Below, piece by piece: positions 1 through 64,000 of a stretch of 64,000 nt of DNA; within the stretch, counting starts at the first letter, position 1, and each line of letters begins with the position of its first letter. The translations under genes were made by a program, and so were the position numbers. The stretch comes from a virus, in the IMG/VR virus record IMGVR_UViG_3300045988_063132, positions 38,776 to 102,775 of that record. One strand, written 5' to 3'. The notes beneath the pieces were generated by a model, which saw nothing but the letters and a program-made list of their open reading frames with translations, had not been told where the DNA came from and did no database searches.

Positions 1-79
1 GTAGTTGGGATATTGTCGAAATAAGTTAAATGAATAAGACAAACACTTTCTTTTTATTCGCATCTTAAAACAATCAAAT

Positions 80-301
80 ATGAAAAGTAAAAAGAAATTA
101 TTTTTGTGGTTATATATACCACAAAATAGTAAAGTACAGTTTGATCCTTACAAGAGTTCTGTAACTCGAGTAGAAGTAGAATGTACTTTTAAAAAAGTGA
201 TACGTGATAAACATTCACCAATTGTAGAGTATACTTATACTCATCCACGACTTAATAAAAAGCTTACAGGTATAATACCTAAAGCTTTGTGGGAGGCATA
301 A
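80..301 (+). CDS. hypothetical small protein
   Basis: 73-aa ORF in the six-frame track. No recognisable motif. Confidence 0.3.
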   Translation: MKSKKKLFLWLYIPQNSKVQFDPYKSSVTRVEVECTFKKVIRDKHSPIVEYTYTHPRLNKKLTGIIPKALWEA

Positions 302-302
302 T

Positions 303-488
303 ATGTTAAGAGAGATTATAGAATATATAGTATTCTTCATATGGATCTTTGGCTTTGTTATGTCATATGCGTTTGGTGATATTCCTGCGATACTATATAT
401 CGTAATCTCTTTTATTATTATGGCTCGTATTCACATACGAGGCTTAAAGAAACTATTTTTATTAATAATTAAATCAATTAAAGAATAA
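303..488 (+). CDS. small hydrophobic (membrane) protein
   Basis: 61-aa ORF with a hydrophobic core (IVFFIWIFGFVMSYAF...ILYIVISFIIMA). It is packed tightly against the previous ORF. Confidence 0.3.
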   Translation: MLREIIEYIVFFIWIFGFVMSYAFGDIPAILYIVISFIIMARIHIRGLKKLFLLIIKSIKE

Positions 489-493
489 AAAGT

Positions 494-865
494 ATGAGTT
501 GGAGTGATGAACTTGAAGAACAAATTCTTTATCACTTTGGTAAAGATCCACCAAGTGAAGATAAAGATATAAAAAAGAAAGAAATCAAGAAAAAGATACG
601 AGAAGAATTAAGTAAAAATCCAACATTATCTAATATCCTAAAACAAAACAAGGCTGAAGGTAAATTCATAAAAGAATTTACTGATCAACTTATGGGATAT
701 AATTATAGTCCTAGAGATATAGGTATTAGAATTACTTATGCTATAAAACATAGTTGTTGTCCAATAGATAATGCGTTATGTTGGAGAAATACTAGTCAAG
801 GTCACAGTTATTGGAAAAAACTTAATTCAATTGTATCAGAAAATCTAAGGAAAACAAAATTTTAA
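494..865 (+). CDS. hypothetical protein
   Basis: 123-aa ORF with a basic K-rich segment. No recognisable catalytic motif. Confidence 0.35.
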   Translation: MSWSDELEEQILYHFGKDPPSEDKDIKKKEIKKKIREELSKNPTLSNILKQNKAEGKFIKEFTDQLMGYNYSPRDIGIRITYAIKHSCCPIDNALCWRNTSQGHSYWKKLNSIVSENLRKTKF

Positions 866-900
866 ACACTTATTTATTAACACTTTAAATTATCAAAATT

Positions 901-1299
901 ATGAGCGAAATTAAAGACGAAATTCGTAACGGTAGAATTATCAACAAAGAAGTAGTAACTGCAGCAGCTGAAGAACTGGCTAAGAAACGTAATGCGAAAC
1001 TGACGAAAGAAATGATGCGTATTGCCGTTGATTCTGAGTTCGAACGCAAGAATGCATTATTGAATTTGCAGCGCAATCGTGATGAAGAAGATCCGATCAA
1101 GGCTTGTTTGAAAGCTAAAGAAGCAAATGAAATTGCAGTAAAAGAAGGAAAGATGACACCGGAAGAATTTCGTGAAGCAAATCGTAAAGCCGATGATGAA
1201 AAAGCTAAAGCTTTACGTAGTATTTCTGATGAATACTACACTCTGCGTAACCAGTTGCAGAAGCAGTGTTATGACGTCCTGAATGATTGGGATGATTAA
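901..1299 (+). CDS. hypothetical charged/coiled-coil protein
   Basis: 132-aa ORF that is highly charged (K/E/R). It is preceded by ATTATCAAAATT, 4 nt upstream of the ATG. Confidence 0.45.
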   Translation: MSEIKDEIRNGRIINKEVVTAAAEELAKKRNAKLTKEMMRIAVDSEFERKNALLNLQRNRDEEDPIKACLKAKEANEIAVKEGKMTPEEFREANRKADDEKAKALRSISDEYYTLRNQLQKQCYDVLNDWDD

Positions 1300-1315
1300 T
1301 AACAACTCCGAACCT

Positions 1316-1632
1316 GTGCCGACAAGTACTGTAAAGCTTATCAATTAATATTAGTGTCTTTACATTTGTAGAGACACTAATACTAGTTAGTGCCGAAAGT
1401 TATTAAACCGAATGGATTTAGTAGGTAATTAAGTTGAATTGACAACTTCCCTCAAGTGCTATATGCCGTAGGGTGGAAAAACAACGTGCCACTGATCATG
1501 TGCCGAAGATCATTACTATTGTTTTAGCTATTGTACTTTATGTCCTGCATAAAAACAATAGGCTCTACTTGTAGAGTTTTATAGTAATGGTTATCAAAAC
1601 ACATATAGAAATTGTGCTTTATGCCGAAGTTT
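1316..1632 (+). repeat. five dispersed copies of an RTGCCGAAG-like motif in an ORF-free region
   Basis: The copies are gtgccgacaag (1316), gtgccgaaag (1390), atgccgtaggg (1464), gtgccgaagat (1499) and atgccgaagt (1621). No ORF of 60 aa or more lies between 1300 and 2100. Confidence 0.45.
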
Positions 1633-2205
1633 TATTTTTAATATATAGTATAAACGTTAAGTAAATCATATTTATATGATTTTTAAAATATTTATACGAA
1701 CTTCAATTTCTATCAGTCTATCAAAGGCACAGAATTCTAAGTAATATAATGCTTTATGCTTAAATGTTGTTTATAGAAGAGAAAAATATGTAATAATGGG
1801 TCCTCGATAAGGACGTCTTTAGACGGTAATAGAGTAGGAACAGATAGTACAGTCGCTCTATAAAGAATATTTAGTATTACTTAGGATAAACTCTTAAAAA
1901 TTCACAATTATGGATTGGACAAGAGAAGACTTAGAAAATAAGTCAAAAGAAGAACTTATAGACATCATTATGAACATTCAGGAAGATTTAGAGTATTTTC
2001 CAGATCTTTATGATAGTACATATGATGACTATGAGGAATAGAGAGTAAGGAGAGAAATCTCCTTACTTTCACGACCTTTTGGTTCATATTATTAAAATTA
2101 TTAAAAGTAGATATTCACAATATAAGAACTGTATTGTGTCTTATTAGGCTTATTAATCATTGTTAGGACGAGGGTTCGATTAAAATGGTCGAGTTTAAAT
2201 TGGGT

Positions 2206-2308
2206 GAATTCAGGGAACGCTAAACAAAAATGCTCAGAAATGACATTTTTGCATGCCAATCCTGAGCTAAGCATGTAGTACACTACATGAAAGTGCAGAG
2301 ACTACTGG
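2206..2308 (+). other. group-I-intron-like P, Q and R core elements (possible degenerate intron)
   Basis: A P-like element (gaattcagggaac) is at 2206-2218. A Q-like element (aatcctgagc) is at 2258-2267, with a possible cagg/cctg P4 pairing. An R-like element (gtgcagagactactgg) is at 2293-2308. No matching S element (GUAGUC) was found downstream. Confidence 0.3.
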
Positions 2309-2323
2309 AGAACTAAAGTGTTC

Positions 2324-2833
2324 TTAATTACCAGCTAGAGCGCCCAACCCTTCATTGGAAGGTGAAGAGATAGTCCAAGATTCACGAAACTTTTTAAGTT
2401 TCTCCTCAGAAATGAGGTTCCTATGAACCATTCTATGGCAATTAGGACATAAAGTTATTAAGTTTGTAATTTCATTTTTACCACCGTTAGATACAGGTAT
2501 AATATGATGAACATCACAAGAAGTTTTATTCCAACCGCATATTGCACAAGGTTGTAATAATAGAAAATTGTAAAACGATCTAGTAATAGTATTATTAGAT
2601 TTCATTCTTTTACGATAATCTTTTAATTTACAAGCATTTGTACAATACTTTGCTTTAGAAGATTGTGCTTCAAATTCCTGTTCACATACAATACATTTAC
2701 ATTTATATTTCTTTCTATGTAAATTTCTGTATTTAGCAGCACATGAAAGTGAACAAAATTTTGCATTTCCTCTGTTTACCTCTCGTAAATCAGCTTGGAA
2801 TTCATTATTACAATATAAACATTCTTTTTTCAT
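2324..2833 (-). CDS. HNH homing endonuclease with Cys-rich zinc-finger-like region
   Basis: The HNH motif HHIIPVSNGGKNEITNLITLCPNCH is present, with several CxxC pairs. The gene sits in a 1.9 kb otherwise non-coding stretch. Confidence 0.65.
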   Translation of the reverse strand: MKKECLYCNNEFQADLREVNRGNAKFCSLSCAAKYRNLHRKKYKCKCIVCEQEFEAQSSKAKYCTNACKLKDYRKRMKSNNTITRSFYNFLLLQPCAICGWNKTSCDVHHIIPVSNGGKNEITNLITLCPNCHRMVHRNLISEEKLKKFRESWTISSPSNEGLGALAGN

Positions 2834-3074
2834 ATAACTATAACGTATGTGGAGATAAAATGTTCTAATAACTTAAAAGAATCTGTCCCTCCAGCTCCAC
2901 GCTCACAAGAGCTACAAGGGAAAACAAAACTAGGATTTTTGATCGTGTTGACCGTGCGCCAAGTTTTTAAATTTTAGAACGGTCAAAAGGGGCTGCATGG
3001 ATTTGACTAGCAAATTAGAGAGATAAGATAGGTTCATTGTGTGTTTAAATGGCAACACTATGTTTGTCACTGAT

Positions 3075-3097
3075 TATTCTTGCGTAGCGTAAGAATA
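3075..3097 (+). other. perfect 10-bp hairpin (tattcttgcg-tag-cgtaagaata)
   Basis: The inverted repeat is readable directly, with one G-U pair. It contains the CGTAG/CGTAAG motif. Confidence 0.5.
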
Positions 3098-3126
3098 TGA
3101 TGCGTGCTAAATACGAAAGTTAGGGA

Positions 3127-3196
3127 TACTCTTTAGTTCAACAGGTTAGAATCGTAATTTTATTACAGAATGTGGGTTCGAGTCCCACAAGAGTAA
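3127..3196 (+). tRNA. tRNA-like element / probable degenerate tRNA (anticodon loop too short)
   Basis: The acceptor pairs tactctt with aagagta. U8 is present. The D-arm is gttc...gaat. The T-arm is gtggg-ttcgagt-cccac. The anticodon stem gtaat/attac leaves only a 3-nt loop. Total length is 70 nt. Confidence 0.3.
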
Positions 3197-3232
3197 CAAT
3201 TAACTTATGTTTAATTTCTTAAAAGTAATCAG

Positions 3233-3610
3233 ATGAAAAAGATGACTTTAAGCCAATTACATGGTAATCTAAAGACTTTCAGTAAAGAATTTATAGGAGC
3301 TGGAAGTAGAAATAGTGTAGTTGGATTGTATCGGAAACTTATTGAGTTAGGAGCAATTCCATCCAGTAAGGAAAAGGATAACAGTCTTATTAGCTCTAAG
3401 CAAAAGATTGTTATTCTATGTGTTAACGATGGAATTAGGAGTAAATTCGCTCGTATCTCATTGCATGAAAGATCATGGTGGGACTATTGGCATAACAAAG
3501 CACACAAGCATTGTAAGCCAGCTTATATTACTTATAATGTACCAAAACAAATGAGTACAGTAATAAGTAACTTAAATATTAAAGAATTAGAAACCCTAAT
3601 CCCAGAGTAA
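3233..3610 (+). CDS. hypothetical protein
   Basis: 125-aa ORF. No motif recognised. Confidence 0.4.
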   Translation: MKKMTLSQLHGNLKTFSKEFIGAGSRNSVVGLYRKLIELGAIPSSKEKDNSLISSKQKIVILCVNDGIRSKFARISLHERSWWDYWHNKAHKHCKPAYITYNVPKQMSTVISNLNIKELETLIPE

Positions 3611-3611
3611 T

Positions 3612-3806
3612 ATGGAACTATCTTATTGGATTTATTTTAAACCAGGTGAAAAAGATAAGCTTAAACAAATTATCGATGAAAATCCTAATCCTTTAATGGC
3701 AAATATTGCTATTCAAGAGGAGTTTGGTGTATCACTCACCGAAGCTGAGAAAATTATTGAGGTGTATAACAATAAAATTAATAAAACATGTCATCAAGAA
3801 TCATAA
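3612..3806 (+). CDS. hypothetical small protein
   Basis: 64-aa ORF tightly packed after the previous gene. Confidence 0.35.
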   Translation: MELSYWIYFKPGEKDKLKQIIDENPNPLMANIAIQEEFGVSLTEAEKIIEVYNNKINKTCHQES

Positions 3807-4222
3807 CGCTTAATAAACCAGGTTTATATGTTGCAGAACACAATTCTACTGGTAAGCAATTTTTAGTAAGTATAGGTGGTGAATTACCTATGTTGCGTGT
3901 AATTAATATAATCAATTTATCTGATTTTGTTAGTGGTTTTTATGCTGATAATAAAGATAAACAAAAATTACAAGATGACATGGAAGCACATCCTAATACA
4001 TACACTTATACTCCTATTCAAGTTAAATTAGAAAAAGAGTATGAAGAAGTAAAAGAGGATATTCTTGATTTATCTAAATATTCAACATTAGTTGAAAATA
4101 AGGATAAATTATTAGGAATGGATGATAATATGGCAGTTATTACTATATGTAAAGATGAAGGTCTTGATGTAGCTATTGCCACTGAGATTTGGAAACAATT
4201 CAAATTATCATTACGACCGTGA
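3788..4222 (+). CDS. hypothetical protein
   Basis: 144-aa ORF. The ATG at 3788 overlaps the end of the upstream ORF. Confidence 0.4.
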   Translation: MSSRIITLNKPGLYVAEHNSTGKQFLVSIGGELPMLRVINIINLSDFVSGFYADNKDKQKLQDDMEAHPNTYTYTPIQVKLEKEYEEVKEDILDLSKYSTLVENKDKLLGMDDNMAVITICKDEGLDVAIATEIWKQFKLSLRP

Positions 4223-4725
4223 ATGCAGATGAAGTAAAAAAGTATATTTACGATAAATCTGCAAAGCTATCACAGCAGTTTATTGACTTCATTAAAAATG
4301 AAGGAGTTCCTAATTATTTATTACCATCATTTGATAATAATAGTGGTTATAGATGTGATTGGAACATAATAGGTGGAGAAGAAGCAAAAGAATATTTTAA
4401 ACCTTATTATAAACCAATAAGTGATAAATTTATTCTTAGCTTAGAACAAAGAAAAAACGTACAAACTTGGTTATATAGAGTTAGTACTAAACTTTTTCTA
4501 CCTGAATTGATGGTAGGAAGTCCTATCACAACCGATAAAGTACAGCTACGAATAGCTACTTCTTTAATCGACAAATTAAACATTCCAAGACAATATCGAG
4601 ATTATCTATTTGATAACACTATATATTGTTTTTGGATTCGTAAACGAGCATATAGTAATTTCTTTTGGCAAGAAATAGTACAGCTTCCGTTTGCGCCAGA
4701 TTATCGTTTAAATATTAAGTATTAA
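4189..4725 (+). CDS. hypothetical protein (non-ATG start: TTG at 4189 or GTG at 4216)
   Basis: 178-aa ORF with no in-frame ATG near the 5' end. A hairpin (aagagaga-ttgggt-tctctctt, 4738-4760) follows it. Confidence 0.4.
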   Translation: METIQIIITTVNADEVKKYIYDKSAKLSQQFIDFIKNEGVPNYLLPSFDNNSGYRCDWNIIGGEEAKEYFKPYYKPISDKFILSLEQRKNVQTWLYRVSTKLFLPELMVGSPITTDKVQLRIATSLIDKLNIPRQYRDYLFDNTIYCFWIRKRAYSNFFWQEIVQLPFAPDYRLNIKY

Positions 4726-4780
4726 ATGATAATAGGGTAAGAGAGATTGGGTTCTCTCTTACTCACTAATCCGTAGGCCT

Positions 4781-5347
4781 ATGAAAGAAGAAGAAAAGAT
4801 TCTAATTGAAAAGGCGAAGCACGGTGATGAAAAGGCCTTTAAGCAATTATATGATAATTATTATCGTTTAATACGATATATTATCTATGATGCGATAAAA
4901 GATGAAGAAGCAACAGCTGATTTATTATCTGTTACTTTTACTAAGGCCTTCAAACGTCTCGATTATTTTGTTGAAACTATTTCTTTTGAAGCATGGTTAA
5001 AAACTATTGCAGTAAATACAGTCATTGACTATATTAGAAAGAATAAGAATCAACAAGATAATATCTCTATAGATAATGAGGATAATACAATTCAAATATC
5101 TAGTGATAATGATCCCGAAACTGATTTAATTAAATCAGAGTCAATAGATATTCTTAGAATTGCATTAACTCGACTTAGAGCCAAATATAGGAACCTTCTA
5201 GAACTCAGATATTTTGGTAATCTAAGTTATGAAGAGTTAAGTGCTGAGCTTGGTATACCGGTTGGAACTGTAAAGTCTGACTTAAACAAAGCTAAGCATA
5301 GACTCAAGTATTATTTTCAAAAAATTTCAAAAACTAACAAAACATGA
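4781..5347 (+). CDS. ECF-type sigma-70 family sigma factor
   Basis: The region-2 signature is FEAWLKTIAVNTVIDYIRKNK. The region-4 HTH is LSYEELSAELGIPVGTVKSDLNKAKHRLK. It is preceded by CCGTAGG 4 nt before the ATG. Confidence 0.75.
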   Translation: MKEEEKILIEKAKHGDEKAFKQLYDNYYRLIRYIIYDAIKDEEATADLLSVTFTKAFKRLDYFVETISFEAWLKTIAVNTVIDYIRKNKNQQDNISIDNEDNTIQISSDNDPETDLIKSESIDILRIALTRLRAKYRNLLELRYFGNLSYEELSAELGIPVGTVKSDLNKAKHRLKYYFQKISKTNKT

Positions 5348-5721
5348 CAACATTCATTGTATCTATGCTAGTAATTATCGGTATTGTTGCAATTGCACGA
5401 TATTACGGTAGTTCGTCAATGGCAAGCAATTTATTGCTTACTTTGGCATTTTCTGTTGTCGTGGGTCTTGGTATTCAATTTGCTACTAAGGGAAACCATA
5501 GTAAAAAAGAGAATGCTAAGATTGAAAATTCCATTGCAGTTAGTAATCCTGTATCCACACAGTCTGTTTGTACAGTGTTGGAACCTGTAAAAACTAGCCA
5601 TTCTGGGGCTGTGAGTCAGGTACAGGATTATAAAACTGTAGTAAAGGAGTTTCCACGATTAAATTCCAAAAAGCTTGCGTATACTGAACGTATAGCTCCC
5701 CCATTCCCAGATTCATCCTAG
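5344..5721 (+). CDS. membrane protein, start overlapping sigma-factor stop (candidate anti-sigma partner)
   Basis: There is an ATGA overlap with the upstream gene. Two N-terminal TM helices are present (FIVSMLVIIGIVAIA; LLLTLAFSVVVGLGI). The function is inferred from position only. Confidence 0.3.
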   Translation: MTTFIVSMLVIIGIVAIARYYGSSSMASNLLLTLAFSVVVGLGIQFATKGNHSKKENAKIENSIAVSNPVSTQSVCTVLEPVKTSHSGAVSQVQDYKTVVKEFPRLNSKKLAYTERIAPPFPDSS

Positions 5722-5807
5722 ATGAATATAACGGGATCACATTATTAGCTTTATAAAATAATTTATTAACTTTTAATATTCGAAAAGGCGAATTAAACAT
5801 TATCAAA

Positions 5808-7202
5808 ATGGGAAATAATAAGAACAAAGGTCAGAAGACTGACGATAAAACAAAGAAAACTACTGCCGCTCCTGCGGCTGCACCGGCTGCACAAACTAAG
5901 AAAGAACAGCCGAAGACGGGATTAAAGGAAGATAAAACTCCTAAACCCGCAGCTCCTACAGCTCCTAAGAAAGAGGAAAAGGAGACAAAAAAGCCTACTA
6001 CTGATGCTACTGGTACAGTAGAAAATGTAGCAGCAGAAGAAGTAAAGAAACCTGTAGCTTCTCCGTTAGAATCACCTAAAGTAGATTCCCTGATTTCACT
6101 TATGGGTCCTAATGATCTGATGGATGCGAATCATGCTGCAGAATTCTTATCGGCGCTTGAACGTCGTACTGCCCGGATGGATCGTAGTAAACCTATTACG
6201 ATTCAGATGGAATCCATGCTGGATTACAATATGATGTGGTATGCTGTACGTTTGTCTGTACAATCATTTGCACAGAAACGTGAATGTAATATGCTTACGC
6301 CGAATGATGAACTTATTGTTCAGCAAGCCATTGATACGGCTGCATCTATGGGTGTTGCTCTTGAAGCTCATCCTACAGATGATCCCAATCAGATGCGTCT
6401 TGAATTTAAGGATATTTCCCCTGAAACAAAAGCAGCAGCTGATGCAGAGAATGCCGCATCAGGTTTAGCTTCAACAGTTAAACCACCTAGACATGTAAAA
6501 CTTACCGAAGAACAGATGAATCCCCTGAATTGGAAGAATGATGATGAAGCGAAAGCTGCAATCACTCAAGATCTTCAAGAATCAGGAGAAACTCCATCTA
6601 ACAAATTCTTACGTATCTTGGGTAAAATCAAAACATATCGTGAGAATACTACAGAAGATCCCGTTCAGAAGGGAATCTGGAGTAGTGCTAACTTGGGAGC
6701 TCTTGCAAAAGAGTATTTCAACATTATCGGTAAGAAAGGTATTGTTGTGCTCTCTGGACTCATGTCTTCTACCACAACTTCGTTGAAGTTAGGTCAGACT
6801 ATGATCTTTGCACATTCTCTCTTACGGAAGAATATGAAAGGTCTGAATGATCAAGATGTAGTAGACTTGATTAAAGCGTTTATTGAAGTAATGCACGCAG
6901 ATCCTGCACAGCCTATCGAACAAGATCCTTGTGTAGTAAAGGGTATTTTGGCTCCAACTCGTGATACGTTTGTACGTATTGCGTTACAAAAGCCAGCAGA
7001 AGACGAACTAATGGATTGGTTCAAGAAGATTATGGGACCGTTCTATGATATCTATAAAGATGAAGTAGGTTCTAAATCTGATGAAGATTTTGCTCTGAAA
7101 GCAGCAAATAAGATGATCGAAATACGTAACATGTATGTCGATAAAGAAGCTGCATTCCCGCTCTTTACAAAAGAAGATTTCAAGGCTGTAATGGGTAAAT
7201 AA
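5808..7202 (+). CDS. hypothetical protein with Pro/Ala/Lys-rich low-complexity N-terminus
   Basis: 464-aa ORF. The N-terminal ~100 aa are APAAAPAAQTKKEQPK... repeats. The C-terminal domain has no recognisable motif. Confidence 0.5.
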   Translation: MGNNKNKGQKTDDKTKKTTAAPAAAPAAQTKKEQPKTGLKEDKTPKPAAPTAPKKEEKETKKPTTDATGTVENVAAEEVKKPVASPLESPKVDSLISLMGPNDLMDANHAAEFLSALERRTARMDRSKPITIQMESMLDYNMMWYAVRLSVQSFAQKRECNMLTPNDELIVQQAIDTAASMGVALEAHPTDDPNQMRLEFKDISPETKAAADAENAASGLASTVKPPRHVKLTEEQMNPLNWKNDDEAKAAITQDLQESGETPSNKFLRILGKIKTYRENTTEDPVQKGIWSSANLGALAKEYFNIIGKKGIVVLSGLMSSTTTSLKLGQTMIFAHSLLRKNMKGLNDQDVVDLIKAFIEVMHADPAQPIEQDPCVVKGILAPTRDTFVRIALQKPAEDELMDWFKKIMGPFYDIYKDEVGSKSDEDFALKAANKMIEIRNMYVDKEAAFPLFTKEDFKAVMGK

Positions 7203-7215
7203 CCTATTATATCAA

Positions 7216-7599
7216 ATGAAAGGTAAATTTGCTTATTTAGCAGTATTCGTTGTAGGTCTTATTATGTCCTACAATACTAACATTTTCAAACCCGAAAGTG
7301 TTACGGCAACAGAAACCATTAAAACGGTTCAGTTACCCCCAATTCCAGGTAATTTTAAACTTAACCTGGATTTAGAGACAGGTAAAAGTATCGTGGAAAG
7401 TAATATACCCGTTACAAGTACTGATATAACTGTCAATCACCCCACGAAAATCGTGGAAAAGGTAGTGTATAAAAAATCTAAACCCAAAGTAGTATATGAA
7501 ACAAAAACTGAGGTACAAACGAGACCGGTAATGTTCACTCTACCAACTCCCCGCTCTCACAAATTTGTACCTGAGTATCCTAAAAGTGTAGAGAAATGA
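7216..7599 (+). CDS. secreted/membrane-anchored protein
   Basis: 127-aa ORF with an N-terminal hydrophobic segment (FAYLAVFVVGLIMS). Confidence 0.45.
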   Translation: MKGKFAYLAVFVVGLIMSYNTNIFKPESVTATETIKTVQLPPIPGNFKLNLDLETGKSIVESNIPVTSTDITVNHPTKIVEKVVYKKSKPKVVYETKTEVQTRPVMFTLPTPRSHKFVPEYPKSVEK

Positions 7600-10044
7600 A
7601 GCAAAAAATAACTAAAACTAATATAGTATCATTAATTGGTATTATCTTATTCTATTTATTTTGTTTATTTTTTGCTTATTGTATTAGTGATTAACTATGT
7701 GCTTACCGTAGAATGGCACCGGGGAAAACGAGTCTCTCCCCCGTAGTAAGAAGCAGGGCATTATATATAGTGGTATTGTAGCTGTACACTCTAAAAGCAA
7801 TAAGACAGCATATATATATTAGGAATATCAAAGGCCAAGAGGATTCGTATATATAGATAAGTAATACAGGATATGAGAATATGATAACAGCTAACACTGT
7901 GATTCAAAAGGTAATATGATAGCTTACTATGGATTTATTACTTTATCCGTGAAGAATTAGTAAGAAAATGGGATAGCGTGCTAAACCCATAAAATCTCAG
8001 AGAACCGTCTGGCGGAGATTTAAAAAACGCGATCTAGGTCAGCAGACACGAAGACAAATTCAGCAAAGGTATCGGCATCCTAAAGTAAATATAGTTATGA
8101 GATGTATTTATGAGTGTATTGAAGTCTACACAAAGGAGAAACCTATGTCCGTGGGTACAATCATGTACGAAATCAAGAAGGGACTAAACACGAGTTGCCC
8201 CTTAGTTAAACATCCAAAAGTTTACTAAGTTTTGACTCCTGACTAACGTTCTTGGGTGTGTCCAAAGCATCCATTCTGAATCTATTATTGGAAGATATAG
8301 ATAAGATAAAAATGCTACTGTAGTGTTCTCTACAAGGTACCAAATGGTTTAAATTGGAACGTATGTTTAAATACATATAAAAGTAGATATGAAGGCAGAG
8401 AGATTAATCGAGGGTGCTATTAGGTGCTACGTGAAGAAGTAAAACGGTACAATTCCGTAATCTTTTACTCTTAGAAGTAAAGGATAATAGTCTGTATTAT
8501 TACTTTGAAACATATGGCTGAGAGGCTATGATCCATACAATGAACTTTAAATTCATTAGAATATAATAAGAATTCGAGACTTTTATTATATTTAAGTATG
8601 ACAGATTATCCGGATTAGGTGCCAAACCTATACTTAATAGAACGATTAATACAAATGTGTCAGTGTTTGCTTCAAGTTATGACACAATAATATATGGAAA
8701 GAAGCAGGTTGTAAAACGTGTCCTATAACACTACTACAGAATAACGACATCCTTTAGCAAGATGGTTACTTCGCAAGAAGTGAGAGGGATCTCAATAATT
8801 TACGTTATCGAAAAGTTAAATACGCCGGTAGAAACACCGTTACCTGAGAAGAAAGGTAGAAGTTCAATCAGATCTCAGTCGGCTTTCCGAGAGATAAAAA
8901 GCGAAAGTTGGGCTAATGTATAGTCAATGGGCTAAATTCAAGTCTGTTAATCCAGAGAAACGTAAATGTTATGATATTTACCTGAATCCAACGATTCATC
9001 ACTGGCCCGAGAGTTAACGTCACTCTTAAACAAAAGCGAGAATAACATGTTTAACCTAAGTAGTGGCTACGCCCACGAAATAATAAATCCAGGGGAGTCC
9101 CCGCTAGGGATAGTAGAATCTGCTGTTGTATAGTAGTATATGTTTCCTGACTGCGTCCTTGGCAAGCCAACCGTTATTGCTAAATAAAACTAATAGAGTG
9201 TATTGCGCAACAATATATGTTCATTAGAAAGCGTTTCATGAATCTTCATAGACTGGATACCTGTCGTGCGGAAAGAGTAGTGAAAAGTAGGTGGAAGTCC
9301 TCAATATTCGTGCTTGTAAAACAATCCTATGGACGGTTATATAATAATATATATTATTGTATGTAATTCCGTATAGGAAACTTAAAACCGTTGCTGCATT
9401 TGTAGGGCAGAACTAGTTAAGTAACGTTAGAAAACGACCGTATCTGTAACGGATTCGATAAAGTGGTAAGTATTAACTTCTGGGTAATTATAAGCTACAT
9501 GACAGGCCAATCTGCATGTGCAACTGTCTTGCAAACAGTTACTTTGTATTTGTGATTACTTGCTGAGATTAACCCCGAGACGCCGGGAAATACTAAGTTA
9601 ATATGATGAGCAATAGTTCCTTTCTCTTAAGCGTAAGAGAATTGTAAAATCTAAAGTAATGGTATTATAATATGTATATTAAATGTCTTAGATCTCATTA
9701 GTCTAAAGAAAAAGCTGTGCAGTATCAATAGTATGATAAGCTATTAATTTATTATATGTAGACACTCGTATAAGTAATATTAATTCTGGTATCCGAACTA
9801 CTCTGTAGAAGCAAGGAATGCAGAAAGGAAGAGGAAGTATCTACCTTGATTTCGATGTAAGTAAATCATTAATATGAAGATTATGCGTTTAAAACGAAAA
9901 TATTTATACTTTGTAAAGGATTGTACTTGAATGTACGTAGACGATTAGACACATCCTCTATATAATAAAATCTATACAAAGAGAGCAAAACTCGTTAATT
10001 TAAACTCATAAAATATGTAAATCAATTGTTTAACATCTCCGTAG
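7600..10044. other. 2.4 kb region with no ORF >=60 aa except one 64-aa antisense ORF
   Basis: Stop codons of all three kinds occur in all frames on both strands where sampled. The composition looks less AT-skewed than flanking genes. Several local hairpins are present. No T-arm motifs, direct repeat arrays or CRISPR-like periodicity were seen. Confidence 0.5.
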
Positions 10045-10620
10045 GTGGAATCAACCACGGAATCAAAAAAGGAATTTAAAATGGATAAATCAGTTATTTT
10101 GGCATCACAGTGTGGTGCATCATTAGGTAAATATATTCTCACTATAGAGAAGAACTCAGTAGATCCGAATTATTCACGGAAAGTACAGAATAATGAATTA
10201 CGGACTAGTCAGCAGATTAATCTGTATTCAATTAAACCTATTAAGGTTAAAATGGCTCAGGAAGTAGAAAGTGCTGAAGGCACTAAATTTGTAGAGTATA
10301 ACGGCGATTCGAAGTTACGGCTTCAGATTTCCGGTATTAACGACATTGCGGATATTATCCCGAAGCCCAACGCAGAAAGCGTAAAGAATGCGATTACTCG
10401 GTTCGAATCAACCGGTGAGATTACAATCTTTATTGATTATCCTCAGTTGACAAAAGAAATAGTTGCTCTGAATATGGAATCACGGGCTAAACTTACAGCG
10501 TTTGTCAACGAACAGATGCGGTTCATTAAAACATTTGAAACTGCAAACGAAACTGAAATTGCTGCTTGTAAGACGGCAATGGCCGCTGAAGGTATCGAAA
10601 TTAACAATTATTTCGGATAA
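10045..10620 (+). CDS. hypothetical protein (GTG at 10045 or ATG at 10081)
   Basis: 191-aa ORF. CCGTAGG lies immediately 5' of the GTG and is followed by a small gtgg/ccac hairpin. Confidence 0.45.
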   Translation: MESTTESKKEFKMDKSVILASQCGASLGKYILTIEKNSVDPNYSRKVQNNELRTSQQINLYSIKPIKVKMAQEVESAEGTKFVEYNGDSKLRLQISGINDIADIIPKPNAESVKNAITRFESTGEITIFIDYPQLTKEIVALNMESRAKLTAFVNEQMRFIKTFETANETEIAACKTAMAAEGIEINNYFG

Positions 10621-10628
10621 AGTAAACT

Positions 10629-11120
10629 ATGAGTACGCCTTTAACGAAAGAAGCGTTCCTAGACCTTCAGCATATGTTTGCTGATAAAGACTTTATATCT
10701 TTGCTATTTATGGATGAGAAAGAAATAGCTAGATATATTCATGTCGAAAAAGACGGTAGTGTAACGTTAGGCAGAACAAAATACAAATTTATCAATAGAC
10801 TCTTTAAAGATGAGAAAGTATTGAGTACTAATGATATTTGTTTACGGCTTATTAAAGTCATTACTGGAAAAGGAGGAACGCGAAACAATGAAGCTTTTGA
10901 TTGTCTTGTAAAAGATTTTACTAAAGCTTTAGATAAAGGAGATTACTCCTATGCTATTACTCGGATATTTATTGGTTATCGTCTAGGATATCTAAACGAT
11001 GTTGCAGCAATGCAAGCTTCTTCGGAAAAAGGTGAGGTAAGACTTCCGAATAAGCGAGTATTGGTACAAGATGGTTTCGGAGATTTCTATGCGATTAAAA
11101 TAGGTAAGTATCCTAGTTAA
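10629..11120 (+). CDS. hypothetical protein
   Basis: 163-aa ORF. No motif recognised. Confidence 0.45.
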   Translation: MSTPLTKEAFLDLQHMFADKDFISLLFMDEKEIARYIHVEKDGSVTLGRTKYKFINRLFKDEKVLSTNDICLRLIKVITGKGGTRNNEAFDCLVKDFTKALDKGDYSYAITRIFIGYRLGYLNDVAAMQASSEKGEVRLPNKRVLVQDGFGDFYAIKIGKYPS

Positions 11121-11221
11121 TTAAAGTTGACTATTCTAAAGTAATAAGAGTATTGAATGTATAATAGCAGATGTAACGCAAACAATATAGAAAATATAAT
11201 TATTACTTTTCAAGATATATC

Positions 11222-11262
11222 AAAGGACTTGCAGATGTAAGTCAAGTCCTTTCTCTTATATC
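11222..11262 (+). terminator. intrinsic terminator-like hairpin
   Basis: The 10-bp stem is aaaggacttg/caagtccttt with an 11-nt loop. T-rich ctcttatatcttat follows. Confidence 0.5.
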
Positions 11263-11422
11263 TTATAAGGCTATGATAATGTATCTGTAATGGATACTAA
11301 GTGAAGGAAAGCTTCAAGAATAAGACGAAGATGTCATATCGGGATGAACATAGCCACAAAGTACAGGTAGTTGATCATATTTGAGTATACTTTTATGTTT
11401 AATCAATTAAAATCAAAAGTAT

Positions 11423-11926
11423 ATGAAAAAAATTAAATCAACTGAAATTATTGAAAATCGTAAGAAGTATGACAAAGAGATCAAAAAGATGTGGAATATT
11501 ATTCGTACTGAAAATTTGATCGATAAAAACGCTACACGAAATTACGATATGAAAGCATTGTTGGATACAATTACAGAGATGTCCAATAATCGAATTCAGA
11601 CCAAGCTGGATTCAATTGCTATTAATCTAGGTTTTAAGAGTCGTAAAGACTTTCCTAAAGAAAGTATTTATCCTATTATTTATACTCTATCTGAAAAGAA
11701 TGAGTATTTAGTTCAGTTGGGATCTATTCCGACTATTAATCCTGGTTTAAAAGCTAAACTTGGTAAAAAGAAATTGTTTAAAACTGAAGAAATCACTGCA
11801 GATTATATTACTAAACTAAAGAATAAACTGCAGCTGGAAATCAATGCTCTGAAGAAGAAGCTTGAAGATTTCAACAGTAATGCTGAAATAGATATATCTA
11901 CTGCATATATGTATTTAGCAGCATAA
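11423..11926 (+). CDS. hypothetical protein
   Basis: 167-aa ORF. No motif recognised. Confidence 0.45.
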   Translation: MKKIKSTEIIENRKKYDKEIKKMWNIIRTENLIDKNATRNYDMKALLDTITEMSNNRIQTKLDSIAINLGFKSRKDFPKESIYPIIYTLSEKNEYLVQLGSIPTINPGLKAKLGKKKLFKTEEITADYITKLKNKLQLEINALKKKLEDFNSNAEIDISTAYMYLAA

Positions 11927-12029
11927 GGTAAACTGGTCTCCGTAAGTTATTTTTAAAGTTCAGCATCTCTATTTATAACTGTGAACTATTCTAATAGCAT
12001 AAAGTAACATTAAAATAACGAGTGGCAAG

Positions 12030-12054
12030 TGGGGTTCGAATCCCCGGAGACCAA
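12030..12054 (+). ncRNA. tRNA-like T-arm plus 3' acceptor strand fragment (tgggg-ttcgaat-ccccg-gagacca-a)
   Basis: The T-loop is canonical (TTCGAAT) with a 5-bp stem. The only complementary 5' acceptor strand (tggtctc) is about 96 nt upstream at 11934-11940. No canonical cloverleaf can be drawn. Confidence 0.3.
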
Positions 12055-12097
12055 CAAGTCTCGAAATATTAATATTAACATTTTAAAAAGTAAAGTC

Positions 12098-13441
12098 ATG
12101 AAAAAAGATATCAAATCTCAAACAATTGACAATTCTACCAAAAAATATCCGGTAGAAAGTAAAACATGGAAGTCTGATGTATGTCAGGCTTTGAAATTAG
12201 GTTATAAAGTAGAAGCTTTAAATGAAGAGCAAGCCGAATATATTAAGAAGATTGAAACTAAGCTTGCAGAAAAGGCTGCAAAAGCCAAAGTAAAAGAAGA
12301 GATGAAACAAACTCTTCTGAAAAAGATGTCAGATATAATGAAAGCTAAGAAAGCAGCAATTATATCTGCAGCCAATGATCTAGCTGATAGAATTATTCTT
12401 CGTGCCATTGAGAAAGAAGAGCAGAAGAAGAAATTCGATGAAACCGACAAGAAAATTAAGGAGAAAGTCAAGAAGGATAAAATGGCAATAGCTGAAAAGA
12501 AACGTAAACGTAAAGCAGAATTACGTAATAAAACTATTCCTAGTCCTGAAGCTATAGCTAATGCTAAGAAACAACAAGATTTTCTTGCAAAAGCTCATGC
12601 CGCTAAACGTGAAGAGATTGAAGCTCGTCTCGATGAGAAAGAAAATTTCATGAATCAATCTGCAGAAGAATGGAGTAAAAAACATGAAGAACGTATTAAA
12701 CGTAATACGGAACTTGCTCTCAAACGATTGCATCACAAAGAGATTAAGCTCAAACGTACTACAAAAGCTGAAAGAATTGAAGCAATTAAAGCTAAGAAAG
12801 AAGCTGGTAAAGCAGCTTTCAATGCTGAAATGAAACGTCAAGCTTCAGAAATTGCAGCAGACCGTCAAGGTTATGCTAATCGCGTAGAGAAACGTAGACG
12901 TACTGAAACAGAACGTCTTGCAATGATTGCAGAGCGTAGAAAACTACGTAAAGATAAGATTTTTACAGAACATCTTAAACAACAAAAGATTCAGCAATTG
13001 AATCTTAAACGTTTTATAGAGTCTGAAAAAGCTCGTCTAGCACGAAAAGAAGAAAAACGTGCCAAGTATCTTACTACGGGTGGAATAAAAGTTCCCAAAG
13101 TAAAGAACAATGTTGCTATAGATAAAACTAGAGCAGAAGAATATATTAAAGTTGCTGAAACAAAAATGAAAGATGAAAAAGAACGTTATATAATACGTAT
13201 TGCATCAATTGCTTCATCAGAAATTGTAAGTGATTCTGTTTGTGCATTCATTTGTAAACCAGAAGAACTTAATAAACGTATGAAAGAAGTTCATAACAAA
13301 CATATGAAAGAAGAACCCGATACATATGTAGGTATTTATGCTTACTCTGGCATCGGTAAAGATCAGAAATGTGTAAGTGAGATGCTAAACGATAAGTTTA
13401 AGGATCGTAGTAGACTTAATCCGAAAAATGAAGCAGCATAA
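12098..13441 (+). CDS. hyper-charged Lys/Glu/Arg-rich coiled-coil protein
   Basis: The ORF track starts at a GTG inside the T-arm element. The first ATG is at 12098 (MKKDIKSQ). About 60% of residues are K/E/R/A, in long predicted coiled coils. Confidence 0.5.
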   Translation: MKKDIKSQTIDNSTKKYPVESKTWKSDVCQALKLGYKVEALNEEQAEYIKKIETKLAEKAAKAKVKEEMKQTLLKKMSDIMKAKKAAIISAANDLADRIILRAIEKEEQKKKFDETDKKIKEKVKKDKMAIAEKKRKRKAELRNKTIPSPEAIANAKKQQDFLAKAHAAKREEIEARLDEKENFMNQSAEEWSKKHEERIKRNTELALKRLHHKEIKLKRTTKAERIEAIKAKKEAGKAAFNAEMKRQASEIAADRQGYANRVEKRRRTETERLAMIAERRKLRKDKIFTEHLKQQKIQQLNLKRFIESEKARLARKEEKRAKYLTTGGIKVPKVKNNVAIDKTRAEEYIKVAETKMKDEKERYIIRIASIASSEIVSDSVCAFICKPEELNKRMKEVHNKHMKEEPDTYVGIYAYSGIGKDQKCVSEMLNDKFKDRSRLNPKNEAA

Positions 13442-13475
13442 TATACAACAGGGGTGCGTCTGTAACGCACAATAT

Positions 13476-13547
13476 AGCGGGATGGCGCAAAGGTAGCGCG
13501 TAGCTTTCACGAGGCTGAGGTTGGTAGTTCGAATCTATCTCCCGCAA
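13476..13547 (+). tRNA. tRNA, anticodon CAC (Val by anticodon), no encoded CCA
   Basis: A full cloverleaf was drawn by hand. The acceptor pairs agcggga with tcccgca (A1-A72 mismatch). U8 is present. The D-stem is gcgc/gcgc with loop aaaggta. The anticodon stem is tagct/ggctg with loop ttCACga. The T-arm is ggtag-ttcgaat-ctatc. Confidence 0.6.
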
Positions 13548-13565
13548 CTAATTAACCGTAGTACT

Positions 13566-15476
13566 ATGAAAATTAAAGGAAAGACTTGCGTAGTCTTTGA
13601 TATTGAAGTTTTAAAGAACGTATTTACTTGTACTTGTAAGAATACTGAAACAAAACAGATTACAGTATTTGAAATATCTCCAAGAAGAGTAGATATACAA
13701 GGATTAGTTACATTCTTTTATGAAGATTATTATTTTGTAGGTTATAATAATATACATTATGATAATCCTATACTAAACTATATTATAATGCTATATAATA
13801 AACATTATTTTAATAGTTATAGTACTAGAGAATTAACTGAATCAATATTTAGAATGAGTCAATTAGTAATTGATAAAAATTCTGATTTTGATTTATGGAA
13901 AGAGTATAAATACGCTAGAAACTTCTTATCAATAGATCTATTAACAATGTTATATTCTAAAGCTTTACGAGTATCTTTAAAAGAGATGCAAGTAACAATG
14001 CAATATAAGAATGTAGAAGAATTCGTAGTAGATTGGCATCAAGATCTTCCTGAAAAGGATATAGATAGATTAATATCATATAATATAAATGATGTAGAAT
14101 CTACTGAAGAATTACTATATAGATGCGAAAGTGATCTAAATCTAAGAGTAGCTATTGAAGAAGAATATAAGATAAATTGTCTAAGTTTAGATGGTGTAAA
14201 TACTGGTATGAAGATTCTTGAACAAGAATATATTAAACATACTGGTATTTCTAAAGAAAAATTAGAACAATTAAGGAGTCCTTGTGATCAAATAGATCTA
14301 GAGAAAGTAATATTTCCCTGGATTGAATTTGATAGTCCTATATTACAGAATCTATTAAAAGAAATGAAACAACTACATAATGTATCACCAGGAAGAAAAG
14401 GATATGAAAATACCTTTATTTTTGGAGATATGAAAGTAACTGTAGGTGTTGGTGGTATTCATGGAGATCGTGGTATAGAAATTATTAAACCACGAGAAGA
14501 CGAATTATTATTAGATTCTGACGTTAGTTCTCTATATCCTAGTATGATTATAGAACATAATTTATATCCACCACATTTAGGTAAAGAATTCTTAGAGACT
14601 TACTCTAGTATTCGTACAAGAAGATTGAACGCTAAGAAGAATAAGAATAAAGTAGTAGATAAAACACTTAAATTATCATTAAATGGTTTAAGTGGTAACT
14701 TACAGAATGAACATTCTTGGTGTTATAGCCCATTTACTGTAATGCAAATTAGAATTAATGGACAATTACTACTTTTAAAGCTCTCTGAGAGACTTTTATC
14801 CATTGGATGTAAGTTACATCAGATTAATACTGATGGTGTCTTATATACGTGTAAAAAGACTAAATATGAAGAACTACAAAAGATATTAAAAGAATGGGAA
14901 GACTTAACTAAATTAAAATTAGAAACGGAAGAGTTTACTCAATTCTATCAATTAGCTATTAACGATTACTTTGGATTATCTCCAGAAGGACACATTAAAG
15001 AAAAAGGATATTTCCTTACAGAAATTACTTTAGGAAAAGGTTTATCTCCAAAGATAATTCCAGAAGCTATTATTAATTATTTTATACATAATATTCCAGT
15101 AGAAGATACTATTAAATTTTGTAAAGATATACGTAAATTCTTACAAGCTGAAAAGACAGGAAAACAATGGACAGTTGAATATAATGAACAAATTCAACAA
15201 AGAACCAATCGTTTTTACGTTAGTAATAGTGGATACTATTTATGGAAATGGAAATTAGATGATACTGGTAAGAAGTCTTATCAAATAATGTTAAAAGATC
15301 ATGGAGTAAGATTACATAATAAATTTTATTCTGATGAAGATCTTCAATGGAAATACTCTCAAGGAGAGACATTCCAAAGTATTTATGATATAGATTATCA
15401 GTATTATATTAATCAATGTATAAAAGTAATTGAAAAACTAAAACCAAAGCAGTTAAATCTGTTTAATTTTGACTAA
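13566..15476 (+). CDS. family B DNA polymerase (compact, ~636 aa)
   Basis: Exo I is FDIEV and Exo II is YNINDV. Motif A is DSDVSSLYPSMI, motif B is KLSLNGLSG and the motif C variant is INTDGVLY. The start is set at ATG 13566, because the track start at 13521 overlaps the tRNA. Confidence 0.8.
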   Translation: MKIKGKTCVVFDIEVLKNVFTCTCKNTETKQITVFEISPRRVDIQGLVTFFYEDYYFVGYNNIHYDNPILNYIIMLYNKHYFNSYSTRELTESIFRMSQLVIDKNSDFDLWKEYKYARNFLSIDLLTMLYSKALRVSLKEMQVTMQYKNVEEFVVDWHQDLPEKDIDRLISYNINDVESTEELLYRCESDLNLRVAIEEEYKINCLSLDGVNTGMKILEQEYIKHTGISKEKLEQLRSPCDQIDLEKVIFPWIEFDSPILQNLLKEMKQLHNVSPGRKGYENTFIFGDMKVTVGVGGIHGDRGIEIIKPREDELLLDSDVSSLYPSMIIEHNLYPPHLGKEFLETYSSIRTRRLNAKKNKNKVVDKTLKLSLNGLSGNLQNEHSWCYSPFTVMQIRINGQLLLLKLSERLLSIGCKLHQINTDGVLYTCKKTKYEELQKILKEWEDLTKLKLETEEFTQFYQLAINDYFGLSPEGHIKEKGYFLTEITLGKGLSPKIIPEAIINYFIHNIPVEDTIKFCKDIRKFLQAEKTGKQWTVEYNEQIQQRTNRFYVSNSGYYLWKWKLDDTGKKSYQIMLKDHGVRLHNKFYSDEDLQWKYSQGETFQSIYDIDYQYYINQCIKVIEKLKPKQLNLFNFD

Positions 15477-15527
15477 TATTAACAAAAACTATCATACTCT
15501 AGAACAGATGAATTAAATTAATTCATT

Positions 15528-16088
15528 ATGATACTAGAAATAGATACAAGTCTATTAAAAAAGATAGACAATCTTTCATTAAGTCAGCTAGTATTTTTAA
15601 ATCTTGTATTAGACAATAATCAAAAATCTATCAAAGAGGTCAAAGACATCGTTAGCCAGGTCAGCGACAATGATATACAAGATTTAATCAACAGAGGATT
15701 TCTTATTAGAGAAGAAAAAGCTAAAAAAGTTTCTTATAAAGAAACTGAACTATTAGTAAATATTATTACTGGTAATGCAGATTTATTTGAAGAATTTAAG
15801 AAGCATTATCCTATAGTAGTAATAAGACCTGATGGTACTAAAGGCTTTTTACAAGGTAATTCAAAGAAATGTAGAACTTTATATAATAAGATCATTAAAA
15901 ATGATATTATTTTACATAATCATATTATTCAATGTTTGGAGAAAGAAGTATCTGACAAACTTATGAGTGGTAAAATAGGTTATATGAAGACTATGTGGAA
16001 ATGGCTTACTAACTCTGAATGGGAAATTTATGAAGAACAAATTAATGAACCAATAAAAGATAATCTCTATGGAACAGAACTTATCTAG
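15528..16088 (+). CDS. hypothetical protein
   Basis: 186-aa ORF in the replication block. No motif recognised. Confidence 0.4.
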   Translation: MILEIDTSLLKKIDNLSLSQLVFLNLVLDNNQKSIKEVKDIVSQVSDNDIQDLINRGFLIREEKAKKVSYKETELLVNIITGNADLFEEFKKHYPIVVIRPDGTKGFLQGNSKKCRTLYNKIIKNDIILHNHIIQCLEKEVSDKLMSGKIGYMKTMWKWLTNSEWEIYEEQINEPIKDNLYGTELI

Positions 16089-17025
16089 TCCCTTACCATT
16101 TAAACATATATCTGTGGCTGCTGATGAAGCGGTTACCTATATAAAACAGCGTAAGAATCATGAAATTGAACCACTCAAAAGTAGGTGGAATAAATTCAAT
16201 TTTATGTGCTGTGGTGGTATTGAACCAGGATGCGTTTATACTATAGTAGGTGCTTCTGGTACTGGTAAATCATCATTTGTAAATACGCTTGAAACTGACT
16301 TAATTGAACTTAATCCTGATAAGGAATTAGTTGTATTATCATTTTCTTTTGAAATGCTCTCTAGTAGACAAGTAGGAAGAAAGCTATCTAATAAGTTGCG
16401 TCACACAACTTCAGAGCTGTATAGTGCATCAGAAGATGTTTCTGATAGTTTACTACAGGATATTGAAAAAGAAGTAGAAGTTATTAAACAATATCCCATC
16501 TACTATGTAGATGAATCAGCTACAGTAAGTAAGATAGAAGATACTATAACTTATTTTCAAAATACGATTGCAAAAGATAAATGGCTTATCGTATTTCTAG
16601 ATCATACATTATTGGTCGAAGGAAATGATACTAATGATGAGCGTAAAATTATAGCTGCATTAGAAAGAGTATTTATTAGAGCTAAGAAAGTTGGTAAAAC
16701 AAGTATAATTCAACTTTCTCAAATGAATCGTAATATTGAAATGCCTGAAAGGATTATAAATCCATCAAGTCATTATCCTATGAGAAGTGACTTATCATCC
16801 TCAGATTCTGTATTTCAAGGTAGTGATGTTATAGCAGTTTTATCAAGACCTGAAACATTAGGTATTACTGCATACGGACCGTCACGATTACCTGTACAAA
16901 ATAAAGTATATCTACACTTTTTAAAAGTTAGAGAAGGCAAATTAGCCATACTTGAATATGAGAACGATCTGCAATATAACAACTTAATTGAAGTAGATAG
17001 ATCTGAGAATAAACCACAGTATTAA
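16069..17025 (+). CDS. DnaB-family (SF4) replicative helicase, RecA-like domain
   Basis: Walker A (GASGTGKSS), H2 (IVFLDHTLL), H3 (IIQLSQMNRN) and H4 (VLSRPE) are present. Confidence 0.6.
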   Translation: MEQNLSSPLPFKHISVAADEAVTYIKQRKNHEIEPLKSRWNKFNFMCCGGIEPGCVYTIVGASGTGKSSFVNTLETDLIELNPDKELVVLSFSFEMLSSRQVGRKLSNKLRHTTSELYSASEDVSDSLLQDIEKEVEVIKQYPIYYVDESATVSKIEDTITYFQNTIAKDKWLIVFLDHTLLVEGNDTNDERKIIAALERVFIRAKKVGKTSIIQLSQMNRNIEMPERIINPSSHYPMRSDLSSSDSVFQGSDVIAVLSRPETLGITAYGPSRLPVQNKVYLHFLKVREGKLAILEYENDLQYNNLIEVDRSENKPQY

Positions 17026-17033
17026 TTTAATTT

Positions 17034-17558
17034 TTGGCTAACATGACTACAACATTTTTGAATAAAAAGGGTAACAATAATAACTTTAACTTTAACACTT
17101 ACGATTTCTTGAATCCGTATTACGAGAAAATCAGTAAGAAAAAAGATGATAATTATATTGATAATCTTCTGACAAAAGCCTTTAAGAATCTGGTTCCTTG
17201 GGCAAAGAAAGAAGATAAGAAAGATAGTATTTATATCATCTTCGGTGATGAACCGACGAAGAAATATACGTTTGAGAAGCCGAGTTTTACAATTACAAAT
17301 ATTTCTCCTACTTCTCTGAATCTGGAATGGAATAAAGCAGCTACACATTTGTTAGAATGTGTATATTATACTAATAATCCTACTTATGATTTTATTATCT
17401 GTGATACACCAATTAAAATTCATGGTAATTATATTCAGGTAGGTTCAGAAATTATTCCGACATTCACTCGTTCTGATTTCTTTACAACTATGAAGAAAGA
17501 AGATCAGATTAATATTTATAATATTGCAGTAGAAATTAACGCTATTTTTGCTGCGTAA
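17034..17558 (+). CDS. hypothetical protein
   Basis: 174-aa ORF. No motif recognised. Confidence 0.4.
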   Translation: MANMTTTFLNKKGNNNNFNFNTYDFLNPYYEKISKKKDDNYIDNLLTKAFKNLVPWAKKEDKKDSIYIIFGDEPTKKYTFEKPSFTITNISPTSLNLEWNKAATHLLECVYYTNNPTYDFIICDTPIKIHGNYIQVGSEIIPTFTRSDFFTTMKKEDQINIYNIAVEINAIFAA

Positions 17559-17576
17559 TTGTTAACAAAACTTTTC

Positions 17577-17625
17577 AGATTCTTTCAAATTTTATCAAAT
17601 TCTTTCGTAACTTATCAAATTATAT
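17577..17625 (+). repeat. three to four direct repeats of TCAAATT(T/C)
   Basis: The sequence reads ctttcaaatttta-tcaaattctttcgtaactta-tcaaattatatc in the intergenic region upstream of the ATPase gene. Confidence 0.4.
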
Positions 17626-17649
17626 CTGGAAAGGTAAAAATATCTTAAT

Positions 17650-17965
17650 ATGATAGTATTACCTACAGAAAAAGTAAAAGCAAAAGTAAATAATCCTAGA
17701 TTTTTGATTATTTACGGTCGACCTAAAACTGGTAAAACTAGTTGTGTAGCAGCTCTAGAGAATAATTTAATTATTGATCTAGAAGGTGGCTCTGAATTCT
17801 TAGATGCATTAGCAGTACAAGCAAGAACTGTTAATGATTTCGCTGAAATTGCAAATGCAATCAGAGAAAAGATCAAAGAAACAGGCAAAAAGCCCTATAA
17901 GTATATTACTATAGATAATGCTACACGACTAGAAGAAATATGTCTATCTTACGCAGGTACGCTCT
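17650..17965 (+). CDS. Sak4-like (AAA_24) recombination ATPase, exon 1 (Walker A and Walker B region)
   Basis: Matches include LIIYGRPKTGKTS, LIIDLEGG and YITIDNAT. The frame is terminated by an intron-borne stop straight after the predicted 5' splice site. Confidence 0.55.
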
Positions 17966-18800
17966 AAATTTATGGAGCGCTATTTAGTAATGAATAGTGT
18001 AAAAGCTTTCTAATTTCTGGAACATTTTACCTTTAAGTACGTTAAAGATACATTTAAAGTAAAAGGTAAAACAATCAGAAGCGAAGCAATGAAAGAAAAA
18101 ACATTAAATAAATATATTGGTAAAACTCATGGTGTATTAACTGTTATAGATTTAGACCATGAAACTTATGATAAAGAAAAACAAAGAAAACGAACTTATT
18201 TTAAATGCAAATGTAATAAATGTGGTAATATAACTATAGTAAGATCAGATAAATTAACTACTAAATATTGGATACCAAAGTGTTGTAATAATTGTGTCAA
18301 TCAACAACAACACGAAACGGCAATAAAATTACATGAAAACGGTATTCCTAGTTATTTTAAAAAAAGAATTAGTTCTATTAAAGGAAATGCAAAAAGTAGA
18401 AATATAAATATGCAATTAACTAATAATGAAATTTATAACATTATTCAAAAACCATGTTTCTATTGTAAAGAAAAAGAAGCATATGGAATAGATAGAATTG
18501 ATTCTACAAAAGATTATACTATAGATAATTGTGTACCTTGTTGTTTTATTTGCAATCGTATAAAAAATAAATATTCAATAGGTGTTTTTCTAGATAAAAT
18601 AAGTAAAATATATAATAATTTTTTCATTGAACGTTCAACGACTATCCCGAAAGGGAGTACATTACAAGCTAATGGTAATGGAAACGGAAGCATTCCTACT
18701 ATTAATTAATAGGGAATATGATATAGTCTAATCTATATGGTGACATATAGCAGTTCATAAGAGAACGTATACAAATTTGCGAATTGTATAGAATATAATG
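17966..18800 (+). mobile_element. group I intron with HNH homing endonuclease ORF (boundaries approximate at the 3' end)
   Basis: P1 pairs exon cgctcU (17960-17965) with intron Ggagcg (17974-17979), giving a U-G at the splice site. A P-like element (taatttctggaac) is near 18010. A Q-like element (aatcagaagc) is near 18076. The R element gttcaacgacta is at 18633-18644. The S element atgatatagtct is at 18718-18729. An omega-G sits at 18800. P10 pairs intron tttat with exon-2 ataaa. Confidence 0.6.
18089..18709 (+). CDS. HNH homing endonuclease (intron-encoded)
   Basis: It has Cys-rich zinc-finger pairs and the HNH-type motif GIDRIDSTKDYTIDNCVPCCFICN. Its 3' end overlaps the R element. Confidence 0.65.
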   Translation: MKEKTLNKYIGKTHGVLTVIDLDHETYDKEKQRKRTYFKCKCNKCGNITIVRSDKLTTKYWIPKCCNNCVNQQQHETAIKLHENGIPSYFKKRISSIKGNAKSRNINMQLTNNEIYNIIQKPCFYCKEKEAYGIDRIDSTKDYTIDNCVPCCFICNRIKNKYSIGVFLDKISKIYNNFFIERSTTIPKGSTLQANGNGNGSIPTIN

Positions 18801-19228
18801 ATAAAGCTCAACCTCAAGGAAAATCTTGGCAAGGTACTGATGTTAGATTGCTTCCACAAGGAGCAGGATATCAATATATTAGACTTGCTGTAAGAAAAGT
18901 TATCGATATGTTTAAAGAACTTACTGATAACTTAATTCTTATTGGTCATACTAAGGATAAAATGATTAATAAGAATGGTGAGGATATGACAGAAATGTCC
19001 TTAGATCTTGTAGGTAAACTAGGAGATATTATATGTGGAGAAGCTGATGCAGTAGGTTTTATGTATCGAAAAGGTAATGAAACAATTATTAATTTCGATA
19101 GTAAAGATGAAACTACAAAAGGAGCAAGAGCACCACATTTGCGTGAGCAAAAAATAGTAATTGCAGAAAGCAATGAAAACAATGAATTAGTATTTCATTG
19201 GGACAGAATTTATTTACCAGAAGTTTAA
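18801..19228 (+). CDS. Sak4-like (AAA_24) ATPase, exon 2
   Basis: The frame is open from 18761. It contains LILIGHTK, typical of AAA_24 downstream of Walker B. The predicted junction reads ...SYAGTL-Y-KAQPQGKSWQG... Confidence 0.5.
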
Positions 19229-19248
19229 GTTAACCAAAATTAAAGAGT

Positions 19249-19860
19249 ATGTATAGTTCCGAAAGAGCCAAGACTATTGTAAAGAAAGACGTAGCACACT
19301 TGTCAGCAGGTATTGAAGATAACGTAATGTTAACTGCAGTAAGATTTGATAAATCTATTAATGGTAATAGTTTTATTGAATTTAAGTTTGAAAAAGAAGG
19401 TAAATTGCTGACGCATACTGAGTGGGAACCTTCTAAGAGATCTGATGAAACTGAAGAAAGTTTTCAGAATAAATGTGATAATCAATTTTCAAGAATTGAA
19501 CAAATTTTGAAATGTTATTATCCTAATGCTGAAGATCGTAAATTTATCGGTGAAAACTTCACTCAGTTTGCTCAATGGGTAACAGAAATGCTGAATAAAG
19601 CAGATTTGACTACGCCATTAAGAGTTAAAATTGTATACAATAATAGTGGTTATACTACATTACCAAAGTATGCAAAGTATACGTTTATTGAACCAATGTC
19701 TTTGGTAAACGAAAATAAATCTGTTATTGTAAAATTAGGTATCGATCAATTCGAGAAGCCTATTGTAGCAGATTTAGAAAAATCTAATCCAAGTCCTTTC
19801 TCTATGGGAAGTTCTATGGATGAAAATAACAGCGCCGATCCTAATGGATTGCCGTTTTAA
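19249..19860 (+). CDS. putative single-stranded DNA-binding protein
   Basis: The acidic C-terminal tail ends in ...DENNSADPNGLPF, resembling the SSB tail DDDIPF. The gene is next to the Sak4-like ATPase. Confidence 0.4.
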   Translation: MYSSERAKTIVKKDVAHLSAGIEDNVMLTAVRFDKSINGNSFIEFKFEKEGKLLTHTEWEPSKRSDETEESFQNKCDNQFSRIEQILKCYYPNAEDRKFIGENFTQFAQWVTEMLNKADLTTPLRVKIVYNNSGYTTLPKYAKYTFIEPMSLVNENKSVIVKLGIDQFEKPIVADLEKSNPSPFSMGSSMDENNSADPNGLPF

Positions 19861-20066
19861 GATATAATTCTATTTGCGCAATAGAACGAAGACTATACTA
19901 CCTCTGACTTTTGTCATGTAAGTATACCAGATCGTAGGCTGGCACTGACCACACAGGGGGTATTGTTAAAGGTGGAGAAGAGTAAGCACATATTTCTTTA
20001 ATATAAGAAATGAGCAGATGTGTGAATGGGCCTAATACAAATGCTAACTAGCATGTATTTAAATGG

Positions 20067-20091
20067 GGCGGTTCGAGTCCGCCACTCTTCA
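20067..20091 (+). ncRNA. tRNA-like T-arm plus 3' acceptor strand fragment (ggcgg-ttcgagt-ccgcc-actcttc-a)
   Basis: The T-stem is a perfect 5 bp with a TTCGAGT loop. The complementary 5' strand gaagagt occurs only at 19977-19983, about 84 nt upstream. No canonical cloverleaf can be drawn. Confidence 0.3.
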
Positions 20092-20112
20092 CTTTATTTA
20101 AATCTATATCAT

Positions 20113-21075
20113 ATGTATGACTCTACAAAAATAAAACAGCAAGATACTCCAATTACTTTGGATTATATCTTATCAAAAGTCACAGAATATGATATTTACG
20201 CTCGATATATTGGACAATTTAAGATTGGTTTTATTTATAATAGTCCATTTAGACAGGATAAAAATCCTTCATTTGGAATATTCAGAAGTAAAAAATCAGG
20301 CAAATTACTTTTCAAAGATCATGGAAATGGTGAATGTGGTGATGTTATTAAATTTGTAGAGATTTATACAGGTCTAACAAATTATAATGATATATTACAA
20401 CGAATTGTAACTGATTTATCTATTACAAATAATACTAAGCTTAAAAGTACCAAGTACTATGAATCTAAAGATACCATAATAGGTGTAGTTAGACAAGAAT
20501 GGACAGATATAGATAAACAATTCTGGTCACAATTTGGTATTAGTAAAGATACATTAAATAAATATAATGTATCTAGTATTAAATATTATTTATGTGACGG
20601 AATTGTTAAGGGCATATATAAGGATGAAAATCCTATGTATGCTTATAAAGTATATGATCATTTCAAGATTTATAGACCTTTAGCAGATAAATATACTAAA
20701 TGGCGTAATAATTTAACTGAGAATGATATTCAAGGTTATGAACAATTACCTAAAACTGGTGATTTATTAATTATTACTAAATCTTTAAAAGACGTAATGG
20801 TTCTTTATGAAATGGGATACAATGCTATATCACCATCATCAGAAAGTACTTTTATTCCAGATAAAGCTTTAAAGCAACTTAAGAAACGATTTAAACGTAT
20901 TTTAATTTGTTTTGATAGAGATATTCCTGGAGTTAAGAATATGCGTAAAATAAGCCTTAAAACAGGCTTAAATGGATTCTTAGTACATAAGAAATTCCAT
21001 AGTAAAGATATATCAGATGCTGTTAAGAATAATAGCTTTGATATAATTAAAAACTGGTTAAAAGAAATATTATGA
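20113..21075 (+). CDS. DnaG-like primase with TOPRIM domain
   Basis: TOPRIM acidic motifs are present (LIITKSLKDVMVLYEMG...ICFDRDIPG). A Cys/His-poor N-terminal region (RQDKNPSFGIF) precedes them. The start is ATG 20113, downstream of the T-arm element. Confidence 0.7.
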   Translation: MYDSTKIKQQDTPITLDYILSKVTEYDIYARYIGQFKIGFIYNSPFRQDKNPSFGIFRSKKSGKLLFKDHGNGECGDVIKFVEIYTGLTNYNDILQRIVTDLSITNNTKLKSTKYYESKDTIIGVVRQEWTDIDKQFWSQFGISKDTLNKYNVSSIKYYLCDGIVKGIYKDENPMYAYKVYDHFKIYRPLADKYTKWRNNLTENDIQGYEQLPKTGDLLIITKSLKDVMVLYEMGYNAISPSSESTFIPDKALKQLKKRFKRILICFDRDIPGVKNMRKISLKTGLNGFLVHKKFHSKDISDAVKNNSFDIIKNWLKEIL

Positions 21076-21314
21076 ATATATATTATTGGATTTGGAATGA
21101 TACAAGTTCTACAAAAGAACTACAAGAGTATTGTGGTGGAACAACTGTAGTAGCTGCAAATTCAGAAGAAGAAGCAAAACAACTTATTCGAGATGCATAT
21201 GCTCCAGGGTTTGGTAAACCTGTATTAGATATAGATTTAATATATAAAATAATGGGTGCCACAATTGATTGCGAAGAACCAACAATATTAATAGAAGAAG
21301 GACACGTAGAATGA
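21072..21314 (+). CDS. hypothetical small protein
   Basis: 80-aa ORF whose start overlaps the primase stop. Confidence 0.4.
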   Translation: MNIYYWIWNDTSSTKELQEYCGGTTVVAANSEEEAKQLIRDAYAPGFGKPVLDIDLIYKIMGATIDCEEPTILIEEGHVE

Positions 21315-21874
21315 TTTGGTTTACTTCAGATCTACATTTCTTTCATGACCGTATCTTAGAATTCCATCCAAAACGTAAAGAAATATTTGGAAATACTGTT
21401 GAAAAGGCTAAAGAAGCTATGATACAGTTATGGAATTCCAGAGTAAATAAGAAGGATACAGTGTATATTCTTGGTGATTTATCATTTGGTGAAGTAGAAG
21501 ATAAAAGAAAACTATTTCAAAGACTAAATGGTAATAAAGTCTTAATATTAGGTAATCATGATAAAGTACCAGATCATTTGAAATGTTATTTTAATCATAT
21601 TACTCAAATCAAGAATATAAAATTTAAGAAATCTGTATATAACTTTCTATACAAAGATCTTGAAGTGATTATGTGTCATTTTCCAATGTTAAGTTGGGAA
21701 CATAAAGACAAAGGATCTGTAATGATACACGGTCATTGTCATGGAAAAGTAGATCAAATAAACACGGATTCTAAAGAATTAAGAGTAGATGTTGGTATAG
21801 ATGCAAATCTAGCTAATTACGATTTAATATCTTTAGAGAAACTATCTAAACATTTAGAAAAAATAGAAAAATGA
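21311..21874 (+). CDS. calcineurin-like metallophosphoesterase
   Basis: MPE motifs are present: SDLHF, YILGDLSFG, LILGNHD and HGHCHG. The ATGA overlap with the upstream stop supports the 21311 start. Confidence 0.65.
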   Translation: MIWFTSDLHFFHDRILEFHPKRKEIFGNTVEKAKEAMIQLWNSRVNKKDTVYILGDLSFGEVEDKRKLFQRLNGNKVLILGNHDKVPDHLKCYFNHITQIKNIKFKKSVYNFLYKDLEVIMCHFPMLSWEHKDKGSVMIHGHCHGKVDQINTDSKELRVDVGIDANLANYDLISLEKLSKHLEKIEK

Positions 21875-22024
21875 CAATAACAGTATTTGAATTAGCACTA
21901 ATTGTATTTATTTCTAATATTGGTGCTACAATGGTCTGTGAAGGAATCGAAACTCTGGTAGAAGCGTATGAAGACTACAAGAAGAAAAAGAAAAATCTCA
22001 CAGAACAAAAAGATTAAAAACGCT
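21872..22024 (+). CDS. small membrane protein (50 aa, below ORF-track cutoff)
   Basis: It reads MTITVFELALIVFISNIGATMVCEGIE...KKKKKNLTEQKD. The start overlaps the phosphoesterase stop. Confidence 0.3.
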
Positions 22025-22384
22025 ACACCTAATACATATGATGGAATAAAATTTAAGTCTCAATTAGAAACTTATGTTTATAAACAATTAAAGGCTCATA
22101 ATCTTAAAGCAGAATATGAGCCTATTAAGTTTGAATTAATTCCATCATTTGTATTTTGTGGAAAGAAAATTCGTGCTATGACGTATACTCCAGATTTTGT
22201 TGGAGATAATTTTATTATCGAAGCAAAGGGAAGACCTAATGATGTATGGCCGTATAAATGGAAATGGTTTATGTGGTCATTATTAAATCGAGGTTTGGCT
22301 GAGAAGTATAAGTTATTTGTAGTACATAATCATAAAGAAACAGATGAATGTATTAAACGAATACAAGAACTTAAAGATATATGA
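21968..22384 (+). CDS. PD-(D/E)xK nuclease, VRR-NUC-like
   Basis: It has the TPDFVGDNFIIEAKG motif (PD...ExK). A basic N-terminus is present. Confidence 0.5.
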   Translation: MKTTRRKRKISQNKKIKNATPNTYDGIKFKSQLETYVYKQLKAHNLKAEYEPIKFELIPSFVFCGKKIRAMTYTPDFVGDNFIIEAKGRPNDVWPYKWKWFMWSLLNRGLAEKYKLFVVHNHKETDECIKRIQELKDI

Positions 22385-23067
22385 AAATAACTGCAATAAG
22401 TGATTTACACGGTAATCTGATTGACATAGAACCATGTGATACACTATTAATCTGTGGAGATATTTCACCATTAGAAATTCAAAGAGACTATATACAAATG
22501 ACTAAATGGTTCTTTAATGAGTTTCAAAAGTGGATTATGAATCTACCTTGTGATAGAGTAATACTTACTCCAGGTAATCATGATTTTTGGTTTGAAAAAA
22601 TGATTACTCAATCTCAGACATATTTATTTGATAAATTAACTATTTTAATTAATGGAGAAGTAAATATTTATTCAGGTGTAGATGATAAATACTATAAAAT
22701 ATTTGGTACGCCGTATTGTAAAGATTTTGGTTGCTGGGCATATATGCCTGGTAATGCTATATTACCAAGTGTTTATAGTACTATCCCAAAAGATGTAGAT
22801 ATATTGATGTGTCATGATTCTCCCCAAGTAGGATATGTAGCAAATATTATGGAACATAAAAGTGAGACATACCCCAATGGTATACCAGCAGGTAATATCT
22901 ATTTATTTGATGAAATTGTAGAAAAGAAACCTAAGTATGTATTATCTGGACACATTCATTCCGGAGATCACACATTACAAGAGTACGCAGGTACAAAATA
23001 TGCTAATGTAAGTATATTAGATGAATCTTATTCGATTAATTATAAACCACTAACATTTGAACTATGA
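22381..23067 (+). CDS. second calcineurin-like metallophosphoesterase
   Basis: MPE motifs are present: ISDLHGN, LICGDISP, LTPGNHDF and GHIHSGD. Confidence 0.6.
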   Translation: MKITAISDLHGNLIDIEPCDTLLICGDISPLEIQRDYIQMTKWFFNEFQKWIMNLPCDRVILTPGNHDFWFEKMITQSQTYLFDKLTILINGEVNIYSGVDDKYYKIFGTPYCKDFGCWAYMPGNAILPSVYSTIPKDVDILMCHDSPQVGYVANIMEHKSETYPNGIPAGNIYLFDEIVEKKPKYVLSGHIHSGDHTLQEYAGTKYANVSILDESYSINYKPLTFEL

Positions 23068-23237
23068 AAAAATTAAATAAATCTGAAATTATTGCTAAAT
23101 TGTTTAAAACAGATGAAAATACAGCAGAATTTGTAGGTAAGTATGAAGATACTACTAACGAATATCTGGGAGAAGTAAATAATTCTACTGAAGAATTTGT
23201 TGGACAATTAGAAGATAATACAGAAGAAAACGTATAA
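23064..23237 (+). CDS. small acidic protein with internal tandem repeat (57 aa, below cutoff)
   Basis: It reads MKKLNKSEIIAKLFKTDENTAEFVGKYEDTTNEYLGEVNNSTEEFVGQLEDNTEENV. The repeats follow the pattern TxEFVGxxEDxT. Confidence 0.3.
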   Translation: MKKLNKSEIIAKLFKTDENTAEFVGKYEDTTNEYLGEVNNSTEEFVGQLEDNTEENV

Positions 23238-24232
23238 TGGATATATCTATACCATATTATGAAGATCTCACTCGTATAAGTAATTCTAATATCGGATGGT
23301 TCTTAAAAAAAGGACCAAGATATCTTAAAGAAATGCTTGACGGAAAAGAAGGTCTAAAAGCTAGTTTTCTGGATAAAGGCACTATGATACATGAATATAT
23401 TCTTCAACCAGAAGAATTCTGGAAAGATTATATTATATTGGATTTTGCAGTACCTAAAGTAAAGCAACAAAAAGATTTACTTGAATTCTATTCGAGTGCT
23501 AGATCAATCGATCCTTTTGCATCTGAAGATGATATATTACTTATGAGTTATGAAGCAGCTTATAATAATACTAAATCTAAAGAGAAAAAGATTCAAGAAG
23601 CAAAAGAATTAGTAGAAACTTACCAAAATTACATAGAATACTTTAGAAATAAAGATTCTAAAAAAGTAATATCATTTGCAGATCTTAATATGTTAAAAGC
23701 AATTAAGAAAAATATGGAAGATCATAAGAAAGCAAATGAATTATTATTTAAATATCCAGAAACATTTGAAGTTCATAATGAATTTCATATTAATTGGGAG
23801 TATCCTAATGCTTCTTCATTAGGAGATCTTCCATGTAAATCATTACTAGATAGAGTAATGATAGATCACACAAACAAAAAGATAATATTAGTGGATATAA
23901 AGACGACAGCCGATGTTTATAATTTTAAACATTCAATAGAGGAATTTGATTATTGTCGTCAACTAGCTTACTATTGGTTGGCTATCCATTGGTATTTTAA
24001 AAACGAACTAAAACTTAATATTGAAGCATATGAATACGAAACTTATATTGTTGCAGTACAATCTCATGATGGGTATGAAGTTAGAGTCTTTAAATTCAAT
24101 CCTAAAACAATTGAGGAAAGACTTGTAACCATAGATTATGCTATAAAACGAATTGCTTGGCATAAAAACAATAATTTATGGGATCATATGAAAGAATACT
24201 ATGATGAAGATGGTGCAGAACTGTTACAATAA
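23237..24232 (+). CDS. PD-(D/E)xK exonuclease of the RecB/Cas4/lambda-Exo-like family
   Basis: Motif III is ILVDIKTT. The QxxxY motif is CRQLAYYW. Confidence 0.55.
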   Translation: MDISIPYYEDLTRISNSNIGWFLKKGPRYLKEMLDGKEGLKASFLDKGTMIHEYILQPEEFWKDYIILDFAVPKVKQQKDLLEFYSSARSIDPFASEDDILLMSYEAAYNNTKSKEKKIQEAKELVETYQNYIEYFRNKDSKKVISFADLNMLKAIKKNMEDHKKANELLFKYPETFEVHNEFHINWEYPNASSLGDLPCKSLLDRVMIDHTNKKIILVDIKTTADVYNFKHSIEEFDYCRQLAYYWLAIHWYFKNELKLNIEAYEYETYIVAVQSHDGYEVRVFKFNPKTIEERLVTIDYAIKRIAWHKNNNLWDHMKEYYDEDGAELLQ

Positions 24233-24680
24233 CGTAGTAAAATATTTATTACCTTTGTATAGTTTTAATTATATTATCTCGAATGATGTAATTCAATTTG
24301 TAGGGGCGTATAGTTATTGCCCCTACATTCCACTACTTGATAAATTATTTATACTATATAGAATTATAGATAAAGAGAAGTCAGAAAGACTTGATTTACC
24401 TAATACTTTTAAGAAAGAAATTGTTACTATTAGTAATGAAACAATGCTAATAGTAGTTTTAAATAAACCTGATACATTTTATTATGATTGGGAATATTTG
24501 GTAAATGGCGAATTTGATAACATAAGTTACGAATGTCAGAAGAGAATATTAAGTTCTGATATAAACAAATATAACAAAAAACTAATTTATGAAACTTTTC
24601 ACGGTTTCATGAATAGAACAATTCGTCAAAGTAGTATAAATAAAGAATGTATTGGATTCAATGAGATGTTGACTTGGTAG
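24201..24680 (+). CDS. hypothetical protein
   Basis: 159-aa ORF. It is the last gene of the plus-strand block. Confidence 0.35.
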   Translation: MMKMVQNCYNNVVKYLLPLYSFNYIISNDVIQFVGAYSYCPYIPLLDKLFILYRIIDKEKSERLDLPNTFKKEIVTISNETMLIVVLNKPDTFYYDWEYLVNGEFDNISYECQKRILSSDINKYNKKLIYETFHGFMNRTIRQSSINKECIGFNEMLTW

Positions 24681-24712
24681 TAATACTACAAAATATAACT
24701 ATACACAAAAGA

Positions 24713-24750
24713 AAAGCCGTAGCAAATTAATGTTACGGCTTTGTTTTTTG
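24713..24750. terminator. bidirectional intrinsic terminator at the convergence of the two modules
   Basis: The 9-bp stem is aaagccgta/tacggcttt with a 12-nt loop. A T-run (gttttttg) lies 3' on the plus strand and a T-rich tract (tcttttgtg) 3' on the minus strand. Confidence 0.6.
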
Positions 24751-24776
24751 TATTGTCCGGGCAATGAAGTATTTGA

Positions 24777-27700
24777 TTAAAGGATACTTAATAATTGTTT
24801 TTCATCTTCAATATTGCGCAAACGATATATTTGTCTTACTAAGGGTATTAAATCCATAGCTCTTTTCTTTATCTTGAGTTCTCCTTTCCAATCACCTTTT
24901 TCAAATCTTGCAGTAGGTGTGAGTAATGCTTTTATGAAATTAGAAACACTCTTTAATACACTACTAGATGGTAAAGGAGATTGTACAATTTTCATAAAGC
25001 TTGCAGGAGAAATATAGAAAGTCATATCTGTAGAAAGTCTGAAAATTTGATAGTCTAAATGATTAAATACTTGTGCCATAACAGAATCATCGTCATCAGG
25101 CTTATATTCTTTTAATAGCATTCCCATTACTGTGAGTGCCATAAATAAGCATATCTCTGTAGTAAAACGCTTTACATTTGCTTTTTCGGCTTCAGTCATA
25201 GTGTCCCAATCAGCTTTTTCAGCATACTCTAGAGCTTTCGCTTCATCTACAAATCTTTCAAAAAATCCTCTGATTTTATTATAGTAATATGCTCCGCCGT
25301 CTCTATAATACCCTTTACTAAAGGTTTGACCATATTCATCATAATATTCTTTAGCCCATCTACGTTTACCAGTAGTCCAAATCCATTTACGGAACATGAG
25401 AACTAATTTACCAACACTATATTGCTGTAATGCTACTTTACTATAAGAAGCGTAGTTACCATGCATCTTTCTTAATATCGCAGTCACTTGTTGACCAAAC
25501 GCTATTTGATCCTTTTTACTGAAATTGGCTACTTTGTGTTCTTTATCAAAAACTAATTTGCCGTTTTCCACAGTAAAGTAATCAAAAATCGAACCTATAT
25601 CTTCTCCTTTTTTATTCAGAGCTCTTTTTTCAATCAACGAGGCTAATAGGAATCTAGATTGAGCTTCATGTTCCCCAACATTTGTTGTGAAATACAATGT
25701 TGAAATTTTACCAAGTTTACTTAATCTGTTATTTTCTAATAATGATCCTTCATTAAAGTCTGTAAACACACCAAAATGTTCATTCAACAAATTAGTTAGA
25801 CTAGTAATCTTTCTAGAACCTATATCACCAAGAATGTTTGGCATATCTGCAAGATATTCTCCAGTAGCTCTAGTATAAGAACTTGCAGATACATATTGAT
25901 TAGCAAATGCTTCCATAGTTTGTTGAACTTCTGCCATGAGAGCGTTGTTAATCATACTTACGGTATTTAAACCCATGATTTTTAAAGAAGTATACTTTTC
26001 GAACATTTTCAATGTCTTGGCATTGTCTAAACCAAAAGTGGTACCTAAGTTCTTATTATTTATACCATATACTACTTGATCAAACCAAGCATTTAATTGT
26101 GCTATTAAGTTTTCGTCTGTAGTTAAAGCATTTGTAGTTGGATCAATATCATTAGTGCCATTATTCATTATTTTTGATAACACGTTTTTAATTGGATTTC
26201 CTTCAGAATCTGTTTTGATTGTCTTACGATTCTCAATGACCCATTTTGTATATTCCAATTGAGGTAATATGTCATTAATATATTTATAATTATTGACAGA
26301 TCTGAACCACTCTTTATATATAGTAGCTACATCTAAAGATTGTTCGCTTGATGGTAGAATATTAGTAAAGAAAATAGGTACAAACTTTATAGGTCTATCT
26401 AATTCATCTGTCATTTGCATACCTTTATCAGTATCATCTGCACGCAACGTAAAATCCTTTTTTACCGCTTCTATTAATTGACTAGTAACGCCTTCTGAAA
26501 CAACCCTTTCTGCTAGTACTTTAGACATACCTGGTAATCTACCATTTAACTTAAATCGGTCTGGAACAAAAGAATCTCCATGTTTACTTAAGTCGGATAT
26601 AAAATCAAAGAATCTAACACGTATGTCTTGAGGATTGGTATTCCTAATCTTTTCTAAATCATTCCATTTTTTATTAGGGTATTTGGAAGATAAAGGTTTT
26701 CTGTGATTCCAATTTAATTCATTAAATTTTTGTCTTAAATAATCTGCAACATCTTCGGTAATTTGTTTTCTATACACTAAATCAGCCCAACTGCGCTTTA
26801 AAGATTGATCTTTTTTCTCATTATTTATAAGATATTTATATTCTTTGGCTGTGATCTTACCAGAAGATAACAATTCGTCTATTACTCTGGTTTTTTCTCT
26901 TGCTAATTCTGCTTTACCTTCTATTGGTGCATTTTCATTTAACCATCCAGCTATTGCTACAGCTTTATCTTTATTTGTTTCATACTTAGGATTAGTGTTT
27001 ATTTCTTTTTTTGCTCTTTCATATGCCACCATAAATTCTGGAGATAATTTTGAAATAACACGAATACCGTTTGCATCATTCTCAATCATGAAATCATATA
27101 ATTTTGCAGGATTACTTTTAAATGCGGGATACGCATTCTCCAGCTCCTCAGTAAGAGATATTAAATCTCTATACATATTATTAAATTCCATATTTGATTC
27201 TGTCCAACGCGTATGATATGCTCTAGCCATAGCCCCCACTATTGGATCTGCACTTTCAAACACAGTATCTAGCATTCTACTCATCATTCCTAGAGGAGAA
27301 GTAGTTGCTATTTTACTCTGCTGTCTAAGCAGTTCCCGACTTCTTAAATCTATTTCATTTCTATGTTCTGATACATAATTTTCAATGTATTTATTCATAG
27401 CAACTTTATCATTTAGTCTATCGGTTCCTTTGTTTGCTTTTTTATAAGCTTTTTCCGCATCTAGTCTATAATCTGCTTCCACTCTAGAGGAGAAAGGAGC
27501 CAACCAATCTAACCATATTCTTTCGCCTTTAGATTTATAAGCGTTTTCTAATATGTTTTTGTAAGATACTACAGTAGCTAAAGATTCCTTGAATTCGCTC
27601 AATTCTTTTTTACTTAAGCCTGTTAAAGCGGTAGGATTCAAAAATAGATAGTTTTGAATATCTTCTAAATTAGAGAATGATTGTGCATAGTTTTTCCATG

Positions 27701-30700
27701 CTTCTAACTTACGTAAATTCCATATGTTCTGGACACCTTTGCGCTCTAATTCTAAATTAGCATTATATTCATCAATTAAAGGCTTTAATAAATCCATAGA
27801 TTTTTTGACATAAGCTACTAGTATTTCACTTTCTTCCATAGAATTAAGCTCATCAATAGTCTTCTTTATTACTTCGGATTTTGTAGTATAACCTTTCACT
27901 TTATAAATAGCTAATTGGTTTTTTAATACCTTTAATATATTAGATACAATTTCTGACTGTCTTAATAGATTTTCAGAATTAATATCCGAAGTAATAGCAT
28001 TGGCATCTGCTGTCAGAACTGTTTGATTTATTTCTTGTTCTAAAGCATTATTGGTTCTATGATAAATGGAACCATCTGCTTGAGCATAATCTAAATCCGG
28101 TATCCACACTTCAGTAATTACCCCATTTTCATCAATAGTGTATTCTAAAGGAATAATCTCTTTATGATCAATATTAATACCCAACAGTTCAAGCATTCTC
28201 TTATACAGAGTTAATTGATAGTCATGTCTAGAAGCATCTGGTTTACCACCTTTTTTAGTTTCTTTCTTAGCACTAAAATAATAATCAAATCCATACTTTC
28301 CTTTGCCTTTAAACACTCTAGCTTTTGTCTTAAAGTCTTTTAAATGTATTTGACCATCACTATCTTTTACTAGTAAGTCCAACGTACCTGCAATTTTAGC
28401 AGCATCGTTTGAAATAATCTGTTCTGATGCGATAACCTTATCACCCTTTTTAACGATTTTTGGAATTACTACATTTTTAATCATCTTCTTGGCGGAATCT
28501 GCTAACTTTACTTCAGACGGTGCAGTTTTTTCTCCAGTAAGAGCGCTATGAATATAATCATGAATAGCTGTACCAACTTTAGCTGCATATTCTCCGTAAG
28601 CCAAGTCTTCATCTGACATTGATTCAATATCAGCACCATAACCGTTTAAATCTTTAATAACAGATACTGGAGTATATACGTCTCCTGTATCTACATTTGT
28701 ATAGGTATGTGATTCAGATTCAAAAGCTATATGATTCTTTTGATTAGATAAAATTGATTTTATTTTTGCTTCATCACTAGTTTTTTGAACATTGTAATAT
28801 TCAGGTAAGGAACGCATTGCCTCTTCATATGCTGCTTCATCAAAACCCTCGTGCTGATAATTGTCGATAAACATCACATGTTCAAGTTCTACCATAGTTT
28901 CATTATATAAATTATTATTTTTAGATTTATATAATTTACTAAGGATACCCATTATCCAATCAAGTAAGTCTTTTATAAAACTTGAATTGTTTTTAACAGG
29001 TTTACTTGATTCAATCTGATATAATTCCTTTATAAAACTTGAATTGGCAAACGCTTCTGCAAAGAATTCATCAATGTTTGTTAATCCATAAAATACATCT
29101 TTATACTCTAAACTAGTGCTAAGTTCTTTCCAACTTTTTCTATATTTCTTTTCAAATGCAGTTCTAGCGTAATCTAACAACTTCTGTGCAGATTTCCTAG
29201 AACTAGGGTTTAATTGCAGAGCGTGTACAGTAGCAGCGTGTACTAATTCGTGTAATATTGTACTATCCGCAAGTCCATCTTTGCCCTTAAATATAGAATC
29301 ACCAAAGATTACAATTGTGTTGGTGTTTGGATTATAAGATGCTGCAACTTCTTTATTGTGATTGGGAAGATGCACAGGTTTGTATTCTAATTTAACATCT
29401 TTTAACACATCAGATGTAAGTTTGTTTAACGTATCTGTGAGATGTTTTAACTCAGGGTTGCTACGATTAATTCTATCCAATATAGTTCTAGCACTTACTG
29501 TAAATTTTTGTTTAAATAATCTTTCAAATAATGTACTATCAGATGTGCCATTTACTGTGGATAAATTGTGATAAATATTATTGTCCTGAGTAGAGAATGT
29601 ACCTTGATTATCTATTGATTTAATTTGATTTGGTCTTGTTACTAAGTATTCATTACCTGTAGATCGTGCAAATTCTCCCGTATATTTATCATGACCAATT
29701 ATTCCATCACTATTTCTTTTTCCTTCATATATATATATACTTTCTATATCTTTACTAACTAAATCTGTTTCAGTATAAATAGGATTTGTTATCTTTAAAA
29801 ATACTGGCATTATAATATTACCAGATTTTGCTTCTGCGACACTCTCAGCATAATTTTTATCTGAAGTAAAAAAGAATCCTGGATTAAATTCTCTATCGTC
29901 TTTATAATTAAAGTCAGAAATAGTAGAATTAGTTCCATGATATACTACTAAAGGTTCACCATTTTCATCTACTACTTTGGATATACCAAGATGTTCATTT
30001 AAATAATCCTCAAAATATTGATTTTCATTTAAATATTCTACAGGGATACCTGTAGTATTTGAAATTGTTTCATTTATTCCTTCTTTCCATAATTTAGATT
30101 CTTTTTCTTTTCCACCTCTTCCAATATTTCTTTTTATAAAGTCATCATCTTTTAAATTTATAATTCTATTAAAATCTTGTGGAAACATTTTAAGTAAATT
30201 ATGTGGAGAAGCAAATAATATTTTACCTTCTTTTTTGACTTTATTTTTTACTCTTTCCCATTCTGATTTAATAAATTCTACATAATCTGGATGTCTTTCT
30301 GGATAAATTAGATATTCGTTTCTAGCTTTTTTATATTCCGGAGTGCCTTTGACTGTATTTGAATGGTCTTCGATCCACTTATCTCTTTTTGTATTAAATT
30401 CTTCATCCCAGTCAATTAGTTTATCTTTATATTTACCAGATTCTAAAGAGTATGTTTTACCAATTGCAGGATGACCAAAAATAATATTACCAGGTTTTAT
30501 AGTATTGGTCCAATCACCAAACCAGTCTCTAAAGCTATTAGAGTAAGTTCTAGCTTTAGCTTGAATAGCAGCTACCCTGTCACCATTATAATGCTCTAAA
30601 AGGTCTGAAAATAGCTTAGATGGCTCCCCATTGGGAGCCTTATCTATGCTATTACCATTGTTAAGCGACCATATATGATAAGCCGCTGCTTCACTAGTTG

Positions 30701-30767
30701 CATTTTTTAATTCTTCGAATTCTCTTGCAACTTCTTCGTTTTTTAAATTAGGACAAATTATACTCAT
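24777..30767 (-). CDS. 1996-aa virion/cargo-type multidomain protein with zincin-like HExxH motif
   Basis: It contains HELVHAATVH. It is the last gene of the late operon, directly downstream of the RNAP-like gene. Confidence 0.55.
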   Translation of the reverse strand: MSIICPNLKNEEVAREFEELKNATSEAAAYHIWSLNNGNSIDKAPNGEPSKLFSDLLEHYNGDRVAAIQAKARTYSNSFRDWFGDWTNTIKPGNIIFGHPAIGKTYSLESGKYKDKLIDWDEEFNTKRDKWIEDHSNTVKGTPEYKKARNEYLIYPERHPDYVEFIKSEWERVKNKVKKEGKILFASPHNLLKMFPQDFNRIINLKDDDFIKRNIGRGGKEKESKLWKEGINETISNTTGIPVEYLNENQYFEDYLNEHLGISKVVDENGEPLVVYHGTNSTISDFNYKDDREFNPGFFFTSDKNYAESVAEAKSGNIIMPVFLKITNPIYTETDLVSKDIESIYIYEGKRNSDGIIGHDKYTGEFARSTGNEYLVTRPNQIKSIDNQGTFSTQDNNIYHNLSTVNGTSDSTLFERLFKQKFTVSARTILDRINRSNPELKHLTDTLNKLTSDVLKDVKLEYKPVHLPNHNKEVAASYNPNTNTIVIFGDSIFKGKDGLADSTILHELVHAATVHALQLNPSSRKSAQKLLDYARTAFEKKYRKSWKELSTSLEYKDVFYGLTNIDEFFAEAFANSSFIKELYQIESSKPVKNNSSFIKDLLDWIMGILSKLYKSKNNNLYNETMVELEHVMFIDNYQHEGFDEAAYEEAMRSLPEYYNVQKTSDEAKIKSILSNQKNHIAFESESHTYTNVDTGDVYTPVSVIKDLNGYGADIESMSDEDLAYGEYAAKVGTAIHDYIHSALTGEKTAPSEVKLADSAKKMIKNVVIPKIVKKGDKVIASEQIISNDAAKIAGTLDLLVKDSDGQIHLKDFKTKARVFKGKGKYGFDYYFSAKKETKKGGKPDASRHDYQLTLYKRMLELLGINIDHKEIIPLEYTIDENGVITEVWIPDLDYAQADGSIYHRTNNALEQEINQTVLTADANAITSDINSENLLRQSEIVSNILKVLKNQLAIYKVKGYTTKSEVIKKTIDELNSMEESEILVAYVKKSMDLLKPLIDEYNANLELERKGVQNIWNLRKLEAWKNYAQSFSNLEDIQNYLFLNPTALTGLSKKELSEFKESLATVVSYKNILENAYKSKGERIWLDWLAPFSSRVEADYRLDAEKAYKKANKGTDRLNDKVAMNKYIENYVSEHRNEIDLRSRELLRQQSKIATTSPLGMMSRMLDTVFESADPIVGAMARAYHTRWTESNMEFNNMYRDLISLTEELENAYPAFKSNPAKLYDFMIENDANGIRVISKLSPEFMVAYERAKKEINTNPKYETNKDKAVAIAGWLNENAPIEGKAELAREKTRVIDELLSSGKITAKEYKYLINNEKKDQSLKRSWADLVYRKQITEDVADYLRQKFNELNWNHRKPLSSKYPNKKWNDLEKIRNTNPQDIRVRFFDFISDLSKHGDSFVPDRFKLNGRLPGMSKVLAERVVSEGVTSQLIEAVKKDFTLRADDTDKGMQMTDELDRPIKFVPIFFTNILPSSEQSLDVATIYKEWFRSVNNYKYINDILPQLEYTKWVIENRKTIKTDSEGNPIKNVLSKIMNNGTNDIDPTTNALTTDENLIAQLNAWFDQVVYGINNKNLGTTFGLDNAKTLKMFEKYTSLKIMGLNTVSMINNALMAEVQQTMEAFANQYVSASSYTRATGEYLADMPNILGDIGSRKITSLTNLLNEHFGVFTDFNEGSLLENNRLSKLGKISTLYFTTNVGEHEAQSRFLLASLIEKRALNKKGEDIGSIFDYFTVENGKLVFDKEHKVANFSKKDQIAFGQQVTAILRKMHGNYASYSKVALQQYSVGKLVLMFRKWIWTTGKRRWAKEYYDEYGQTFSKGYYRDGGAYYYNKIRGFFERFVDEAKALEYAEKADWDTMTEAEKANVKRFTTEICLFMALTVMGMLLKEYKPDDDDSVMAQVFNHLDYQIFRLSTDMTFYISPASFMKIVQSPLPSSSVLKSVSNFIKALLTPTARFEKGDWKGELKIKKRAMDLIPLVRQIYRLRNIEDEKQLLSIL

Positions 30768-30773
30768 ATATGA

Positions 30774-33524
30774 TTAACTTTTAATACAATGATTCATTTC
30801 ATCAGTTGGAAATTCTTTAGAATCGTTAAACTCATTATTTGATTGATTCTTCGATTCTTCTTCTGGTTTCCTATGTTCTTCATTATCTTCAGTTACTTCA
30901 GTAGCTTCAACGTTTGTAACATCAAACGGATTGTCAATAGGAACAAACATTTCATTTTGTAAGAATTTAGGTTCAAATTCAATAGAAAGATCTGTAGCAT
31001 CTATCCTCTGATTACCATCAATAAAAGAAGTAGTAGTACCTTCATTAATGGTAAAACCTCTTTCCTTGAAGTTGATGGAATTGGTTGCAGCATATACAGG
31101 ATAATAATCTGTTTCATTTTGAAGTCTACCAACAAGTTTGAAAAGAGTATTGTTATACTGTAAATAAGGAACTGGTAAACCTGTAGTGGTATTATAGTCT
31201 CCTTGTTCTGTAGTAATGTACACTGTTTGACCTTCATGTAATTGCTGTCTGTTTGGTGTAGCAGATTGTACTATATCTTCTACGCCTTGTAAAGCTCTAA
31301 ATGCATAATCCACATATTTATTAAAATCTAAAGAGTTATCGTTAGAACGTTTTAACAAGTCTTTCAGATGTTGATTGTAAGTATAATCTACACCATCCAC
31401 AGTATAAGATAAATTACCCAGTACTTCAAAAGGTACTAAATCTAAAGTAGCATAAATACCTGTACCTCTACCACCACTAGTATAGAAGGAGTATATAATT
31501 AAATCTTTTGCAATATTTCTAACTTCTTCTGAACTATGTTCTAATAGATCTCTCCAAGCATAAGTGTATGCGTTCTTTGCATCTGTATCTCTTAATTTCA
31601 ATACTGTTTCAAATTTTTTAGGTTTACCTTCTACATTTATGCCAGGTATAAGCATCTTCAGTAACATGTTGTCGCTTAATTCTAGATACCTAGTACCAGT
31701 TAATATTTGATTTCTAAGTCTATCTACTCTGTCTACAATAGTGTTATTACCATAGAACATGTCTTTCAAATTTATATTGTTTTGCTTACAGTATTCATTA
31801 AAAAATTCCGCCTGCATCGCAAACTTCATTTCTGACATATACTTGGTTATATTGTTTGATTTTCTATCATAATAAGTATTCGATAATTCACCAAACTTAT
31901 TGACCATTTTTAAGAAACCTGGACTGAACTCTATCATTTCATTCTTAAGTAAGTCGAATAATAGACCTGTACTATTGTTTAGTTTTCTGCCTAAGAATGT
32001 TTTATTATACACATCTTCAGCATTAGTAAAATGAGGATCATCCATCATCCTTTCAATGTTATGTAAAGACAGTATCAATTCAGCTTGATTTTTACCCATT
32101 TTACCGGTATCCACCTGAGAAGCCAACACCATGTTACTTAATGCCTTACTATAGTTCTGAATATCTGTAAAATATTCATATATAATCACTTGATTTCTAT
32201 ACCAATCTGTAGAGAAGTTTTTATTATAATGATCTCTCAATTGTTCTTTTAACCATTCAGCATTAAATACTAAATCTTTTACATTGTAAGTATTACCATT
32301 CCATTCTATAGTAAGAGTTCCATCATCTAAACGACTGTAGAAATTCTTTTTATCAAGCTTGGCTGCTTTTTCGTATTTGTTTAATATAGAATCCTTCCAT
32401 CGTTTATCATTTCGCTCTTTCTTAGTAAGACCCATCTTTGATGAACCTCTTCTAATGGACTCATTTGCAATCTCTTTCAATACCGGTTGAGGTAAAAAGT
32501 AAAATTGATTCAAACCAACACCAGAGGAAGTTAATAAAGCTACTACATCATAAGTATACGAGTTTACATTTAAACGAGTAATATAAGAGTCTTTTGCAGC
32601 ATCTACGTGGGCATTGATCAATGCAGAAGTCCAATCCATGATGGAGATACCATTAGCATCAAATTTATCATACAAATTACCTATATTTGGTATAATACTA
32701 AAAAGATTTCTCTTTGTATTGACCTTGCCTCTTCTTCTAGATATTTCTATAGTTTTATCAAGATCCAATTTTGCGATTTGCATAATTACACGGAAGGTAT
32801 TAATCAAAGCCATAGGTCCAATACCAGCGTCTGCACCAACGTTTTGTGTTTTAACGTTTTCTTGATATAAAGGGAATAATGGTTCAAGATTGTTATAATT
32901 CTTATTGATATTAGAATAAGAATCAACCACTTTTACAGCTTCTTTTAATGCGTCTGTAGCAAAGTCCAAAGGTACTGTTGCATCCATATAATGATTTGAA
33001 GAAGTTAAAGTCGTTTGGAATACTTCTAGCAATCTATTTTCAATCTGTCTGTGATCATTTAATTGCCATTTATTTTTACCAGAATTCTCTTGCACAAATT
33101 CTTCAAAAGTCATTTTTCTATCTTCGAACTTGAAAGATGATGCTAATTTAAGAATCTTTTTATTAGGAGCTAATTCTGGATCTCTTAAAATTTGATTAAA
33201 CTTTCTTTGACCTATAAAGATTGAATATTTATTTTTCATACTCTTGAGTATATTAATAGAATCTTCAGTTAATTCTCCATTTCTATTAATATCCACCAGT
33301 ACAGATTGTAATATTTTAGGTATTTCTACTTTTGCTTGTTTGTAGAAATCTGTATTAAACCAACGATATCTATGATCGTATACTTTTTTCAAGTATTCTT
33401 CTTCGTTCAAATAAATCGGATTACCTAATTCATCTAATCCTACATAATCATCAATGAATTCTGTCTTATATAATTTACCACCTATTACATCATAATTATA
33501 TCTAGCTAGATACATTTTATCAAC
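30774..33524 (-). CDS. giant multisubunit-RNAP-like protein, exon 2 (begins VDKMY...)
   Basis: The frame is open upstream of the annotated Met. The predicted 3' splice site after omega-G (plus 33525) yields D-F-D|V-D-K-M. Compare the beta-prime NADFDGDQM motif. Confidence 0.6.
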   Translation of the reverse strand, partial: VDKMYLARYNYDVIGGKLYKTEFIDDYVGLDELGNPIYLNEEEYLKKVYDHRYRWFNTDFYKQAKVEIPKILQSVLVDINRNGELTEDSINILKSMKNKYSIFIGQRKFNQILRDPELAPNKKILKLASSFKFEDRKMTFEEFVQENSGKNKWQLNDHRQIENRLLEVFQTTLTSSNHYMDATVPLDFATDALKEAVKVVDSYSNINKNYNNLEPLFPLYQENVKTQNVGADAGIGPMALINTFRVIMQIAKLDLDKTIEISRRRGKVNTKRNLFSIIPNIGNLYDKFDANGISIMDWTSALINAHVDAAKDSYITRLNVNSYTYDVVALLTSSGVGLNQFYFLPQPVLKEIANESIRRGSSKMGLTKKERNDKRWKDSILNKYEKAAKLDKKNFYSRLDDGTLTIEWNGNTYNVKDLVFNAEWLKEQLRDHYNKNFSTDWYRNQVIIYEYFTDIQNYSKALSNMVLASQVDTGKMGKNQAELILSLHNIERMMDDPHFTNAEDVYNKTFLGRKLNNSTGLLFDLLKNEMIEFSPGFLKMVNKFGELSNTYYDRKSNNITKYMSEMKFAMQAEFFNEYCKQNNINLKDMFYGNNTIVDRVDRLRNQILTGTRYLELSDNMLLKMLIPGINVEGKPKKFETVLKLRDTDAKNAYTYAWRDLLEHSSEEVRNIAKDLIIYSFYTSGGRGTGIYATLDLVPFEVLGNLSYTVDGVDYTYNQHLKDLLKRSNDNSLDFNKYVDYAFRALQGVEDIVQSATPNRQQLHEGQTVYITTEQGDYNTTTGLPVPYLQYNNTLFKLVGRLQNETDYYPVYAATNSINFKERGFTINEGTTTSFIDGNQRIDATDLSIEFEPKFLQNEMFVPIDNPFDVTNVEATEVTEDNEEHRKPEEESKNQSNNEFNDSKEFPTDEMNHCIKS

Positions 33525-34427
33525 CGCTACTACCTTATATCTCTATAAGGGCTAGACTATATCTTCACCTTACGGTGCTCCCCATTTCGCCTTTCGGCTA
33601 CACAGCGTGTGTACGCTGACTCAAATCATATTGAATTTTATGAATCATTGAAGGAACCTGTTCAACAAATGGTTTTACAATGTTTATAAACTTTATTCCT
33701 TCTTTTGTTCCACAGCATAAAGAATAACTGTTTTCTTTTTTGCCTTCGTGAAACATATAAAAATCAATATTCCAAACTTCTTTAAAGTAATCTATTATTA
33801 TTTGTAATTCTTCTTTTGGCATACAAGTTGCAATTTTTATATAGAAACCATGAACTTTACCATTAGTTGTTCTATAATTTATATGTCCATCATCCATATA
33901 CCAAATTGCAATTCCTTTAGCATCAAGTCTATTTAACAATTTTCTATTACCTATTTTTTTATAAGGTTTGTAAAAAACTCTTCTTAAGACCTTTACAAAA
34001 GGTATAATATTTAATTGTGTGTAATAAACTGTTTTACCAGTATTATAACCTTTAACACTGACGTATTCTTTTAAACCGTTGTTTCGTAAACCTGCTTCTT
34101 TAAGTTGTTCTATTTTCCACTCAAGATAATCGCGTTGTTCTTCACAATGACTTAATTTAAATACGTTGTTATTACTTATTGTTCCATCACCAAGTAAAAG
34201 AGCTATTAATAAATTTCTAGATTCTTTAGTTATTTTTGTTTTCATATTTGCTATCCATTTAGGAAGCTTCAGTTGAGTATTAGTCGTTGAACCTTCCGAT
34301 TAGTTATATAGATAACGATCGGCTTGGCTGCTGGTTGCCCAATCCTTTGGGTTTTTACTACGCTTAGTACCTTAGGCTCTAAGGGGTTTCCAGCAATTAA
34401 AGGAGTTTTACTTCAACTATGTTGTTA
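33525..34427 (-). mobile_element. group I intron (903 nt) carrying a LAGLIDADG homing endonuclease in P8
   Basis: P1 pairs exon CUUCGAU with intron GUUGAAG, giving a U-G. P10 pairs intron CAAC with exon-2 GUUG. The P element aattgctggaaac and Q element aaccagcagcc are present. The R element ggttcaacgactaatac is at plus 34278-34294. The S element gaagatatagtctagccc is at plus 33549-33566. The intron ends in G. Confidence 0.75.
33598..34245 (-). CDS. LAGLIDADG homing endonuclease (intron-encoded)
   Basis: Two LAGLIDADG motifs are present: LIALLLGDGTIS and IAIWYMDDGHIN. Confidence 0.75.
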   Translation of the reverse strand: MKTKITKESRNLLIALLLGDGTISNNNVFKLSHCEEQRDYLEWKIEQLKEAGLRNNGLKEYVSVKGYNTGKTVYYTQLNIIPFVKVLRRVFYKPYKKIGNRKLLNRLDAKGIAIWYMDDGHINYRTTNGKVHGFYIKIATCMPKEELQIIIDYFKEVWNIDFYMFHEGKKENSYSLCCGTKEGIKFINIVKPFVEQVPSMIHKIQYDLSQRTHAV

Positions 34428-37400
34428 ATCGAAGTCCGCACCGGTTAACTTAGTTAATTCGGCAGGTAATACGATAGTATCCCCAACATTCGATGGCAAT
34501 ACGTCTACTATAGTAATAGGTAATGTAGAGTTCATACCCTGAGTAGGAATACGATAAGACAGAACTGCTAAATCCTGATTATCTAAGATGAATTTTTTAG
34601 CCTCTTCAAAGTAAGAAGTGTTATTCTTTTTTGCTTGTTCTAATAAATAATCTTTTGGCAGTACATCTTTGAATAGATTTATAGATACAATTGCTTGTAA
34701 TCTATTATTTTCATCCTTAAATCGAAGTTCTTTATTGAATTTATATTCATATTTGCTAGCGTCTACTTCAGCAAAAGAATCTTTGTAAGCAAAGTTAGAC
34801 ATCTGAATCATGGAACCACCAGGAGTATTTATATCTATGGTTTCTTTCTTAATCATAGATATGATACGACTTTGAATCCAGGCTAATGCAGGTATACCAG
34901 ATAATTCAATATAGTAATCTTTGTTACCATCTTCATTTTCAATGGTTTTTAAAACATCAATAAGATTTGATGGTAAGTTACTATTTATGGCATCATCCTT
35001 TAACATTTGAACAAACTTGTCACGATTAACGGTCATATAGGTTTTACCATTCTCTGTTATTTCGCTTATCCCAAACTGTTCATATATGTTATTTCTACCA
35101 ATATCTGATAAAGCTGAAATAGCTCCTACGTAGTCATCAATTAATTGCTTACCAGAATATTTTACGCCTTCGTATTCATACACATCATTGTCTTCTACTC
35201 CAGCAACACCAATTTTAGCCATCTGAGTACCTAACGAGATTCTAGATACATGGTGAGGATCTGTTACCAACTGTTTACCTAAATACTTGAATGATTGTTC
35301 ATATACAGGAATTTCTTGTAATTCTGTATTAGGTTTACCATCTACATAGAATGTACCTTTTTGTCTTAAACCTGATTTTACAGAAGTATCAAATTTAATC
35401 ATGTCTACATCTTTATCATTCATTAAATCATATACTTTCTGTAAGTCTCTACCTTTTGCTACTCTTTTGAATACAGTAGCCAATGACATCTTATCGTAGA
35501 TGGGTATCTGTAATCCATTAATGAAATCATAACCAAAATGTATGTATTTCAATGGTTGCATTACTACAGAATAAGCATACAATTCATCTTCTAATGATAA
35601 AGGCTCATCTGATTCCATTAAATTATAAGCTTCTTCTTTTTCTCCATTCCACTCACCATTCATGATGGCAAGTTTTCTAAACATCTTTGGGCTAATAAGT
35701 ACCTGCGCATCTGTTTGGTCAGTTTCAAGATAACCATTTAAACGTTTATCAGCTTCTTTAACCACCTCTTCTTTCAATTGTTCATCAGTCATATCAGCAA
35801 ATCTACCAACACGTCTTTCTCTGAACATCTCAAACTGTTTCCAAAGTAAACCATGATTGTCATCAGTACCTACGTACTTCGACATCATTTCATTATACAT
35901 TACTCTGGATTCTACAATGTTTGAATTGAAAATAGCAGTTTTATACTTGTGCGTATCAAAGTCTAAGAATCCTTCTGGCCAATTTTCACGTAATACAGAT
36001 TTTGTTGAAGTTAATGCAGAATAACGTTTTACTCTATCATCCAACATTGCCTGATAGTCTTTACTACCTTTATAAAACGCAACATCCCCTGATACAAGTT
36101 TTTCAAATTCATACACAGCGATTGCTGAATTTATAGCATAATCTGCAATAGCTTCTGCTAAATCAATTTTTTCATTAACCTTTTGTTTTACAATAGATGC
36201 TGGTAAAAGTCTATTACTAAATATAAGATTTGTATTTATCCTTTTACTGTCGTTTTCTTTTATAAACTCATCATCCAGATACTTTTCGTTACCGTTTATC
36301 AATTTCTGATTAATAAACTGTTTTATAGTGTTGTTAACTTGTTGAATAAGACTCTCTTCAATTACTTTTCTAAGACCTTTACTATTAATATCAAAGAATT
36401 TATCATCTGATAATTTATTTTGTAAAGATGAGAAATATCTGAATTTGTAACCATTACCTGTTAAACGCATTGCACCACCTTTAACAATGTAATGGTAGTT
36501 TTCAACAAGTTCTTTATAATTCGTATCTTTCTCTTTCATTAAAGAATCCTGTTCAACTTTTGACATCTTGTTCCAAGATTCTTCAGAAACACCAAGTCTA
36601 TTTAAGAAGTTATTCTTAGCATTTATTGCAGCTTGAATTGTAGAGTATTCATTGATAGCATAATTTACAAATAAATCAATAGTTTCTTTATTCAAAGAAC
36701 CATTTTGAATAGTAACCTCTTGACGATTCAAACCTGTTATAAAATAGAATGTACGTTTGTTTGCAAGAGTTGGTAAAGGTAAACGATTGTTTCTTACAGC
36801 ATTGAATTTAAGTAATAAGTCTTCATTTGGTGCTATATCCAAATACCCACGTCCTGTATCATAGCCATCTTTATCAATCATAGATAGCATTGTATCAACG
36901 TGAACATTAGATCTTACTTTGGGATCAGTCATCTGTTGCAACCAAAATGAAGATTTATTATAAGTTACACCATTTATCTGAGTAAAGAAGCTATCGTCTT
37001 TTAACCATTCTTCAAACATAGAAGTAATGGTGTTATTTTCACTATACGCATAAACCAAGTTGCCATCTGGTCCTAACACACTATCATCTTCCGCTGTAGG
37101 ATTTGCAGCAACATATGCTTTTGCCAATTCTGCTACCGATTTTTCTTTGCTTAGTAAATTTAAAGCATGACTAGTTACATCTTCTATTTTGTCGTTAACC
37201 AAATTGTAAAACAAACCTTGTTCTCCAAATAATTGGTCTAATCCTACAGGATCTTTAGAACCAACTCTAGGTACACCATTTATAAGATTTTTTAAAGCAA
37301 CGTTTAGATTGCTATTAAAATAATGATTATTTAATAAAACACCGATCGCATCACCATCTACAGCAATGTTCACATTGTTAAGTATGCGGACTAATTCTAG

Positions 37401-40400
37401 TACATTCTCGGCATAATCGTTTTTAAGGAAATTGTGCTTTTTAGATTTATTTTTTAACTCTTTATAATCTGCAATAGCTTGTTGTAAAACATTCTTATTT
37501 GCAAATGTACCATTTACACCGAATGTTGCTGACCAGTTCTGTTCAAGTCTATTAGAACGTTTATTAACATCAGCGTCACCATAAGTAATAGTATAAGAAG
37601 TTAGCTCTTTACCTTTATCATTGGTATCCTTACCAAAGTAAGCGTTAATAAATCTATTTCTGTGTTTTTTAAACGTATTCCAGAATCTTGTTTTCAACAT
37701 TTCATCCTCGTTACCACTTTCATCCTTAGTGGTAAGGATTTCATACAATTCTGAATACATATTTATCTTACTAGAATCTCCTTTGGCTTGTCTGATAGTA
37801 CTGGTTTCATCTGCTTTTTTCTTCAACAGCTCCAACATTTCATCTATAGACTTTGCATTGTGAATTGTACTAAAGGCATTAAACCAAGCTACATCGGGAT
37901 TTATATATACAGGAAGGAATGTTTCTGGATCTAATGTTTCAGAATCTTTTAATGTTAAAAACATTACTCTAATATCCGCTTGCGCATTTTCTTTTGCTGA
38001 AAATTCATAAGCGGATCTTATTTCATCATTAACTAAGTCATTTAGATCATCTTTTTCCTCTAGTTTAGATTCTACTCTACGTATATTAAATCCTTGCAAC
38101 TTAACATCAATAAGAGGTCTAAACACTGTATCAAAGTTATCAAGTATTTCATTATAAAGATCTACCTTTTCTTCGTAGATAGCTCTTTCTAATTCACCAA
38201 ACGCTTCGTTTTGTGAGGCTGCTAAATGCTTATCTCTGATGTCAATTAGTTGATCTTTTACTGCCTTAAAACTTAATCCTCTCTCTAAACTTTCTATATT
38301 CTGTATACCATTAACATCTATGGTCATAGAAGTTAAAGTACTAACAATATTTCCAAGTAAAGAGCTATTGTAAATTTGATGCAATGTGACTCCATTAACA
38401 GTAAGAGGTGCATCCGCATTTGCATATCTTTGATTAAAATTAGTTAATGCCGCTTTGTTAATCTTAGCAAATTTATATTTACCGTTTTTAATAGCATTAA
38501 AAAATCCATCAATATTATCTATTTTGGTTTTGTTTAAACCTAAGAATGATTTAATAAAGTTTTTAATATCTGAAATAACTCTACCTAACTTACTGTGGGA
38601 ATCGGGAGTATTATTGATAACATCTTCTCGGAAACGTTCAGCTAAAAATTCTTCCACTTCATTATCGTTACGATTAAATAGTGAATATTCTTTTCTAGCT
38701 AAATTGTACATTCTGGCTTGTTCTTCCGGACTCAACAATAATAATGATACTCTATGAAAAGCTTCATGATAAGCAGCACCAGCCGCTGGACGTTCAAACA
38801 AGGTTACACCATCCTCATTCATTATTGACCATGCCCAACCAGGTCTACCAGATTCTCCAATTATACGAATTAATTGATCTACCAATTTAATATTACCACC
38901 AGCTCTTTTACCAAGCATTCTACGATAATTTAATAATTCTTTTTCTAAATCAGAAGTTTGTTTAACATTATCATAAACCTGCATTGATACAGAAGGTTTC
39001 TTACCAAAAGTAGTAAACTTATTTTTTGGTTTTTTTCTAGTAAAACCAATCATTTCATCAGTAATACCGGCAGCTTTATTTAACTCTCTTGGATCTAATG
39101 GAGCGTTGGTAACAGGAGCTTCTTTTACTGGAGATTCTTTGATTTTTCTTTCTCTTAATTTAAGAGTACCTTTACGTATGTCATTATAAATTTCAAAATT
39201 AGGTATAGAATCTGAAATTTGATCATTCATTCTAGATAAGAAATCAATCATCTCATCAGAATCCATTTGATCAAAATTGTTTCTATAGTCATTTACCAAA
39301 TTTTGGTATTCGGCTGCGTCTTTTACATACGCTCCTAATTTAAACGGAGATGTTTCCTTAGTAATCTCAACAAGAGGTTTTTCAGTATCCGTTGCTTTCT
39401 CATCTACTTTTTCTGGCACAGTTTTTACTGGAGAAATTTGTTGAGATGCTTCTACTGGAATTACTTTACCTAAATTTAAAAGTATTCTACTTACCGTATT
39501 CCCATCTGGGAAAGTATAATCCAATAAATTTGATAACTCTTCTTTTGTTATATTCGCACTAGGTATTGCTTTACGTTTTGTCAACAATGATCTAACAGCA
39601 CTATCATACATCAATTTGCTAGATAATGTTGATAAATTATTTATAAGTCTATCATAAACCTCACGTAATTTTTTCACCTCTTCCGTTTGCTCAATGGAAT
39701 CAAAAGGATTATTAGTAAGCAAACCAAAAGTATTTGTATTTTTTGGTTCAGGTTTAGCTGTTTCTTTTCTTTTAGACTCTGCAGAAGGTTTTACAGTTTT
39801 TGGTGGAGCAATTGTAGCCTTTTTAATAGCTTCATAGTACTTGGGATTTTCAATTTGTTTATTTTGTTTGTTGACTGTAACAGTTTTTTGTGTATAAATC
39901 TTTAAACCTGTTTTATCAACAGTAACCAATTTACCCTCATCTTTTACTTTTTCCTGAGCTTCTGGATGTTCACTTTCATATTTTATAAGATCATCTATAC
40001 TCTTGTTATACACATCTACAAGGGCTTTTCTTATATTCTGTGAAAGTTCTTCTTCATTTAACCCTTCAATATTTAACAGTTCTTCTCCTTTTAAGGAAAC
40101 CAATTTAGTTCCTTGTTTTACTAAAGCTGCTTTATTTGCATACTTTTGAGCACCCGGAATTTTTGCAGTTATAGTACTACCGTCTGGTAAATTGTTTATC
40201 TTTTCAGATAAATTTTCTACACTTTTAAATACGATTTCCTCTTTTTCAAAGACTTCAGAAGTTTTCTCTTCCTTCGGAGAAGGAACACTATCTGTAGTAA
40301 TAACTCTCTCGGTTATAGGAATGTTTTGTACTACCAAATAAGATTTTGAAATTAAACCTTTAGATATATCTAAATCAGTACTTAAAAAATCATTATCAAT

Positions 40401-43400
40401 GATTGCATTTAAATATCTAGCACCACTTTTAAAATCAATAGTCTTATTACCAGCTTTAATTTTAAAGCCGTATTTAACCGGCATGTCATTGTTTAACATC
40501 GCTCTAGAAATAGCAAAGTTCTTATTTACAGACATCCATTTGGCAAATTTTGCAATAGAATCTTCATCATTTGGTCTCAGCGCTTCGTGTTTTGCACCAA
40601 ATCGTACTATATTACTATTGTTTGTATCAAAGTAAAGTATCTTACTAGGTTCACGCTTAGAATTTACTGTAGATTCCCCAAAGTAAACCAAACTATTTAA
40701 GAACTGAGCGTAAGTGAGGTACCCAACATTAACCGGTTCAATTCCATAAGTATTATCAGCAGGTATAGCATCCTTTAATCTAATTTTTCTAGAAGATAAA
40801 TCAGCAAATACCCTAGCAATAGATGTAGCTAATTCCAAAGGTATTTTATTGGGATTAAGTTTTGCAACATAACCCTCTTCACCAGTAAGTTGATATTTAC
40901 CAGGTATTATTAAATAAGGAGAACCTGGAGTACCTGTAGCATTTGCTGTAAGTAAATATTCTGACTCTCTAGAAGGATCTATATAGAAAATAGAATTGGT
41001 TGCATCTGCTATACCTATTCTCATGGGAGTACCATTAGGAAATACATATTCCCCATCCTTATTCAATTTGAGATCCAAACCCTTTACTAAAGTATTAGAA
41101 GTATTAGGTTGATAATTATTATAACCCGGAGTACGTACAATATTACCTGCTGGCACTTTTACGTTACCTTTATTTTTAAGCAGTTCTAGTACTAACTTTG
41201 TTTTTTCTTTACTTGCGTTTGAAAATGCAAACACTTTATTAGAATAACCTTTATTAGTAATAATGCCTTGTATAGGTAAATATTGAATTAACTCATTTCT
41301 TTCTACTTCAGATAAATTGTCCAAAGCTTCAATAGGATTAGATGATTTTAACAGAGTTAAATACTTCTTTTTTGCAGCCTTTTCTTTAGCGTATCCTGAT
41401 AAATTTTCAATATTATCACTTATAGTAAAGTCAATAGCAAATTTACTAACATCTGTACTAGGATTATTGATTATAGCATTGAATTTATCATCAGATGCAA
41501 GTCTTACTCCCTCTTTGTAGGTATCGTCTTTTGCATAATCCTTTGCTAATTTTGACTTAGGATTGGTAATTTCATAATCTTCATTTTGACCCTCTTTTAG
41601 ATTTAGTTCTTGTCTTGGAGAAGTATCTTCTAAAAGTTTATTTTGTTCTGCAGCCAATTGTGCTAAACTTATTGTGCCACCAGATTTGGATTCAATGTTA
41701 TAGTTTAACAATTCCCCTTGACCAACTTCAATAGGCTTACCATCTTTATCATTTAAAGTATAAACAAAACCATACTTCTCTGATTTCTTAGTAGCTTTTT
41801 TATCTATTGTAAACTCTTTACCATCTTTTGAGATAACCTTATCATTTACATTACTAAAGTCAGCATCTACAGGATTGGGAATACTTTTTGCAATTTCTTC
41901 GTCTTCCTTAGTCTTTTTATCTCTCAGATAATTAATTTCGAAGTCTTTATTATCTATTAAATTTTTTATATTACTTCGTTCTTCCTTCGCCGATACTGGT
42001 AATTTGTTTAAATCTCTTATTAATTGCTTTTTCTGTGCTTCAGCGATTTCTAATTGAGATCCTGTATCACCTTCTTTTGCAGAAGTATAAAGACGTAAAG
42101 TATCTTCAGATGTATTTGGATCATTTATAACGGAATCTAAAGACGTTTTATAATCATCACTACTGAAATAATCTTCTACAGCTTTGGTTTTCTTTTCTAT
42201 CGCTGCTAATTTGTCTTCTATTGCTTTTATTGATGAATAGACTTTTTCTGTTTGAAATCGTTTGTCATACAAACCTTTTACATAATCTTTGTCTGTAGTA
42301 AGATCTTTCAATCTTTTTATATCTACTACTTCATCAATTGCATTATTTGCTAATTGTGCTTGTTTTATTGCATAATCATGTATGTTTGTTATCTGAGAAT
42401 TACGATTTTCAAAATTAACTGCATGTTTTATTACAAAATTCCTAGCGTCTTCTATTGCCTTTTTTAGTTCATTTTCATCTGCAGCCTTTCTTATAGCATC
42501 ATACTTTTCATTAAGCGTATCTGTATATTTTACATTACTAGTAAAATTTTCTTCTACAGCTTGTTTTAAATCATTATTATTAGACAATAATGAATTTATT
42601 TCACCATTTAGTTTTCTATTTCTAAGATTGTTGATTTGTCTATTTGCATCTATTGTGTAGATACTATTCTCAATATCTTGTCTAGTTTGTAACCAAGCTC
42701 TTCTTTGTTCCTCAGATTCAAACTTTTTAGGTTTGGGTAAAATTTTATTTATTTTATCCTTTGCATCTTTTTTAGAAGATGCGATAATGTCAGCTTCTTC
42801 AGTTCTACCTGATTCTCTAAGAGCTCTTTCAAATCTATCTACAGTACTAATTTCAGCTACTTTATTATTTACTGTAACTACTCTAGAAGAATTATTTAAA
42901 ATGTCTACAAATTGCTTATAATCATCTTCTAAGCCATTTTTAGTATTTTGTATATAATCATCTTGATTTCTAAGCTGTTTTAATACCGCTTCAGATATTT
43001 CCATTTGATTCTTAGGATCATATGAGGCTACTCTAGCAAATAAATCTTTATTATCTGTGTACAAAGTATTTAATACTTCAGCTCTAGATTTAATACCGTC
43101 ATACTGTTGTTGAGTTATAGCCCCTTTAGTAAGAGCCATATTCATACCAGCCATCAAAGATTCATATTCTCCAGAAGCAATAAAAGGAACAATAGATCTA
43201 TCTTCTTTTACTTTGGAATGTACAAATCCCCCAAGTAAACCAGCAATAGCACCCGCTGCTCCTTCTTCCAAAGCCGATTTAAAAGATTCCTTGCTAAATA
43301 ATTCTGTGCCGAACTTACCTTTACCTATTTCTACATCCTCCGGAGCAATAAACTGATCATATAATACTTCAATAGAATTTTTAGCTTCAGATTGAAGAAA

Positions 43401-44768
43401 TTCTTCTAAGCCTTCTTCAAAAGCGCTACCTACTCCAATTTTATTAGTAGCGGTAAATCTATCTACGGCATTAACTATGTTATTAATAATTCTATTTGAT
43501 ATGCCTCTATCAAACAATTTTGACATATCTCCGCCAGTTTCATTTACTACAGCTTGTGCTGCCATTTTTCCAGATTTTCCTGTAGCCAACCATCTTGTCA
43601 AAGCGTTTGAACCAAGTTTTTGTTCAATGACTGTATTAATAGCACCAGTAAGTAAACCAACAGATGCTGCATCTTCTAAACTAAGACCAGCATCTCTAGC
43701 AGCTTGATAAGCTTCACCGTAATTTAACACCATACCAGCACCAACCATTGGTAATACTGTAGGAGCGCTTTTGATTGCTTCATTGAGTGTTTTACCTATA
43801 GTACCCAAAGTTTCTACTTCTTTGCCTGTAGCAGCTAAACCACCAATAAGACTACCAACTCCGGTGTTAGCTATTGCTCTACCTACTCCGGCATAGGAAA
43901 CCAAGGAAGACATAACATTACCCATAACATTACTAAAGCTTTCCAAATTATCAAACATACTTTGATCAGCTTCTACGCTAGTCTTACCGTAAGGGGTATC
44001 TCTGGTTATTTCTTCTTGTCGATAATCTGCTAACGCATTTAAACTATCGTATTCTGATTTATAACCTTCACCTTTAGCTAAACTAGAAACAGCTTCTGCA
44101 ATATCTCCTGCCCCAGCAGCAAAACTGTAAATGCCAGGAAGAATACCATGTAACCCTCTTGCAAAGCTCTCGGTAAATCCCAGTAATGCGTTACTTGTTA
44201 ATTTTTTAGGTCCGTAGGAATTAATAATTGAAGTACCTGCTAATTCTACTTTCGCCATAGATTCTTTTGTACCAACTACTTGTTTTAAAGTATATTTTCC
44301 TGTTTCAGGATCAATAGCTGGAGTAAAATAACTAAATAGTTTAAAACTATCAGGTCTGCTTTCTTTTTCCTTCAGTCCTTTTAATACTTCATCAGTTTTA
44401 CCTTTCATAACTTTTAAAAAGTTATTTCTAGTATTGCCTTCTGTACCTTCTGCAAAATCTTCAATATCCATTGAATCTTCTTCAGATAAATATCCTAAAG
44501 ATTTCCTAAGTAGTGTGTTACCCAGGAAATCTTCATCTAAATTCAATTCTGATAGACTTTGCTTTTCGCCACCTAATTCATCAGCAGCTATATATTCATC
44601 ATTCATAATGGAGTTTACCAATGCCACGGATTCTATTTCCTCATTGGCCAATCCTTCATTAAAATTGTTATTTATAATGTTAGGAACAGTATAATAAGAA
44701 TTATAAGTATTTCTTAATACTTCTAATCCGTTTGGTTTGTTGCTAACTGTATCAAAACGTGGAAACAT
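34428..44768 (-). CDS. giant multisubunit-RNAP-like protein, exon 1 (3447 aa; ends ...LTGADFD)
   Basis: The C-terminal ...VLPAELTKLTGADFD resembles the beta-prime ...AAYNADFDGD motif. An HExxH motif (YHEAFHRV) also occurs. Exons 1 and 2 together would encode about 4363 aa. Confidence 0.6.
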
Positions 44769-44770
44769 AA

Positions 44771-46564
44771 TTACATATTTGAATTTATTCTTCTACTATC
44801 AAAAGAAATTGCTGCGTGTGATGGTTCCGCTTTAAATGAAGAACTACCACCAAAAATTTTAGCACTGTAAGCATCTTCAAATGCTTTTATTTGTGCAGGA
44901 TCACTCAAAGCCGGATAACCAATATTAAGTTCATAATAATCTTCTTCCATTTGATTATCATCTGTATAAGGTCTGTCTTCTAACTTATTACCTATTTTGT
45001 GCTTTCCGTTTATACCTTTTTCAAAAAGTATTTTCTTTATGTCATTTGTAGTTAAACTACCATACTTACCTTTATTATTTTCTAAAATGGCATCAATTTC
45101 ACTTTCTGAAACTAATACTTTACCAGGAACTAAAGGCATTTGTATTAATCCCCCATCACTAACAATACCATAATCTTGTAATCTACCATTTGGTTTCATA
45201 TAACCTACTTGGATATTAGATACAAGATCACTAATAATGTTACCATAGGACTCTACAAGATCACTTAACTTTTCTTTTCTCTTCGCAATAGAATTATCAA
45301 AACCCCAAGTTTTAAAGGTATCCAGAATGCTTTTTTCATTATTTAAAAGAAATTCTTTAGATATTTCTGCTACAGGTATACCTGTGTCATTCATAGGTAC
45401 CACGTGCGTAAAATCAGTTAATGTGATTCTCTTATTCTTTCCTTTGGGTTCTCCTTTCTTATATATATCCACATCTCTAGAATCAGGGAAATTAGGATCT
45501 AACATAATCTTAAATTCTCCTTCTGAGAAAGGAATGGATTGTGAATTTACTAATTCTTTTATTTTTGAAGGATTGTTTGAACCTAAGGCTTCTCTGTAAA
45601 CGTTTGAATAAAGATTTCTAACGTCATCTTCTGTAGGATTGTCACCAATAATACCTTCAGCTTGAGCTTTACTCAATTCCTTAGCCAACAAGTTGGTTCG
45701 TTTTTGTGCCAAACTTGCATCCAATTCCATTACTCTAGATTGAGAAGTCTGAGCGGAGCCTTTTTCTGCAGAAAGTCTTGCATTTAATAATGCAAACTGA
45801 TCAACTCCAGCTCTATCTCTCCAAGCCTTTTCTCTTGCTGCTGTATAAACTTGTTGCACAAAAATATCTCTAGCTTGTTCAGGATCAACTCCAGCAGAAA
45901 TCATAGTTCTCATATGCATTTGTGCTTGAGGGGTAGCAAGAATCTCACTCAAATGAGAATCTACTTGTGCTTTAGTTCTATCTGCAGATACTCCATGATA
46001 TAAATATCTACCATCGCTACCCATATCGCTAGGTTTAAGATCATTTACGTATGGATCTACTAAATCATTTACAGATTGATATGCTATTGGAGATATATCT
46101 TTATATAGCCCTTGAGTAGTAGTATCCCAATTGGTAAAGTTTCTATCATGCCATAACGGGTTATATTTACCAGAAGCTATTAAAGCTTGTTTGGCTTTGT
46201 TATATGCTTCAAAATTAGCTGCACTTTGTCTTAATGCTGAAAGTTTAGCTCTATCTACATTATTTATTGCAGATTGTAGAGCCATCTGCCATTCCATACT
46301 TTTAATGGCCTCAGGATTTTTAGCGGCTTGATCAATAATCGGAAGTACTTTACCTCTGGTTTCTGCATCCCAGGTTTGCATATCTTTCATCGATTGCGAT
46401 TGAAAATCAGCCCATGTATTCGCAGCAGTTCTATAATCTGCTAAAGCTTTGTCAACTCTTTCATTTGCCTGCTTACCCAATGTATATAATTGTTCAAAAG
46501 GGATTGGAACATAGGTATCTATAAATTGAGCTTGTGCAGGATTGTCATATCTATTTACTGCCAT
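44771..46564 (-). CDS. virion structural protein (unknown role)
   Basis: 597-aa ORF tightly packed in the late operon. Confidence 0.4.
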   Translation of the reverse strand: MAVNRYDNPAQAQFIDTYVPIPFEQLYTLGKQANERVDKALADYRTAANTWADFQSQSMKDMQTWDAETRGKVLPIIDQAAKNPEAIKSMEWQMALQSAINNVDRAKLSALRQSAANFEAYNKAKQALIASGKYNPLWHDRNFTNWDTTTQGLYKDISPIAYQSVNDLVDPYVNDLKPSDMGSDGRYLYHGVSADRTKAQVDSHLSEILATPQAQMHMRTMISAGVDPEQARDIFVQQVYTAAREKAWRDRAGVDQFALLNARLSAEKGSAQTSQSRVMELDASLAQKRTNLLAKELSKAQAEGIIGDNPTEDDVRNLYSNVYREALGSNNPSKIKELVNSQSIPFSEGEFKIMLDPNFPDSRDVDIYKKGEPKGKNKRITLTDFTHVVPMNDTGIPVAEISKEFLLNNEKSILDTFKTWGFDNSIAKRKEKLSDLVESYGNIISDLVSNIQVGYMKPNGRLQDYGIVSDGGLIQMPLVPGKVLVSESEIDAILENNKGKYGSLTTNDIKKILFEKGINGKHKIGNKLEDRPYTDDNQMEEDYYELNIGYPALSDPAQIKAFEDAYSAKIFGGSSSFKAEPSHAAISFDSRRINSNM

Positions 46565-46566
46565 AA

Positions 46567-48615
46567 TTATACTGTTAAACTATCAACTAAACTATTTACT
46601 GTACCGTATCTTAAGAAATTCTGTAAGTAAGGCAATATCTGACGATCTCTACGTGCTTGATTACGCATCTTTTCTTTAGTCTGAGACCATTGACCTAACT
46701 GACCAGCAGCAGTAGCACCAAAGTTTCTTGCAGCAGCTCTATTACGAGCGTTTAAGTCATTAGTAAGTACAGTATTCTGTACATATTGTTGACCTAAATT
46801 GTTCATCATATTTGCGTATTCACCTAAATATTGATTATTAGCATTATCTCTATTAGCATATACTGAAGTATTCTGAGCATATTCCCCAGTAGCTAATTGA
46901 TTTCCATATGCTAAATTCATACCGGTATTAGGATTAAGTCTAGCCATATTATTACGAGCAATTGCTCTAGATCTTCTATTAGCTGCAAGAGTGGGTTCTA
47001 TATTAAGTTTACGGCTAGCCATTGCTCTATTAATAGCCCCAGTATAGGGATTAATAACCTGATCTTCTACTTCAGGTCTACGTCTACTCTGAATCCAATT
47101 GTACAGTATAGGAGATAAACCAGATAAACTACCAAAGCCAAATGAAGATTTGCTAGGTGTTTTAATTTCATCTGGTGTTAACGTAGGATTAAAATCGTCA
47201 ACAGAAACCAATGGAGCATAGATAGGATCAGATGCTAAAGCTGGGTTAAAGTCTGCTATATCTAATAAAGGAGCCTGACTAGGAGCAGCTACTGATTTAC
47301 TTTGTTTACTTGGGGTAGTTACACCTTTAGCAGTTTTTTTCTTTGTTATAGGAGCTGTACCAGGTAACGATGCTTTAGGAATATCACGTACAGGTTCATT
47401 CGTACCTACAGGGATGGTTTCCCCAGTAATAGCATCGACTTCGTTACTTTCTGGTAATACGTCATAAAAAGCTGGAGCACTACCATAAGTTTGAATTAAT
47501 CTCTTATTTGGATTTAATTTTATTTCTTTGTTTGGTACTGCAGCAGCTTTAAGGGCTTCAGAGTATTCTGGTTTCCACTGCGCTATATAATTATTAGGAT
47601 CATAGATATTCTTGGTAGGAATACTCGTCTTGTATGCTTTGCTTTTATTTGTATCTGTTATAGATGGTGTAGATAATTTGGGAAGATTTAATCCAGCCAT
47701 TGTCTCTTTAGCAGTTGCATTTATAACACTATCTATTTCATTAACATTAACACTACCTGCGTATTTACCGTTTACATCAAAATATTCTCCACTAGATGGA
47801 TCAAATTTAAAATAACCTATTTTTCCAGGTATTCTGGTTAAAATCTGTCTAGATTTTCCATCTTCATATGCTGGTATTCCCTTTACTTTGGGTTTAATAC
47901 CTTTCTTAGCTTTAACTGCTTCTTGTTCTGTAAGCAATTGTTCATACATTGCATTTGCATTTATCTGATTTAATCTATCAGCATTGCGAGCAAATCTATC
48001 TTTTCCTTTACTTCTTTTAGTCATGTTAACTAATTTTTTACCTTCTTGTGCAAAGGTTTTATTTGTACCAGGTCTTTTGATTCTATCAGATAGAACAGAT
48101 TCAAGATTAGAAGCATCTATTAAATGATTATCTGTACCTGGTTTACTATTAGGTACTTGTGCAATATTACCAAAGTCATCTCTTATTACTTCATTATTAT
48201 CCACATAAGCTAAATCTGGCAATATACCACCGTTTTCAAAAGTATAAGCTAAAGAATTATCATCCCAATATTTTTGTTCAAATGTGGCTGCATTACCTTT
48301 CCCCATTGCTATTTCTTTAGCATTTGCTTTAATACGTTTTTGCTTATTAATTGCATTCTTTCTAAAGATACTTGATACAAGGTTTCCAACACCACCTACA
48401 ACTCCACCTACAGCTGTACCAATACCAGGAAGAATAGCAGAGCCTACAGAAGCACCTTTGGCAGCACCTCCTAGAGTACTGCCAGCAATATCTGCACCAG
48501 ATCCTTCTTCTGTAAAGCCTTGTAAACCAGCTCCCAATATAGAAGCAATTTCTAAACCTTGATCTATACCAAAAGCGTAAGCTGGAACTTTCTTTTTATT
48601 TATTTTCTTTTTCAT
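46567..48615 (-). CDS. virion protein with glycine-zipper N-terminal region
   Basis: The N-terminus has GxxxG-rich stretches (GAGLQGF...GGAAKGASVGSAILPGIGTAVGGVVGGVG). The rest is T/P/S-rich. Confidence 0.4.
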   Translation of the reverse strand: MKKKINKKKVPAYAFGIDQGLEIASILGAGLQGFTEEGSGADIAGSTLGGAAKGASVGSAILPGIGTAVGGVVGGVGNLVSSIFRKNAINKQKRIKANAKEIAMGKGNAATFEQKYWDDNSLAYTFENGGILPDLAYVDNNEVIRDDFGNIAQVPNSKPGTDNHLIDASNLESVLSDRIKRPGTNKTFAQEGKKLVNMTKRSKGKDRFARNADRLNQINANAMYEQLLTEQEAVKAKKGIKPKVKGIPAYEDGKSRQILTRIPGKIGYFKFDPSSGEYFDVNGKYAGSVNVNEIDSVINATAKETMAGLNLPKLSTPSITDTNKSKAYKTSIPTKNIYDPNNYIAQWKPEYSEALKAAAVPNKEIKLNPNKRLIQTYGSAPAFYDVLPESNEVDAITGETIPVGTNEPVRDIPKASLPGTAPITKKKTAKGVTTPSKQSKSVAAPSQAPLLDIADFNPALASDPIYAPLVSVDDFNPTLTPDEIKTPSKSSFGFGSLSGLSPILYNWIQSRRRPEVEDQVINPYTGAINRAMASRKLNIEPTLAANRRSRAIARNNMARLNPNTGMNLAYGNQLATGEYAQNTSVYANRDNANNQYLGEYANMMNNLGQQYVQNTVLTNDLNARNRAAARNFGATAAGQLGQWSQTKEKMRNQARRDRQILPYLQNFLRYGTVNSLVDSLTV

Positions 48616-48616
48616 A

Positions 48617-51600
48617 TTATATCAATGAATATCTGTATGCTGTACTAATATAAGGAACTTTAAATGTATTACCACCATTACAATCATACTTATAATGACA
48701 GATTAAATATTTCCCTTTCATTCTATCTCTATAGGATTTGTTTACTAACTCTTCAGCTTCATTTAATTCTCTACTACTACGAGGAACACAGAATTTATAA
48801 GTATCTTCTCTATAATCTATATCATCCTGAGTAAGAGTGAAACTAGTTTGCCTTTTAGTTTCAAAGTATATGTTATCAAAGTTAGTATCGTAAGTAAAGT
48901 CACCACCATATTCAACATTATCAAATGTTTTAGTTTGAGGGTACTTATCATTTACTATAAATCTAACATAAGATATTTTATCTTTGCCAGTAAACATATC
49001 TAATTCGTTACCTGAATTATACTTATATACAGCTAAATTCTTATATATCATTAATTTATCTGTAAATTCAGCATACCAATCAGGTCTATAAGTATAGAAT
49101 GAAGTAAAAGCTCCAACTTGTTCATTAAATACTAAAGTCTTATCTTCTAGAGTAAGAAGAACTTCATTATATTTTTTATCGTATACAGATATAGGATCAT
49201 TTGTAATTATATCCTTATTATCGTGTAAATAAGATTGTACACCTTTTAATTTAGATACAGTACGTAATTGATTATCAAAACCACATATTTCATTTCTATC
49301 GGCATCATACCAATATACTGTACTATCTGATTGTGTTGCAGTTCTTAATTGATTCTCTTTAGAACCATTCTTAGTAGTAAAGTAATCAAATCTAGTTAAT
49401 ACACCACCAGTACCTAACGTAAGTGCACCTGCATTATTATCTTGGATAAGAGAACGTTCATTTACAGCAAGTGTGCCAAAAGCGTCAGTTTGCCAGAACA
49501 ACAAGTTATTCTTAAATAACTTTAAATTGTTTATAGAACCAAATCTGGTATCAACATCTAAGTAATTAGCAACCCTGAATTTAGTCCACGAATCAGTTAC
49601 TTCCAAGTTAGTTTTAGGTTCTGAGTTCATTACCCTAGTATCTGTATGTAAATTATCTATACTATAGATTGATTTACTAACATAGTTTTTAGCTCTAGGT
49701 TGAGCAGAATAAGCATCATTATAAGCATATAATGGCGTATTCTGAACATATATAGAACCTACTTGTACTATATCATTCTCTACAAAGTGATTTGCATAGC
49801 CTGTACCAGACTCATAAGTCTTAGCTGTACCTACGGTATCCGTTCTCAATGAGAGATTAATAGAAGATTCTAACGGTATATAAGCACCATTATATGCTCT
49901 AATTCTTTCATTATCTGGTTGTTCATAATTATCACTAGCATTATGATATGCAAACATACAGTTAGCATAATCTAATACACCAACGTATGTATCACCACCG
50001 AATACGTTTACTTTAGTATTACTATTATCTTTTGCATTGACATAAGACCCAGTACCTATATATACAGAGTTCTGTCTTGTAGCATAACTATTGCCACCAT
50101 AAGGTGTTACAGATTGTCTTAAGTTAGCAATGAGAATTGCATTAGCACTTTCTGGTCCAGCAGCTAATTCTGGTACTTCACCAACCATAGTATTACGAGA
50201 AGTCATATCTGTACTCTGGAATATTGCACATACCCCATGAGGTCCAACCTTCCTAACATTATTATCGTCATAATCATTAGCCTTAGATGTATCTCCGTAT
50301 ACCCAGTTATAGTATACCATGCTACCTACATTGGTAGCTTTAGTTCTCCATGCATCGTCGTCTAAGTCAAAGGGATCTGTATTAGTAGCAATTGTAATGT
50401 CTTGAATTGATGCTGAATTATATCCCCCTGTAGTAACTTTATTGTAATACTTAGCTAAAGTGGCATCATACCATGATTCTGCACCTATATAAATTGCATT
50501 ATTTGCAGTAGATTGTTTTATAGAATCACCTATAGCTGTAACTGAAGTATAAGCCCAACCACTATTCTTAGCCCAACTAGTAGAAGTATTTGAGGTTATA
50601 TTCTTTAAATCGTGTTTTGAAGCTTTTGCCCCAACTAATACTTTGACTTTATCACCGTTGGGTACAACCTTATCATTCGCAGGAGTACCATTACCCATAG
50701 ATTCATCAGGAGATATTGAAGATCGTAGTCTATATATACCTTTAATCTCTGTAGCTCTACCTGTTACTTCAGATGCATTTGTTCTATTAACACATATTTC
50801 TGGTGATATGAATAAGAAATATTCATTAGCATTCTGACTACTAAAGTCAAAAGCATGTGCATATTTATTATTTTGTGACACCATACCATGAGAAGTAGAA
50901 TAAGTAAGATATGGAAAAGCAGTTAATTGATTTGTATTATCATAATTACAAACACAACTAACAGCCCCTTGCATCAATATTGTTCTATCTGAAATAGTTC
51001 TTTCACATCTTACAATCTCATAACCAGTAATCTTCTTACTTTGGATTAAATCACTTGGTATATTAACTGTGAATTGTACACCTAATGGGTGTGTAACTAC
51101 TTCCAAACTATTAGTAGTATTACCACCAATATCTACTCGCATACCTGAAGTAAAGATGTTATAACCAGGTGCACTAGCTTTAGGCATTCTAATATCAGCA
51201 ATCCAATGAGCTGAAGATGCTACATTCTCTTCATTATAGAATACAATAGCAAAGCGATATATTTCATCTCTCATGTAGCTTCTTACCATTGATTCTACTT
51301 CACTATTACTATAGTTTAATATCTTAGCAGTAGCATCAGCAAATTGCAAAGAACCTGCATCTGACCAAGAACCATCTTCCTCAATATTGTATAAGTCTAG
51401 AGTAGATGTAGAACGGGCTTTAGAATTTAATGAGAAAGAATCTTCAGCGTAACCTGTCCTAGACGTGGGGGCGTCGCTTTCAATTAGATTTGTTTTTATA
51501 AATCTATATGAAATATTTTTACCTATACCACCGTATACATACTTACCTGTAGCATCTGGAGCATATAAATACTGACTAGTATCATCATAGTTTGCAGGAC

Positions 51601-52741
51601 AAATACAGTCGTGATTAGTTGGTATATCTTTAGTACTTATTTCTGAAGTAGAAAATGTTATAGAATCCTGTCCAGATGTAGAAGTTAATAATATTTGACC
51701 ATTCTTATTGCATCTGTATGCTCTAGCATCAAATTCATCATCACTAATATCCCAAGTCTGTTCAGTGATATTAGCAGCAAATAACATATTGTCTTTAGAT
51801 TCTATTACTTTGGGAGTAAATATATAAGTACTTAAACCATTGAATTCTTCTAGAGTAAGCTCATCGATAACTGAACCACCTTTATCTTCATAAACTAAAG
51901 TATTATTTGAAATACTTATTTCATCTATCACTGTGATAACGGGTTCTGCAGTATTACTAGAGTAATATATAGAAATTATTCTAGCTCTACTAAAAGAGTT
52001 AGTATCAACAGTAGTCTGTAGTTTAATGGACCTATTAGTAGTTTCTTCTTTAGAACTACCATAGATATCTTGGCTATTGGTGTTTTCTAAACTCCTAGAT
52101 ACTGTAATAATTGGAGATAAAACAGATATAGATGTTTCAGATGTTCTGGGATTAAACAATTGATAACAATATTGATATTTACCTGCTTTCAATCCACCTG
52201 TACCTAAACCTTTAAAGAATAAAGGTGGTAATTGACTCTTTGGTGATATGTTTAAAGAGTCTACATTAAGATTAGGATGAGTTGTAGCTACATTCAATAC
52301 CCTAATCTGATGTACACCATCACACCAGTATATCTTAACTAAATCGTCAGATTCCCATTTACAAACACTACTAACCGCATAATGACCATCTATAATAGGA
52401 ATATCCAATGTCACATTAGACGCTACTGTAGTTACTATAGGTTCAGTTTCAGATGCACCAAAATCGTATCTATAGATATTGAAGTTACTACCTTTCTTAG
52501 TAAACACAATTGCCCAATCCCTAATTGCATTTGTATGGACTATTGTTTCACCATTCAAAGTCAATGTAGGATTGAGCTTACGAACGCCTTCAATATTCTG
52601 CATTACTCCAGTAGAACTATTATCATTGGCAATAATACGTATATTTTCTGCCCATTGATACTGGTCTGAACTTATGACTGAATAATCTAAGTCACAATTC
52701 ATACCTTTTGTCCACGTATTTGTTTGTCTTTGTGCATTCAT
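48617..52741 (-). CDS. large tail-associated protein (1374 aa, beta-rich)
   Basis: The composition is S/T/N/Y/G-rich, typical of tail and receptor-binding proteins. Confidence 0.45.
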   Translation of the reverse strand: MNAQRQTNTWTKGMNCDLDYSVISSDQYQWAENIRIIANDNSSTGVMQNIEGVRKLNPTLTLNGETIVHTNAIRDWAIVFTKKGSNFNIYRYDFGASETEPIVTTVASNVTLDIPIIDGHYAVSSVCKWESDDLVKIYWCDGVHQIRVLNVATTHPNLNVDSLNISPKSQLPPLFFKGLGTGGLKAGKYQYCYQLFNPRTSETSISVLSPIITVSRSLENTNSQDIYGSSKEETTNRSIKLQTTVDTNSFSRARIISIYYSSNTAEPVITVIDEISISNNTLVYEDKGGSVIDELTLEEFNGLSTYIFTPKVIESKDNMLFAANITEQTWDISDDEFDARAYRCNKNGQILLTSTSGQDSITFSTSEISTKDIPTNHDCICPANYDDTSQYLYAPDATGKYVYGGIGKNISYRFIKTNLIESDAPTSRTGYAEDSFSLNSKARSTSTLDLYNIEEDGSWSDAGSLQFADATAKILNYSNSEVESMVRSYMRDEIYRFAIVFYNEENVASSAHWIADIRMPKASAPGYNIFTSGMRVDIGGNTTNSLEVVTHPLGVQFTVNIPSDLIQSKKITGYEIVRCERTISDRTILMQGAVSCVCNYDNTNQLTAFPYLTYSTSHGMVSQNNKYAHAFDFSSQNANEYFLFISPEICVNRTNASEVTGRATEIKGIYRLRSSISPDESMGNGTPANDKVVPNGDKVKVLVGAKASKHDLKNITSNTSTSWAKNSGWAYTSVTAIGDSIKQSTANNAIYIGAESWYDATLAKYYNKVTTGGYNSASIQDITIATNTDPFDLDDDAWRTKATNVGSMVYYNWVYGDTSKANDYDDNNVRKVGPHGVCAIFQSTDMTSRNTMVGEVPELAAGPESANAILIANLRQSVTPYGGNSYATRQNSVYIGTGSYVNAKDNSNTKVNVFGGDTYVGVLDYANCMFAYHNASDNYEQPDNERIRAYNGAYIPLESSINLSLRTDTVGTAKTYESGTGYANHFVENDIVQVGSIYVQNTPLYAYNDAYSAQPRAKNYVSKSIYSIDNLHTDTRVMNSEPKTNLEVTDSWTKFRVANYLDVDTRFGSINNLKLFKNNLLFWQTDAFGTLAVNERSLIQDNNAGALTLGTGGVLTRFDYFTTKNGSKENQLRTATQSDSTVYWYDADRNEICGFDNQLRTVSKLKGVQSYLHDNKDIITNDPISVYDKKYNEVLLTLEDKTLVFNEQVGAFTSFYTYRPDWYAEFTDKLMIYKNLAVYKYNSGNELDMFTGKDKISYVRFIVNDKYPQTKTFDNVEYGGDFTYDTNFDNIYFETKRQTSFTLTQDDIDYREDTYKFCVPRSSRELNEAEELVNKSYRDRMKGKYLICHYKYDCNGGNTFKVPYISTAYRYSLI

Positions 52742-53682
52742 TATGTAGTAGCATTATAAATTATTTGACGTTCCCCAGTATGACTATAAAAAGAATTATG
52801 GTCTCTAAATTCAGGTACAATTTTATTCCAATTGTTTTTTATAGATTCTAGACCATCTTCATTAGGCATCAATGCTTCAGCATATGCTTGATTCCTATAG
52901 AAGTTCCAAGATCTACGAATATCATAATATACTTCCCTATTCATTCTGCCATTAAGATACTCTGGGTATTTCATTTTCATTGTAACATACCAGTAAATAG
53001 CTTCTTTATAAGACATTAAGTCTGGTATCAACGGATAACTTTCTTTATCAGTAGGTATAGCGCTGTATGATAATTTTAAATAACCATTTGGTACATTGGT
53101 CATTATAAAACCTGGTTTCACGGTATATTGAAAACCTAAACTAGGATTTGTGGAGCTTATAGAATTTAAACTGTGAATATCATAAGTATGTAAGTTGATT
53201 AAATTAGATAAGATAGTTCTAAGATTTTGATTACTATTAATCATTTCAATAGCTTCAGTCTTATCAATATTACCACACATATCAACTACTAGGTTTACTA
53301 GGGTATCATTCTGAATGATCATTTCCGGAGTAAGACATTCACAGTTTTCTTTACAGCAATTGTCACCACATCCCCAAACAGCAAATGATCCTGTTGCTTT
53401 CCTCATGGGAAACCAAGGGCCATTGCAATTAAATGAGTATGCCACTTGATGCAATTGATGTAGATCACAAGGCAGTGGAGCTTGATGACAATTGATCTTT
53501 ACTGCGGGAACTCCCTCAACACCGGTAACTTTAGGTATAAATTGAGTAATAGCACCTATTTGTTCAATAGCTTCTCCACACCATTCTGTGATATCACTAA
53601 TCTTAGTGTCATCTTCTTTGAGATCTAGGTCTGCTATGATCTTTGCTATTACAGTCTTTACAGATGTTAATTTTGTAATCAT
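52741..53682 (-). CDS. Cys-rich structural protein
   Basis: 313-aa ORF with Cys clusters (CGDNCCKENCEC). Confidence 0.4.
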   Translation of the reverse strand: MITKLTSVKTVIAKIIADLDLKEDDTKISDITEWCGEAIEQIGAITQFIPKVTGVEGVPAVKINCHQAPLPCDLHQLHQVAYSFNCNGPWFPMRKATGSFAVWGCGDNCCKENCECLTPEMIIQNDTLVNLVVDMCGNIDKTEAIEMINSNQNLRTILSNLINLHTYDIHSLNSISSTNPSLGFQYTVKPGFIMTNVPNGYLKLSYSAIPTDKESYPLIPDLMSYKEAIYWYVTMKMKYPEYLNGRMNREVYYDIRRSWNFYRNQAYAEALMPNEDGLESIKNNWNKIVPEFRDHNSFYSHTGERQIIYNATT

Positions 53683-53691
53683 ATTGTATAA

Positions 53692-54150
53692 TTATAATTC
53701 GATGTAATCTCTTACATGCTGCTTTAATATTTGTGCCAGACGTCTCTTATTATCCCTAGTCATAACTAACTGATATTTAGTTTTATTCTTAGTAAGCATA
53801 TTCTGTTTATTGTGATAAAATCTATATTTAAAACCCCCAGTATGTTCGTTAAGATGGTAAATTACTTTGTTGTATTTTTTACTTTCAGCGTAATCTATCC
53901 TTAAACTCTTACCAGTATATTCTTTAGGTTTATGCTTTACTATGGATAATGTACCCATTCTACAAGGTAATCTGACTTCTTTTCCGTTTTCAATTATCTC
54001 GTCTCTTAAGTATCTAAAGTAATCTGAAACAATTTGTCTAAATACTTTATAAGAAACCTGATATAGTGGATTGTCTTCTACATAATTACAATAACTATCA
54101 TAAAAGTCAGCAATCGTATAAGCTTTTCTATTGTATTTAGTTTCTTGCAT
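53692..54150 (-). CDS. hypothetical structural protein
   Basis: 152-aa ORF. Confidence 0.4.
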   Translation of the reverse strand: MQETKYNRKAYTIADFYDSYCNYVEDNPLYQVSYKVFRQIVSDYFRYLRDEIIENGKEVRLPCRMGTLSIVKHKPKEYTGKSLRIDYAESKKYNKVIYHLNEHTGGFKYRFYHNKQNMLTKNKTKYQLVMTRDNKRRLAQILKQHVRDYIEL

Positions 54151-54811
54151 TCAGTTCGTTGTTAACGTCGTTTGTACTATTGTTTGTGGTGTCACTAGGG
54201 ACTCGTAACATGATATTCAATTCTCTTTCAAATATCATCTGTTTAATTATAGGTATCATATTTGCTGGTACTGGATATGGAGTATCATCTCTATCAAAAC
54301 ATTCGCCAGCTTGGGTAGGATCTTCTAATATACCTTCTATCTTAACATATTCTAAATGTTCAGGACCAAGTATATACAGATGATTACCTTTTATATAAGC
54401 GATGTAATCACTACAAGTATATTTTCTACTTACTTGATATTTAGCTTTTGTTTCTGTACCTAATTGAATTAAATCACCATTCATATCTTTTACAGCAACC
54501 AAACCTAAACCAAAATGTAAGTCAATGAAATTAGGTATTTCTTCATCTGATTTGTAGTTATAACCACCAGTACAATTACTTACTTTAGATATATGCAAAG
54601 GTCCAATAGTTTGTACATACTCTGGATTTATATCTCTACCCTTATCTAGATCCTGTTTAATTAAATATGCTCTATATTGATGTATCCATTGCTCTATCTG
54701 TATGCGGGATAGCTTTTCACTTTCGCTAACATCACTATCCCTCACAGTAAGGATGATATCATCTATAATAGTATTCAATGAATTAAATGTCATAATCTTC
54801 AGTATTTGCAC
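54137..54811 (-). CDS. hypothetical structural protein
   Basis: 224-aa ORF. Confidence 0.4.
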   Translation of the reverse strand: MQILKIMTFNSLNTIIDDIILTVRDSDVSESEKLSRIQIEQWIHQYRAYLIKQDLDKGRDINPEYVQTIGPLHISKVSNCTGGYNYKSDEEIPNFIDLHFGLGLVAVKDMNGDLIQLGTETKAKYQVSRKYTCSDYIAYIKGNHLYILGPEHLEYVKIEGILEDPTQAGECFDRDDTPYPVPANMIPIIKQMIFERELNIMLRVPSDTTNNSTNDVNNELNARN

Positions 54812-55067
54812 TCCATTTATCTGAAGTAATTAAACTATTGAATTCTATTGTTGCAGCTTCATATACTGGAAAAGGATAATTAGCAGCATTATTATTTTCA
54901 TCTTCTTCCAGTGTCATTACAGGCGAAAATAACGTATCATAATGCTCGATATGAAGCATAACTTCTGTTCCATCTGTACTCATTCTTGGACTGTCTATAC
55001 CTAATTTTTTCTTTATTTCTTCCGGTATAGTATCAAACAGTTCTCTTGGAATTACTATATATCTCAT
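54783..55067 (-). CDS. hypothetical small protein
   Basis: 94-aa ORF. Confidence 0.35.
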   Translation of the reverse strand: MRYIVIPRELFDTIPEEIKKKLGIDSPRMSTDGTEVMLHIEHYDTLFSPVMTLEEDENNNAANYPFPVYEAATIEFNSLITSDKWSANTEDYDI

Positions 55068-55068
55068 C

Positions 55069-57132
55069 TCACTTTGCTTTTAAAGTTTGTAAATAGTTAT
55101 ATGCTTTGATACAGTCGTCTTTGGAGAGGAGCTGGTTGTTGTAGATGCCCAAGTTTTTGAAAGCCATTTTGGTGAAATCTCTGTTAAAGTACCCAATAGC
55201 CATTACCCCTTTACTAATTGTAGCCTCCTGTTCTATATTGTTTCTTATTTCCTGCCAGTCATTAAGATATATGCGACCATCAGAACAGATAGCTTTTAAA
55301 GATTTAACATCTTCAACAGAAAATCCCTGTCCGGCGTTTATATATTTATACACAAATATTCCATAATCTCTATTGTATAAGTAGAAAGAGTAAACTTTTG
55401 TTAAGCCAGCATTCTTATTTTCGTTAGTTATAAATTCCCAATTTCCAACAATCGTCCAATCCTCGTTCAATGTAAAAGCAGCACTTCGAACCTCATCATC
55501 CACCCCATCAGTAACTAGATAGCCTTCGTATTCGGGGATTTGCTCTATAGTAATATCACAGGTTTCTTGTATTTTATCTAATGTAAATCCATACCAATCT
55601 CCATTTGCTTTAAATGGAAAAGACGGTAATGTATAAGTTCCATCTTCTGATATTTTGTATATCTGTTGTCCTTCAGAAGTTACTTGTTTATAGGATAGAG
55701 TTTGACCATCTTTCAGTCCATAAACTTTTATCTTATAAGAAGGAACTGTAAAAGAAGGTTGTTCAGGATAGGATTGATAATATAACTGTGTAGACGCAAC
55801 TTTAACTGAAGTTATATTTACAGAATAACTCGTCCAAGTTAAATCCGCTCTATTAGTAGATTTAACCCATCTACCACCAGCATAATTCTCACCATACAAC
55901 CCATACCCACTCCCTTCTGCAAACCCAAAATTCGACAGTATAAGATCATTACCATTGCCCGTAATGTTGGCAATAGTAGCACGATCTTCGTCCTCGTTGG
56001 TTTTGCCTACCACTGTCCATGCCTGGTCGGGGAAGAGCCAGGGATAGGTTTTGACGAAGTAGTCTTTGATCTTGGTCAGTTCTTCTTCGGTGGCATCGTG
56101 GTCGAGAAATACAAGTTCCCAAATGGCAGCGTTAATATAAGTTCCTACATTAGTTGGAGCTAATTTCCCAACATGTAGCACATCTGTTCCCTCAAAATTA
56201 CCAGTTGTAATCGAAACACCATTATAACTTTTAGATGTCTGATAAGTAAGGATGTGTGGTAAATCCATTTCACTCCCTATTGCTCCAAAAGATATAGGCT
56301 TATTAAGATGATCGGCTTGTATATTTCTATATTCTAACAAGAAGGCACCATTATTGAGCCAATTCTTTGTATTAGATACTAATCCTAATGCTCTTTCTCT
56401 CCTTGTAATCCACTGTCTCAACGCCACAACCGTATATCCCTTTTCTTTAGTCAGAATAGGAAAGTTATCACAGACACCGTAATCATCTACTCCGTCAAAG
56501 ACGAGTGCACCTGGATAGAGGGGAAGAATTTCAATCGTAAACTCTCCTCTGGTTGCACTGACCCCATTATAGAAATATAATGACCTATCCGTATTTATAA
56601 CATCAATGTCGACTGTATAAATACCATCTTGAGTCCACTTTCCGTATACATTACTTGGAGAACTGGTGTCCGAAAGAGAGAGAGTATTGCCATCAACTAA
56701 TCCAGTGACCTTAAATGTGAATTGAGCATGCTGCGTACCAGAAGAAACAGCCACCATATAGTACTTATCCGGAGTAAATTCATATTTGTCGTAATAAGTT
56801 GACACGCCACCAACCCCAGACATCCCACCCCAAAGGAAGTTCTTCATTTGCAAGTCATGTCCATTACCTGTCTTATCTACCCACACAGGATTTTCTTTCA
56901 TCTGCTCATTAGTAAGACCGGAAGCGGAATATCTTGCAATCATACCAGGAATAGATGGGAAATCATCATCGTCGCCTTCTGAAGTAGGGGTATAAAGACC
57001 GTATTTACGTTGAGCTTGTTCTTCCATTAATTTCCTGTATTGTTCATACCAAGACTTATAATCTAATACAGGACCTGCTACACTTATAAGCTTATCTGTA
57101 TCTTCTACATGTGTTTCATAATGTTTCTTCAT
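55069..57132 (-). CDS. tail-fibre-like protein
   Basis: 687-aa beta-rich ORF that is G/Y/T/N-rich. Confidence 0.45.
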   Translation of the reverse strand: MKKHYETHVEDTDKLISVAGPVLDYKSWYEQYRKLMEEQAQRKYGLYTPTSEGDDDDFPSIPGMIARYSASGLTNEQMKENPVWVDKTGNGHDLQMKNFLWGGMSGVGGVSTYYDKYEFTPDKYYMVAVSSGTQHAQFTFKVTGLVDGNTLSLSDTSSPSNVYGKWTQDGIYTVDIDVINTDRSLYFYNGVSATRGEFTIEILPLYPGALVFDGVDDYGVCDNFPILTKEKGYTVVALRQWITRRERALGLVSNTKNWLNNGAFLLEYRNIQADHLNKPISFGAIGSEMDLPHILTYQTSKSYNGVSITTGNFEGTDVLHVGKLAPTNVGTYINAAIWELVFLDHDATEEELTKIKDYFVKTYPWLFPDQAWTVVGKTNEDEDRATIANITGNGNDLILSNFGFAEGSGYGLYGENYAGGRWVKSTNRADLTWTSYSVNITSVKVASTQLYYQSYPEQPSFTVPSYKIKVYGLKDGQTLSYKQVTSEGQQIYKISEDGTYTLPSFPFKANGDWYGFTLDKIQETCDITIEQIPEYEGYLVTDGVDDEVRSAAFTLNEDWTIVGNWEFITNENKNAGLTKVYSFYLYNRDYGIFVYKYINAGQGFSVEDVKSLKAICSDGRIYLNDWQEIRNNIEQEATISKGVMAIGYFNRDFTKMAFKNLGIYNNQLLSKDDCIKAYNYLQTLKAK

Positions 57133-57134
57133 AC

Positions 57135-57596
57135 TTATAAGTTATTTATTGTTATTGTTATTTGTTCTTTATTATCCATCGCCTTCTGAAGTAGGGGTAT
57201 AAGCTTGTTATAAGCTACAGTAGAATTAGATATCCAATCTTCTTTCATCCCATCCCAAGTACCTACCAGTATACATCCACTGGAATCTTTGGCGCTAGAA
57301 TTGCCCGTATGGATACGTATACCTAAGAAGTGAGGTACATTAAGTATCTCAGGCATAATACGCTTAAAACGGTTAGAATAGCTTAATTTCACCTCATACG
57401 TACCAGCAGGTACAGCAGTATCCCCATACACCTTTTCCTTGCATTTACATGCAATTCCTTTAGGTGTATTAGGACATACTTCAGGTAATGGTCTTACTGG
57501 ATCTTCAAGTGTATCGCATAGATAAGCACCATCTACATATAACTCCCCAATAGTATATTCATTAGTACGAAATATTCTATCTAATCTGAGTTCCAT
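57135..57596 (-). CDS. putative cell-wall-active protein with L,D-transpeptidase-like H-x-G...S-x-G-C motif
   Basis: It contains IRIHTGNSSAKDSSGCILVG. Compare the YkuD catalytic signature HGT...SHGC(I/V)R. This is a weak, by-eye match. Confidence 0.3.
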   Translation of the reverse strand: MELRLDRIFRTNEYTIGELYVDGAYLCDTLEDPVRPLPEVCPNTPKGIACKCKEKVYGDTAVPAGTYEVKLSYSNRFKRIMPEILNVPHFLGIRIHTGNSSAKDSSGCILVGTWDGMKEDWISNSTVAYNKLIPLLQKAMDNKEQITITINNL

Positions 57597-58111
57597 TATG
57601 CAGCAGGTGTTTCTAATGCAGCAACTCTCTCTTCTAAACCGTTTACTTTAAGAGTTAATGCAGTGATTAATTCTCTTACTTCAGAATCACTATAATTGGT
57701 CAAACTAGCAAGTTTATTCTTTTCCTCAGTAGTATAATCATTAGTAGAAAGACCTTTACCGGTTTGTCTATCTACTTTACCTTCAATAAGTTCCGCATGT
57801 GTATTAATAACATCAATTAATTCAGGTAAACTATCCATAATTTCAGGAGCATCTCCAATTAAAGCATCAATCTTAGCTTCAATTTCATTTTCACGTCCAG
57901 TTGCCCTACTTATTTCAGAAGTAAGATCACTTCTTAGATCTTTAATATCTGATGTGGCTGTATTATTTACATAAACCCAATCCTTACCATTAAAATATTT
58001 CAAATCACCACCGTTAGGATTAGATGCTAAATCAGCCCAATACTTAACAGATGCAGTATTTGGTTTAATTGTACTTCCTAATATATCATATTTGTTGTTA
58101 TACATATTCAT
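57596..58111 (-). CDS. hypothetical tail-associated protein with C-terminal coiled coil
   Basis: 171-aa ORF. Confidence 0.4.
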   Translation of the reverse strand: MNMYNNKYDILGSTIKPNTASVKYWADLASNPNGGDLKYFNGKDWVYVNNTATSDIKDLRSDLTSEISRATGRENEIEAKIDALIGDAPEIMDSLPELIDVINTHAELIEGKVDRQTGKGLSTNDYTTEEKNKLASLTNYSDSEVRELITALTLKVNGLEERVAALETPAA

Positions 58112-58158
58112 ATTTATTTAAAATAAAAAAGGTTGACTAAATAGCCAACCTTTGTGTT

Positions 58159-58722
58159 TTAGATTTCAATTTGTTTCTCCTCAGATGAGGGGGTTTCTAT
58201 TTTAACCTCTGGACGAACAGTAGTTACATTTTGTAAAAGTTGCTTAAGCTCTTTCACTTCAGCTTTTAATTCATCAAGTTCTTTGAAATCTTTTGTCACA
58301 TTGGTTGTTATGTCCGGAGTTGTATTAAGTAATTTTAAGATGTCTTCACATCTCCTCATCTCTTCATCGTATTTTAATACGCTTTCCTTTTTAACTTTGC
58401 AGTCATTATAGGATTGTTTAACCATATCTACAATTTGAGTTTTATCTGTAGCTATAGTAAGTCCGATGGTAGAATCGGTCATCATTGTTTTATCTTCAGA
58501 TACTGACAGTTTCTTCTGCTCACCGTCACAAGAGATAACTAAATCTACAAGCTTACGCCTATTCTGCATAGGCATTGGGAATTGACCTGGTGGCAATGGT
58601 TCATCGTAGGGTTTTGATACACTTACTACTTTACCTAAACTGTATGTAGTACTCTTTTTAAAAGTACCTGTAATCTCGAGTACGTGTATATTTGTACCCG
58701 GCGTTAACTGTGAGAATGTCAT
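58159..58722 (-). CDS. hypothetical protein
   Basis: 187-aa ORF. Confidence 0.4.
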   Translation of the reverse strand: MTFSQLTPGTNIHVLEITGTFKKSTTYSLGKVVSVSKPYDEPLPPGQFPMPMQNRRKLVDLVISCDGEQKKLSVSEDKTMMTDSTIGLTIATDKTQIVDMVKQSYNDCKVKKESVLKYDEEMRRCEDILKLLNTTPDITTNVTKDFKELDELKAEVKELKQLLQNVTTVRPEVKIETPSSEEKQIEI

Positions 58723-58788
58723 ATCTTTAAGTTTAAAAAGATATGGGCAGGTATTACTCGCTGCCCATATACTTTAAGTTAATATATA

Positions 58789-59226
58789 TTAGGCAGCTGG
58801 AGCTGCAGCCACAGTGTAATGATTCATAACCTGAATAACATTATCGCATTTATTGTAATAAACCCAATATCTGTTACCAGCAGAGATTTCAGAACCAACT
58901 AATGGTGTGCTATCTCCTTTTACTACAGGTATATTGTTGTTATTTGAAGCGGTGCTTACTGAACCAGTAGTAGATACAAACACAGGAAGTGTTGCACTAG
59001 CAGTGGCAGGAGTATGTCTAACCTCTAATACAAACACACCTTCTCTAGGAAGTCTACACCACACTTTAGGATAGATACCCAGAACTGTAGATTCTGTTGA
59101 ATCGCTTACGCTTATTGTATTGATTTTCGGTATTACTTGGTCTAAAATACGAACGGTATTGTTACGTCCAAAGTAAGGATTAAACATGAAAGGAAACATA
59201 ATAACCTCCTTTCTTATTAAGCGCAA
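58789..59226 (-). CDS. hypothetical protein
   Basis: 145-aa ORF. Confidence 0.4.
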   Translation of the reverse strand: MRLIRKEVIMFPFMFNPYFGRNNTVRILDQVIPKINTISVSDSTESTVLGIYPKVWCRLPREGVFVLEVRHTPATASATLPVFVSTTGSVSTASNNNNIPVVKGDSTPLVGSEISAGNRYWVYYNKCDNVIQVMNHYTVAAAPAA

Positions 59227-60164
59227 CAGCTATCACCGTAGCCATATCCGTAACCATAAGGGTTTCCATAACCTGTAAATCCACCATTACATCCGTACGG
59301 ATTACATGTCAGGTATGCAGGAACTGGACAAGGTTTAATCTGATTTACAATATTCTGAGTCTGCTGTTGAGTAATGGCAGAAGTCTGCAATGCATTCTTT
59401 TCATCACGCAGAGCATCAATCTTATTCTGCATTTCTCTCATTTCTAACTGACAGAACTTATCATTGATCATTTGTGTCTGTGCATCGATCTTAGCGCCAA
59501 TGATGTTGAATCTTGTAGCGTTTTCGCTAGACAGATTGTTAAATCCTGAAGTAATAGCATTCTGCAATGTATTAGTCTGTTGACAGATAGATAATCTATT
59601 ATCAGCATTCATTTGAGTTAAATTCAGATTAACTGAATCAATAGAACGCTGAGTTGTGCAGCAGCAGTCACTAATAGCTTTGATTACGTTGCAATCGCCA
59701 GCATTAACAGCATTGATTACTCTTTCTGCAGAGAAACCTACTTCACCACCAACTTTACCAATTGCGTTCTGAATAGAACACAACGCTGTGTCAATTGATT
59801 TAACGTCACAGTTCAAGTTAGTAGACAAGGTATTGATTGCATCCTTGTTACCGTTGATAGCCTGCATTAACAAATCAGTGTTGTTGTTCTGGTTACCCAT
59901 AGCAGCTAAACGAGCGAAGTCAGAGTTGGTTTCAGCCTGGTTGCCACGACCGAAGCCGTTGCCACCCCATCCGCCCCACATCCAGAAGAGCACGATGATG
60001 AAAATCCACCACCAACCGCCATTGCCACCGAACATACCATTACCGTTGTTCATCATAGCCATCAAAGCAGCAGGATCAAAACCTTTATTAGCATTTTGCA
60101 TCAAAGCAGCGATACCGGGGTCAATACCACCACGGTCTACAATTATTCTTTCGTTTTCTAACAT
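59217..60164 (-). CDS. membrane protein with Trp-rich TM segment, Cys-rich coiled coil and C-terminal (GY)n tail
   Basis: It contains GGWWWIFIIVLFWMWGGWGG. The CCC and CxxxxC clusters are present. The C-terminus is NPYGYGYGYGDSCCA. Confidence 0.45.
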   Translation of the reverse strand: MLENERIIVDRGGIDPGIAALMQNANKGFDPAALMAMMNNGNGMFGGNGGWWWIFIIVLFWMWGGWGGNGFGRGNQAETNSDFARLAAMGNQNNNTDLLMQAINGNKDAINTLSTNLNCDVKSIDTALCSIQNAIGKVGGEVGFSAERVINAVNAGDCNVIKAISDCCCTTQRSIDSVNLNLTQMNADNRLSICQQTNTLQNAITSGFNNLSSENATRFNIIGAKIDAQTQMINDKFCQLEMREMQNKIDALRDEKNALQTSAITQQQTQNIVNQIKPCPVPAYLTCNPYGCNGGFTGYGNPYGYGYGYGDSCCA

Positions 60165-60202
60165 AATGATTTATTTTTTAATTGATTTATTTATTTTGAT
60201 AA

Positions 60203-60946
60203 TTAGAAATATCTAACAGATGTGTTGCGAGAATCTCTGTCTCTTTTCATATCTTCTTCACGTCTATCTCTATCCATTCTATTTCTTTCAGGATAAGCAT
60301 AACGATCAGAATATTCATATTCATCCTCTATTTCATATCTAGAGTAAGGATATGACATTCTACCGGAAGATCTTCTTTCTCTACCATATTTATAATCTGA
60401 ATCATATTCACGATCGTGAGACATATGTTCATATGCTTTATAATCGTTATCTTCATCATCACACATTATATAAACATAGTAATGCCACATCTTGCCTTCT
60501 GAGATGTCTTTGTCACAAATCCAAGCTTTGGTAAGTTCTGCAAAATGTTTGGTACTAGCTCCACCAGTTATTGCTACAACAGCTTTATAAAAATCTGAGT
60601 AGATCATATTCATGGCTACATACCAGTCCCACTTATTGTGTTTCTCTGATTTTAAATTTATGCCCATTTGATTGGCAATGGACGTTGTCTCTTCAACTGT
60701 CCAATGAGGGCCTTTTGATCCATCCTCATTTTCCATGCCTTCTACTGCGTATTTAGCATGTTCCTCATCAAAGTGAGGGCCATTTATAGCTTCATATACA
60801 TTAGCACAGAGTTCTGATTTAAGTATTCTGAAGCCCTTTTCCAACAGATTATCTTCATGTTTATCCATAGCTTTACCCAATTTAGTTAAAGCTTCTGTTG
60901 GGGAAGGATGGCGTTTAATTTGATCTAATATTCTACTTAAATGCAT
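60203..60946 (-). CDS. hypothetical protein with acidic, R/D/E/Y-rich C-terminus
   Basis: 247-aa ORF. Confidence 0.4.
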   Translation of the reverse strand: MHLSRILDQIKRHPSPTEALTKLGKAMDKHEDNLLEKGFRILKSELCANVYEAINGPHFDEEHAKYAVEGMENEDGSKGPHWTVEETTSIANQMGINLKSEKHNKWDWYVAMNMIYSDFYKAVVAITGGASTKHFAELTKAWICDKDISEGKMWHYYVYIMCDDEDNDYKAYEHMSHDREYDSDYKYGRERRSSGRMSYPYSRYEIEDEYEYSDRYAYPERNRMDRDRREEDMKRDRDSRNTSVRYF

Positions 60947-60994
60947 AGTTTCAATTTATTTATTGATTAATATTAAATTGAAATATTTTGCAAA

Positions 60995-61594
60995 TTACTT
61001 TGTAATTTTGATAACCCGAGTATCTAATACTCTTATTAAATCGTTAGAATTGATAATTTTGTAAGATTCGACTTTATCTTTTTTAAAGTCAAAATGTATT
61101 AACCGTTGAAACCAGTTTTTATATTTCTTTCTATATACTTTTTCTTCGGTTATAAATAAATCTTGATGATTATATATCTCTGGAATACAGGTTATAACTG
61201 AATCCATTCTATTTATTTTGATTGTAGTCAATGGATTTGACTGAAGTTCTACATTGAAGTTTCTATCTATAGGTATTGTTTTTACTATAGTATCTGTCAA
61301 TACTGTGGACATACTCATTACTTCTTTTAACTTCTTATTCTTTATCTTAAGTTGATCTTGTGTTTTTGATAATTCTTGTATTAAACTATCTTTAGAATGT
61401 TTGAAATCTTCTATATTAAGTTTTAATACTCTATTTTCATTTTGTTTATTACTTAGGATTGATTGATAAGATTCAATATTATTACGAGCATCTCCCAATT
61501 CTTCATCTAACTCATTTACTTTATTCCTTAAGACATGATTGGATATTCCTAAGTAAGTCATAATAGCTACTATCAATACTCTAAGATAATTCAT
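60995..61594 (-). CDS. N-terminal TM plus coiled-coil protein (spanin/lysis-accessory-like, by topology)
   Basis: An N-terminal TM segment (LRVLIVAIMTYLGI) is followed by a coiled coil. Confidence 0.35.
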   Translation of the reverse strand: MNYLRVLIVAIMTYLGISNHVLRNKVNELDEELGDARNNIESYQSILSNKQNENRVLKLNIEDFKHSKDSLIQELSKTQDQLKIKNKKLKEVMSMSTVLTDTIVKTIPIDRNFNVELQSNPLTTIKINRMDSVITCIPEIYNHQDLFITEEKVYRKKYKNWFQRLIHFDFKKDKVESYKIINSNDLIRVLDTRVIKITK

Positions 61595-61595
61595 A

Positions 61596-62141
61596 TTACT
61601 TAATCTTTTTAACTAATTTCTTAATCTTTGGTAAATCTTCTTTATCAATAGTGATATCTAAGTACTTCTCGCCTTTTCTTTTAATGAACTTGCTGAATAT
61701 TTTCCAAGGTCCAGTAGGATCTAATGTTTGTAGATTCTCTACCATTGACCATAGTTCTACACCAGCAACAAGACCAGCAAAACCCTCAACTAAGTGCGCA
61801 TCGATGGATGTCAATATATATTCATCTACTAGATGACCACAGCTTATCATTAATGAACTAAAGCAAAGCTTTTTAACAGTTGACCAAAACTTTCTAGATT
61901 GAATCTTTTCACCATTACTTAATGACACTCTAATACCTAATATCATATCAATGATTATTAGTATTCCTACTGCAACTATTGGTAACCAAATAGGTAAAAA
62001 GAATGTGCTTACAGCACTAGATAAAGCAGTACTAATGCAAGTAAAAAATTTAATCGGACCATCATTTATTAGTTCTTTAAAATAATTCACTGTTGATACA
62101 CTTGAGGCTTTTATTATAATATCGTTTATATATCTAAACAT
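61596..62141 (-). CDS. multi-pass membrane protein (holin-like, by topology only)
   Basis: Three to four hydrophobic helices are present. Confidence 0.35.
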   Translation of the reverse strand: MFRYINDIIIKASSVSTVNYFKELINDGPIKFFTCISTALSSAVSTFFLPIWLPIVAVGILIIIDMILGIRVSLSNGEKIQSRKFWSTVKKLCFSSLMISCGHLVDEYILTSIDAHLVEGFAGLVAGVELWSMVENLQTLDPTGPWKIFSKFIKRKGEKYLDITIDKEDLPKIKKLVKKIK

Positions 62142-62323
62142 GATTGAAGATTTGTGAGACTTTGAAAAAACAAAACGCTAGACAATCTAAAAGAATGCTA
62201 GCGTTCTGAAAATTATATGATACTTAGAGCTTGATATATAAAGTAAACGATTATATTAAATAAAGGTTCCTCTTATAAAGAGGACTATTACATACCTAAT
62301 AGCGGTTATTAGATGATAACTAT

Positions 62324-63361
62324 TTATTTGATTTTTTGTACAATCGTGGGCAAGTCTTTCAAGTCGTTCGGATAACCTGTAACGGTTGTCAGAATGCAGA
62401 GATAGATCACACCGTATTGTTCATAATATTTGTCTTTCTTGAATGCCATACCCTGCACGTATGGAATAGGATCATCAAGCGTGCCTGCGTGCTCAGCTTC
62501 AACGATCTTATACAGTGAAGCAGTTTCTATGCCCGGTTTCCAGTCGGCTTGCAGCTTGTGCTTTTGTATCACTTCAAACAAAGTGTCACTTTCTCCTTCC
62601 ACTACTCGAAGCCGGAAGCCTATTTCAACTTCCTTGCCAAACTCTGCATCTTTCTCACCCCAAATGGGGAATAAGACCTGCATCTCCAACGCTTGGCTGG
62701 CTGTGAGAGACACGCTGTTCATCATCGCACGGGCAAAGGTCACTGCCTGCGCTTCCGGGGATTTAGCAATTGCCTTATCTACTTTAGTTTGCAAGGCTGC
62801 CGTTGTCGTTCGGATCACTTCGGGATACCCCGTCACCTCAATCACTTCTACATCTTCCACTGTCTCGGCAGCTTCAATATCAGAGAGAAACTTTTCTGAT
62901 AGACCTATACAGATATCATTGTAGTCTGCCATCTCGTTGAGAGCTTCCAATAACAGAGATGATTTATACGAATTCCCGTTTACTTCAACCGTATCTTTTC
63001 GGGCACACTGGTCTTTTAGAGACAAACGGTCGTATGTATATACATCGTTGTCCTCTATGTAGTAGTGCCGGTAGTCGGTGTTGTAGACTTCCTGACGCTT
63101 CAAGTCTTTTGCAGTTTGAAGTTTTTCTTCCGGTGTCGGTTCGGGAATGGGTGTCAATTGCATATTGAACACTTCTTCTACGGATGCACCTTCGTTTGCC
63201 TCTTTAAAGGCAATCTGTTCCTCTGTCAGCAAAACGTACTTTCCTGCAACATAATCCTCCCATGTTGTGCCGATATCGTTGTCTGCTGTATCGAGCTTTT
63301 CCGGCATTGCGACATAGATATTCGCTGCGTCTTTCTGTATGTATAAATAGTTTATTTCCAT
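62324..63361 (-). CDS. hypothetical protein encoded in a GC-rich island
   Basis: 345-aa ORF. The local GC is clearly higher than the rest of the window, with many spurious overlapping plus-strand ORFs. Confidence 0.45.
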   Translation of the reverse strand: MEINYLYIQKDAANIYVAMPEKLDTADNDIGTTWEDYVAGKYVLLTEEQIAFKEANEGASVEEVFNMQLTPIPEPTPEEKLQTAKDLKRQEVYNTDYRHYYIEDNDVYTYDRLSLKDQCARKDTVEVNGNSYKSSLLLEALNEMADYNDICIGLSEKFLSDIEAAETVEDVEVIEVTGYPEVIRTTTAALQTKVDKAIAKSPEAQAVTFARAMMNSVSLTASQALEMQVLFPIWGEKDAEFGKEVEIGFRLRVVEGESDTLFEVIQKHKLQADWKPGIETASLYKIVEAEHAGTLDDPIPYVQGMAFKKDKYYEQYGVIYLCILTTVTGYPNDLKDLPTIVQKIK

Positions 63362-63367
63362 TTTGAT

Positions 63368-64000
63368 TTATTTGTATTTATTATATCGTAATACGATAAT
63401 CCCCGAACCGCCTGCGCCAGAATAGCATCCTCCTGAGACATTGGAACCACTTATATAAAAAGAACCTCCTCCTGAGCCCGTATTGGGTTCTCCATTAGTA
63501 GGTCTTCTCGAAATATCTCCGACATAACCGATACCACCGCCACCTGGTGCTGATCCGGAACTATATTCTCCACCACCTCCACCACCTCCGGCGTACAATT
63601 TATTATTGAACGGGCATCTGGTAGTACTCCCTTGACCGATTCCAGGCATATCACCTGCTCCATTAGAACCATCACTTCCACCAATATATCCTGCCGTCTT
63701 TTCTGCAGGTCTTCCACTACCACCACCTGATCCCCCATCGCCCCCTCTTCCGGAATATCGACCTCCATTTCCGCCAAGAGCTTTTATTGAATTAGATTTA
63801 AACCAGGACTCTGACCCTGGAAGACCATTCTTCTGATCATCGTAAGCAGACATCGAAACTACACGATCTCCCCCTTTCCCTATTGAATAGCTAACAACAC
63901 TTTCTGGAGTAACAGGCACATCAAGATATGTTTTAACATACCCCGATCCGCCCCCTCCACCACCTCTTTCAGGGCCTGACGATGCACCAGAGCCACCGCC
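63368..64000 (-). CDS. glycine-rich (collagen/fibre-like) protein, 3' part; the gene continues past the window end
   Basis: It has GGGGGG and GSGG runs. The frame stays open upstream of the listed GTG at 63919 to the window edge. Confidence 0.5.
   Translation of the reverse strand, partial: GGGSGASSGPERGGGGGGSGYVKTYLDVPVTPESVVSYSIGKGGDRVVSMSAYDDQKNGLPGSESWFKSNSIKALGGNGGRYSGRGGDGGSGGGSGRPAEKTAGYIGGSDGSNGAGDMPGIGQGSTTRCPFNNKLYAGGGGGGGEYSSGSAPGGGGIGYVGDISRRPTNGEPNTGSGGGSFYISGSNVSGGCYSGAGGSGIIVLRYNKYK

Follow-up and report, generated by a model that had tools for sequence, protein, structure and literature searches.

Which genes would a sigma factor encoded by a crAss-like phage of the human gut switch on, and is the small membrane protein encoded right after it an anti-sigma factor? 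These questions are raised by two overlapping genes found in a 64,000-nt stretch of viral DNA, hereafter called the window (positions 38,776 to 102,775 of the IMG/VR record IMGVR_UViG_3300045988_063132). A first-pass annotation had described them as genes for an ECF sigma factor and a translationally coupled membrane protein, in the classic layout of sigma/anti-sigma pairs, and had proposed that the sigma factor could redirect the RNA polymerase (RNAP) of a Bacteroidota host to phage middle promoters. We found both ORFs at the positions given there, with the ATGA overlap. Both hydropathy and AlphaFold2 analyses predict two transmembrane (TM) segments for the downstream protein, which we call the partner. 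The features of the locus are as follows.

4735..4769, + strand: conserved hairpin with a 12-bp stem and a 6-7-nt loop, followed by an invariant (C/T)ACTAA, located 12 nt before the start of the sigma ORF
4781..5347, + strand: ORF of an ECF-type (group 4) sigma factor of the sigma-70 family, 188 aa, ATG start
5344..5721, + strand: membrane protein, 125 aa, ATG start, overlapping the sigma stop codon by ATGA in ...AAAACATGACA...
5808..7599, + strand: two further genes, for proteins of 464 aa and 127 aa, which invariably follow the sigma and partner genes in Suoliviridae

Identification of a phage ECF-type sigma factor

The profile matches show that, as first proposed, the phage encodes an ECF-type sigma factor, the 188-aa protein. 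Its sigma2 domain is detected by the Pfam model Sigma70_r2 (1e-12, 48.1 bits for a cut-off of 24, residues ~23-89), and its sigma4 domain, with the helix-turn-helix of region 4.2, by Sigma70_r4_2 (3e-12, 46.4 bits for a cut-off of 25.7, residues ~127-176). An acidic linker of ~35 residues connects the two. The ORF also matches Pfam Sigma70_ECF (35.8 bits, cut-off 21.1), the NCBIfam sigma70-ECF model TIGR02937 (3e-31, 108.1 bits, cut-off 42.9) and PHROG 1740, 'RNA polymerase sigma factor' (2.4e-33). Region 1.1 and sigma3 (region 3) are absent from the protein, only the region 2 and region 4 models giving matches. The alignment of the sigma factors shows a conserved FxxLY...DLxxxxFxKAF...WLxxIAxNxxIDxxR pattern, and the top relatives of solved structure are E. 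coli sigma-E (1or7, 4e-17) and B. subtilis SigW (5wuq, 8e-17).

More precise models were not matched at their thresholds. The SigW models NF007223 and TIGR02948 scored 93.1 and 79.2 bits for cut-offs of 209 and 243, respectively, and the Sig70_bacteroi1 model TIGR02985 scored 90.4 bits for a cut-off of 126.4. The SigY model NF007216 is the top equivalog-level NCBIfam match, with 96 bits for a cut-off of 194. As none of these equivalog or subfamily cut-offs is reached, the ECF-type assignment holds at the superfamily level only. The label 'sigma-W' in GenBank (MT774376) is unjustified, since the SigW model scores under its cut-off. We also discarded a second 'sigma factor' annotation, in the late region of the Uncouvirinae phage cr125_1, because this protein and its homologue in the window correspond to DUF7841; the late region of cr130_1 (Oafivirinae) likewise carries a second such annotation.

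The window shares ~98% identity over 6 kb with the crAss-like phages cr55_1 and cr1_1, classified as Culoivirus intestinalis (Crassvirales, Suoliviridae, Boorivirinae). The sigma gene itself is not new. It is already annotated as 'RNA polymerase sigma factor' in the records of these two phages (including NC_055869) and of further Suoliviridae, in which the partner is a 'hypothetical protein'. The present analysis contributes a candidate regulon, describes how the partner is built and conserved across the family, and reveals the conserved hairpin upstream of the sigma gene. Our literature search retrieved no paper that discusses the Suoliviridae sigma factor, only a passing mention of a sigma factor for Zeta-type mouse phages, and Yutin et al. 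(2021) do not mention it.

Using tblastn, we detected the sigma gene in ~25 other Crassvirales genomes; the eight records that were checked all belong to Suoliviridae. A locus scan with a single sigma sequence retrieved two close clades only. The identity to the window protein is 45% for cr125_1 and ~30% for cr130_1 (Oafivirinae), with minimal values of 27-30% within the family. Protein searches first retrieved a phage clade encoded on ~100 kb contigs, then ECF sigma factors of Bacteroidota at 36-42% identity, which suggests that the gene was captured from a host and agrees with the Bacteroidota link initially made. At three loci coding for the closest cellular homologues, we found neither an anti-sigma gene beside the sigma gene, the flanking genes being those of a glycosyltransferase and rsmG or others, nor an ECF-type autoregulatory promoter upstream of the operon.

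A candidate promoter for the phage sigma factor

Upstream of phage genes, where the first-pass annotation had advised searching for ECF-type -35/-10 pairs, we found GAAC-N16-CGTT, a new candidate cognate promoter that the phage sigma factor would recognize. It stems from GAACATTTTA...ACGTTA, which was spotted before two ORFs while reading upstream regions. Its general form is (G/C/T)AAC-N16-CGTT, often aGAACaTTT...ACGTTa. The exact motif is present three times in the window, for 0.69 occurrences expected. We also collected a 293-kb Boorivirinae set composed of the window, the 5' part of cr55_1, cr50_1 and cr10_1. The 16-nt spacing is preferred in this set, with 11 sites, the other spacings from 8 to 27 nt yielding 0-6 sites each (mean ~3).

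The positions and orientations of the sites are those of promoters. The 11 Boorivirinae sites and one additional exact site, before the holin gene of cr125_1, are all intergenic and point at a gene start, although the non-coding share of the Boorivirinae sequences is just 10-15%. A start codon is located 9-105 nt from each of the 11 Boorivirinae sites, five of which precede HNH/homing-endonuclease ORFs. The motif or its C/T-AAC variant is conserved in orthologous positions across cr55_1, cr50_1, cr10_1 and cr125_1, at the head of the structural operon in a divergent region, before the holin gene, before homing-endonuclease genes and at two internal sites near the chaperonin gene. In the relatives, sites are thus found both at the head of the head/packaging operon and inside it, and in cr125_1 the motif or its variants also precede three endonuclease ORFs. 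As there are ~3-8 sites per genome, counts contribute less to the statistics than do position and conservation.

The sites of the window and the elements next to the holin gene are as follows.

62246..62269, - strand: GAACCTTTATTTAATATAATCGTT, candidate promoter for the sigma factor; the holin gene, which opens a long leftward tail/virion operon, lies 105 nt downstream
62165..62206, - strand: hairpin and T-run resembling an intrinsic terminator, separating the candidate promoter from the start codon of the holin gene, an arrangement kept in four genomes
61596..62141, - strand: holin gene (Phage_holin_4_1), first gene downstream of the candidate promoter
18020..18043, + strand: GAACATTTTACCTTTAAGTACGTT, candidate promoter for the sigma factor; the HNH/EndoVII-like endonuclease ORF 18089-18709 starts 46 nt downstream
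2842..2865, - strand: candidate sigma-dependent promoter GAACATTTTATCTCCACATACGTT, with the ATG of the HNH endonuclease ORF 2324-2833 located 9 nt after the -10 element
34314..34337, - strand: tentative, weaker variant CAAC-N16-CGTT, below the threshold of the position weight matrix (PWM), 69 nt upstream of the LAGLIDADG endonuclease ORF 33598-34245

The holin site has orthologues in cr50_1, cr10_1 and cr125_1. Since a terminator-like hairpin intervenes before the holin gene, the promoter alone may not suffice for expression. The presence of this hairpin and T-run between the promoter and the ATG hints at a further control step, but the terminator may equally end the upstream operon. In cr125_1, the lysis genes cluster at the holin locus.

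The other sites are associated with mobile genes. The endonuclease ORF 18089-18709 is an insertion that splits a Sak4-like AAA_24 gene, and its promoter is present only where the insertion is present; cr55_1 is devoid of both. Similarly, the LAGLIDADG endonuclease ORF interrupts the gene of the virion RNA polymerase. At several sites, including 2842..2865, the ATG follows CGTT by 8-9 nt, and therefore some of the mRNAs may be leaderless.

Unsupervised approaches were less productive. Enumerating all pairs of 4-mers by spacing over the whole genome recovered no promoter, as codon periodicity and shared coding sequence dominate the output, and the top pair, GGAG-N18-CTCC, was rejected as coding noise. 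A PWM built from 19 sites was overfitted, and it revealed no further sites above threshold in the window.

Who reads the motif?

A host ECF sigma factor, or yet another factor, might read GAAC-N16-CGTT. The phage sigma factor would then have other targets, either host genes or unrecognized phage promoters, or it would compete to shut off host transcription. GAAC/CGT is a generic shape for ECF promoters, Bacteroidota have ~22 ECF sigma factors per genome (PMC7826278), and the holin site of the window also overlaps a TTTATA-N18-TATAAT match. Nevertheless, host ECF sigma factors are normally held inactive. Matches to E. coli-type TTGACA/TATAAT promoters occur at chance level, as do the hits of the promoter and terminator scans around the sigma/partner pair, and promoters for the Bacteroides primary sigma factor (TTTG...TAnnTTTG) are not enriched in the intergenic DNA of the window. 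Furthermore, four sigma-bearing genomes contain the motif, whereas it has no occurrence in 100 kb of crAss001 and 50 kb of cr111_1, two crAss phages of Steigviridae that are devoid of the sigma gene. In these sigma-less phages, one endonuclease gene carries a Bacteroides-type TAnnTTTG box instead.

The Oafivirinae phage cr130_1 is a more ambiguous case. Its genome codes for a homologue of the sigma factor, yet the motif is not enriched there, which means either that specificity has diverged or that the link between sigma factor and motif is weaker than we propose. The DNA-contacting helices of the Oafivirinae sigma factors carry different residues, which could explain a changed motif. Because of this result, we claim the motif for Boorivirinae and Uncouvirinae only. 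Altogether, recognition by a host factor appears unlikely, and we infer that it is the phage sigma factor that reads the motif, and that it does so late in infection.

The sigma factor is thus most likely a late-gene factor, since the sites are placed before homing-endonuclease genes and before the operons for holin/tail and head proteins, and since the motif is missing from the two sigma-less crAss phages. The presence of an ECF-type -35/-10 motif in front of phage genes also makes it plausible that the phage protein redirects host RNAP, in line with the first-pass annotation. The 'middle' promoters assumed there do not fit the targets, which look like late genes and homing-endonuclease genes.

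Expression of the sigma gene

The sigma gene is located in the rightward early/replication block. No GAAC-N16-CGTT motif is found upstream of the gene itself, which fits a cascade rather than autoregulation. The hairpin that precedes it shows compensatory changes in 8 of its 12 pairs among five Suoliviridae. Having no T-run, it is not an intrinsic terminator, and it may represent an RNA processing signal or a regulatory element for sigma expression.

The downstream membrane protein

AlphaFold2 folds only an N-terminal helical hairpin of the partner (residues 2-21 and 24-49, pLDDT ~85), in agreement with the hydrophobic helices detected by hydropathy (residues ~1-17 and 30-46). The tail of ~75 residues has pLDDT values <50 and is predicted to be disordered. 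Conserved features include an ARYYGS(P)K loop between the TM helices, a K-rich stretch after TM2, the short motifs KIE, P-M-Q and G-x-V-G-Q in the tail, and an invariant C-terminal phi-x-D-[SDT]-S-COOH. There are 3-7 Lys or Arg residues after TM2 and 1-3 in the loop. Based on the positive-inside rule, this charge distribution argues for an N-in/C-in topology, with a tail that is probably cytoplasmic. No family of Pfam, NCBIfam or PHROG matches the protein, including the anti-sigma and holin models, and its sequence has no HxxxCxxC zinc motif. The partner belongs to a tiny, phage-only family, with 20 close matches and 27 clusters among 1.84 billion representatives, all of 116-140 aa.

The partner gene directly follows the sigma gene in all four Suoliviridae subfamilies and in 44 of 44 IMG/VR viral contigs. 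The ATGA overlap is real but unspecific as evidence of a functional pair, because overlaps of 4 nt and 1 nt are common in the window (about a dozen junctions) and because a spacer of 6-16 nt replaces it in most relatives. The translational coupling put forward initially therefore does not single out the pair. The adjacency of the two genes is also weak evidence, since the whole block coding for the sigma factor, the 2-TM protein and proteins of ~470 aa and ~130 aa is syntenic, and not just the sigma/partner pair. The 464-aa protein of the window is all-alpha with a disordered N-terminus rich in Lys, Pro and Ala. It matches no family in Pfam or PHROG and no PDB entry by sequence, and a Foldseek search of PDB with its AlphaFold2 model (pLDDT 70.5) gave nothing below E=0.4. 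The 127-aa protein has an N-terminal hydrophobic segment.

Is the partner an anti-sigma factor? Class I anti-sigma factors have an N-terminal, cytoplasmic helical domain (ASD) of ~80-90 aa followed by a single TM segment and an extracytoplasmic sensor domain, whereas the N-terminus of the partner enters TM1 directly, and its two N-terminal TM helices are followed by a disordered tail. What it shares with this class is a gene located beside the sigma gene and probably co-transcribed with it, as our scan detected no terminator between the two genes or between the sigma gene and its neighbours. The 'classic layout' of the first-pass annotation thus reduces to adjacency. That annotation had also remarked on the lack of an obvious anti-sigma domain, which our searches of Pfam, NCBIfam and PHROGs bear out, and the soluble part of the protein is predicted to be disordered. 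On the basis of sequence and model, we consider that the partner is not a classical anti-sigma factor.

It might still be a membrane-anchored anti-sigma factor or timer of an unusual kind, whose tail would hold the sigma factor at the inner membrane until a signal or proteolysis releases it, thereby timing late transcription. The strict position of the partner gene in every Suoliviridae examined, even at 27-30% sigma identity, and the probable cytoplasmic location of the tail are consistent with this role, and the short linear motifs and the invariant C-terminal D-[SDT]-S resemble binding or degron sites. There is also a precedent for an unconventional regulator encoded right after an ECF sigma factor, in sigY-yxlC of B. 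subtilis (PMC4105308). However, in addition to the lack of an anti-sigma domain, of a zinc motif and of a folded soluble domain, the topology of the partner is reversed relative to that of classical anti-sigma factors, no anti-sigma gene adjoins those of the closest cellular sigma homologues, the ATGA overlap is not conserved, and the two downstream genes are equally syntenic. Phages related to phiEco32 that have ECF sigma factors have no anti-sigma candidate either (PMC7881722). A function as anti-sigma factor or timer therefore seems rather doubtful.

The most likely role of the partner, which we favour with some hesitation, is that of an independent early membrane protein, for instance in superinfection exclusion or immunity, in taking over the membrane or the host, or as an antiholin or holin-like protein, its place beside the sigma gene being due to a packed syntenic block. 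T4 Imm-like exclusion proteins and class II holins are small proteins with two TM segments and a charged tail, and the partner has this general shape. The tiny size and phage-only distribution of the family also speak for this role. Neighbouring genes generally overlap or are separated by short spacers all along the window, and the four-gene block is conserved as a whole. On the other hand, searches of Pfam, NCBIfam and PHROGs linked the partner to no known family of exclusion proteins or holins, and its place right after the sigma gene is strictly kept across the whole family. In addition, recognizable holin and lysis genes are found elsewhere (61596-62141). The partner is thus not the recognizable holin of the phage, and the gene at 5344-5721 has neither a match to a class II holin family nor a location in a lysis cassette.

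Proposed role and significance

We propose that the phage ECF sigma factor acts on host RNAP as a specificity factor for late genes and mobile endonuclease genes, at (G/C/T)AAC-N16-CGTT sites; based on the sequence analyses, we regard this model as reasonably probable. The sigma factor would be made early, from the rightward early/replication block, and would bind the host core RNAP in place of the host sigma factor. The loaded polymerase would then be directed to a handful of phage promoters, those of the holin/tail-virion operon, of the head/packaging operon and of the homing-endonuclease genes. This step would be the second one, after early transcription by the RNA polymerase packaged in the virion. 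The 2-TM partner is co-inherited with the sigma factor and probably co-transcribed with it. In the crAss-like phage phi14:2, early genes are transcribed by the virion RNAP, and middle and late genes by the rifampicin-sensitive host RNAP (10.1101/2020.03.07.982082).

More speculatively, the partner could represent a new class of phage anti-sigma factors or timers, in which the tail, with its KIE, PMQ, GxVGQ and D-S-S motifs, would hold the sigma factor at the membrane until degraded or displaced. Combined with the terminator in the holin leader, this would give late transcription and lysis in Suoliviridae a clock with several layers. We find such an elaborate scheme improbable.

Among the phages of the human gut, Crassvirales are the most abundant. 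In one survey of the gut crAss-virome, the Delta group, which corresponds to Suoliviridae, was the largest (PMC7886860). The early-to-late switch is known only for one marine crAss-like relative, phi14:2, where it involves host RNAP and sigma-70-like promoters. If the Suoliviridae sigma factor reads GAAC-N16-CGTT, these phages have a distinct, self-encoded early-to-late switch, which would also account for the expression of their many homing endonucleases and could provide orthogonal sigma/promoter parts for engineering Bacteroidales. With one defined protein and few named promoters, the proposal lends itself to tests in vitro or in metatranscriptomes, for which no cultured host is needed.

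Comparison with known systems

The closest known system is that of gp36 of phiEco32, with its homologues in Kuravirus and Privateer-like podophages. These are small, two-domain ECF-type sigma factors of lytic phages, like the protein described here. The phiEco32 protein binds the host core RNAP (Savalia et al. 2008, as cited in PMC7881722), and such binding is proposed for the crAss-like sigma factor. The host phylum and the phage order are different here, i.e. Crassvirales of Bacteroidota, and the similarity between the proteins is at superfamily level only. In phiEco32-type phages, no recognizable anti-sigma factor is annotated (PMC7881722). Since the crAss-like phage also injects its own virion RNA polymerase, its sigma factor would be the second of two transcription systems.

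Compared with the cellular pairs sigma-E/RseA and SigW/RsiW, the phage pair similarly has a membrane protein encoded right after the sigma factor. RseA and RsiW are composed of an N-terminal cytoplasmic helical anti-sigma domain, one TM segment and an extracytoplasmic domain, whereas the phage partner has two N-terminal TM segments and a disordered tail. As for sigY-yxlC, the score of the SigY model, although the top one at equivalog level, is about half its cut-off, and the phage protein is thus not a SigY.

In lambda, the late promoter pR' is followed by the intrinsic terminator tR' upstream of the lysis genes, with antitermination by Q. The candidate late promoter of the window similarly has a terminator within ~40 nt and lies upstream of lysis genes, a resemblance of layout only. 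Unlike in lambda, no Q-like antiterminator was identified.

Lastly, gp55 of T4 is a highly divergent sigma factor, which depends on gp33 and the sliding clamp and recognizes just the -10-like TATAAATA. The phage protein described here differs from it in being a canonical ECF sigma factor with a bipartite promoter. T4 also has late promoters upstream of homing endonucleases encoded in introns, for example I-TevI. The crAss-like phage would thus resemble T4 in having a phage-specific sigma factor with short, candidate late promoters, and mobile endonuclease ORFs that carry a phage-type promoter of their own.

Conserved elements flanking the ECF sigma factor gene

A hairpin lies directly 5' of the start of the phage-encoded sigma factor gene, and a conserved protein is always encoded two genes downstream of that gene.
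4735-4769: hairpin with a 12-bp stem and a 6-7-nt loop, followed by an invariant (C/T)ACTAA
5808-7202: conserved protein of 464 residues

The hairpin is kept in five Suoliviridae, with compensatory changes at 8 of the 12 pairs. In the Boorivirinae relatives cr50_1 and cr10_1, its loop reads TTCGACT, which resembles a tRNA T-loop, and the stem has the same length as the minihelix formed by a tRNA acceptor and T-arm. The hairpin is thus far a possible site of RNase P/Z-type processing.

The 464-residue protein is predicted to combine a disordered, K/P/A-rich N-terminal tail of ~90 residues with an all-alpha body (pLDDT about 85-90). Searches for a family, a PDB sequence match or a fold match returned none.

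A 2.4-kb stretch (7600-10044) contains no ORF longer than 64 codons. It can be aligned to likewise unannotated regions of cr50_1 and cr10_1, and in part to one of the Uncouvirinae relative cr125_1; with a 6-kb query, this stretch was the sole nucleotide-level match between cr55-like and cr50-like genomes. Numerous strongly conserved blocks alternate with variable ones in the alignment, a sequence pattern like that of large structured non-coding RNAs. No Rfam match was obtained for the stretch at E<=1.

Known RNA elements and endonuclease genes

Upstream of a tRNA-Lys gene, two Rfam matches above gathering thresholds were identified, the second overlapped on the opposite strand by an endonuclease ORF.
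1319-1498 (+): RAGATH-22 RNA (125.6 bits)
2152-2396 (+): group I intron (63 bits)
2324-2833 (-): HNH endonuclease ORF
3127-3197: tRNA-Lys

The corresponding place in relatives is annotated as 'tmRNA'.

Relative to its close relative cr55_1, this genome harbours two additional endonuclease insertions, in regions 17650-19228 and 30774-44768, respectively.
18089-18709: HNH/EndoVII-like ORF interrupting a Sak4-like AAA_24 gene
33598-34245: LAGLIDADG ORF interrupting the giant virion RNA polymerase gene, which is thereby divided into ORFs of 913 and 3447 residues

Late region

In cr125_1, a late-region gene (45770-46375 of sequence L015) is annotated as 'RNA polymerase sigma factor/ubiquitin-like protein', and its homologue is found at 60203-60946 of the window. 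Both are DUF7841 proteins, and a sigma factor identity was rejected for them. When read in the standard bacterial code, the whole cr125_1 genome (L015 and L016) has an apparent non-coding share of 38%, as compared with 10-15% in the other genomes, a figure that would fit reassignment of a stop codon in this phage.

A terminator-like element separates the start codon of the holin gene from the candidate late promoter.
62165-62206 (-): intrinsic-terminator-like hairpin followed by a T-run

The order of candidate promoter, terminator-like hairpin and holin gene is also kept in cr50_1, cr10_1 and cr125_1. This layout is similar to that of lambda pR'-tR'.

Follow-up and report, generated by a model that had tools for sequence, protein, structure and literature searches.

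A probable giant structured RNA encoded in a conserved gene-free interval of Suoliviridae phages

Introduction

What does a phage keep in more than 2 kb of DNA that holds no recognisable gene, when open reading frames (ORFs) of at least 100 aa cover 88.6% of the 64-kb window, the whole stretch of viral DNA analysed here? The window belongs to a crAss-like phage of the Suoliviridae, which are among the commonest human-gut viruses, and is 99% identical to cr1_1; the region in question (2% of the genome) is blank in every deposited Suoliviridae annotation examined. A full-text literature search found no earlier description of this element, and terms for long non-coding regions are absent from Yutin et al. 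2021 (PMC7886860). Comparison of related sequences indicates that positions 7695-10080 are very probably the gene for a very large, multi-domain and highly structured + strand non-coding RNA, a hallmark of the Suoliviridae. The proposed RNA would most likely be about 2.3 kb long here and 1.9-2.5 kb in relatives, matching no described RNA family.

Coding capacity and extent of the interval

A sequence-only reading of this locus had described some 2.4 kb (7600-10044) as lacking coding capacity, and the ORF list agrees: the single ORF of at least 60 aa is an antisense ORF of 64 aa (7703-7897), and these 2445 nt form the largest stretch of the window without an ORF of at least 100 aa, the runner-up being 1024 nt. 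As this longest ORF does not exceed what shuffled copies give (mean of 77 aa), nothing in the gap looks coding. TAA, TAG and TGA break all frames, each + frame having 57-66 stops and each - frame 47-61; the + frame frequency is 0.072-0.079 against 0.079 expected from base composition, and the neighbouring gene 5808-7199 has 0 in-frame stops for comparison. The two tRNAs of the window, Lys(UUU) and Val(CAC), are not suppressors, and the earlier statement that recoding would rescue no ORF was therefore sound, as was the impression that the composition is not that of typical intergenic DNA, the GC content of 0.34-0.35 being similar to that of the surrounding genes.

The boundaries of the interval needed adjustment at both ends. 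The first 95 nt had been wrongly counted as non-coding, as they encode a 32-aa peptide whose ATG overlaps the TGA of the upstream 127-aa gene (ATGA) and which is kept as a peptide in Boorivirinae; this ORF is outside the RNA and shortens the original interval. The downstream 179-aa gene most likely starts at ATG 10081 and not at GTG 10045, matching the cr1_1 annotation. Together these place the truly non-coding stretch at 7695-10080 (2386 nt), for which the original claim stands; the corresponding positions in cr1_1 (MT774380) are 42231-44616. Within it no small ORF of at least 25 aa is kept beyond near-identical relatives, and the proposed search for conserved proteins below 60 aa accordingly came back negative.

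7596-7694, + strand: 32-aa hydrophobic small ORF (membrane peptide), MKQKITKTNIVSLIGIILFYLFCLFFAYCISD; same frame and peptide type in cr50_1, cr10_1 and IMG/VR group B
7695-10080, + strand: whole non-coding interval, proposed giant structured RNA region; without ORFs, a syntenic gap in relatives, without conserved small ORFs

Conservation across the Suoliviridae

A gene-free gap of 1.9-2.5 kb lies at the same syntenic site in all complete relatives examined, from four subfamilies (cr1_1, cr50_1, cr10_1, cr115_1, cr4_1, cr130_1, cr273_1 and cr118_1), so that conservation in related phages, raised by the sequence-only reading as a check, is confirmed. The proteins flanking the gap have diverged to 27-50% identity among relatives with the gap still present, and relatives with just 47-50% identity in these proteins have gaps of 2458-2547 nt. 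In a first set of sigma-anchored IMG/VR loci, an ORF-free stretch of 2.1-2.5 kb is present wherever the locus extends far enough downstream; in a second such set, a chance ORF of at least 90 aa divides the gap in many loci.

Between genera, blastn matches the gap at 65-77% identity over 7720-8014 and 8239-9324. Its detection is on par with that of the sigma and DNA polymerase genes and above that of the adjacent 464-aa gene, nucleotide-level conservation of the gap thus equalling that of the best nearby genes. This conservation falls in islands with length-variable stretches between them, and the order of the blocks, their spacing and the total length are kept across the four subfamilies. The covariance model CM R1, which has one match in the window (7859-8024), matches every Suoliviridae locus tested except cr118_1, with E values of 1e-15 to 1e-25; cr118_1 gives a weak nhmmer match only. 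Judged by these comparisons, the interval is under purifying selection. The crAss001 genome (Steigviridae) gives no nhmmer match, and its gaps do not exceed 0.9 kb. A pattern scan of bacterial genomes gave 48 matches, about 40 of them by chance, and the remainder are phage contigs of ~40-100 kb binned into MAGs, not chromosomal copies; the co-binning with Segatella/Prevotella MAGs offers a lead to the host.

Covariation and strand

Alignments were made by MAFFT and structures predicted by RNAalifold on the + strand, with 43-47 lineages in the alignments of the 5' core. Dozens of helices are kept by compensatory substitutions over the whole interval. In all three alignment blocks, 96-98% of cells are paired compared to 72-81% when shuffled and 21-52% when slid, and the observed pairing was reached in 0/500 shuffles. 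In block A2 (7850-8340, 21 lineages), 97.8% of cells are paired; shuffling gives 81.2% (0/500) and sliding 37-48%, and double-change cells number 98 versus 29.9. The corresponding values are 96.4%, 77.7% and 39-52% for A4 (9095-9340), and 97.8%, 71.7% and 21-45% for A8 (9490-9715), where 14/15 pairs covary. The large structured non-coding RNA that had been listed as one candidate is therefore strongly supported by both conservation and covariation.

With the structures read on the + strand, 137 cells hold G-U and 15 hold A-C, a count that is biased toward + strand pairing as the structures were themselves predicted on that strand; 96.5% of cells are paired when read on the + strand versus 85.7% on the - strand. 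Several G-U pairs are fixed, and all genes neighbouring the gap lie on the + strand. With G-U accepted in pairs 9 times as often as A-C, a + strand RNA is indicated rather than a duplex-symmetric DNA structure. The single-sequence folding energy of 7860-8350 is not below that of shuffles (z = -0.35 on the + strand, -0.81 on the - strand), and the structural evidence is thus wholly comparative. A 14-nt inverted repeat (7930-7943/9078-9091) was considered as a helix and rejected, since it sits in a local variable hairpin.

Structural elements

The 5' half of the predicted RNA contains the following elements.

7724-7745, + strand: first hairpin with compensatory changes (CGGGG...CCCCG, CGGGU...ACCCG and CAGGU...ACCUG in the alignment)
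7860-8330, + strand: 5' conserved core with near-invariant ACAGGAU, GAGAAUAUG (7875-7883), CAAAAGGUA, GAGAACCG and UAGUGUUC (8321-8328)
7871-7917, + strand: covarying helix 7871-7874/7914-7917 around hairpin 7888-7890/7897-7899
7968-7990, + strand: hairpin AUGGG...CCCAU, 100% paired (GC:11/AU:9, UA:11/GU:7)
7995-8018, + strand: signature hairpin, in which a covarying 4-bp stem closes an invariant GAGAACCG-NNN-UGG-N-G loop; inner CC:GG pairs
8253-8273, + strand: hairpin with conserved CCAAA loop, 6/7 pairs compensatory (AU:10, GC:8, UA:2, CG:1 and so on)
8529-8630, + strand: central domain, with helices 8529-8538/8596-8608, then hairpin 8616-8620/8626-8630 with a GCCAA loop
8671-8706, 8717-8732 and 8747-8765, + strand: three covarying hairpins (RNAalifold); the first and third have 5-6 compensatory pairs apiece

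The hairpin at 7724-7745 is the 5'-most structured element in Boorivirinae. In the helix region 7871-7917, each position is paired in 41/41 sequences and shows as many as 4 pair types, and the stem of the signature hairpin occurs in UA, CG, AU, GU and GC variants in 47 sequences, with GAGAACCG invariant. The 5' core may be closed by a candidate long-range helix (7877-7882/8323-8328), which is conserved but unproven because it barely varies; other alignments gave alternative partners.

The 3' half is made up of a second set of domains and hairpins.

9091-9160, + strand: nested-helix domain (9107-9110/9145-9148, 9120-9124/9132-9136)
9163-9316, + strand: 3' core domain, closed by CAAGC/GCUUG (9163-9167/9312-9316)
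9498-9520, + strand: hairpin with CCAAU loop, 7/7 pairs covary
9574-9587, + strand: hairpin CCCG(AGACGC)CGGG, 4/4 pairs covary, 100% paired
9690-9704, + strand: hairpin AGAU(CUCAUUA)GUCU with an invariant U-G pair
9923-9936, + strand: hairpin GUAC(UUGAAU)GUAC, loop conserved and stem covarying fully

The 3' core includes a CCAACCG string, a GCAA-tetraloop hairpin (9198-9218) and a further hairpin (9289-9301), and its 8-bp hairpin shows changes on both sides in 7 pairs. Across the interval, the near-invariant single-stranded strings are GAGAAUAUG, CAAAAGGUA, GAGAACCG..UGG, UAGUGUUC and CCAACCG, and (G/U)CCAA(A/U) loops recur.

AUCAA modules and the downstream gene

Two copies of a further module lie within the interval, one internal and one terminal.

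8145-8186, + strand: internal AUCAA module; outer helix 8147-8150/8181-8184, inner hairpin 8155-8158/8165-8168, loop AAUCAU, then GAAAUCAAGAAGG
10035-10076, + strand: terminal AUCAA module; structured translation-initiation region of the 179-aa gene (ATG 10081)
10081-10620, + strand: 179-aa gene, which always adjoins the RNA; no Pfam/PHROG match

The internal module is a paralogue (duplicate) of the terminal one, and the outer helix of the module is 89.6% paired across relatives. In the terminal module, the 3' strand of this helix is a purine-rich Shine-Dalgarno (SD)-like stretch paired with an upstream pyrimidine stretch; the pairing is UCC/GGA here and GUUUC/GAAAC, UCUC/GAGA or AUAUC/GAUAU in relatives, and in every subfamily the helix ends 3-8 nt upstream of the ATG. 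As Bacteroidota are thought to depend little on SD pairing, the meaning of this sequestration is uncertain. The 179-aa protein is a candidate partner or target of the RNA. None of the seven flanking ORFs (0/7) matches Pfam or PHROG, and the AF2 models of the 179-aa protein (pLDDT 77.6) and the 464-aa protein (pLDDT 68.7) had no match in the PDB below E 0.4 by Foldseek, so no partner protein for the RNA is identifiable from the flanking ORFs with Pfam, PHROG and Foldseek.

Alternative explanations

The strongest alternative is that the interval gives no free-standing RNA but acts in cis, as a giant structured leader or intergenic spacer within a polycistronic mRNA, controlling translation or stability from the 179-aa gene onward, which is possible but rather doubtful. 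Structure does continue into the start of the 179-aa gene, and the last 42 nt are a covarying module sequestering the SD-like stretch in all subfamilies. Scans for sigma-70 promoters and intrinsic terminators in the gap gave background levels with no terminator on the + strand, and the Bacteroides TAnnTTTG promoter motif is absent from it. However, a covarying helix over the ribosome-binding region, the evident link to the start codon, is limited to the last ~45 nt, and 2 kb of conserved, covarying multi-domain structure that includes invariant loops exceeds known bacterial leaders by an order of magnitude, riboswitches, T-boxes and r-protein leaders being below ~0.5 kb. The idea of a leader also fits in part with the gene for a large RNA preferred here, since processing could release the RNA from a longer transcript.

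It is unlikely, though still worth weighing, that several small or medium structured RNAs, independent of one another and 100-450 nt each, stand in tandem in the interval in place of one giant molecule. Every helix with covariation support is local, none spanning more than ~450 nt, and predicted helices above 600 nt are barely supported; the conservation islands are likewise split by length-variable stretches. Large RNAs such as rRNA, however, also consist of locally closed domains, and block order, spacing and total length are preserved in four subfamilies. Internal promoter-like and terminator-like signals are at background level, and no block matches a known sRNA family.

A DNA-level element, such as a replication origin, a packaging site or hairpin promoters for a phage RNA polymerase with helices in ssDNA, is very improbable. 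The gap does lie just upstream of the replication gene block (DNA polymerase at 13566), N4-like phages employ DNA hairpin promoters, and compensatory changes alone fail to separate RNA from ssDNA hairpins. Against this stand the 9-fold preference for G-U over A-C and the fixed G-U pairs described above. The replication origin suggested by the sequence-only reading also finds no sign in the composition, as the GC content is gene-like and the proposed skew check placed the sign change at ~25 kb, away from the gap. Repeats offer no more: iterons are lacking, with only short two-copy chance repeats in the gap, and TRF found no tandem arrays within the non-coding interval, its four weak rows falling in the small ORF, a 26-nt stretch (8095-8120) and the terminal module. 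A unique conserved sequence of 2 kb is also not usual for replication origins.

More improbable still is a self-splicing intron without an ORF, be it of group I, group II or a new class, or another mobile RNA element; an ORF-less intron, group II or other, had also been put forward from the sequence. The size is within the group II range, an HNH endonuclease insertion lies 5 kb upstream, and introns in crAss-like phages, as well as recoded stop codons in some, are reported by Yutin et al. 2021 (PMC7886860). Yet at E<=10 none of the Rfam intron models matches the window or either of two distant homologues, and no reverse transcriptase or homing endonuclease ORF lies within the interval. The interval is bordered by two distinct genes, each complete with its own stop and start, and does not split one gene into halves, and the element occupies the same site in every family member, unlike patchy mobile introns. 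A group I intron was specifically rejected, with no Intron_gpI match and complete flanking genes.

Finally, a decayed gene block or alternative-code genes, for which the recoding known from some crAss-like phages (Yutin et al. 2021, PMC7886860) could be cited, has next to no probability, given the composition-expected stops in every frame, the non-suppressor tRNAs, the lack of conserved ORFs of at least 25 aa, substitutions that show paired-site compensation and not a codon-like pattern, and a sequence, length and position kept across the family under purifying selection, which is unexpected under decay.

Proposed role of the RNA

The RNA would be made within a rightward transcript also carrying the flanking genes, as the interval has no + strand terminator-like site or host-type promoter motif, and would fold as a chain of compact domains. 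It may then serve as a stable RNA scaffold or machine, either by itself or together with proteins of phage or host. Both AUCAA modules may bind a common ligand, and this shared ligand could link the RNA to translation of the replication-proximal genes that follow it; the recurrence, inside the RNA, of the structure at which the downstream gene's translation starts would be a built-in clue to function. A more ambitious proposal can only be put tentatively: the interval could encode one RNA of ~2.3 kb, which would be the largest class of structured RNA, ribosomal RNAs and introns aside, so far seen in bacteria and their viruses. It could work as a machine, either as a ribozyme or by assembling itself into a scaffold or cage in the manner of GOLLD and ROOL but three times larger, could be essential for infection by a whole family of the most abundant human-gut phages, and could be tied by the AUCAA modules to translational control of replication genes.

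If confirmed, the RNA would raise the size record of phage "ornate" RNAs about threefold and form a new family not detectably related to GOLLD, ROOL or OLE. The purpose of giant phage RNAs could be tested on it in a tractable way, with a fixed genomic context and hundreds of natural variants for covariation analysis. It would be usable as a specific marker for the Suoliviridae and would be an obvious target for cryo-EM and for mining of gut metatranscriptomes.

Comparison with known large RNAs

The Rfam check that had been proposed produced no known RNA family in the gap. At gathering thresholds, cmscan of the whole window returned just RAGATH-22 and two tRNAs, all outside the gap, and at E<=10 nothing was found in 7400-10300, with chance matches (E 3-10) in two distant homologues. 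A CRISPR array, tRNA array, rRNA, tmRNA, RNase P and 6S were rejected, as there is no repeat-spacer structure or model match.

One close likeness is to GOLLD, a phage- or prophage-borne RNA of elaborate structure that was recognised by covariation alone (PMC12286853); the proposed Suoliviridae RNA is similarly large and elaborate, has no known function or partner protein and is recognised only through covariation. GOLLD has 'many members exceeding 800 nucleotides' (PMC12286853), whereas the RNA proposed here is ~2.3 kb, about three times the length of the largest known phage "ornate" RNAs. Unlike GOLLD, it gives no Rfam model match at E<=10 in the window or two distant homologues, and its carriers are Bacteroidota gut phages. 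GOLLD is often near tRNA islands, whereas only single tRNAs are present here (3127-3197 and 13476-13548), 4.5 kb upstream and 3.4 kb downstream of the gap. ROOL (Rumen-Originating, Ornate, Large) is likewise an ornate RNA borne by phages or prophages and is highly abundant where tested (PMC12286853), but the present RNA has no Rfam match to it, is several times longer and lies in another genomic neighbourhood. GOLLD and ROOL form homo-oligomeric RNA-only nanocages (PMC12286853).

A conserved multi-helix architecture with invariant loops is shared with OLE, raiA, HEARO/omega RNA, RNase P, tmRNA and 6S; the proposed RNA has no Rfam match to these and is larger than any of them. OLE and other large bacterial non-coding RNAs work as RNPs or scaffolds, and in contrast to them the present RNA is restricted to one phage family, with no recognisable associated protein gene. 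Group II introns, now known from phages (PMC12350094), resemble it in length and multi-domain architecture; it differs in having no domain V/VI or D1-D4 match and no intron-encoded protein, in not lying within a gene, and in being fixed and not mobile. A last likeness is to leaders that sequester the ribosome-binding site (translational operators), as the terminal 42-nt module pairs an SD-like stretch and covaries. Sequestration explains just ~2% of the element, unlike in such leaders; the internal AUCAA module, by analogy, could compete for the ligand of the terminal module, as operator mimics do.

Coding capacity and limits of the interval

A single ORF of at least 60 aa had been read from sequence alone in 7600-10044, and an ORF listing returned exactly that, an antisense 64-aa ORF at 7703-7897. 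The accompanying claim that all three stop codons break every frame is borne out by 47-66 stops per frame on both strands, with all three represented; stop frequency in the three + frames is 0.072-0.079, composition predicting 0.079, and the adjacent gene 5808-7199 has 0 in-frame stops. The window's largest stretch without an ORF of at least 100 aa measures 2445 nt, the runner-up 1024 nt. The non-coding character of the interval held, but its limits did not, owing to the downstream start annotated in cr1_1 (ATG 10081 of the window) and the following feature:

7596-7694, + strand: small hydrophobic 32-aa ORF, unannotated, coupled through ATGA to the stop of the upstream 127-aa gene

These two features trim the non-coding stretch to 7695-10080. 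The 32-aa peptide is conserved, being kept in related genera (Boorivirinae) and missing from cr115_1 and cr4_1. No conserved small protein was found among the 25 ORFs of at least 25 aa within the trimmed gap: none is intact past close relatives save for sporadic survivals by chance, in no more than 2 of 13 lineages, and in many the frame is broken even at 88-96% identity. The interval 7695-10080 is non-coding.

Synteny and conservation

The interval is 99% identical to the uncultured crAss-like phages cr1_1 and cr55_1 (Crassvirales; Suoliviridae; Boorivirinae), which carry no annotation beneath it. All on one strand, the genes run sigma factor, small gene, ~465-aa gene, ~130-aa gene, gap, ~180-aa gene, ~170-aa gene and then DNA polymerase, and relatives from four subfamilies of Suoliviridae share this order, together with a gap at the same site that spans 1.9-2.5 kb without a CDS:

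cr50_1, cr10_1: Boorivirinae
cr115_1, cr118_1: Uncouvirinae
cr4_1: Loutivirinae
cr130_1, cr273_1: Oafivirinae, from macaque and pig

In a first sigma-anchored IMG/VR set, every locus with enough downstream sequence has an ORF-free stretch of 2.1-2.5 kb, located 2.2-2.4 kb downstream of the sigma gene; a second set was less clean, as the criterion of ORFs of at least 90 aa split the gap in many loci. Where both flanking proteins could be aligned, at merely 47-50% identity, gap length is 2458-2547 nt. In blastn comparisons between genera, the gap is picked up (65-77% identity over 7720-8014 and 8239/8383-9324) with much the same sensitivity as the sigma and DNA polymerase genes and far more readily than the adjacent 464-aa gene. 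Conserved islands in 21 lineages lie at 7880-7919, 7960-8040, 8160-8199, 8600-8639, 9160-9240 and 9280-9319, with length-variable stretches between them. The element is strongly constrained and occupies the whole interval.

Secondary structure and strand

Consensus folding of independent blocks gave helices with compensatory changes throughout the gap, which strongly supports the large structured ncRNA among the earlier candidates.

Pairing of alignment cells in independently folded blocks (block; lineages; paired; shuffled; slid)
7850-8340; 21; 97.8%; 81.2% (0/500); 37-48%
9095-9340; 21; 96.4%; 77.7%; 39-52%
9490-9715; 9; 97.8%; 71.7%; 21-45%

Block 7850-8340 holds 98 double-change cells against 29.9 expected, and both sides change in 14/15 pairs of block 9490-9715. 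Helices of the 5' core (the domain 7860-8330) were confirmed in a wider set of 43-47 lineages at no more than 93% identity, which a motif scan had picked out of IMG/VR and GTDB contigs. One example is the 4-bp stem that closes the invariant GAGAACCG-NNN-UGG loop and occurs as UCUC/GAGA, CCAU/AUGG, UUGU/ACAA, CCCU/AGGG and UCCC/GGGA. Over the whole gap, RNAalifold predicted ~35 helices of at least 3 bp from 7782 to 9936, most with at least two compensatory pairs, and further hairpins were read from alignments at 7724-7745 and in the 3' third. Single-sequence MFE did not beat shuffles on either strand, and no helix spanning more than ~450 nt found support. The helix proposed to close the 5' core (7877-7882/8323-8328) remains a candidate: it is conserved yet almost invariant, and its strands have different partners in other alignments. 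The gap is a covarying multi-domain element.

The tool-verified helices contain 137 G-U cells against 15 A-C cells, a count that structure prediction on the + strand favours, and the same pairs fall from 96.5% pairing on + to 85.7% when read on -. This asymmetry and the orientation of all neighbouring genes together favour an RNA on the + strand.

Anatomy and the AUCAA modules

Structurally, the element looks like a series of domains, each closed locally. Near-invariant strings follow in identical order in four subfamilies (ACAGGAU, GAGAAUAUG, CAAAAGGUA, GAGAACCG..UGG, UAGUGUUC, CCAACCG), and there are a GCAA tetraloop hairpin and recurrent hairpin loops (G/U)CCAA(A/U) at 8260, 8621 and 9505. 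Two 42-nt paralogous modules, the only ones in the 64-kb window, are present:

8145-8186, + strand: internal AUCAA module, in the 5' core
10035-10076, + strand: terminal AUCAA module, the last 42 nt before the downstream start codon (179-aa gene)

Each combines an outer helix with an inner hairpin, whose loop is of the AUCAA type, and continues with GRAAUCAANAAGG. In nhmmer searches, a profile built on the internal copy matches the terminal one (E 3e-5 in the window, 0.003 in cr130_1); three subfamilies have both copies, and the terminal copy is found in four. The outer helix shows covariation in both copies (89.6% paired; UA:14/CG:7/AU:2, etc.), and in the terminal copy the 3' strand of this helix is an SD-like stretch of purines that lies 3-8 nt ahead of the ATG. 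A second copy of the structured region where translation of the downstream gene begins thus lies within the element.

Distribution and neighbours

The covariance model of the 5' core, CM R1, matches once in the window and in every Suoliviridae locus tested (E 1e-15 to 1e-25) but cr118_1. This phage (L201) retains a 1.9-kb gap at the same site, 11893-13812, lacking the signature strings and any CM R1 match; its sole 5' core trace is a weak nhmmer match at 12152-12302 (E 6e-5), and the version in this gap has diverged strongly or been replaced in part. In crAss001 (Steigviridae), neither a comparable gap nor a match was found. Its only sizeable CDS-free gap (L371 43266-44170, 905 nt) adjoins a TROVE (Ro60-like) gene, and a Y-RNA-like partner might be encoded there.

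A search for the signature pattern in 185,579 genomes of bacteria and archaea gave ~eight true copies and no chromosomal ones; all sit on phage-like contigs of ~40-101 kb binned into MAGs. Bins with Suoliviridae-type contigs (L245, L247, L238, L212, L229, L243, L236) are labelled Segatella copri, Bacteroidaceae, Lachnospiraceae, Bacilli and Sphaerochaeta, with L247 (Prevotella label) being a pattern match alone, unconfirmed by additional motifs. The Segatella copri label, on one true copy (101 kb, coverage 210), could be a clue to the host; the remaining labels look like binning errors.

Searches of Pfam and PHROG returned nothing for the seven flanking proteins, nor did AlphaFold models made for two of them, of 464 aa and 179 aa, match any PDB fold. 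Seven cr4_1-like IMG/VR contigs of ~97-103 kb (L149, L161, L162, L179, L183, L184, L186) end at the same place, ~2.0 kb downstream of the sigma gene and ~0.85 kb upstream of the RNA gene, which is an assembly break point or genome terminus.

Other features of the window and its relatives

1319-1498, + strand: RAGATH-22 RNA (RF03098), 125.6 bits (gathering score 120.3), where a second ORF-poor stretch (1300-2323) begins
2040-2180: conserved non-coding block
2324-2833, - strand: HNH endonuclease ORF (PF01844, E 2e-13)
2984-3199: conserved non-coding block holding tRNA-Lys(UUU) 3127-3197

The two blocks lie side by side in cr10_1 (L003 465-884) and ~800 nt apart in the window, with the HNH ORF between them; cr10_1 and four other relatives have the region annotated as 'tmRNA'. 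This arrangement resembles the insertion of a homing endonuclease into a tRNA/tmRNA-like locus. In cr273_1 (L200), a second ~2-kb stretch without annotated CDS (1008-3004) lies upstream of the 'tmRNA'/tRNA region. The Bacteroides -7 motif TAnnTTTG is present at 3059, 68 nt upstream of tRNA-Lys, and absent from the gap and from up to 120 nt upstream of + strand gene starts in window 1-16000; this distribution suggests that protein genes there use phage-specific promoters.

Alternative explanations and proposed function

The rival closest to a giant structured RNA is a purely cis-acting giant leader of the downstream genes, followed by an array of smaller RNAs; within the gap, no terminator-like site was found on the + strand, and promoter-like sites are at background level. 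A DNA element, including the replication origin raised by the sequence-only reading, fares worse: the gap has no iterons, arrays, or composition or skew anomaly, and GC and AT skew change sign at ~25 kb, where gene orientation goes from + to -. An intron, also raised there, is not supported, as Rfam 15 gave no match at E<=10 in 7400-10300 (chance matches only in two distant homologues), the gap has no RT or endonuclease ORF, and its flanks are separate complete genes. Decayed genes are not supported, given the conservation of the region's sequence and length, and recoded genes are rejected by the stops of all three kinds in every frame.

The element is probably transcribed together with its neighbours, within a rightward transcript, and would likely fold domain by domain and act as RNA. 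More tentatively, it could be a stable scaffold or RNP; both AUCAA modules might bind one common factor (either a phage protein or the ribosome), and such binding could conceivably link RNA accumulation to translation of replication-proximal genes.

No description of the element was found in a full-text literature search, most subscription journals being outside its reach, so a prior description is possible. Its nearest known counterparts are GOLLD and ROOL, ornate RNAs carried by phages; both form RNA nanocages and are of unknown function, with GOLLD 'exceeding 800 nucleotides' (PMC12286853). The likeness goes no further than being large, conserved and borne by phages. The element does not adjoin a tRNA island, matches neither of their models, and has roughly three times their length.

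Follow-up and report, generated by a model that had tools for sequence, protein, structure and literature searches.

A very probable mobile group I intron with a PacI-like endonuclease reading frame in the Sak4-like ATPase gene of a Delta-group crAss-like phage

The stretch of DNA analyzed here (the window, 64,000 nucleotides, positions 38,776 to 102,775 of IMG/VR record IMGVR_UViG_3300045988_063132) originates from a crAss-like phage of the "Delta" group (Suoliviridae) that is approximately 98% identical to cr1_1. At one locus of the window, an AAA_24/Sak4-like gene that is uninterrupted in cr1_1 is found in two parts, with a further open reading frame (ORF) between them (Table 1). Alignment with the intron-less allele of cr1_1 was collinear from 17400 to 17965 of the window (L001 1501–2066) and again from 18801 to 19500 (L001 2067–2766), with no further gap. 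An intron of about 835 nt had been proposed from the letters of the DNA alone (the sequence-only reading), and by this alignment the insertion is exactly 17966–18800, with U17965 just before it and G18800 as its last base, the latter agreeing with the proposed omega-G. The insertion is also absent from cr55_1. The only ambiguity of the boundary is a slide of one nucleotide (A17966 being equal to A18801), which is resolved by the rule of a U before the intron and a G at its end. The cr1_1 allele excludes the 3′ splice sites that had been suggested as alternatives, one after G18767 and one after G18779.

The ORF of exon 1 extends from 17650 to 17967, its TAA stop codon (17965–17967) straddling the 5′ splice site. 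Taken alone, exon 1 matches Pfam AAA_24 (6.3e-15) over profile positions 5–84 of 195 and exon 2 does so (5.5e-11) over positions 98–192, while the joined exons, with a Tyr codon (T/AT) across the junction, give a 247-aa protein equal in length to that of cr1_1 and a single uninterrupted AAA_24 match (102.9 bits, the cut-off being 27; positions 5–191). The joined protein also matches PHROG 124, Sak4-like, at 2e-31. Both exons are open and about 97–99% identical to the uninterrupted gene. This alignment of the fused frame supports the identification of the host gene as a putative AAA_24/Sak4-like recombination ATPase, as had been suggested, the name Sak4-like being taken from family annotation. 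The predicted ligated-exon junction reads GCAGGTACGCTCT followed by ATAAAGCTCAACC. Candidate explanations of the insert as an intein or a group II intron were rejected, as it contains stops in the exon frame and neither a reverse transcriptase nor a domain V.

Table 1. Features of the interrupted ATPase gene and its intron (window positions; pairing and covariation refer to the 25 related introns).
Feature	Position	Strand	Remarks
Exon 1, AAA_24/Sak4-like ATPase (ATP_43b)	17650..17965	+	Walker A GRPKTGKT, Walker B YITID; ends U17965
Group I intron	17966..18800	+	835 nt; absent from cr1_1 and cr55_1; covarying P1–P9.2
P1	17960..17979	+	Exon CGCUCU (17960–17965) with GGAGCG (17974–17979); U17965.G17974 wobble marks 5′ splice site
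P10 guide part UUUAU	17969..17973	+	Candidate pairing with exon 2 AUAAA (18801–18805), read from sequence
P2 hairpin CUAUUU / GAAUAG	17980..17997	+	97.3% of cells paired; 6/6 pairs change on both sides
P3 5′ strand GCUUUC	18005..18010	+	Partner GGAAGC 18686–18691; 100% of cells paired; 5/6 pairs change on both sides
P-like element aatttctggaac	18012–18023	+	Read from sequence
P4	18015–18020 with 18075–18080	+	100% paired; U-A / G-C / A-U covariation at one pair
P5, inside P4	18025–18031 with 18065–18071, plus apical extension	+	82% paired; 7/7 pairs covary
Q-like element aatcagaagc	18073–18082	+	Read from sequence
P6 (GCG) and P6a 5′ strand	18081..18097	+	Pair with 18619–18634; P6 100% paired, P6a 93%; 5/5 P6a pairs covary
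Intron ORF (HEG), PacI-like HNH (His-Me finger) putative homing endonuclease	18089..18709	+	206 aa
P6a and P6 3′ strands	18619..18634	+	Covariation alignment
R element gttcaacgacta	18633–18644	+	Read from sequence
J6/7 (UCA) and P7 5′ strand (A-c-GACUA)	18635..18644	+	C18639 bulged; P7 100% paired, nearly invariant
P7.1 hairpin UCCC-GAAA-GGGA	18645..18656	+	Compensatory CCC/GGG to CUC/GAG in relatives
P7.2 hairpin CAUUAC...GUAAUG	18660..18680	+	98.6% of cells paired; 6/6 pairs covary
P3 3′ strand GGAAGC	18686..18691	+	Covariation alignment
P8 hairpin	18692..18717	+	86.6% of cells paired; 5/6 pairs covary; Rfam alignment agrees; loop contains HEG stop codon
J8/7 and P7 3′ strand = S element, atgatatagtct / AUGAUAUAGUCU	18718..18729	+	Invariant GAUAUAGUC; Rfam alignment
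P9 hairpin CUAUAUG-GUGA-CAUAUAG	18733..18750	+	GNRA loop; 99–100% of cells paired; 5 pairs covary
P9.1 (18753–18766) and P9.2 (18768–18790)	18753..18790	+	P9.2 100% paired, 7/7 covary; P9.1 invariant
Terminal guanosine (omega-G)	18800..18800	+	Last intron base; boundary set by intron-less allele
Exon 2, ATPase	18801..19228	+	AU finishes Tyr codon U/AU; contains LILIGHTKD

The insertion folds as a complete group I core, P1–P10 with a P7.1/P7.2 extension, and every one of its helices can be traced in the window sequence. When this structure was laid over 25 related introns, 91.7% of pair cells were paired, compared to 37–45% in slid controls; 63 of the 84 pairs change on both sides, and none of 500 shuffles matched the observed pairing values. 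P3, P4, P6, and P7 are paired in every relative, covariation was found in P3, P4, P5, P6a, and P8, and P7.1 is 91–96% paired, with all pairs of P7.1 and P7.2 covarying. Read from the window, P6a has 11 bp. Folding of the ORF-deleted intron gave an MFE of -72 kcal/mol (z = -3.84) and recovered P2, P4/P5 (spanning 18015–18080), P6a, P7, P7.1, P7.2, P8, P9, and P9.1. The P-like, Q-like, R, and S elements picked out in the sequence-only reading fit this covarying structure; its P1 with a terminal U-G was likewise borne out, the U.G pair being kept in 21 of the 25 relatives, and its P10 is a possible pairing of five complementary bases, all of which pair in the window, but with only 57% of cells paired across relatives, whose exons differ. 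G18640-C18728 is presumably the guanosine-binding pair, a role we assign from its position in group I introns.

At the gathering score of the Rfam Intron_gpI model (RF00028, 50 bits), no intron was reported in the whole window. A permissive search with this group I model, a kind of search that had been proposed, gave a partial match to the 3′ half of the intron at 35.8 bits, below the gathering score. This low value is due to the 531-nt ORF that sits in P6; six ORF-less relatives that align end to end with the window intron score 94–104 bits. Between P7 and P3′ lie the hairpins P7.1 and P7.2, which are typical of the phage IA type, and it is on these that the putative assignment as IA2-like rests. 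Using the 3′ core as a blastn query, 666 phage records were retrieved, including Staphylococcus, Bacillus, Enterococcus, Brochothrix, and T4-like phages. Members of the intron family occur in crAss-like phages, in Lak megaphages, and on over 120 IMG/VR contigs.

A second intron in the window, within the RNAP gene (34427..33525, minus strand, 903 nt), had been regarded as related to the first on account of an identical R element and similar P elements. It is a real group I intron and does contain an exact second copy of R (34281–34292, minus strand). The shared R does not show a specific kinship of the two, however, because R does not vary among any of the 25 related introns. The RNAP-gene intron has a LAGLIDADG ORF after P7 and has no P9.1/P9.2; it scored 19 bits with an HMM of the 5′ half compared to 107 for the Sak4 intron, it was not found with the 3′-half HMM, and the permissive Rfam search gave nothing for it. 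It is only a distant relative of the Sak4 intron.

The frame of the intron ORF begins in the P6 loop, runs through R, P7, P7.1, P7.2, and P3′, and ends in L8, its AUG (18089–18091) lying inside the P6a stem, its stop codon (18707–18709) in the P8 loop, and its last ~25 codons forming the ribozyme core (P7–P3′). Its GC content is 23–24%, compared to about 30% in the flanks. The ORF had been called an HNH endonuclease. As to superfamily this holds, as the protein has a predicted beta-beta-alpha-metal fold with two flanking Cys4 zinc sites, but on sequence and predicted fold it is an atypical, PacI-like member of the HNH/His-Me finger superfamily that goes undetected by Pfam HNH: no Pfam match, HNH (PF01844) included, was obtained for the window ORF, HNH reaching at best an E-value of 0.028 in 3/8 relatives, nor was there a precomputed Pfam domain in 92 homologs. 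The usual catalytic His is replaced by Arg (Arg136) and a Tyr is invariant, as are the zinc ligands and the D-R...Y...N...K motif in 48 homologs. PacI, whose branch forms group 20 of the His-Me fingers, uses Tyr in place of His (PMC5714182; for Tyr also PMC3384342), and nuclease activity of the ORF is assumed from PacI. In the literature found, the PacI-like branch is known only from a restriction enzyme, giant-virus homologs, and free-standing phage genes. We put forward tentatively, at somewhat less than even odds, that the ORF and its 90+ unnamed, Pfam-less homologs may constitute a family of PacI-type intron-encoded homing endonucleases in which His is replaced and Tyr acts as nucleophile or general base, and in which a gene embedded in the ribozyme could switch between splicing and nuclease production.

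Among the best 80 IMG/VR loci encoding this ATPase, all are uninterrupted, 15 of them at 97–99% identity, and the intron-bearing allele was found in only four other assemblies (L127, L212, L214, and L217). Presence or absence of the intron at a single exact site is therefore polymorphic among near relatives; the endonuclease ORF is intact, and the intron is probably mobile, since most close relatives are without it. The same site is also occupied in two diverged orthologs (L014 and L063), whose HEGs are 52–54% identical to that of the window; orthologs sharing the occupied site are only 54–73% identical. Divergence between intron-bearing alleles is mosaic, and a younger age for the intron than for the exons does not emerge from it: in L127 the intron is less diverged than the exons (0.6% compared to 2–3.5%), in L212 and L217 it is not. 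G17961 completes P1 with C17978, and no claim is made that it represents an adaptation of the exon to the intron, as it was observed once, T being retained by the other four alleles that bear the intron (a U-C mismatch). A search of IMG/VR for an intron-less allele with this G (GGTACGCTCTATAAAGC) gave three hits (L209–L211), which were chance matches having no other similarity to the gene. Likewise, the junction pattern had six metagenome hits, of which three (L213, L215, and L216) were chance matches.

Insertion boundaries, exon continuity, covarying structure, nuclease fold family, and presence/absence polymorphism are shown directly by these results, and 17966–18800 is very probably a mobile group I intron of phage IA type in the Sak4-like AAA_24 gene (ATP_43b) of a Delta-group (Suoliviridae) crAss-like phage. 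As regards catalysis, the cleavage site, homing, and the conflict between translation and folding, we infer the following course. The pre-mRNA would fold into the P1–P9.2 core, and an external guanosine would attack after U17965, held in the P1 U.G wobble. The freed exon 1 would then attack after the terminal G18800, with P10 possibly aligning exon 2, and the ligated message would read ...GTL-Y-KAQ..., encoding the ATPase intact at 247 aa. Without splicing, the frame of exon 1 would end at UAA 17965–17967, so that ribosomes would not be expected to enter the ribozyme. During mixed infection, the nuclease would most likely cut intron-less alleles around the junction of GGTACTCTCT and ATAAAGCTC, and repair would copy the intron in. 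The intron-less target of cr1_1 type contains GCAGGTACTCTCTATAAAGCTCAACCTC. A single RNA should not be able both to be translated into the nuclease and to fold as the ribozyme, because the start codon lies in P6a and the last codons make up the core.

The replacement of the canonical catalytic His, the missing Pfam HNH match, an intron-allele divergence that in some pairs is about as large as exon divergence or larger, and the loss of the HEG from the cr118_1 relative (which retains a 93-nt P6 loop) could also point to an intron which splices but whose nuclease is inactive or unused, and which is inherited vertically with occasional loss instead of by homing. We consider this unlikely, as the ORF is intact with invariant zinc ligands and motif, and the motif residues are the ones that PacI uses, Tyr replacing His. 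Moreover, the intron is a minority allele among 97–99% identical genomes, and the occupation of its site in the diverged orthologs fits repeated invasion. It is very improbable that the intron is a decayed one that no longer splices and the ATPase gene a pseudogene in this phage: splicing is deduced from sequence and the window falls below the Rfam gathering score, yet all core helices are intact, including the invariant P7, R/S, the U.G pair, and the terminal G, the exons are open and nearly identical to the uninterrupted gene, and the score is accounted for by the ORF in P6. A free-standing endonuclease gene could instead have divided the ATPase into two halves that are translated on their own, RNA splicing playing no part. 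This would be in line with RefSeq, where the comparable locus of cr50_1 is annotated as three separate CDS, but it can practically be dismissed: no start codon is available to exon 2 at the junction (in frame, the earliest is TTG 18848, 16 codons in), and the non-coding sequence on both sides of the ORF makes up a covarying ribozyme that starts and stops exactly at the insertion boundaries.

With a mobile group I intron as the preferred reading, the main value of these results is in annotation, as the exact junction restores a complete 247-aa Sak4-like ATPase where public records show the gene fragmented (in cr50_1 as "nucleotide-binding protein," "HNH endonuclease," and "hypothetical protein") or unnamed. 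A structure tested by covariation at the nucleotide level is now given for an intron family widespread in gut phages, and an unannotated protein family is placed in the PacI-like HNH branch, which could supply new rare-cutting enzymes. The novelty is low, since Delta-group crAss-like phages were already reported in 2021 to have group I introns in ATP_43b (PMC7886860), and general knowledge of group I introns and crAss-like phages is unchanged, the intron load, ATP_43b included, having been published in that year.

The introns described by Yutin et al. (2021; PMC7886860) occur in the same phage group and the same target gene as the window intron and were found via endonuclease domains; ATP_43b lies there between DnaB and primase, as it does in the window. 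A genome of their set, the near-identical OJQH01000019, whose predicted host is Parabacteroides merdae, carries the very intron of the window; for this intron, the text drawn on here describes neither splice sites nor an RNA structure and names no endonuclease family. Closely related are the introns of cr50_1 (same gene, second site) and of cr53_1 and cr118_1 (DNA polymerase gene), the 3′ cores of which are 75–78% identical to that of the window. Their HEGs belong to the same family at 35–40% identity (the cr53_1 ORF also being 206 aa), apart from cr118_1, in which the HEG is deleted, and their P1 guide sequences differ because their insertion sites differ.

Phage group I introns of IA2 type whose endonuclease ORF lies in a peripheral loop include those of T4 td (I-TevI) and nrdB (I-TevIII), Staphylococcus phage Twort, and Bacillus phage SPO1 (I-HmuI). 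The IA2-type intron of cyanophage Pf-WMP3 with I-PfoP3I is of the same kind (PMC3428280). Like phage introns of IA2 type, that of the window has the same core, P7.1/P7.2, U.G pair, terminal G, and R/S consensus, an ORF looped out of P6, and a host gene of DNA metabolism. It differs in that its putative endonuclease is PacI-like rather than GIY-YIG or canonical HNH, in that the ORF continues through P7–P3′ to a stop in L8, and in its occurrence in a crAss-like phage infecting Bacteroidota.

With PacI itself (PDB 3LDY / 3M7K; PMC5714182), the ORF shares a core of beta-beta-alpha-metal type, two Cys4 zinc sites that flank it, and the motif G(I/V)DR.D...Y...N...C..CN.(I/M)K, in which Arg takes the usual position of His and Tyr is conserved. 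Unlike PacI, it is intron-encoded and has an additional N-terminal beta-rich part (about residues 1–60) as well as a tail that is disordered and for which the ribozyme core codes, and its target would presumably be a long asymmetric exon junction instead of TTAATTAA. A similar situation is seen in the PacI-like HNH endonucleases of lactococcal Skunavirus (PMC12724721), which are variably present and, as proposed for the window ORF, are regarded as homing enzymes.

The 2.1 kb around the Sak4 intron share 98% identity with the crAss-like phages cr1_1 and cr55_1 (Crassvirales, Suoliviridae, Boorivirinae; source human faeces), the match falling into two pieces with 835 window bases left out between them. 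The ATPase gene of cr1_1 is a single uninterrupted CDS of 744 nt, and global alignment placed window 17400-17965 against positions 1501-2066 of the cr1_1 locus and window 18801-19500 against 2067-2766. As there was no further gap, the insertion was delimited to 17966-18800, its boundaries being ambiguous by a one-base slide only, which is possible because A17966 equals A18801. The junction 17965|18801 was chosen since group I introns have a U before the 5′ site and a G as the last intron base; it is the junction that had been predicted, and both the intron-less cr1_1 allele and this rule agree with it. The alternative 3′ splice sites after G18767 or G18779 were ruled out by the alignment to cr1_1. 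Joining of the exons gives a 744-nt ORF with a 247-aa product, equal in length to the cr1_1 protein, and a junction codon of U|AU (Tyr). The Pfam AAA_24 profile matches the separate halves at positions 5-84 and 98-192 and the joined protein continuously at positions 5-191 of 195 (102.9 bits). By this continuous match, and by that of the joined protein to PHROG 124, "Sak4-like ssDNA annealing protein" (2e-31), the host gene is assigned to the Sak4-like AAA_24 ATPases.

An Rfam search of the window at gathering thresholds returned no group I intron, and a permissive search gave an Intron_gpI match at 18615-18750 that, at 35.8 bits, falls short of the gathering score (50) and takes in no more than R, P7, P8, S and P9. 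The score is low because the 531-nt ORF-bearing loop parts the two halves of the ribozyme. A complete structure, from P1 to P9.2 plus P10, was drawn from the window sequence (see table), and all the sequence elements listed in the sequence-only reading were found where it had placed them. The P7.1/P7.2 extension is a hallmark of IA-type phage introns. As to P1, window position 17961 is a G (codon ACG), which completes the helix by pairing with C17978; a T is found there in the intron-less cr1_1 and in the four other intron-bearing alleles, giving a U-C mismatch.

Coordinates of intron features (window positions unless a locus is named)
Feature	Position	Strand	Detail
P1	U17965.G17974	+	Wobble pair; drawn from sequence, with P2, P3, P4 and P5
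P6 and P6a		+	ORF in P6a loop; drawn from sequence
P7	C18639; G18640-C18728	+	C18639 bulged beside the G18640-C18728 pair; drawn from sequence
P7.1 and P7.2		+	GAAA loop on P7.1; drawn from sequence
P8 and P9		+	P9 with GUGA loop; drawn from sequence
P9.1, P9.2 and terminal G	G18800	+	Drawn from sequence
P10	17969-17973	+	5 bp, UUUAU with exon 2 AUAAA; drawn from sequence
cr50_1 second-site intron	L002 (NC_055868) 2217-3218		Equivalent to window ~18958/18959
cr118_1 intron	L004 1380-1745		Only 93-nt P6 loop and 147-nt ORF remnant left
LAGLIDADG ORF of RNAP-gene intron	34245..33598	-	Placed after P7

Relatives were sought by scanning IMG/VR for the conserved P9.1 motif, which gave at least 120 loci. 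With HMMs for the 5′ half and the 3′ half, 59 introns could be assembled from matching halves; the covariation alignment was built from 25 of these after trimming of the P6 loop. Across these 25 introns 91.7% of cells are paired in the proposed structure, a share that falls to 37-45% when the 3′ partners are slid by 1-3 columns, changes on both sides occur at 63 of 84 pairs, and none of 500 shuffles reaches any observed structure measure. P3, the long-range helix between the intron's two halves, is paired in 100% of cells and covaries at 5 of its 6 pairs; P4, P6 and P7 are also 100% paired, and covariation is seen at most or all pairs of P2, P5, P6a, P7.1, P7.2, P8, P9 and P9.2. Of the 25 sequences, 21 have the U.G pair at the splice site. 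P10, with 57% of cells paired, is not conserved and is therefore counted only as a feature of the window copy. Six ORF-less members of the alignment score 94-104 bits against the whole Intron_gpI model. For the window intron with its ORF deleted, the MFE is -72 kcal/mol (z = -3.84), and the unconstrained MFE fold recovers P2, P4/P5, P6a, P7, P7.1, P7.2, P8, P9 and P9.1. The intron-less allele, the covarying structure and the Rfam scores of the ORF-less relatives bear out the proposal of a group I intron; 17966-18800 is structurally intact and would be spliced.

The best 80 IMG/VR loci encoding the ATPase were all uninterrupted, 15 of them at 97-99% identity. Four other contigs were found to bear the intron, L127 from IMG/VR and L212, L214 and L217 from metagenomes; a comparison aimed at recent spread showed mosaic divergence among the intron-bearing alleles. 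L217 corresponds to OJQH01000019, a genome of the Delta group for which the predicted host is Parabacteroides merdae (Yutin et al., PMC7886860). Two diverged orthologues (L014, L063) carry an intron at the same codon position, their exon proteins being 54-73% and their endonucleases 52-54% identical to those of the window. In the same gene of phage cr50_1, a related intron follows GHTKD, ~158 nt deeper into the coding sequence, and carries a nuclease of 264 aa that belongs to the same PacI-like family; RefSeq annotates three unrelated CDS at this split ATPase. The nuclease gene has decayed in the intron of cr118_1; the sister intron in cr53_1 keeps a 206-aa ORF. GC content is 23-24% in the ORF region against ~30% around it. 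Together these findings give the pattern usual for a homing intron, which is gained, spreads to further sites and loses its nuclease, and the Sak4 intron would presumably move in this way. In the Lak megaphages (Prevotella phage Lak-B1 to Lak-B9) the intron 3′ core is 74.9% identical over 169 nt (e.g., MK250020 163651-163808), which extends the intron family across gut phages of very different kinds.

The other copy of R in the window lies within an insertion of 903 nt, 34427..33525 (-), in the giant gene that contains RNAP. The insertion is likewise missing from cr1_1; a U stands before it, its last base is G, and its removal restores one open frame. This insertion is a second group I intron. 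It lacks P9.1 and P9.2, and Rfam found nothing in the region even at E<=1. The two introns had been thought related from their shared R and similar P elements; as R is invariant throughout the intron family and the half HMMs barely detect the RNAP-gene intron, the two belong to one class but are not close kin.

The 206-aa intron ORF (18089-18709) has no Pfam match, and none of its 92 database homologues has a Pfam domain or name. In PHROGs it falls in with the families "endonuclease VII" (1.4e-14) and "HNH endonuclease" (1e-10). A profile of eight intron-encoded relatives matched PacI (3LDY; E=9e-7) over ~120 residues, taking in both CxxC pairs and the motif G-I/V-D-R-x-D...Y...N...C-x-x-C-N-x-I/M-K. 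PacI is an HNH (His-Me finger) enzyme without the catalytic His, the role of which is taken by a Tyr (PMC5714182, PMC3384342). The intron ORF has Arg136 at the usual His position, and Tyr143, Asn147 and eight Cys are invariant or nearly so among its homologues. Because the profile finds PacI and Arg stands in place of His, the HNH label is right at superfamily level only; the ORF belongs to an atypical, PacI-like branch and not to the canonical HNH enzymes. Across the P8 loop and the stop codon of the ORF (18702-18709) the sequence reads TTAATTAA, the recognition site of PacI, the closest solved relative of the nuclease; this is probably a coincidence in AT-rich DNA.

The nuclease ORF starts inside the P6a stem, has no stop at the loop end and reads on through R, P7, P7.1, P7.2 and P3′ to end in the P8 loop, so that its last ~24 codons (18632-18709) are also ribozyme core. 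In the structure model the corresponding residues come out as disordered, with pLDDT below 50, and in relatives they change in step with the RNA pairing, P7.1 CCC/GGG against CUC/GAG giving PKG against SKE (L003, L014, L063, L112). The unrelated endonuclease of L112, another family member, has the same C-terminal SSTTIPKGST as the window nuclease. From these three observations it follows that the tail is shaped by the RNA and not by the protein. We infer that an RNA molecule with a ribosome on the ORF cannot at the same time hold the ribozyme fold.

The gene order at the locus is DnaB-like helicase, hypothetical, AAA_24 ATPase, hypothetical and DnaG-type primase. This order agrees with the replication block that Yutin et al. 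(2021; PMC7886860) give for the Delta group, where the ATPase is named ATP_43b. Elsewhere in the window there are a full-length match to RAGATH-22 RNA (RF03098) at 1319-1498 (+; 125.6 bits, gathering score 120.3) and phage-encoded tRNA-Lys(ttt) at 3127-3197 (+) and tRNA-Val(cac) at 13476-13548 (+). A Val tRNA is listed for the near-identical OJQH01000019 in a table of Yutin et al. (PMC7886860).

The sequence-only reading was correct overall in both observation and interpretation, and the Sak4 intron is a real feature, one that is ordinary among phages of this group and whose interest is modest; from its sequence we infer splicing, cleavage and homing. Yutin et al. (2021; PMC7886860) describe Delta-group introns found through their endonuclease domains and note, for the transcription block, an intron endonuclease of the LAGLIDADG kind. 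The literature thus already covers the kind of intron, the host group and the target gene, and the Sak4 intron is present in one of the genomes of that study. What is added here is the precise position of the junction, a secondary structure that has been put to the test, the PacI-like nature of the nuclease and the overlap of its gene with the ribozyme core. The PacI-like nucleases described in Skunavirus phages differ in being free-standing genes, explicitly not in introns (PMC12724721).

Follow-up and report, generated by a model that had tools for sequence, protein, structure and literature searches.

A predicted mobile group I intron with a LAGLIDADG endonuclease gene lies within the catalytic-motif codons of a crAss-like virion RNA polymerase gene

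How can an RNA polymerase be produced from a gene whose coding sequence is broken inside the catalytic motif? The question is raised by a 64,000-nt stretch of viral DNA from the IMG/VR collection, referred to here as the window. A minus-strand ORF of 3447 codons (44768..34425) terminates with the residues ...LTKLTGADFD followed by TAA. An open frame restarts on the same strand at 33524, reads VDKMYLARYNY..., and runs to 30774. The intervening DNA (34427..33525, minus strand) is 903 nt long, has UAA, the in-frame stop, as first bases and G as last base. Deletion of the 903 nt fuses the flanking regions into a single frame of 4363 codons, reading ...GADFD|VDKMY... at the junction. Both the ORF interrupted by a 903-nt segment and the frame restored by joining the exons had been reported in the first-pass annotation, and have been found as described. 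The two coding pieces are as follows.

34428..44768, minus strand: exon 1 of the virion RNA polymerase gene, 3447 codons; the last base, U34428, is the U of the predicted 5' splice site; aligns with gp66 (6VR4), and is continuous with exon 2 in the phage genome cr1_1.
30774..33524, minus strand: exon 2 of the virion RNA polymerase gene, 916 codons plus stop; N-terminal residues VDKMY; bears the third catalytic Asp.

By sequence comparison the interrupted gene is a crAss-like (Culoivirus-like) virion RNA polymerase gene of the phi14:2 gp66 type. A 1200-residue stretch of the fused protein has 6VR4 (6VR4_A, E 3e-45) as sole match among solved structures, and 6VR4 is the virion RNA polymerase gp66 of Cellulophaga phage phi14:2. 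The alignment is unbroken through the junction (GADFDVDKMY in the fused protein, GSDFDIDKMY in gp66; over a longer stretch, LTKLTGADFDVDKMYLARYNYDV and IPTKTGSDFDIDKMYVMLPNFKV, respectively), in agreement with the early claim that the insertion is in the catalytic motif; an alignment of the fused product to crAss-like virion RNA polymerases had been proposed as a check. The gp66 motif is 1361-DFDID-1365, and RNA synthesis is abolished when any single Asp is replaced. The insertion point falls directly after the codon for the second Asp of DFDVD and before that for Val. A metal-binding motif is indeed regained by exon fusion, but not in the beta-prime-like form NADFDGDQM that had been proposed: the motif is the crAss-type DFDVD (DFDxD, with V or I at position 4), and not the cellular DFDGD. 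Also the expectation that the unspliced polymerase lacks the third aspartate holds. Exon 1 stops after the second Asp, and the ORF starting at an ATG located 9 nt into exon 2 (33515..30774) encodes a product devoid of the third; an active enzyme thus requires exon ligation.

The same ATG might be taken as a hint that the polymerase is encoded by two genuinely separate genes, which flank a free-standing homing endonuclease gene, and that two polypeptides assemble with no splicing at all. Split beta' subunits are known in jumbo-phage RNA polymerases, and in GenBank the region is annotated as three separate CDSs in bajarodcaudo virus 1, cr116_1 and cr131_1. Such a split, however, would cut a five-residue metal-binding motif and leave the ATG-started product without one Asp, when each Asp is essential in gp66. 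Moreover, a covarying group I core and a guide sequence tracking the exon, both described below, are located between the two ORFs, and the gene is single and uninterrupted in near-identical phages. A genuine gene split is therefore considered extremely improbable.

The uninterrupted alleles also set the boundaries of the insert. Among the hits of a 2-kb blastn query against the phage collection, cr1_1 and cr55_1 (Crassvirales, Suoliviridae, Culoivirus) were 95% identical, as two pieces abutting in the record and spanning 1098 nt, that is 2001 minus 903. The cr1_1 region is inside a single uninterrupted annotated CDS of 4551 codons, the gene being likewise unbroken in cr55_1, and its junction reads GGTGCGGACTTCGAC|GTTGATAAAATG (in longer form, GGTGCGGACTTCGAC|GTTGATAAAATGTAT). 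The junction in the window reads ...GGACTTCGAT[903 nt]GTTGATAAAATGTAT, i.e. ...TTCGAT[903 nt]GTTGAT.... The insert is similarly absent from three IMG/VR contigs, in which the protein is 100% identical over 135 residues around the junction. Since the intron-less alleles lack exactly these 903 nt, the predicted splice junctions are fixed to the nucleotide. The insert is not a chance pattern, being exactly the segment missing from genes 95-98% identical. Comparison over 6 kb gives 97.9% identity between the window and cr1_1, and the presence or absence of the insert is therefore a polymorphism within one species-level group. The junction codon is GAC in all the five intron-less relatives and GAT in the window, so that the intron-bearing allele has the U required at position -1.

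On sequence and covariation grounds the insert is a group I intron. A default Rfam run over the whole window at gathering scores reported no group I intron at the locus. When a 1.4-kb region was searched with permissive filters, the RF00028 model matched two segments, 34465-34184 (43.0 bits, E 2.8e-9) and 33730-33533 (42.6 bits, E 3.6e-9). The curated gathering score of RF00028 is 50 bits, and each intron half alone scores below it, because the 648-nt ORF cuts the model in two; speed filters contribute to the missing match. The covariance-model search proposed by the first-pass annotation is hence ambiguous if taken literally: both halves match RF00028 at E about 3e-9, but neither reaches 50 bits. 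The 5' half of the intron is about 76% identical to an ORF-less intron in terL, the terminase gene of Bacillus phage AR9. The AR9 terL CDS is annotated as a join of 5 pieces, and the matching AR9 intron scores 70.6 bits. Elsewhere in the window, a 63-bit intron at 2152-2396 was also missed by the default gathering run, and found by the permissive one.

Relatives were collected by searching IMG/VR with the endonuclease protein, and about 45 crAss-like contigs with the same kind of insert were obtained. Three GenBank records, the above mentioned bajarodcaudo virus 1, cr116_1 and cr131_1, also host it. Splice sites in the relatives were placed by requiring U at -1, a guide starting with G and the recovery of a D-x-D-x-D peptide. 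Covariation was monitored in an alignment of 27 distinct sequences, from which the ORF had been removed, against a structure drawn on the window sequence and including P1, P3, P4, P5, P6, P6a, P7, P8 and P9. Paired cells were 93.5% in the 27 relatives, and 27-43% when partners were slid by 1-3 columns. Changes on both sides were found in 27 of the 45 pairs, and the observed covariation was reached by 0 of 500 shuffles. P3, P4, P5, P6, P6a, P8 and P9 were returned by RNAalifold with no structure supplied. P7 (GACUA/UAGUC) is invariant, and covariation thus neither supports nor contradicts it. The elements of the intron are listed in 5' to 3' order.

33525..34427, minus strand: group I intron, 903 nt; starts with UAA, omega-G at 33525; the segment absent from intron-less alleles.
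34428..34435, minus strand: exon strand of P1, ACUUCGAU; pairs with 34417-34410, with U.G at the splice site.
34421..34424, minus strand: candidate intron strand of P10, CAAC (4 bp); complements GUUG at 33524-33521; moderate family support.
34410..34417, minus strand: internal guide sequence of P1, GUUGAAGU; covaries with the exon in relatives.
34400..34405, minus strand: 5' strand of P3, CUCCUU; pairs with GGGGAG at 33583-33578; 97.5% paired, double changes at 5 of 6 pairs.
34328..34396, minus strand: P4 (UUGCUGG/CCAGCAG, the P and Q elements); encloses P5 and a P5 extension of about 45 nt.
34292..34327, minus strand: P6, P6a and P6b; all four P6a pairs covary.
34280..34292, minus strand: R element, GUUCAACGACUAA; holds the P7 5' strand GACUA (34285-34281); invariant in 27 of 27 relatives.
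34273..34278, minus strand: 5' strand of the stem closing the ORF loop, ACUCAA (P7.1-like, provisional); pairs with UUGAGU at 33624-33619.
33598..34245, minus strand: homing endonuclease ORF, 648 nt, 215 aa, two LAGLIDADG motifs; stop codon UAG.
33619..33624, minus strand: 3' strand of the stem closing the ORF loop, UUGAGU; inside the endonuclease codons D-L-S.
33603..33618, minus strand: conserved hairpin CAGCG-UACACA-CGCUG inside the last endonuclease codons; compensating stem changes seen by eye, uncounted.
33589..33598, minus strand: P7.2-like hairpin, GCCGAAAGGC; covaries; begins at the G of the stop codon; variants in relatives are GCUGAAAAGC, CACGAAAGUG and GGAUAAUAAUCC.
33578..33583, minus strand: 3' strand of P3, GGGGAG; downstream of the ORF.
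33566..33577, minus strand: P8 hairpin, CACC-GUAA-GGUG; 100% paired, all 4 pairs covary.
33555..33565, minus strand: S element, AAGAUAUAGUC; J8/7 and the P7 3' strand UAGUC; invariant.
33533..33550, minus strand: P9 hairpin, CCUUAUA-GAGA-UAUAAGG; 7-bp stem and GNRA loop, followed by UAGUAGC and the omega-G.

The structural claims made by the first-pass annotation are borne out by this survey, and no error was found in its positions or sequence readings. A group I core is supported by the RF00028 matches of both halves and by core helices covarying in 27 related introns. The exon-guide pairing is an 8-bp P1 (ACUUCGAU/GUUGAAGU) with U34428.G34417 at the 5' splice site, and the terminal G is the omega-G33525, which directly precedes exon 2 and is placed there by the intron-less allele and by the reading frame. 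The LAGLIDADG ORF (34245..33598) is comprised, as said, between R (34292-34280) and S (33565-33555).

Two Rfam assignments have been discarded. The intron end at G33533 would leave a UAG in frame, and conflicts with the intron-less allele. The sequence AAAUGGA, given as P3' upstream of the ORF, was rejected since covariation puts P3' at GGGGAG downstream of the ORF; compensatory P3 variants in relatives are CUGUG/CACAG, AUGUG/CACAU and UCGUG/CACGA. With P3' following the ORF, the ORF lies between the P7 5' strand and P3', in the P7.1/P7.2 region. It is in this interval that introns of subgroup IA carry P7.1 and P7.2. By this general definition, and not by a subgroup-specific model, the intron is probably IA-like: P2 is absent, and the ORF is in the P7.1/P7.2 region. 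The length of the stem closing the ORF loop averages 7.1 bp for own pairs and 5.8 bp for cross pairs, a weak control as the sequences are alike; the support for the stem consequently comes from four compensatory variants (those in relatives are GCUCAA/UUGAGC, ACUUAA/UUAAGU and GCUUAA/UUAAGC).

P10 is real for the intron family and weak for the window copy. Averaged over the family, own pairs are 5.1 bp long, cross pairs 3.8 bp and those of shuffled loops 3.6 bp; P10 reaches 7-8 bp in several relatives, and is absent in one, L041, that has the same L1 loop. The pairing CAAC-GUUG proposed earlier for the window has both strands in place, but a match of 4 bp only in a 10-nt loop is close to the shuffled-loop mean of 3.6.

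The short P10 is one of the reasons to ask whether the element is an intron by descent that can no longer splice, in a genome left with a dead polymerase gene, such as a defective phage or a decaying element. The genome is moreover known from sequence of uncertain viability. Decay, however, is not apparent. All the core helices are intact in the window copy (P1 8/8, P3 6/6, P4 7/7, P7 5/5), the endonuclease ORF is full length and keeps both acidic motif residues, and both exons are open, the protein around the junction being 100% identical to that of intron-less relatives. A splicing-dead intron is thus regarded as very unlikely.

By its domain content the ORF within the insert encodes a full-length, two-motif LAGLIDADG homing endonuclease, as had been noticed on first reading. 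It matches PF03161 (LAGLIDADG_2) over residues 12-185 with 78.2 bits (cut-off 25; E 8.9e-22). Two LAGLIDADG motifs, LLIALLLGDG (residues 12-21) and IAIWYMDDG (residues 112-120), are found in the translation, each with its catalytic acidic residue at the end, as in a single-chain enzyme. I-SceI is a weak and distant match (E 0.006). An ATG located 182 nt inside the insert opens the ORF, whose final codons are at the same time part of ribozyme helices. The enzyme is predicted to be active, and a candidate target, GGTGCGGACTTCGAC|GTTGATAAAATG, is present in cr1_1.

Inteins and stop-codon reassignment both occur in the crAss-like phages of this group, and the endonuclease ORF of the related cr131_1 contains in-frame TAG codons. 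The insert could accordingly be imagined as an intein, or as a device acting at the protein or recoding level, by stop read-through or frameshift. The probability of this is negligible. The exon frame meets TAA at the start of the insert and does not stay open through it, whereas the endonuclease starts at its own ATG; no Hint domain was detected by Pfam; the tRNAs encoded in the window are tRNA-Lys and tRNA-Val only, with no suppressor among them; and the RNA core accounts fully for the insert.

In our reading, to which we assign a probability of about 0.92, the segment 34427..33525 (minus strand) is a mobile group I intron inside the DFDVD codons of a crAss-like virion RNA polymerase gene, and its removal would yield a 4363-codon mRNA. 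The gene would be transcribed as one precursor, in which the guide GUUGAAGU would pair with the exon end ACUUCGAU to form P1, in which the U.G pair marks the splice site. The attack after U34428 would come from a free guanosine bound in P7, and the freed exon would in turn attack after omega-G33525. The exons would be joined, and the resulting mRNA would encode an intact DFDVD site. On unspliced RNA, ribosomes would be halted by the UAA that opens the intron, a stop in the frame of exon 1. The 215-aa LAGLIDADG protein would cleave this gene in co-infecting phages whose allele lacks the intron, and repair from the intron-bearing copy would spread the intron by homing. The protein may also assist RNA folding as a maturase.

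Signs of mobility are found in the comparison of introns with their exons. The intron is 93% identical to the introns of the contigs L005 and L006, and 89% identical to that of L007; the flanking 900-nt exons of the three are only about 57-60% identical to those of the window. Near-identical introns in such diverged exons imply that the element moved between distant crAss-like phages. From the intron-less cr1_1 the window diverges by 9.6% over the 250 nt directly upstream of the intron, and by 4.4% over the adjoining 250 nt, on a background of about 0-2%. The peak resembles a co-conversion tract, but this is suggestive only, because other patches with 4-6.6% divergence occur further off and no donor allele was found, the exons of the other intron-bearing loci being only about 45-60% identical.

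Phage introns more often carry GIY-YIG or HNH enzymes than the LAGLIDADG type found here. Group I introns that bear homing endonucleases and interrupt the conserved catalytic sequences of essential phage genes are otherwise a classic theme (PMC12908238). The intron belongs to the same ribozyme family as those in T4 td, nrdB and nrdD, in the DNA polymerase genes of SPO1 and Bastille, in Twort and in AR9 terL. As in these, a peripheral element accommodates the looped-out ORF, the insertion is at a highly conserved catalytic sequence, and close relatives are polymorphic for presence or absence of the intron. Unlike in these, the host gene is that of a single-chain, two-barrel virion RNA polymerase of a crAss-like phage infecting Bacteroidota, and the ORF is in the P7.1/P7.2 region, with its last codons shared with ribozyme helices.

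A closer parallel is the intron in a virion RNA polymerase subunit gene of phage PhiPA3, whose endonuclease attacks the intron-less gene of PhiKZ and confers a competitive edge (PMC12908238). In both cases an endonuclease-bearing mobile group I intron resides in a phage virion RNA polymerase gene, and related phages have an intron-less target allele. The polymerase is however one giant chain here, and multisubunit in PhiPA3; the competitive effect has been demonstrated for PhiPA3, and is only conjectural here. The PhiPA3 endonuclease is very probably of a different family.

As for crAss-like phages, many introns and inteins are described in the Delta and Zeta groups by Yutin et al. 2021 (PMC7886860), core genes being among the hosts of group I introns. 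The legend of Fig. 3 mentions, in the transcription gene block, a LAGLIDADG 'intron-encoded endonuclease maturase', and unexplained disruptions within the DxDxD motif are reported for the Zeta group; the supplement gives no genome for the LAGLIDADG enzyme drawn in Fig. 3. Those cases and the present one share the phage order and the group (Delta/Suoliviridae), but in the accessible text of that paper introns were identified from endonuclease domains only, and neither splice sites nor RNA structure are given for the polymerase. In the literature, which was accessible in part, we found no published splice sites, RNA structure or staggered sites for a crAss-like polymerase intron, and no paper combining 'DFDGD', phage and group I intron.

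The family of related introns occupies four insertion sites, all within 9 nt in the same five codons of the catalytic motif. The first site, after the first Asp (GSD|FDID), is used in L004, L007-L011, L021, L024, L027, L035, L036, L038 and L040; the second, after Phe (GSDF|DID), in L030, L031, L034 and L037. The third, after the second Asp (GSDFD|xD), is that of the window, and is shared by L002, L003, L005, L006, L012-L020, L028, L032, L041, L045 and L048. L046 is interrupted after the fourth residue (DFDI|DK). At each site the guide matches its own exon end (GUUCGAACC for GGUUCGGAU, GGAGUC for GACUUU, GAUGUC for GACAUU). The guide-exon pairing in about 40 relatives spans 5-13 bp and always starts from U.G. 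Of the 79 intron-less alleles, 75 have GAC as the first Asp codon and 4 have GAT, and the introns located after the first Asp all follow GAT, though the splice-site search itself required U at -1. Core and endonuclease of the L007-L011 introns are nearly identical to those of the window, but P1 and P9 ends are of the type found after the first Asp. These mosaics point to an exchange of modules between introns.

Related group I introns are found at neighbouring sites in rDNA, for example a few nt apart in the small-subunit gene, with a guide matched to each. Here, unlike in rDNA, the catalytic motif of a protein holds the four sites within 9 nt of its coding sequence, and the endonucleases of all the copies belong to the same family. 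It may be speculated that a single intron and endonuclease lineage has moved repeatedly between four adjacent bonds, the guide being rebuilt each time, not by neutral slips but in a contest between co-infecting gut phages, in which the endonuclease would serve as a weapon against intron-less competitors. Each occupied position would destroy the shared endonuclease target, with PhiPA3 versus PhiKZ as a model. We consider this scenario rather unlikely.

The element is, in sum, a selfish element of textbook kind, newly mapped here by sequence comparison, and its main interest is in the four-site family and in the clean pair of intron-plus and intron-minus alleles. For many crAss-like phages the deposited records show two 'hypothetical proteins' and an 'endonuclease' in place of the giant polymerase gene, and with the predicted splice sites mapped these split records can be joined into one gene. 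For the Suoliviridae and Steigviridae records covered here, at least, part of the puzzle of the disrupted crAss-like DxDxD motif is thereby explained in ordinary terms. LAGLIDADG enzymes whose approximate, if putative, target is known can be drawn from the endonuclease family, and the four staggered sites with matched guides record how a ribozyme gets re-targeted. As near-identical phages with and without the intron coexist, they represent a natural system for intron homing and phage-phage competition in the gut. If the reading is true, the enzyme that starts every infection could be made by the most abundant human gut phages only through RNA self-splicing.

Three further bonds within the DFDxD codons of the virion RNA polymerase gene, namely those that follow the first aspartate (D1), the F and the fourth residue, are occupied by introns related to the window intron. 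The endonucleases that they carry belong to the same family, and the guide sequence of each intron fits its own exon. The corresponding loci, found in IMG/VR and GenBank crAss-like phages, are L004 (cr131_1), L007-L011, L021, L024, L027, L030, L031, L034-L038, L040 and L046. Compared with the window intron (33525-34427), the L007-L011 introns are mosaics. In core and endonuclease they share about 89% identity with the window intron, but their insertion point is located 6 nt upstream, and their P1/L1 and P9 ends are of the kind typical for introns inserted after D1, as in L004.

The final endonuclease codons of the window intron (D-L-S-Q-R..., 33603-33624, minus strand) have a second role in RNA structure: UUGAGU is the pairing partner of ACUCAA at 34278-34273, and a conserved hairpin is made by CAGCG-UACACA-CGCUG. 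The stretch 33603-33624 is thus under both protein and RNA constraints.

In the GenBank relatives L002, L003 and L004 (PQ006092, MT774389 and NC_055902, respectively), the polymerase gene has been deposited as separate "hypothetical protein" CDSs, interrupted by a CDS labelled either "endonuclease" or "hypothetical", and the intron is not annotated. In-frame TAG codons found in the endonuclease ORF of the homologous cr131_1 intron (NC_055902, about 3062-3790) suggest that TAG is reassigned in this phage.

A second group I intron, devoid of ORF, is found in the window, along with other RNA features. It scores 63 bits (E 1.3e-13) with the Rfam group I intron model RF00028, whose gathering score is 50, and was seen only with permissive filters, being missed in the default run. 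Its 3' part is overlapped, on the opposite strand, by an HNH-type ORF. No suppressor tRNA was found within the window.

1319-1498, plus strand: RAGATH-22 RNA, 125.6 bits vs a gathering score of 120.3
1431-1511, plus strand: sub-threshold RAGATH-20 match, 55 bits vs 101, overlapping the 3' part of RAGATH-22
2152-2396, plus strand: second group I intron
2833..2324, minus strand: HNH-type ORF, 169 aa
3127-3197, plus strand: tRNA-Lys(UUU)
13476-13548, plus strand: tRNA-Val(CAC)

Bacillus phage AR9 (L164, KU878088, 796-2141) has four group I introns without ORFs, scoring 70.6-92.7 bits, all lying inside about 1.35 kb of the terminase large-subunit gene. One of the four is the closest relative of the window ribozyme outside crAss-like phages.

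The exon 1 stretch adjoining the window intron (34428-34930) is a peak of divergence from the intron-less allele of the near-identical relative cr1_1. Over the first 250 nt divergence reaches 9.6%, and over the 250 nt that follow it is 4.4%, where the background is about 0-2%. The diverged stretch may be a co-conversion tract derived from an unsampled donor.
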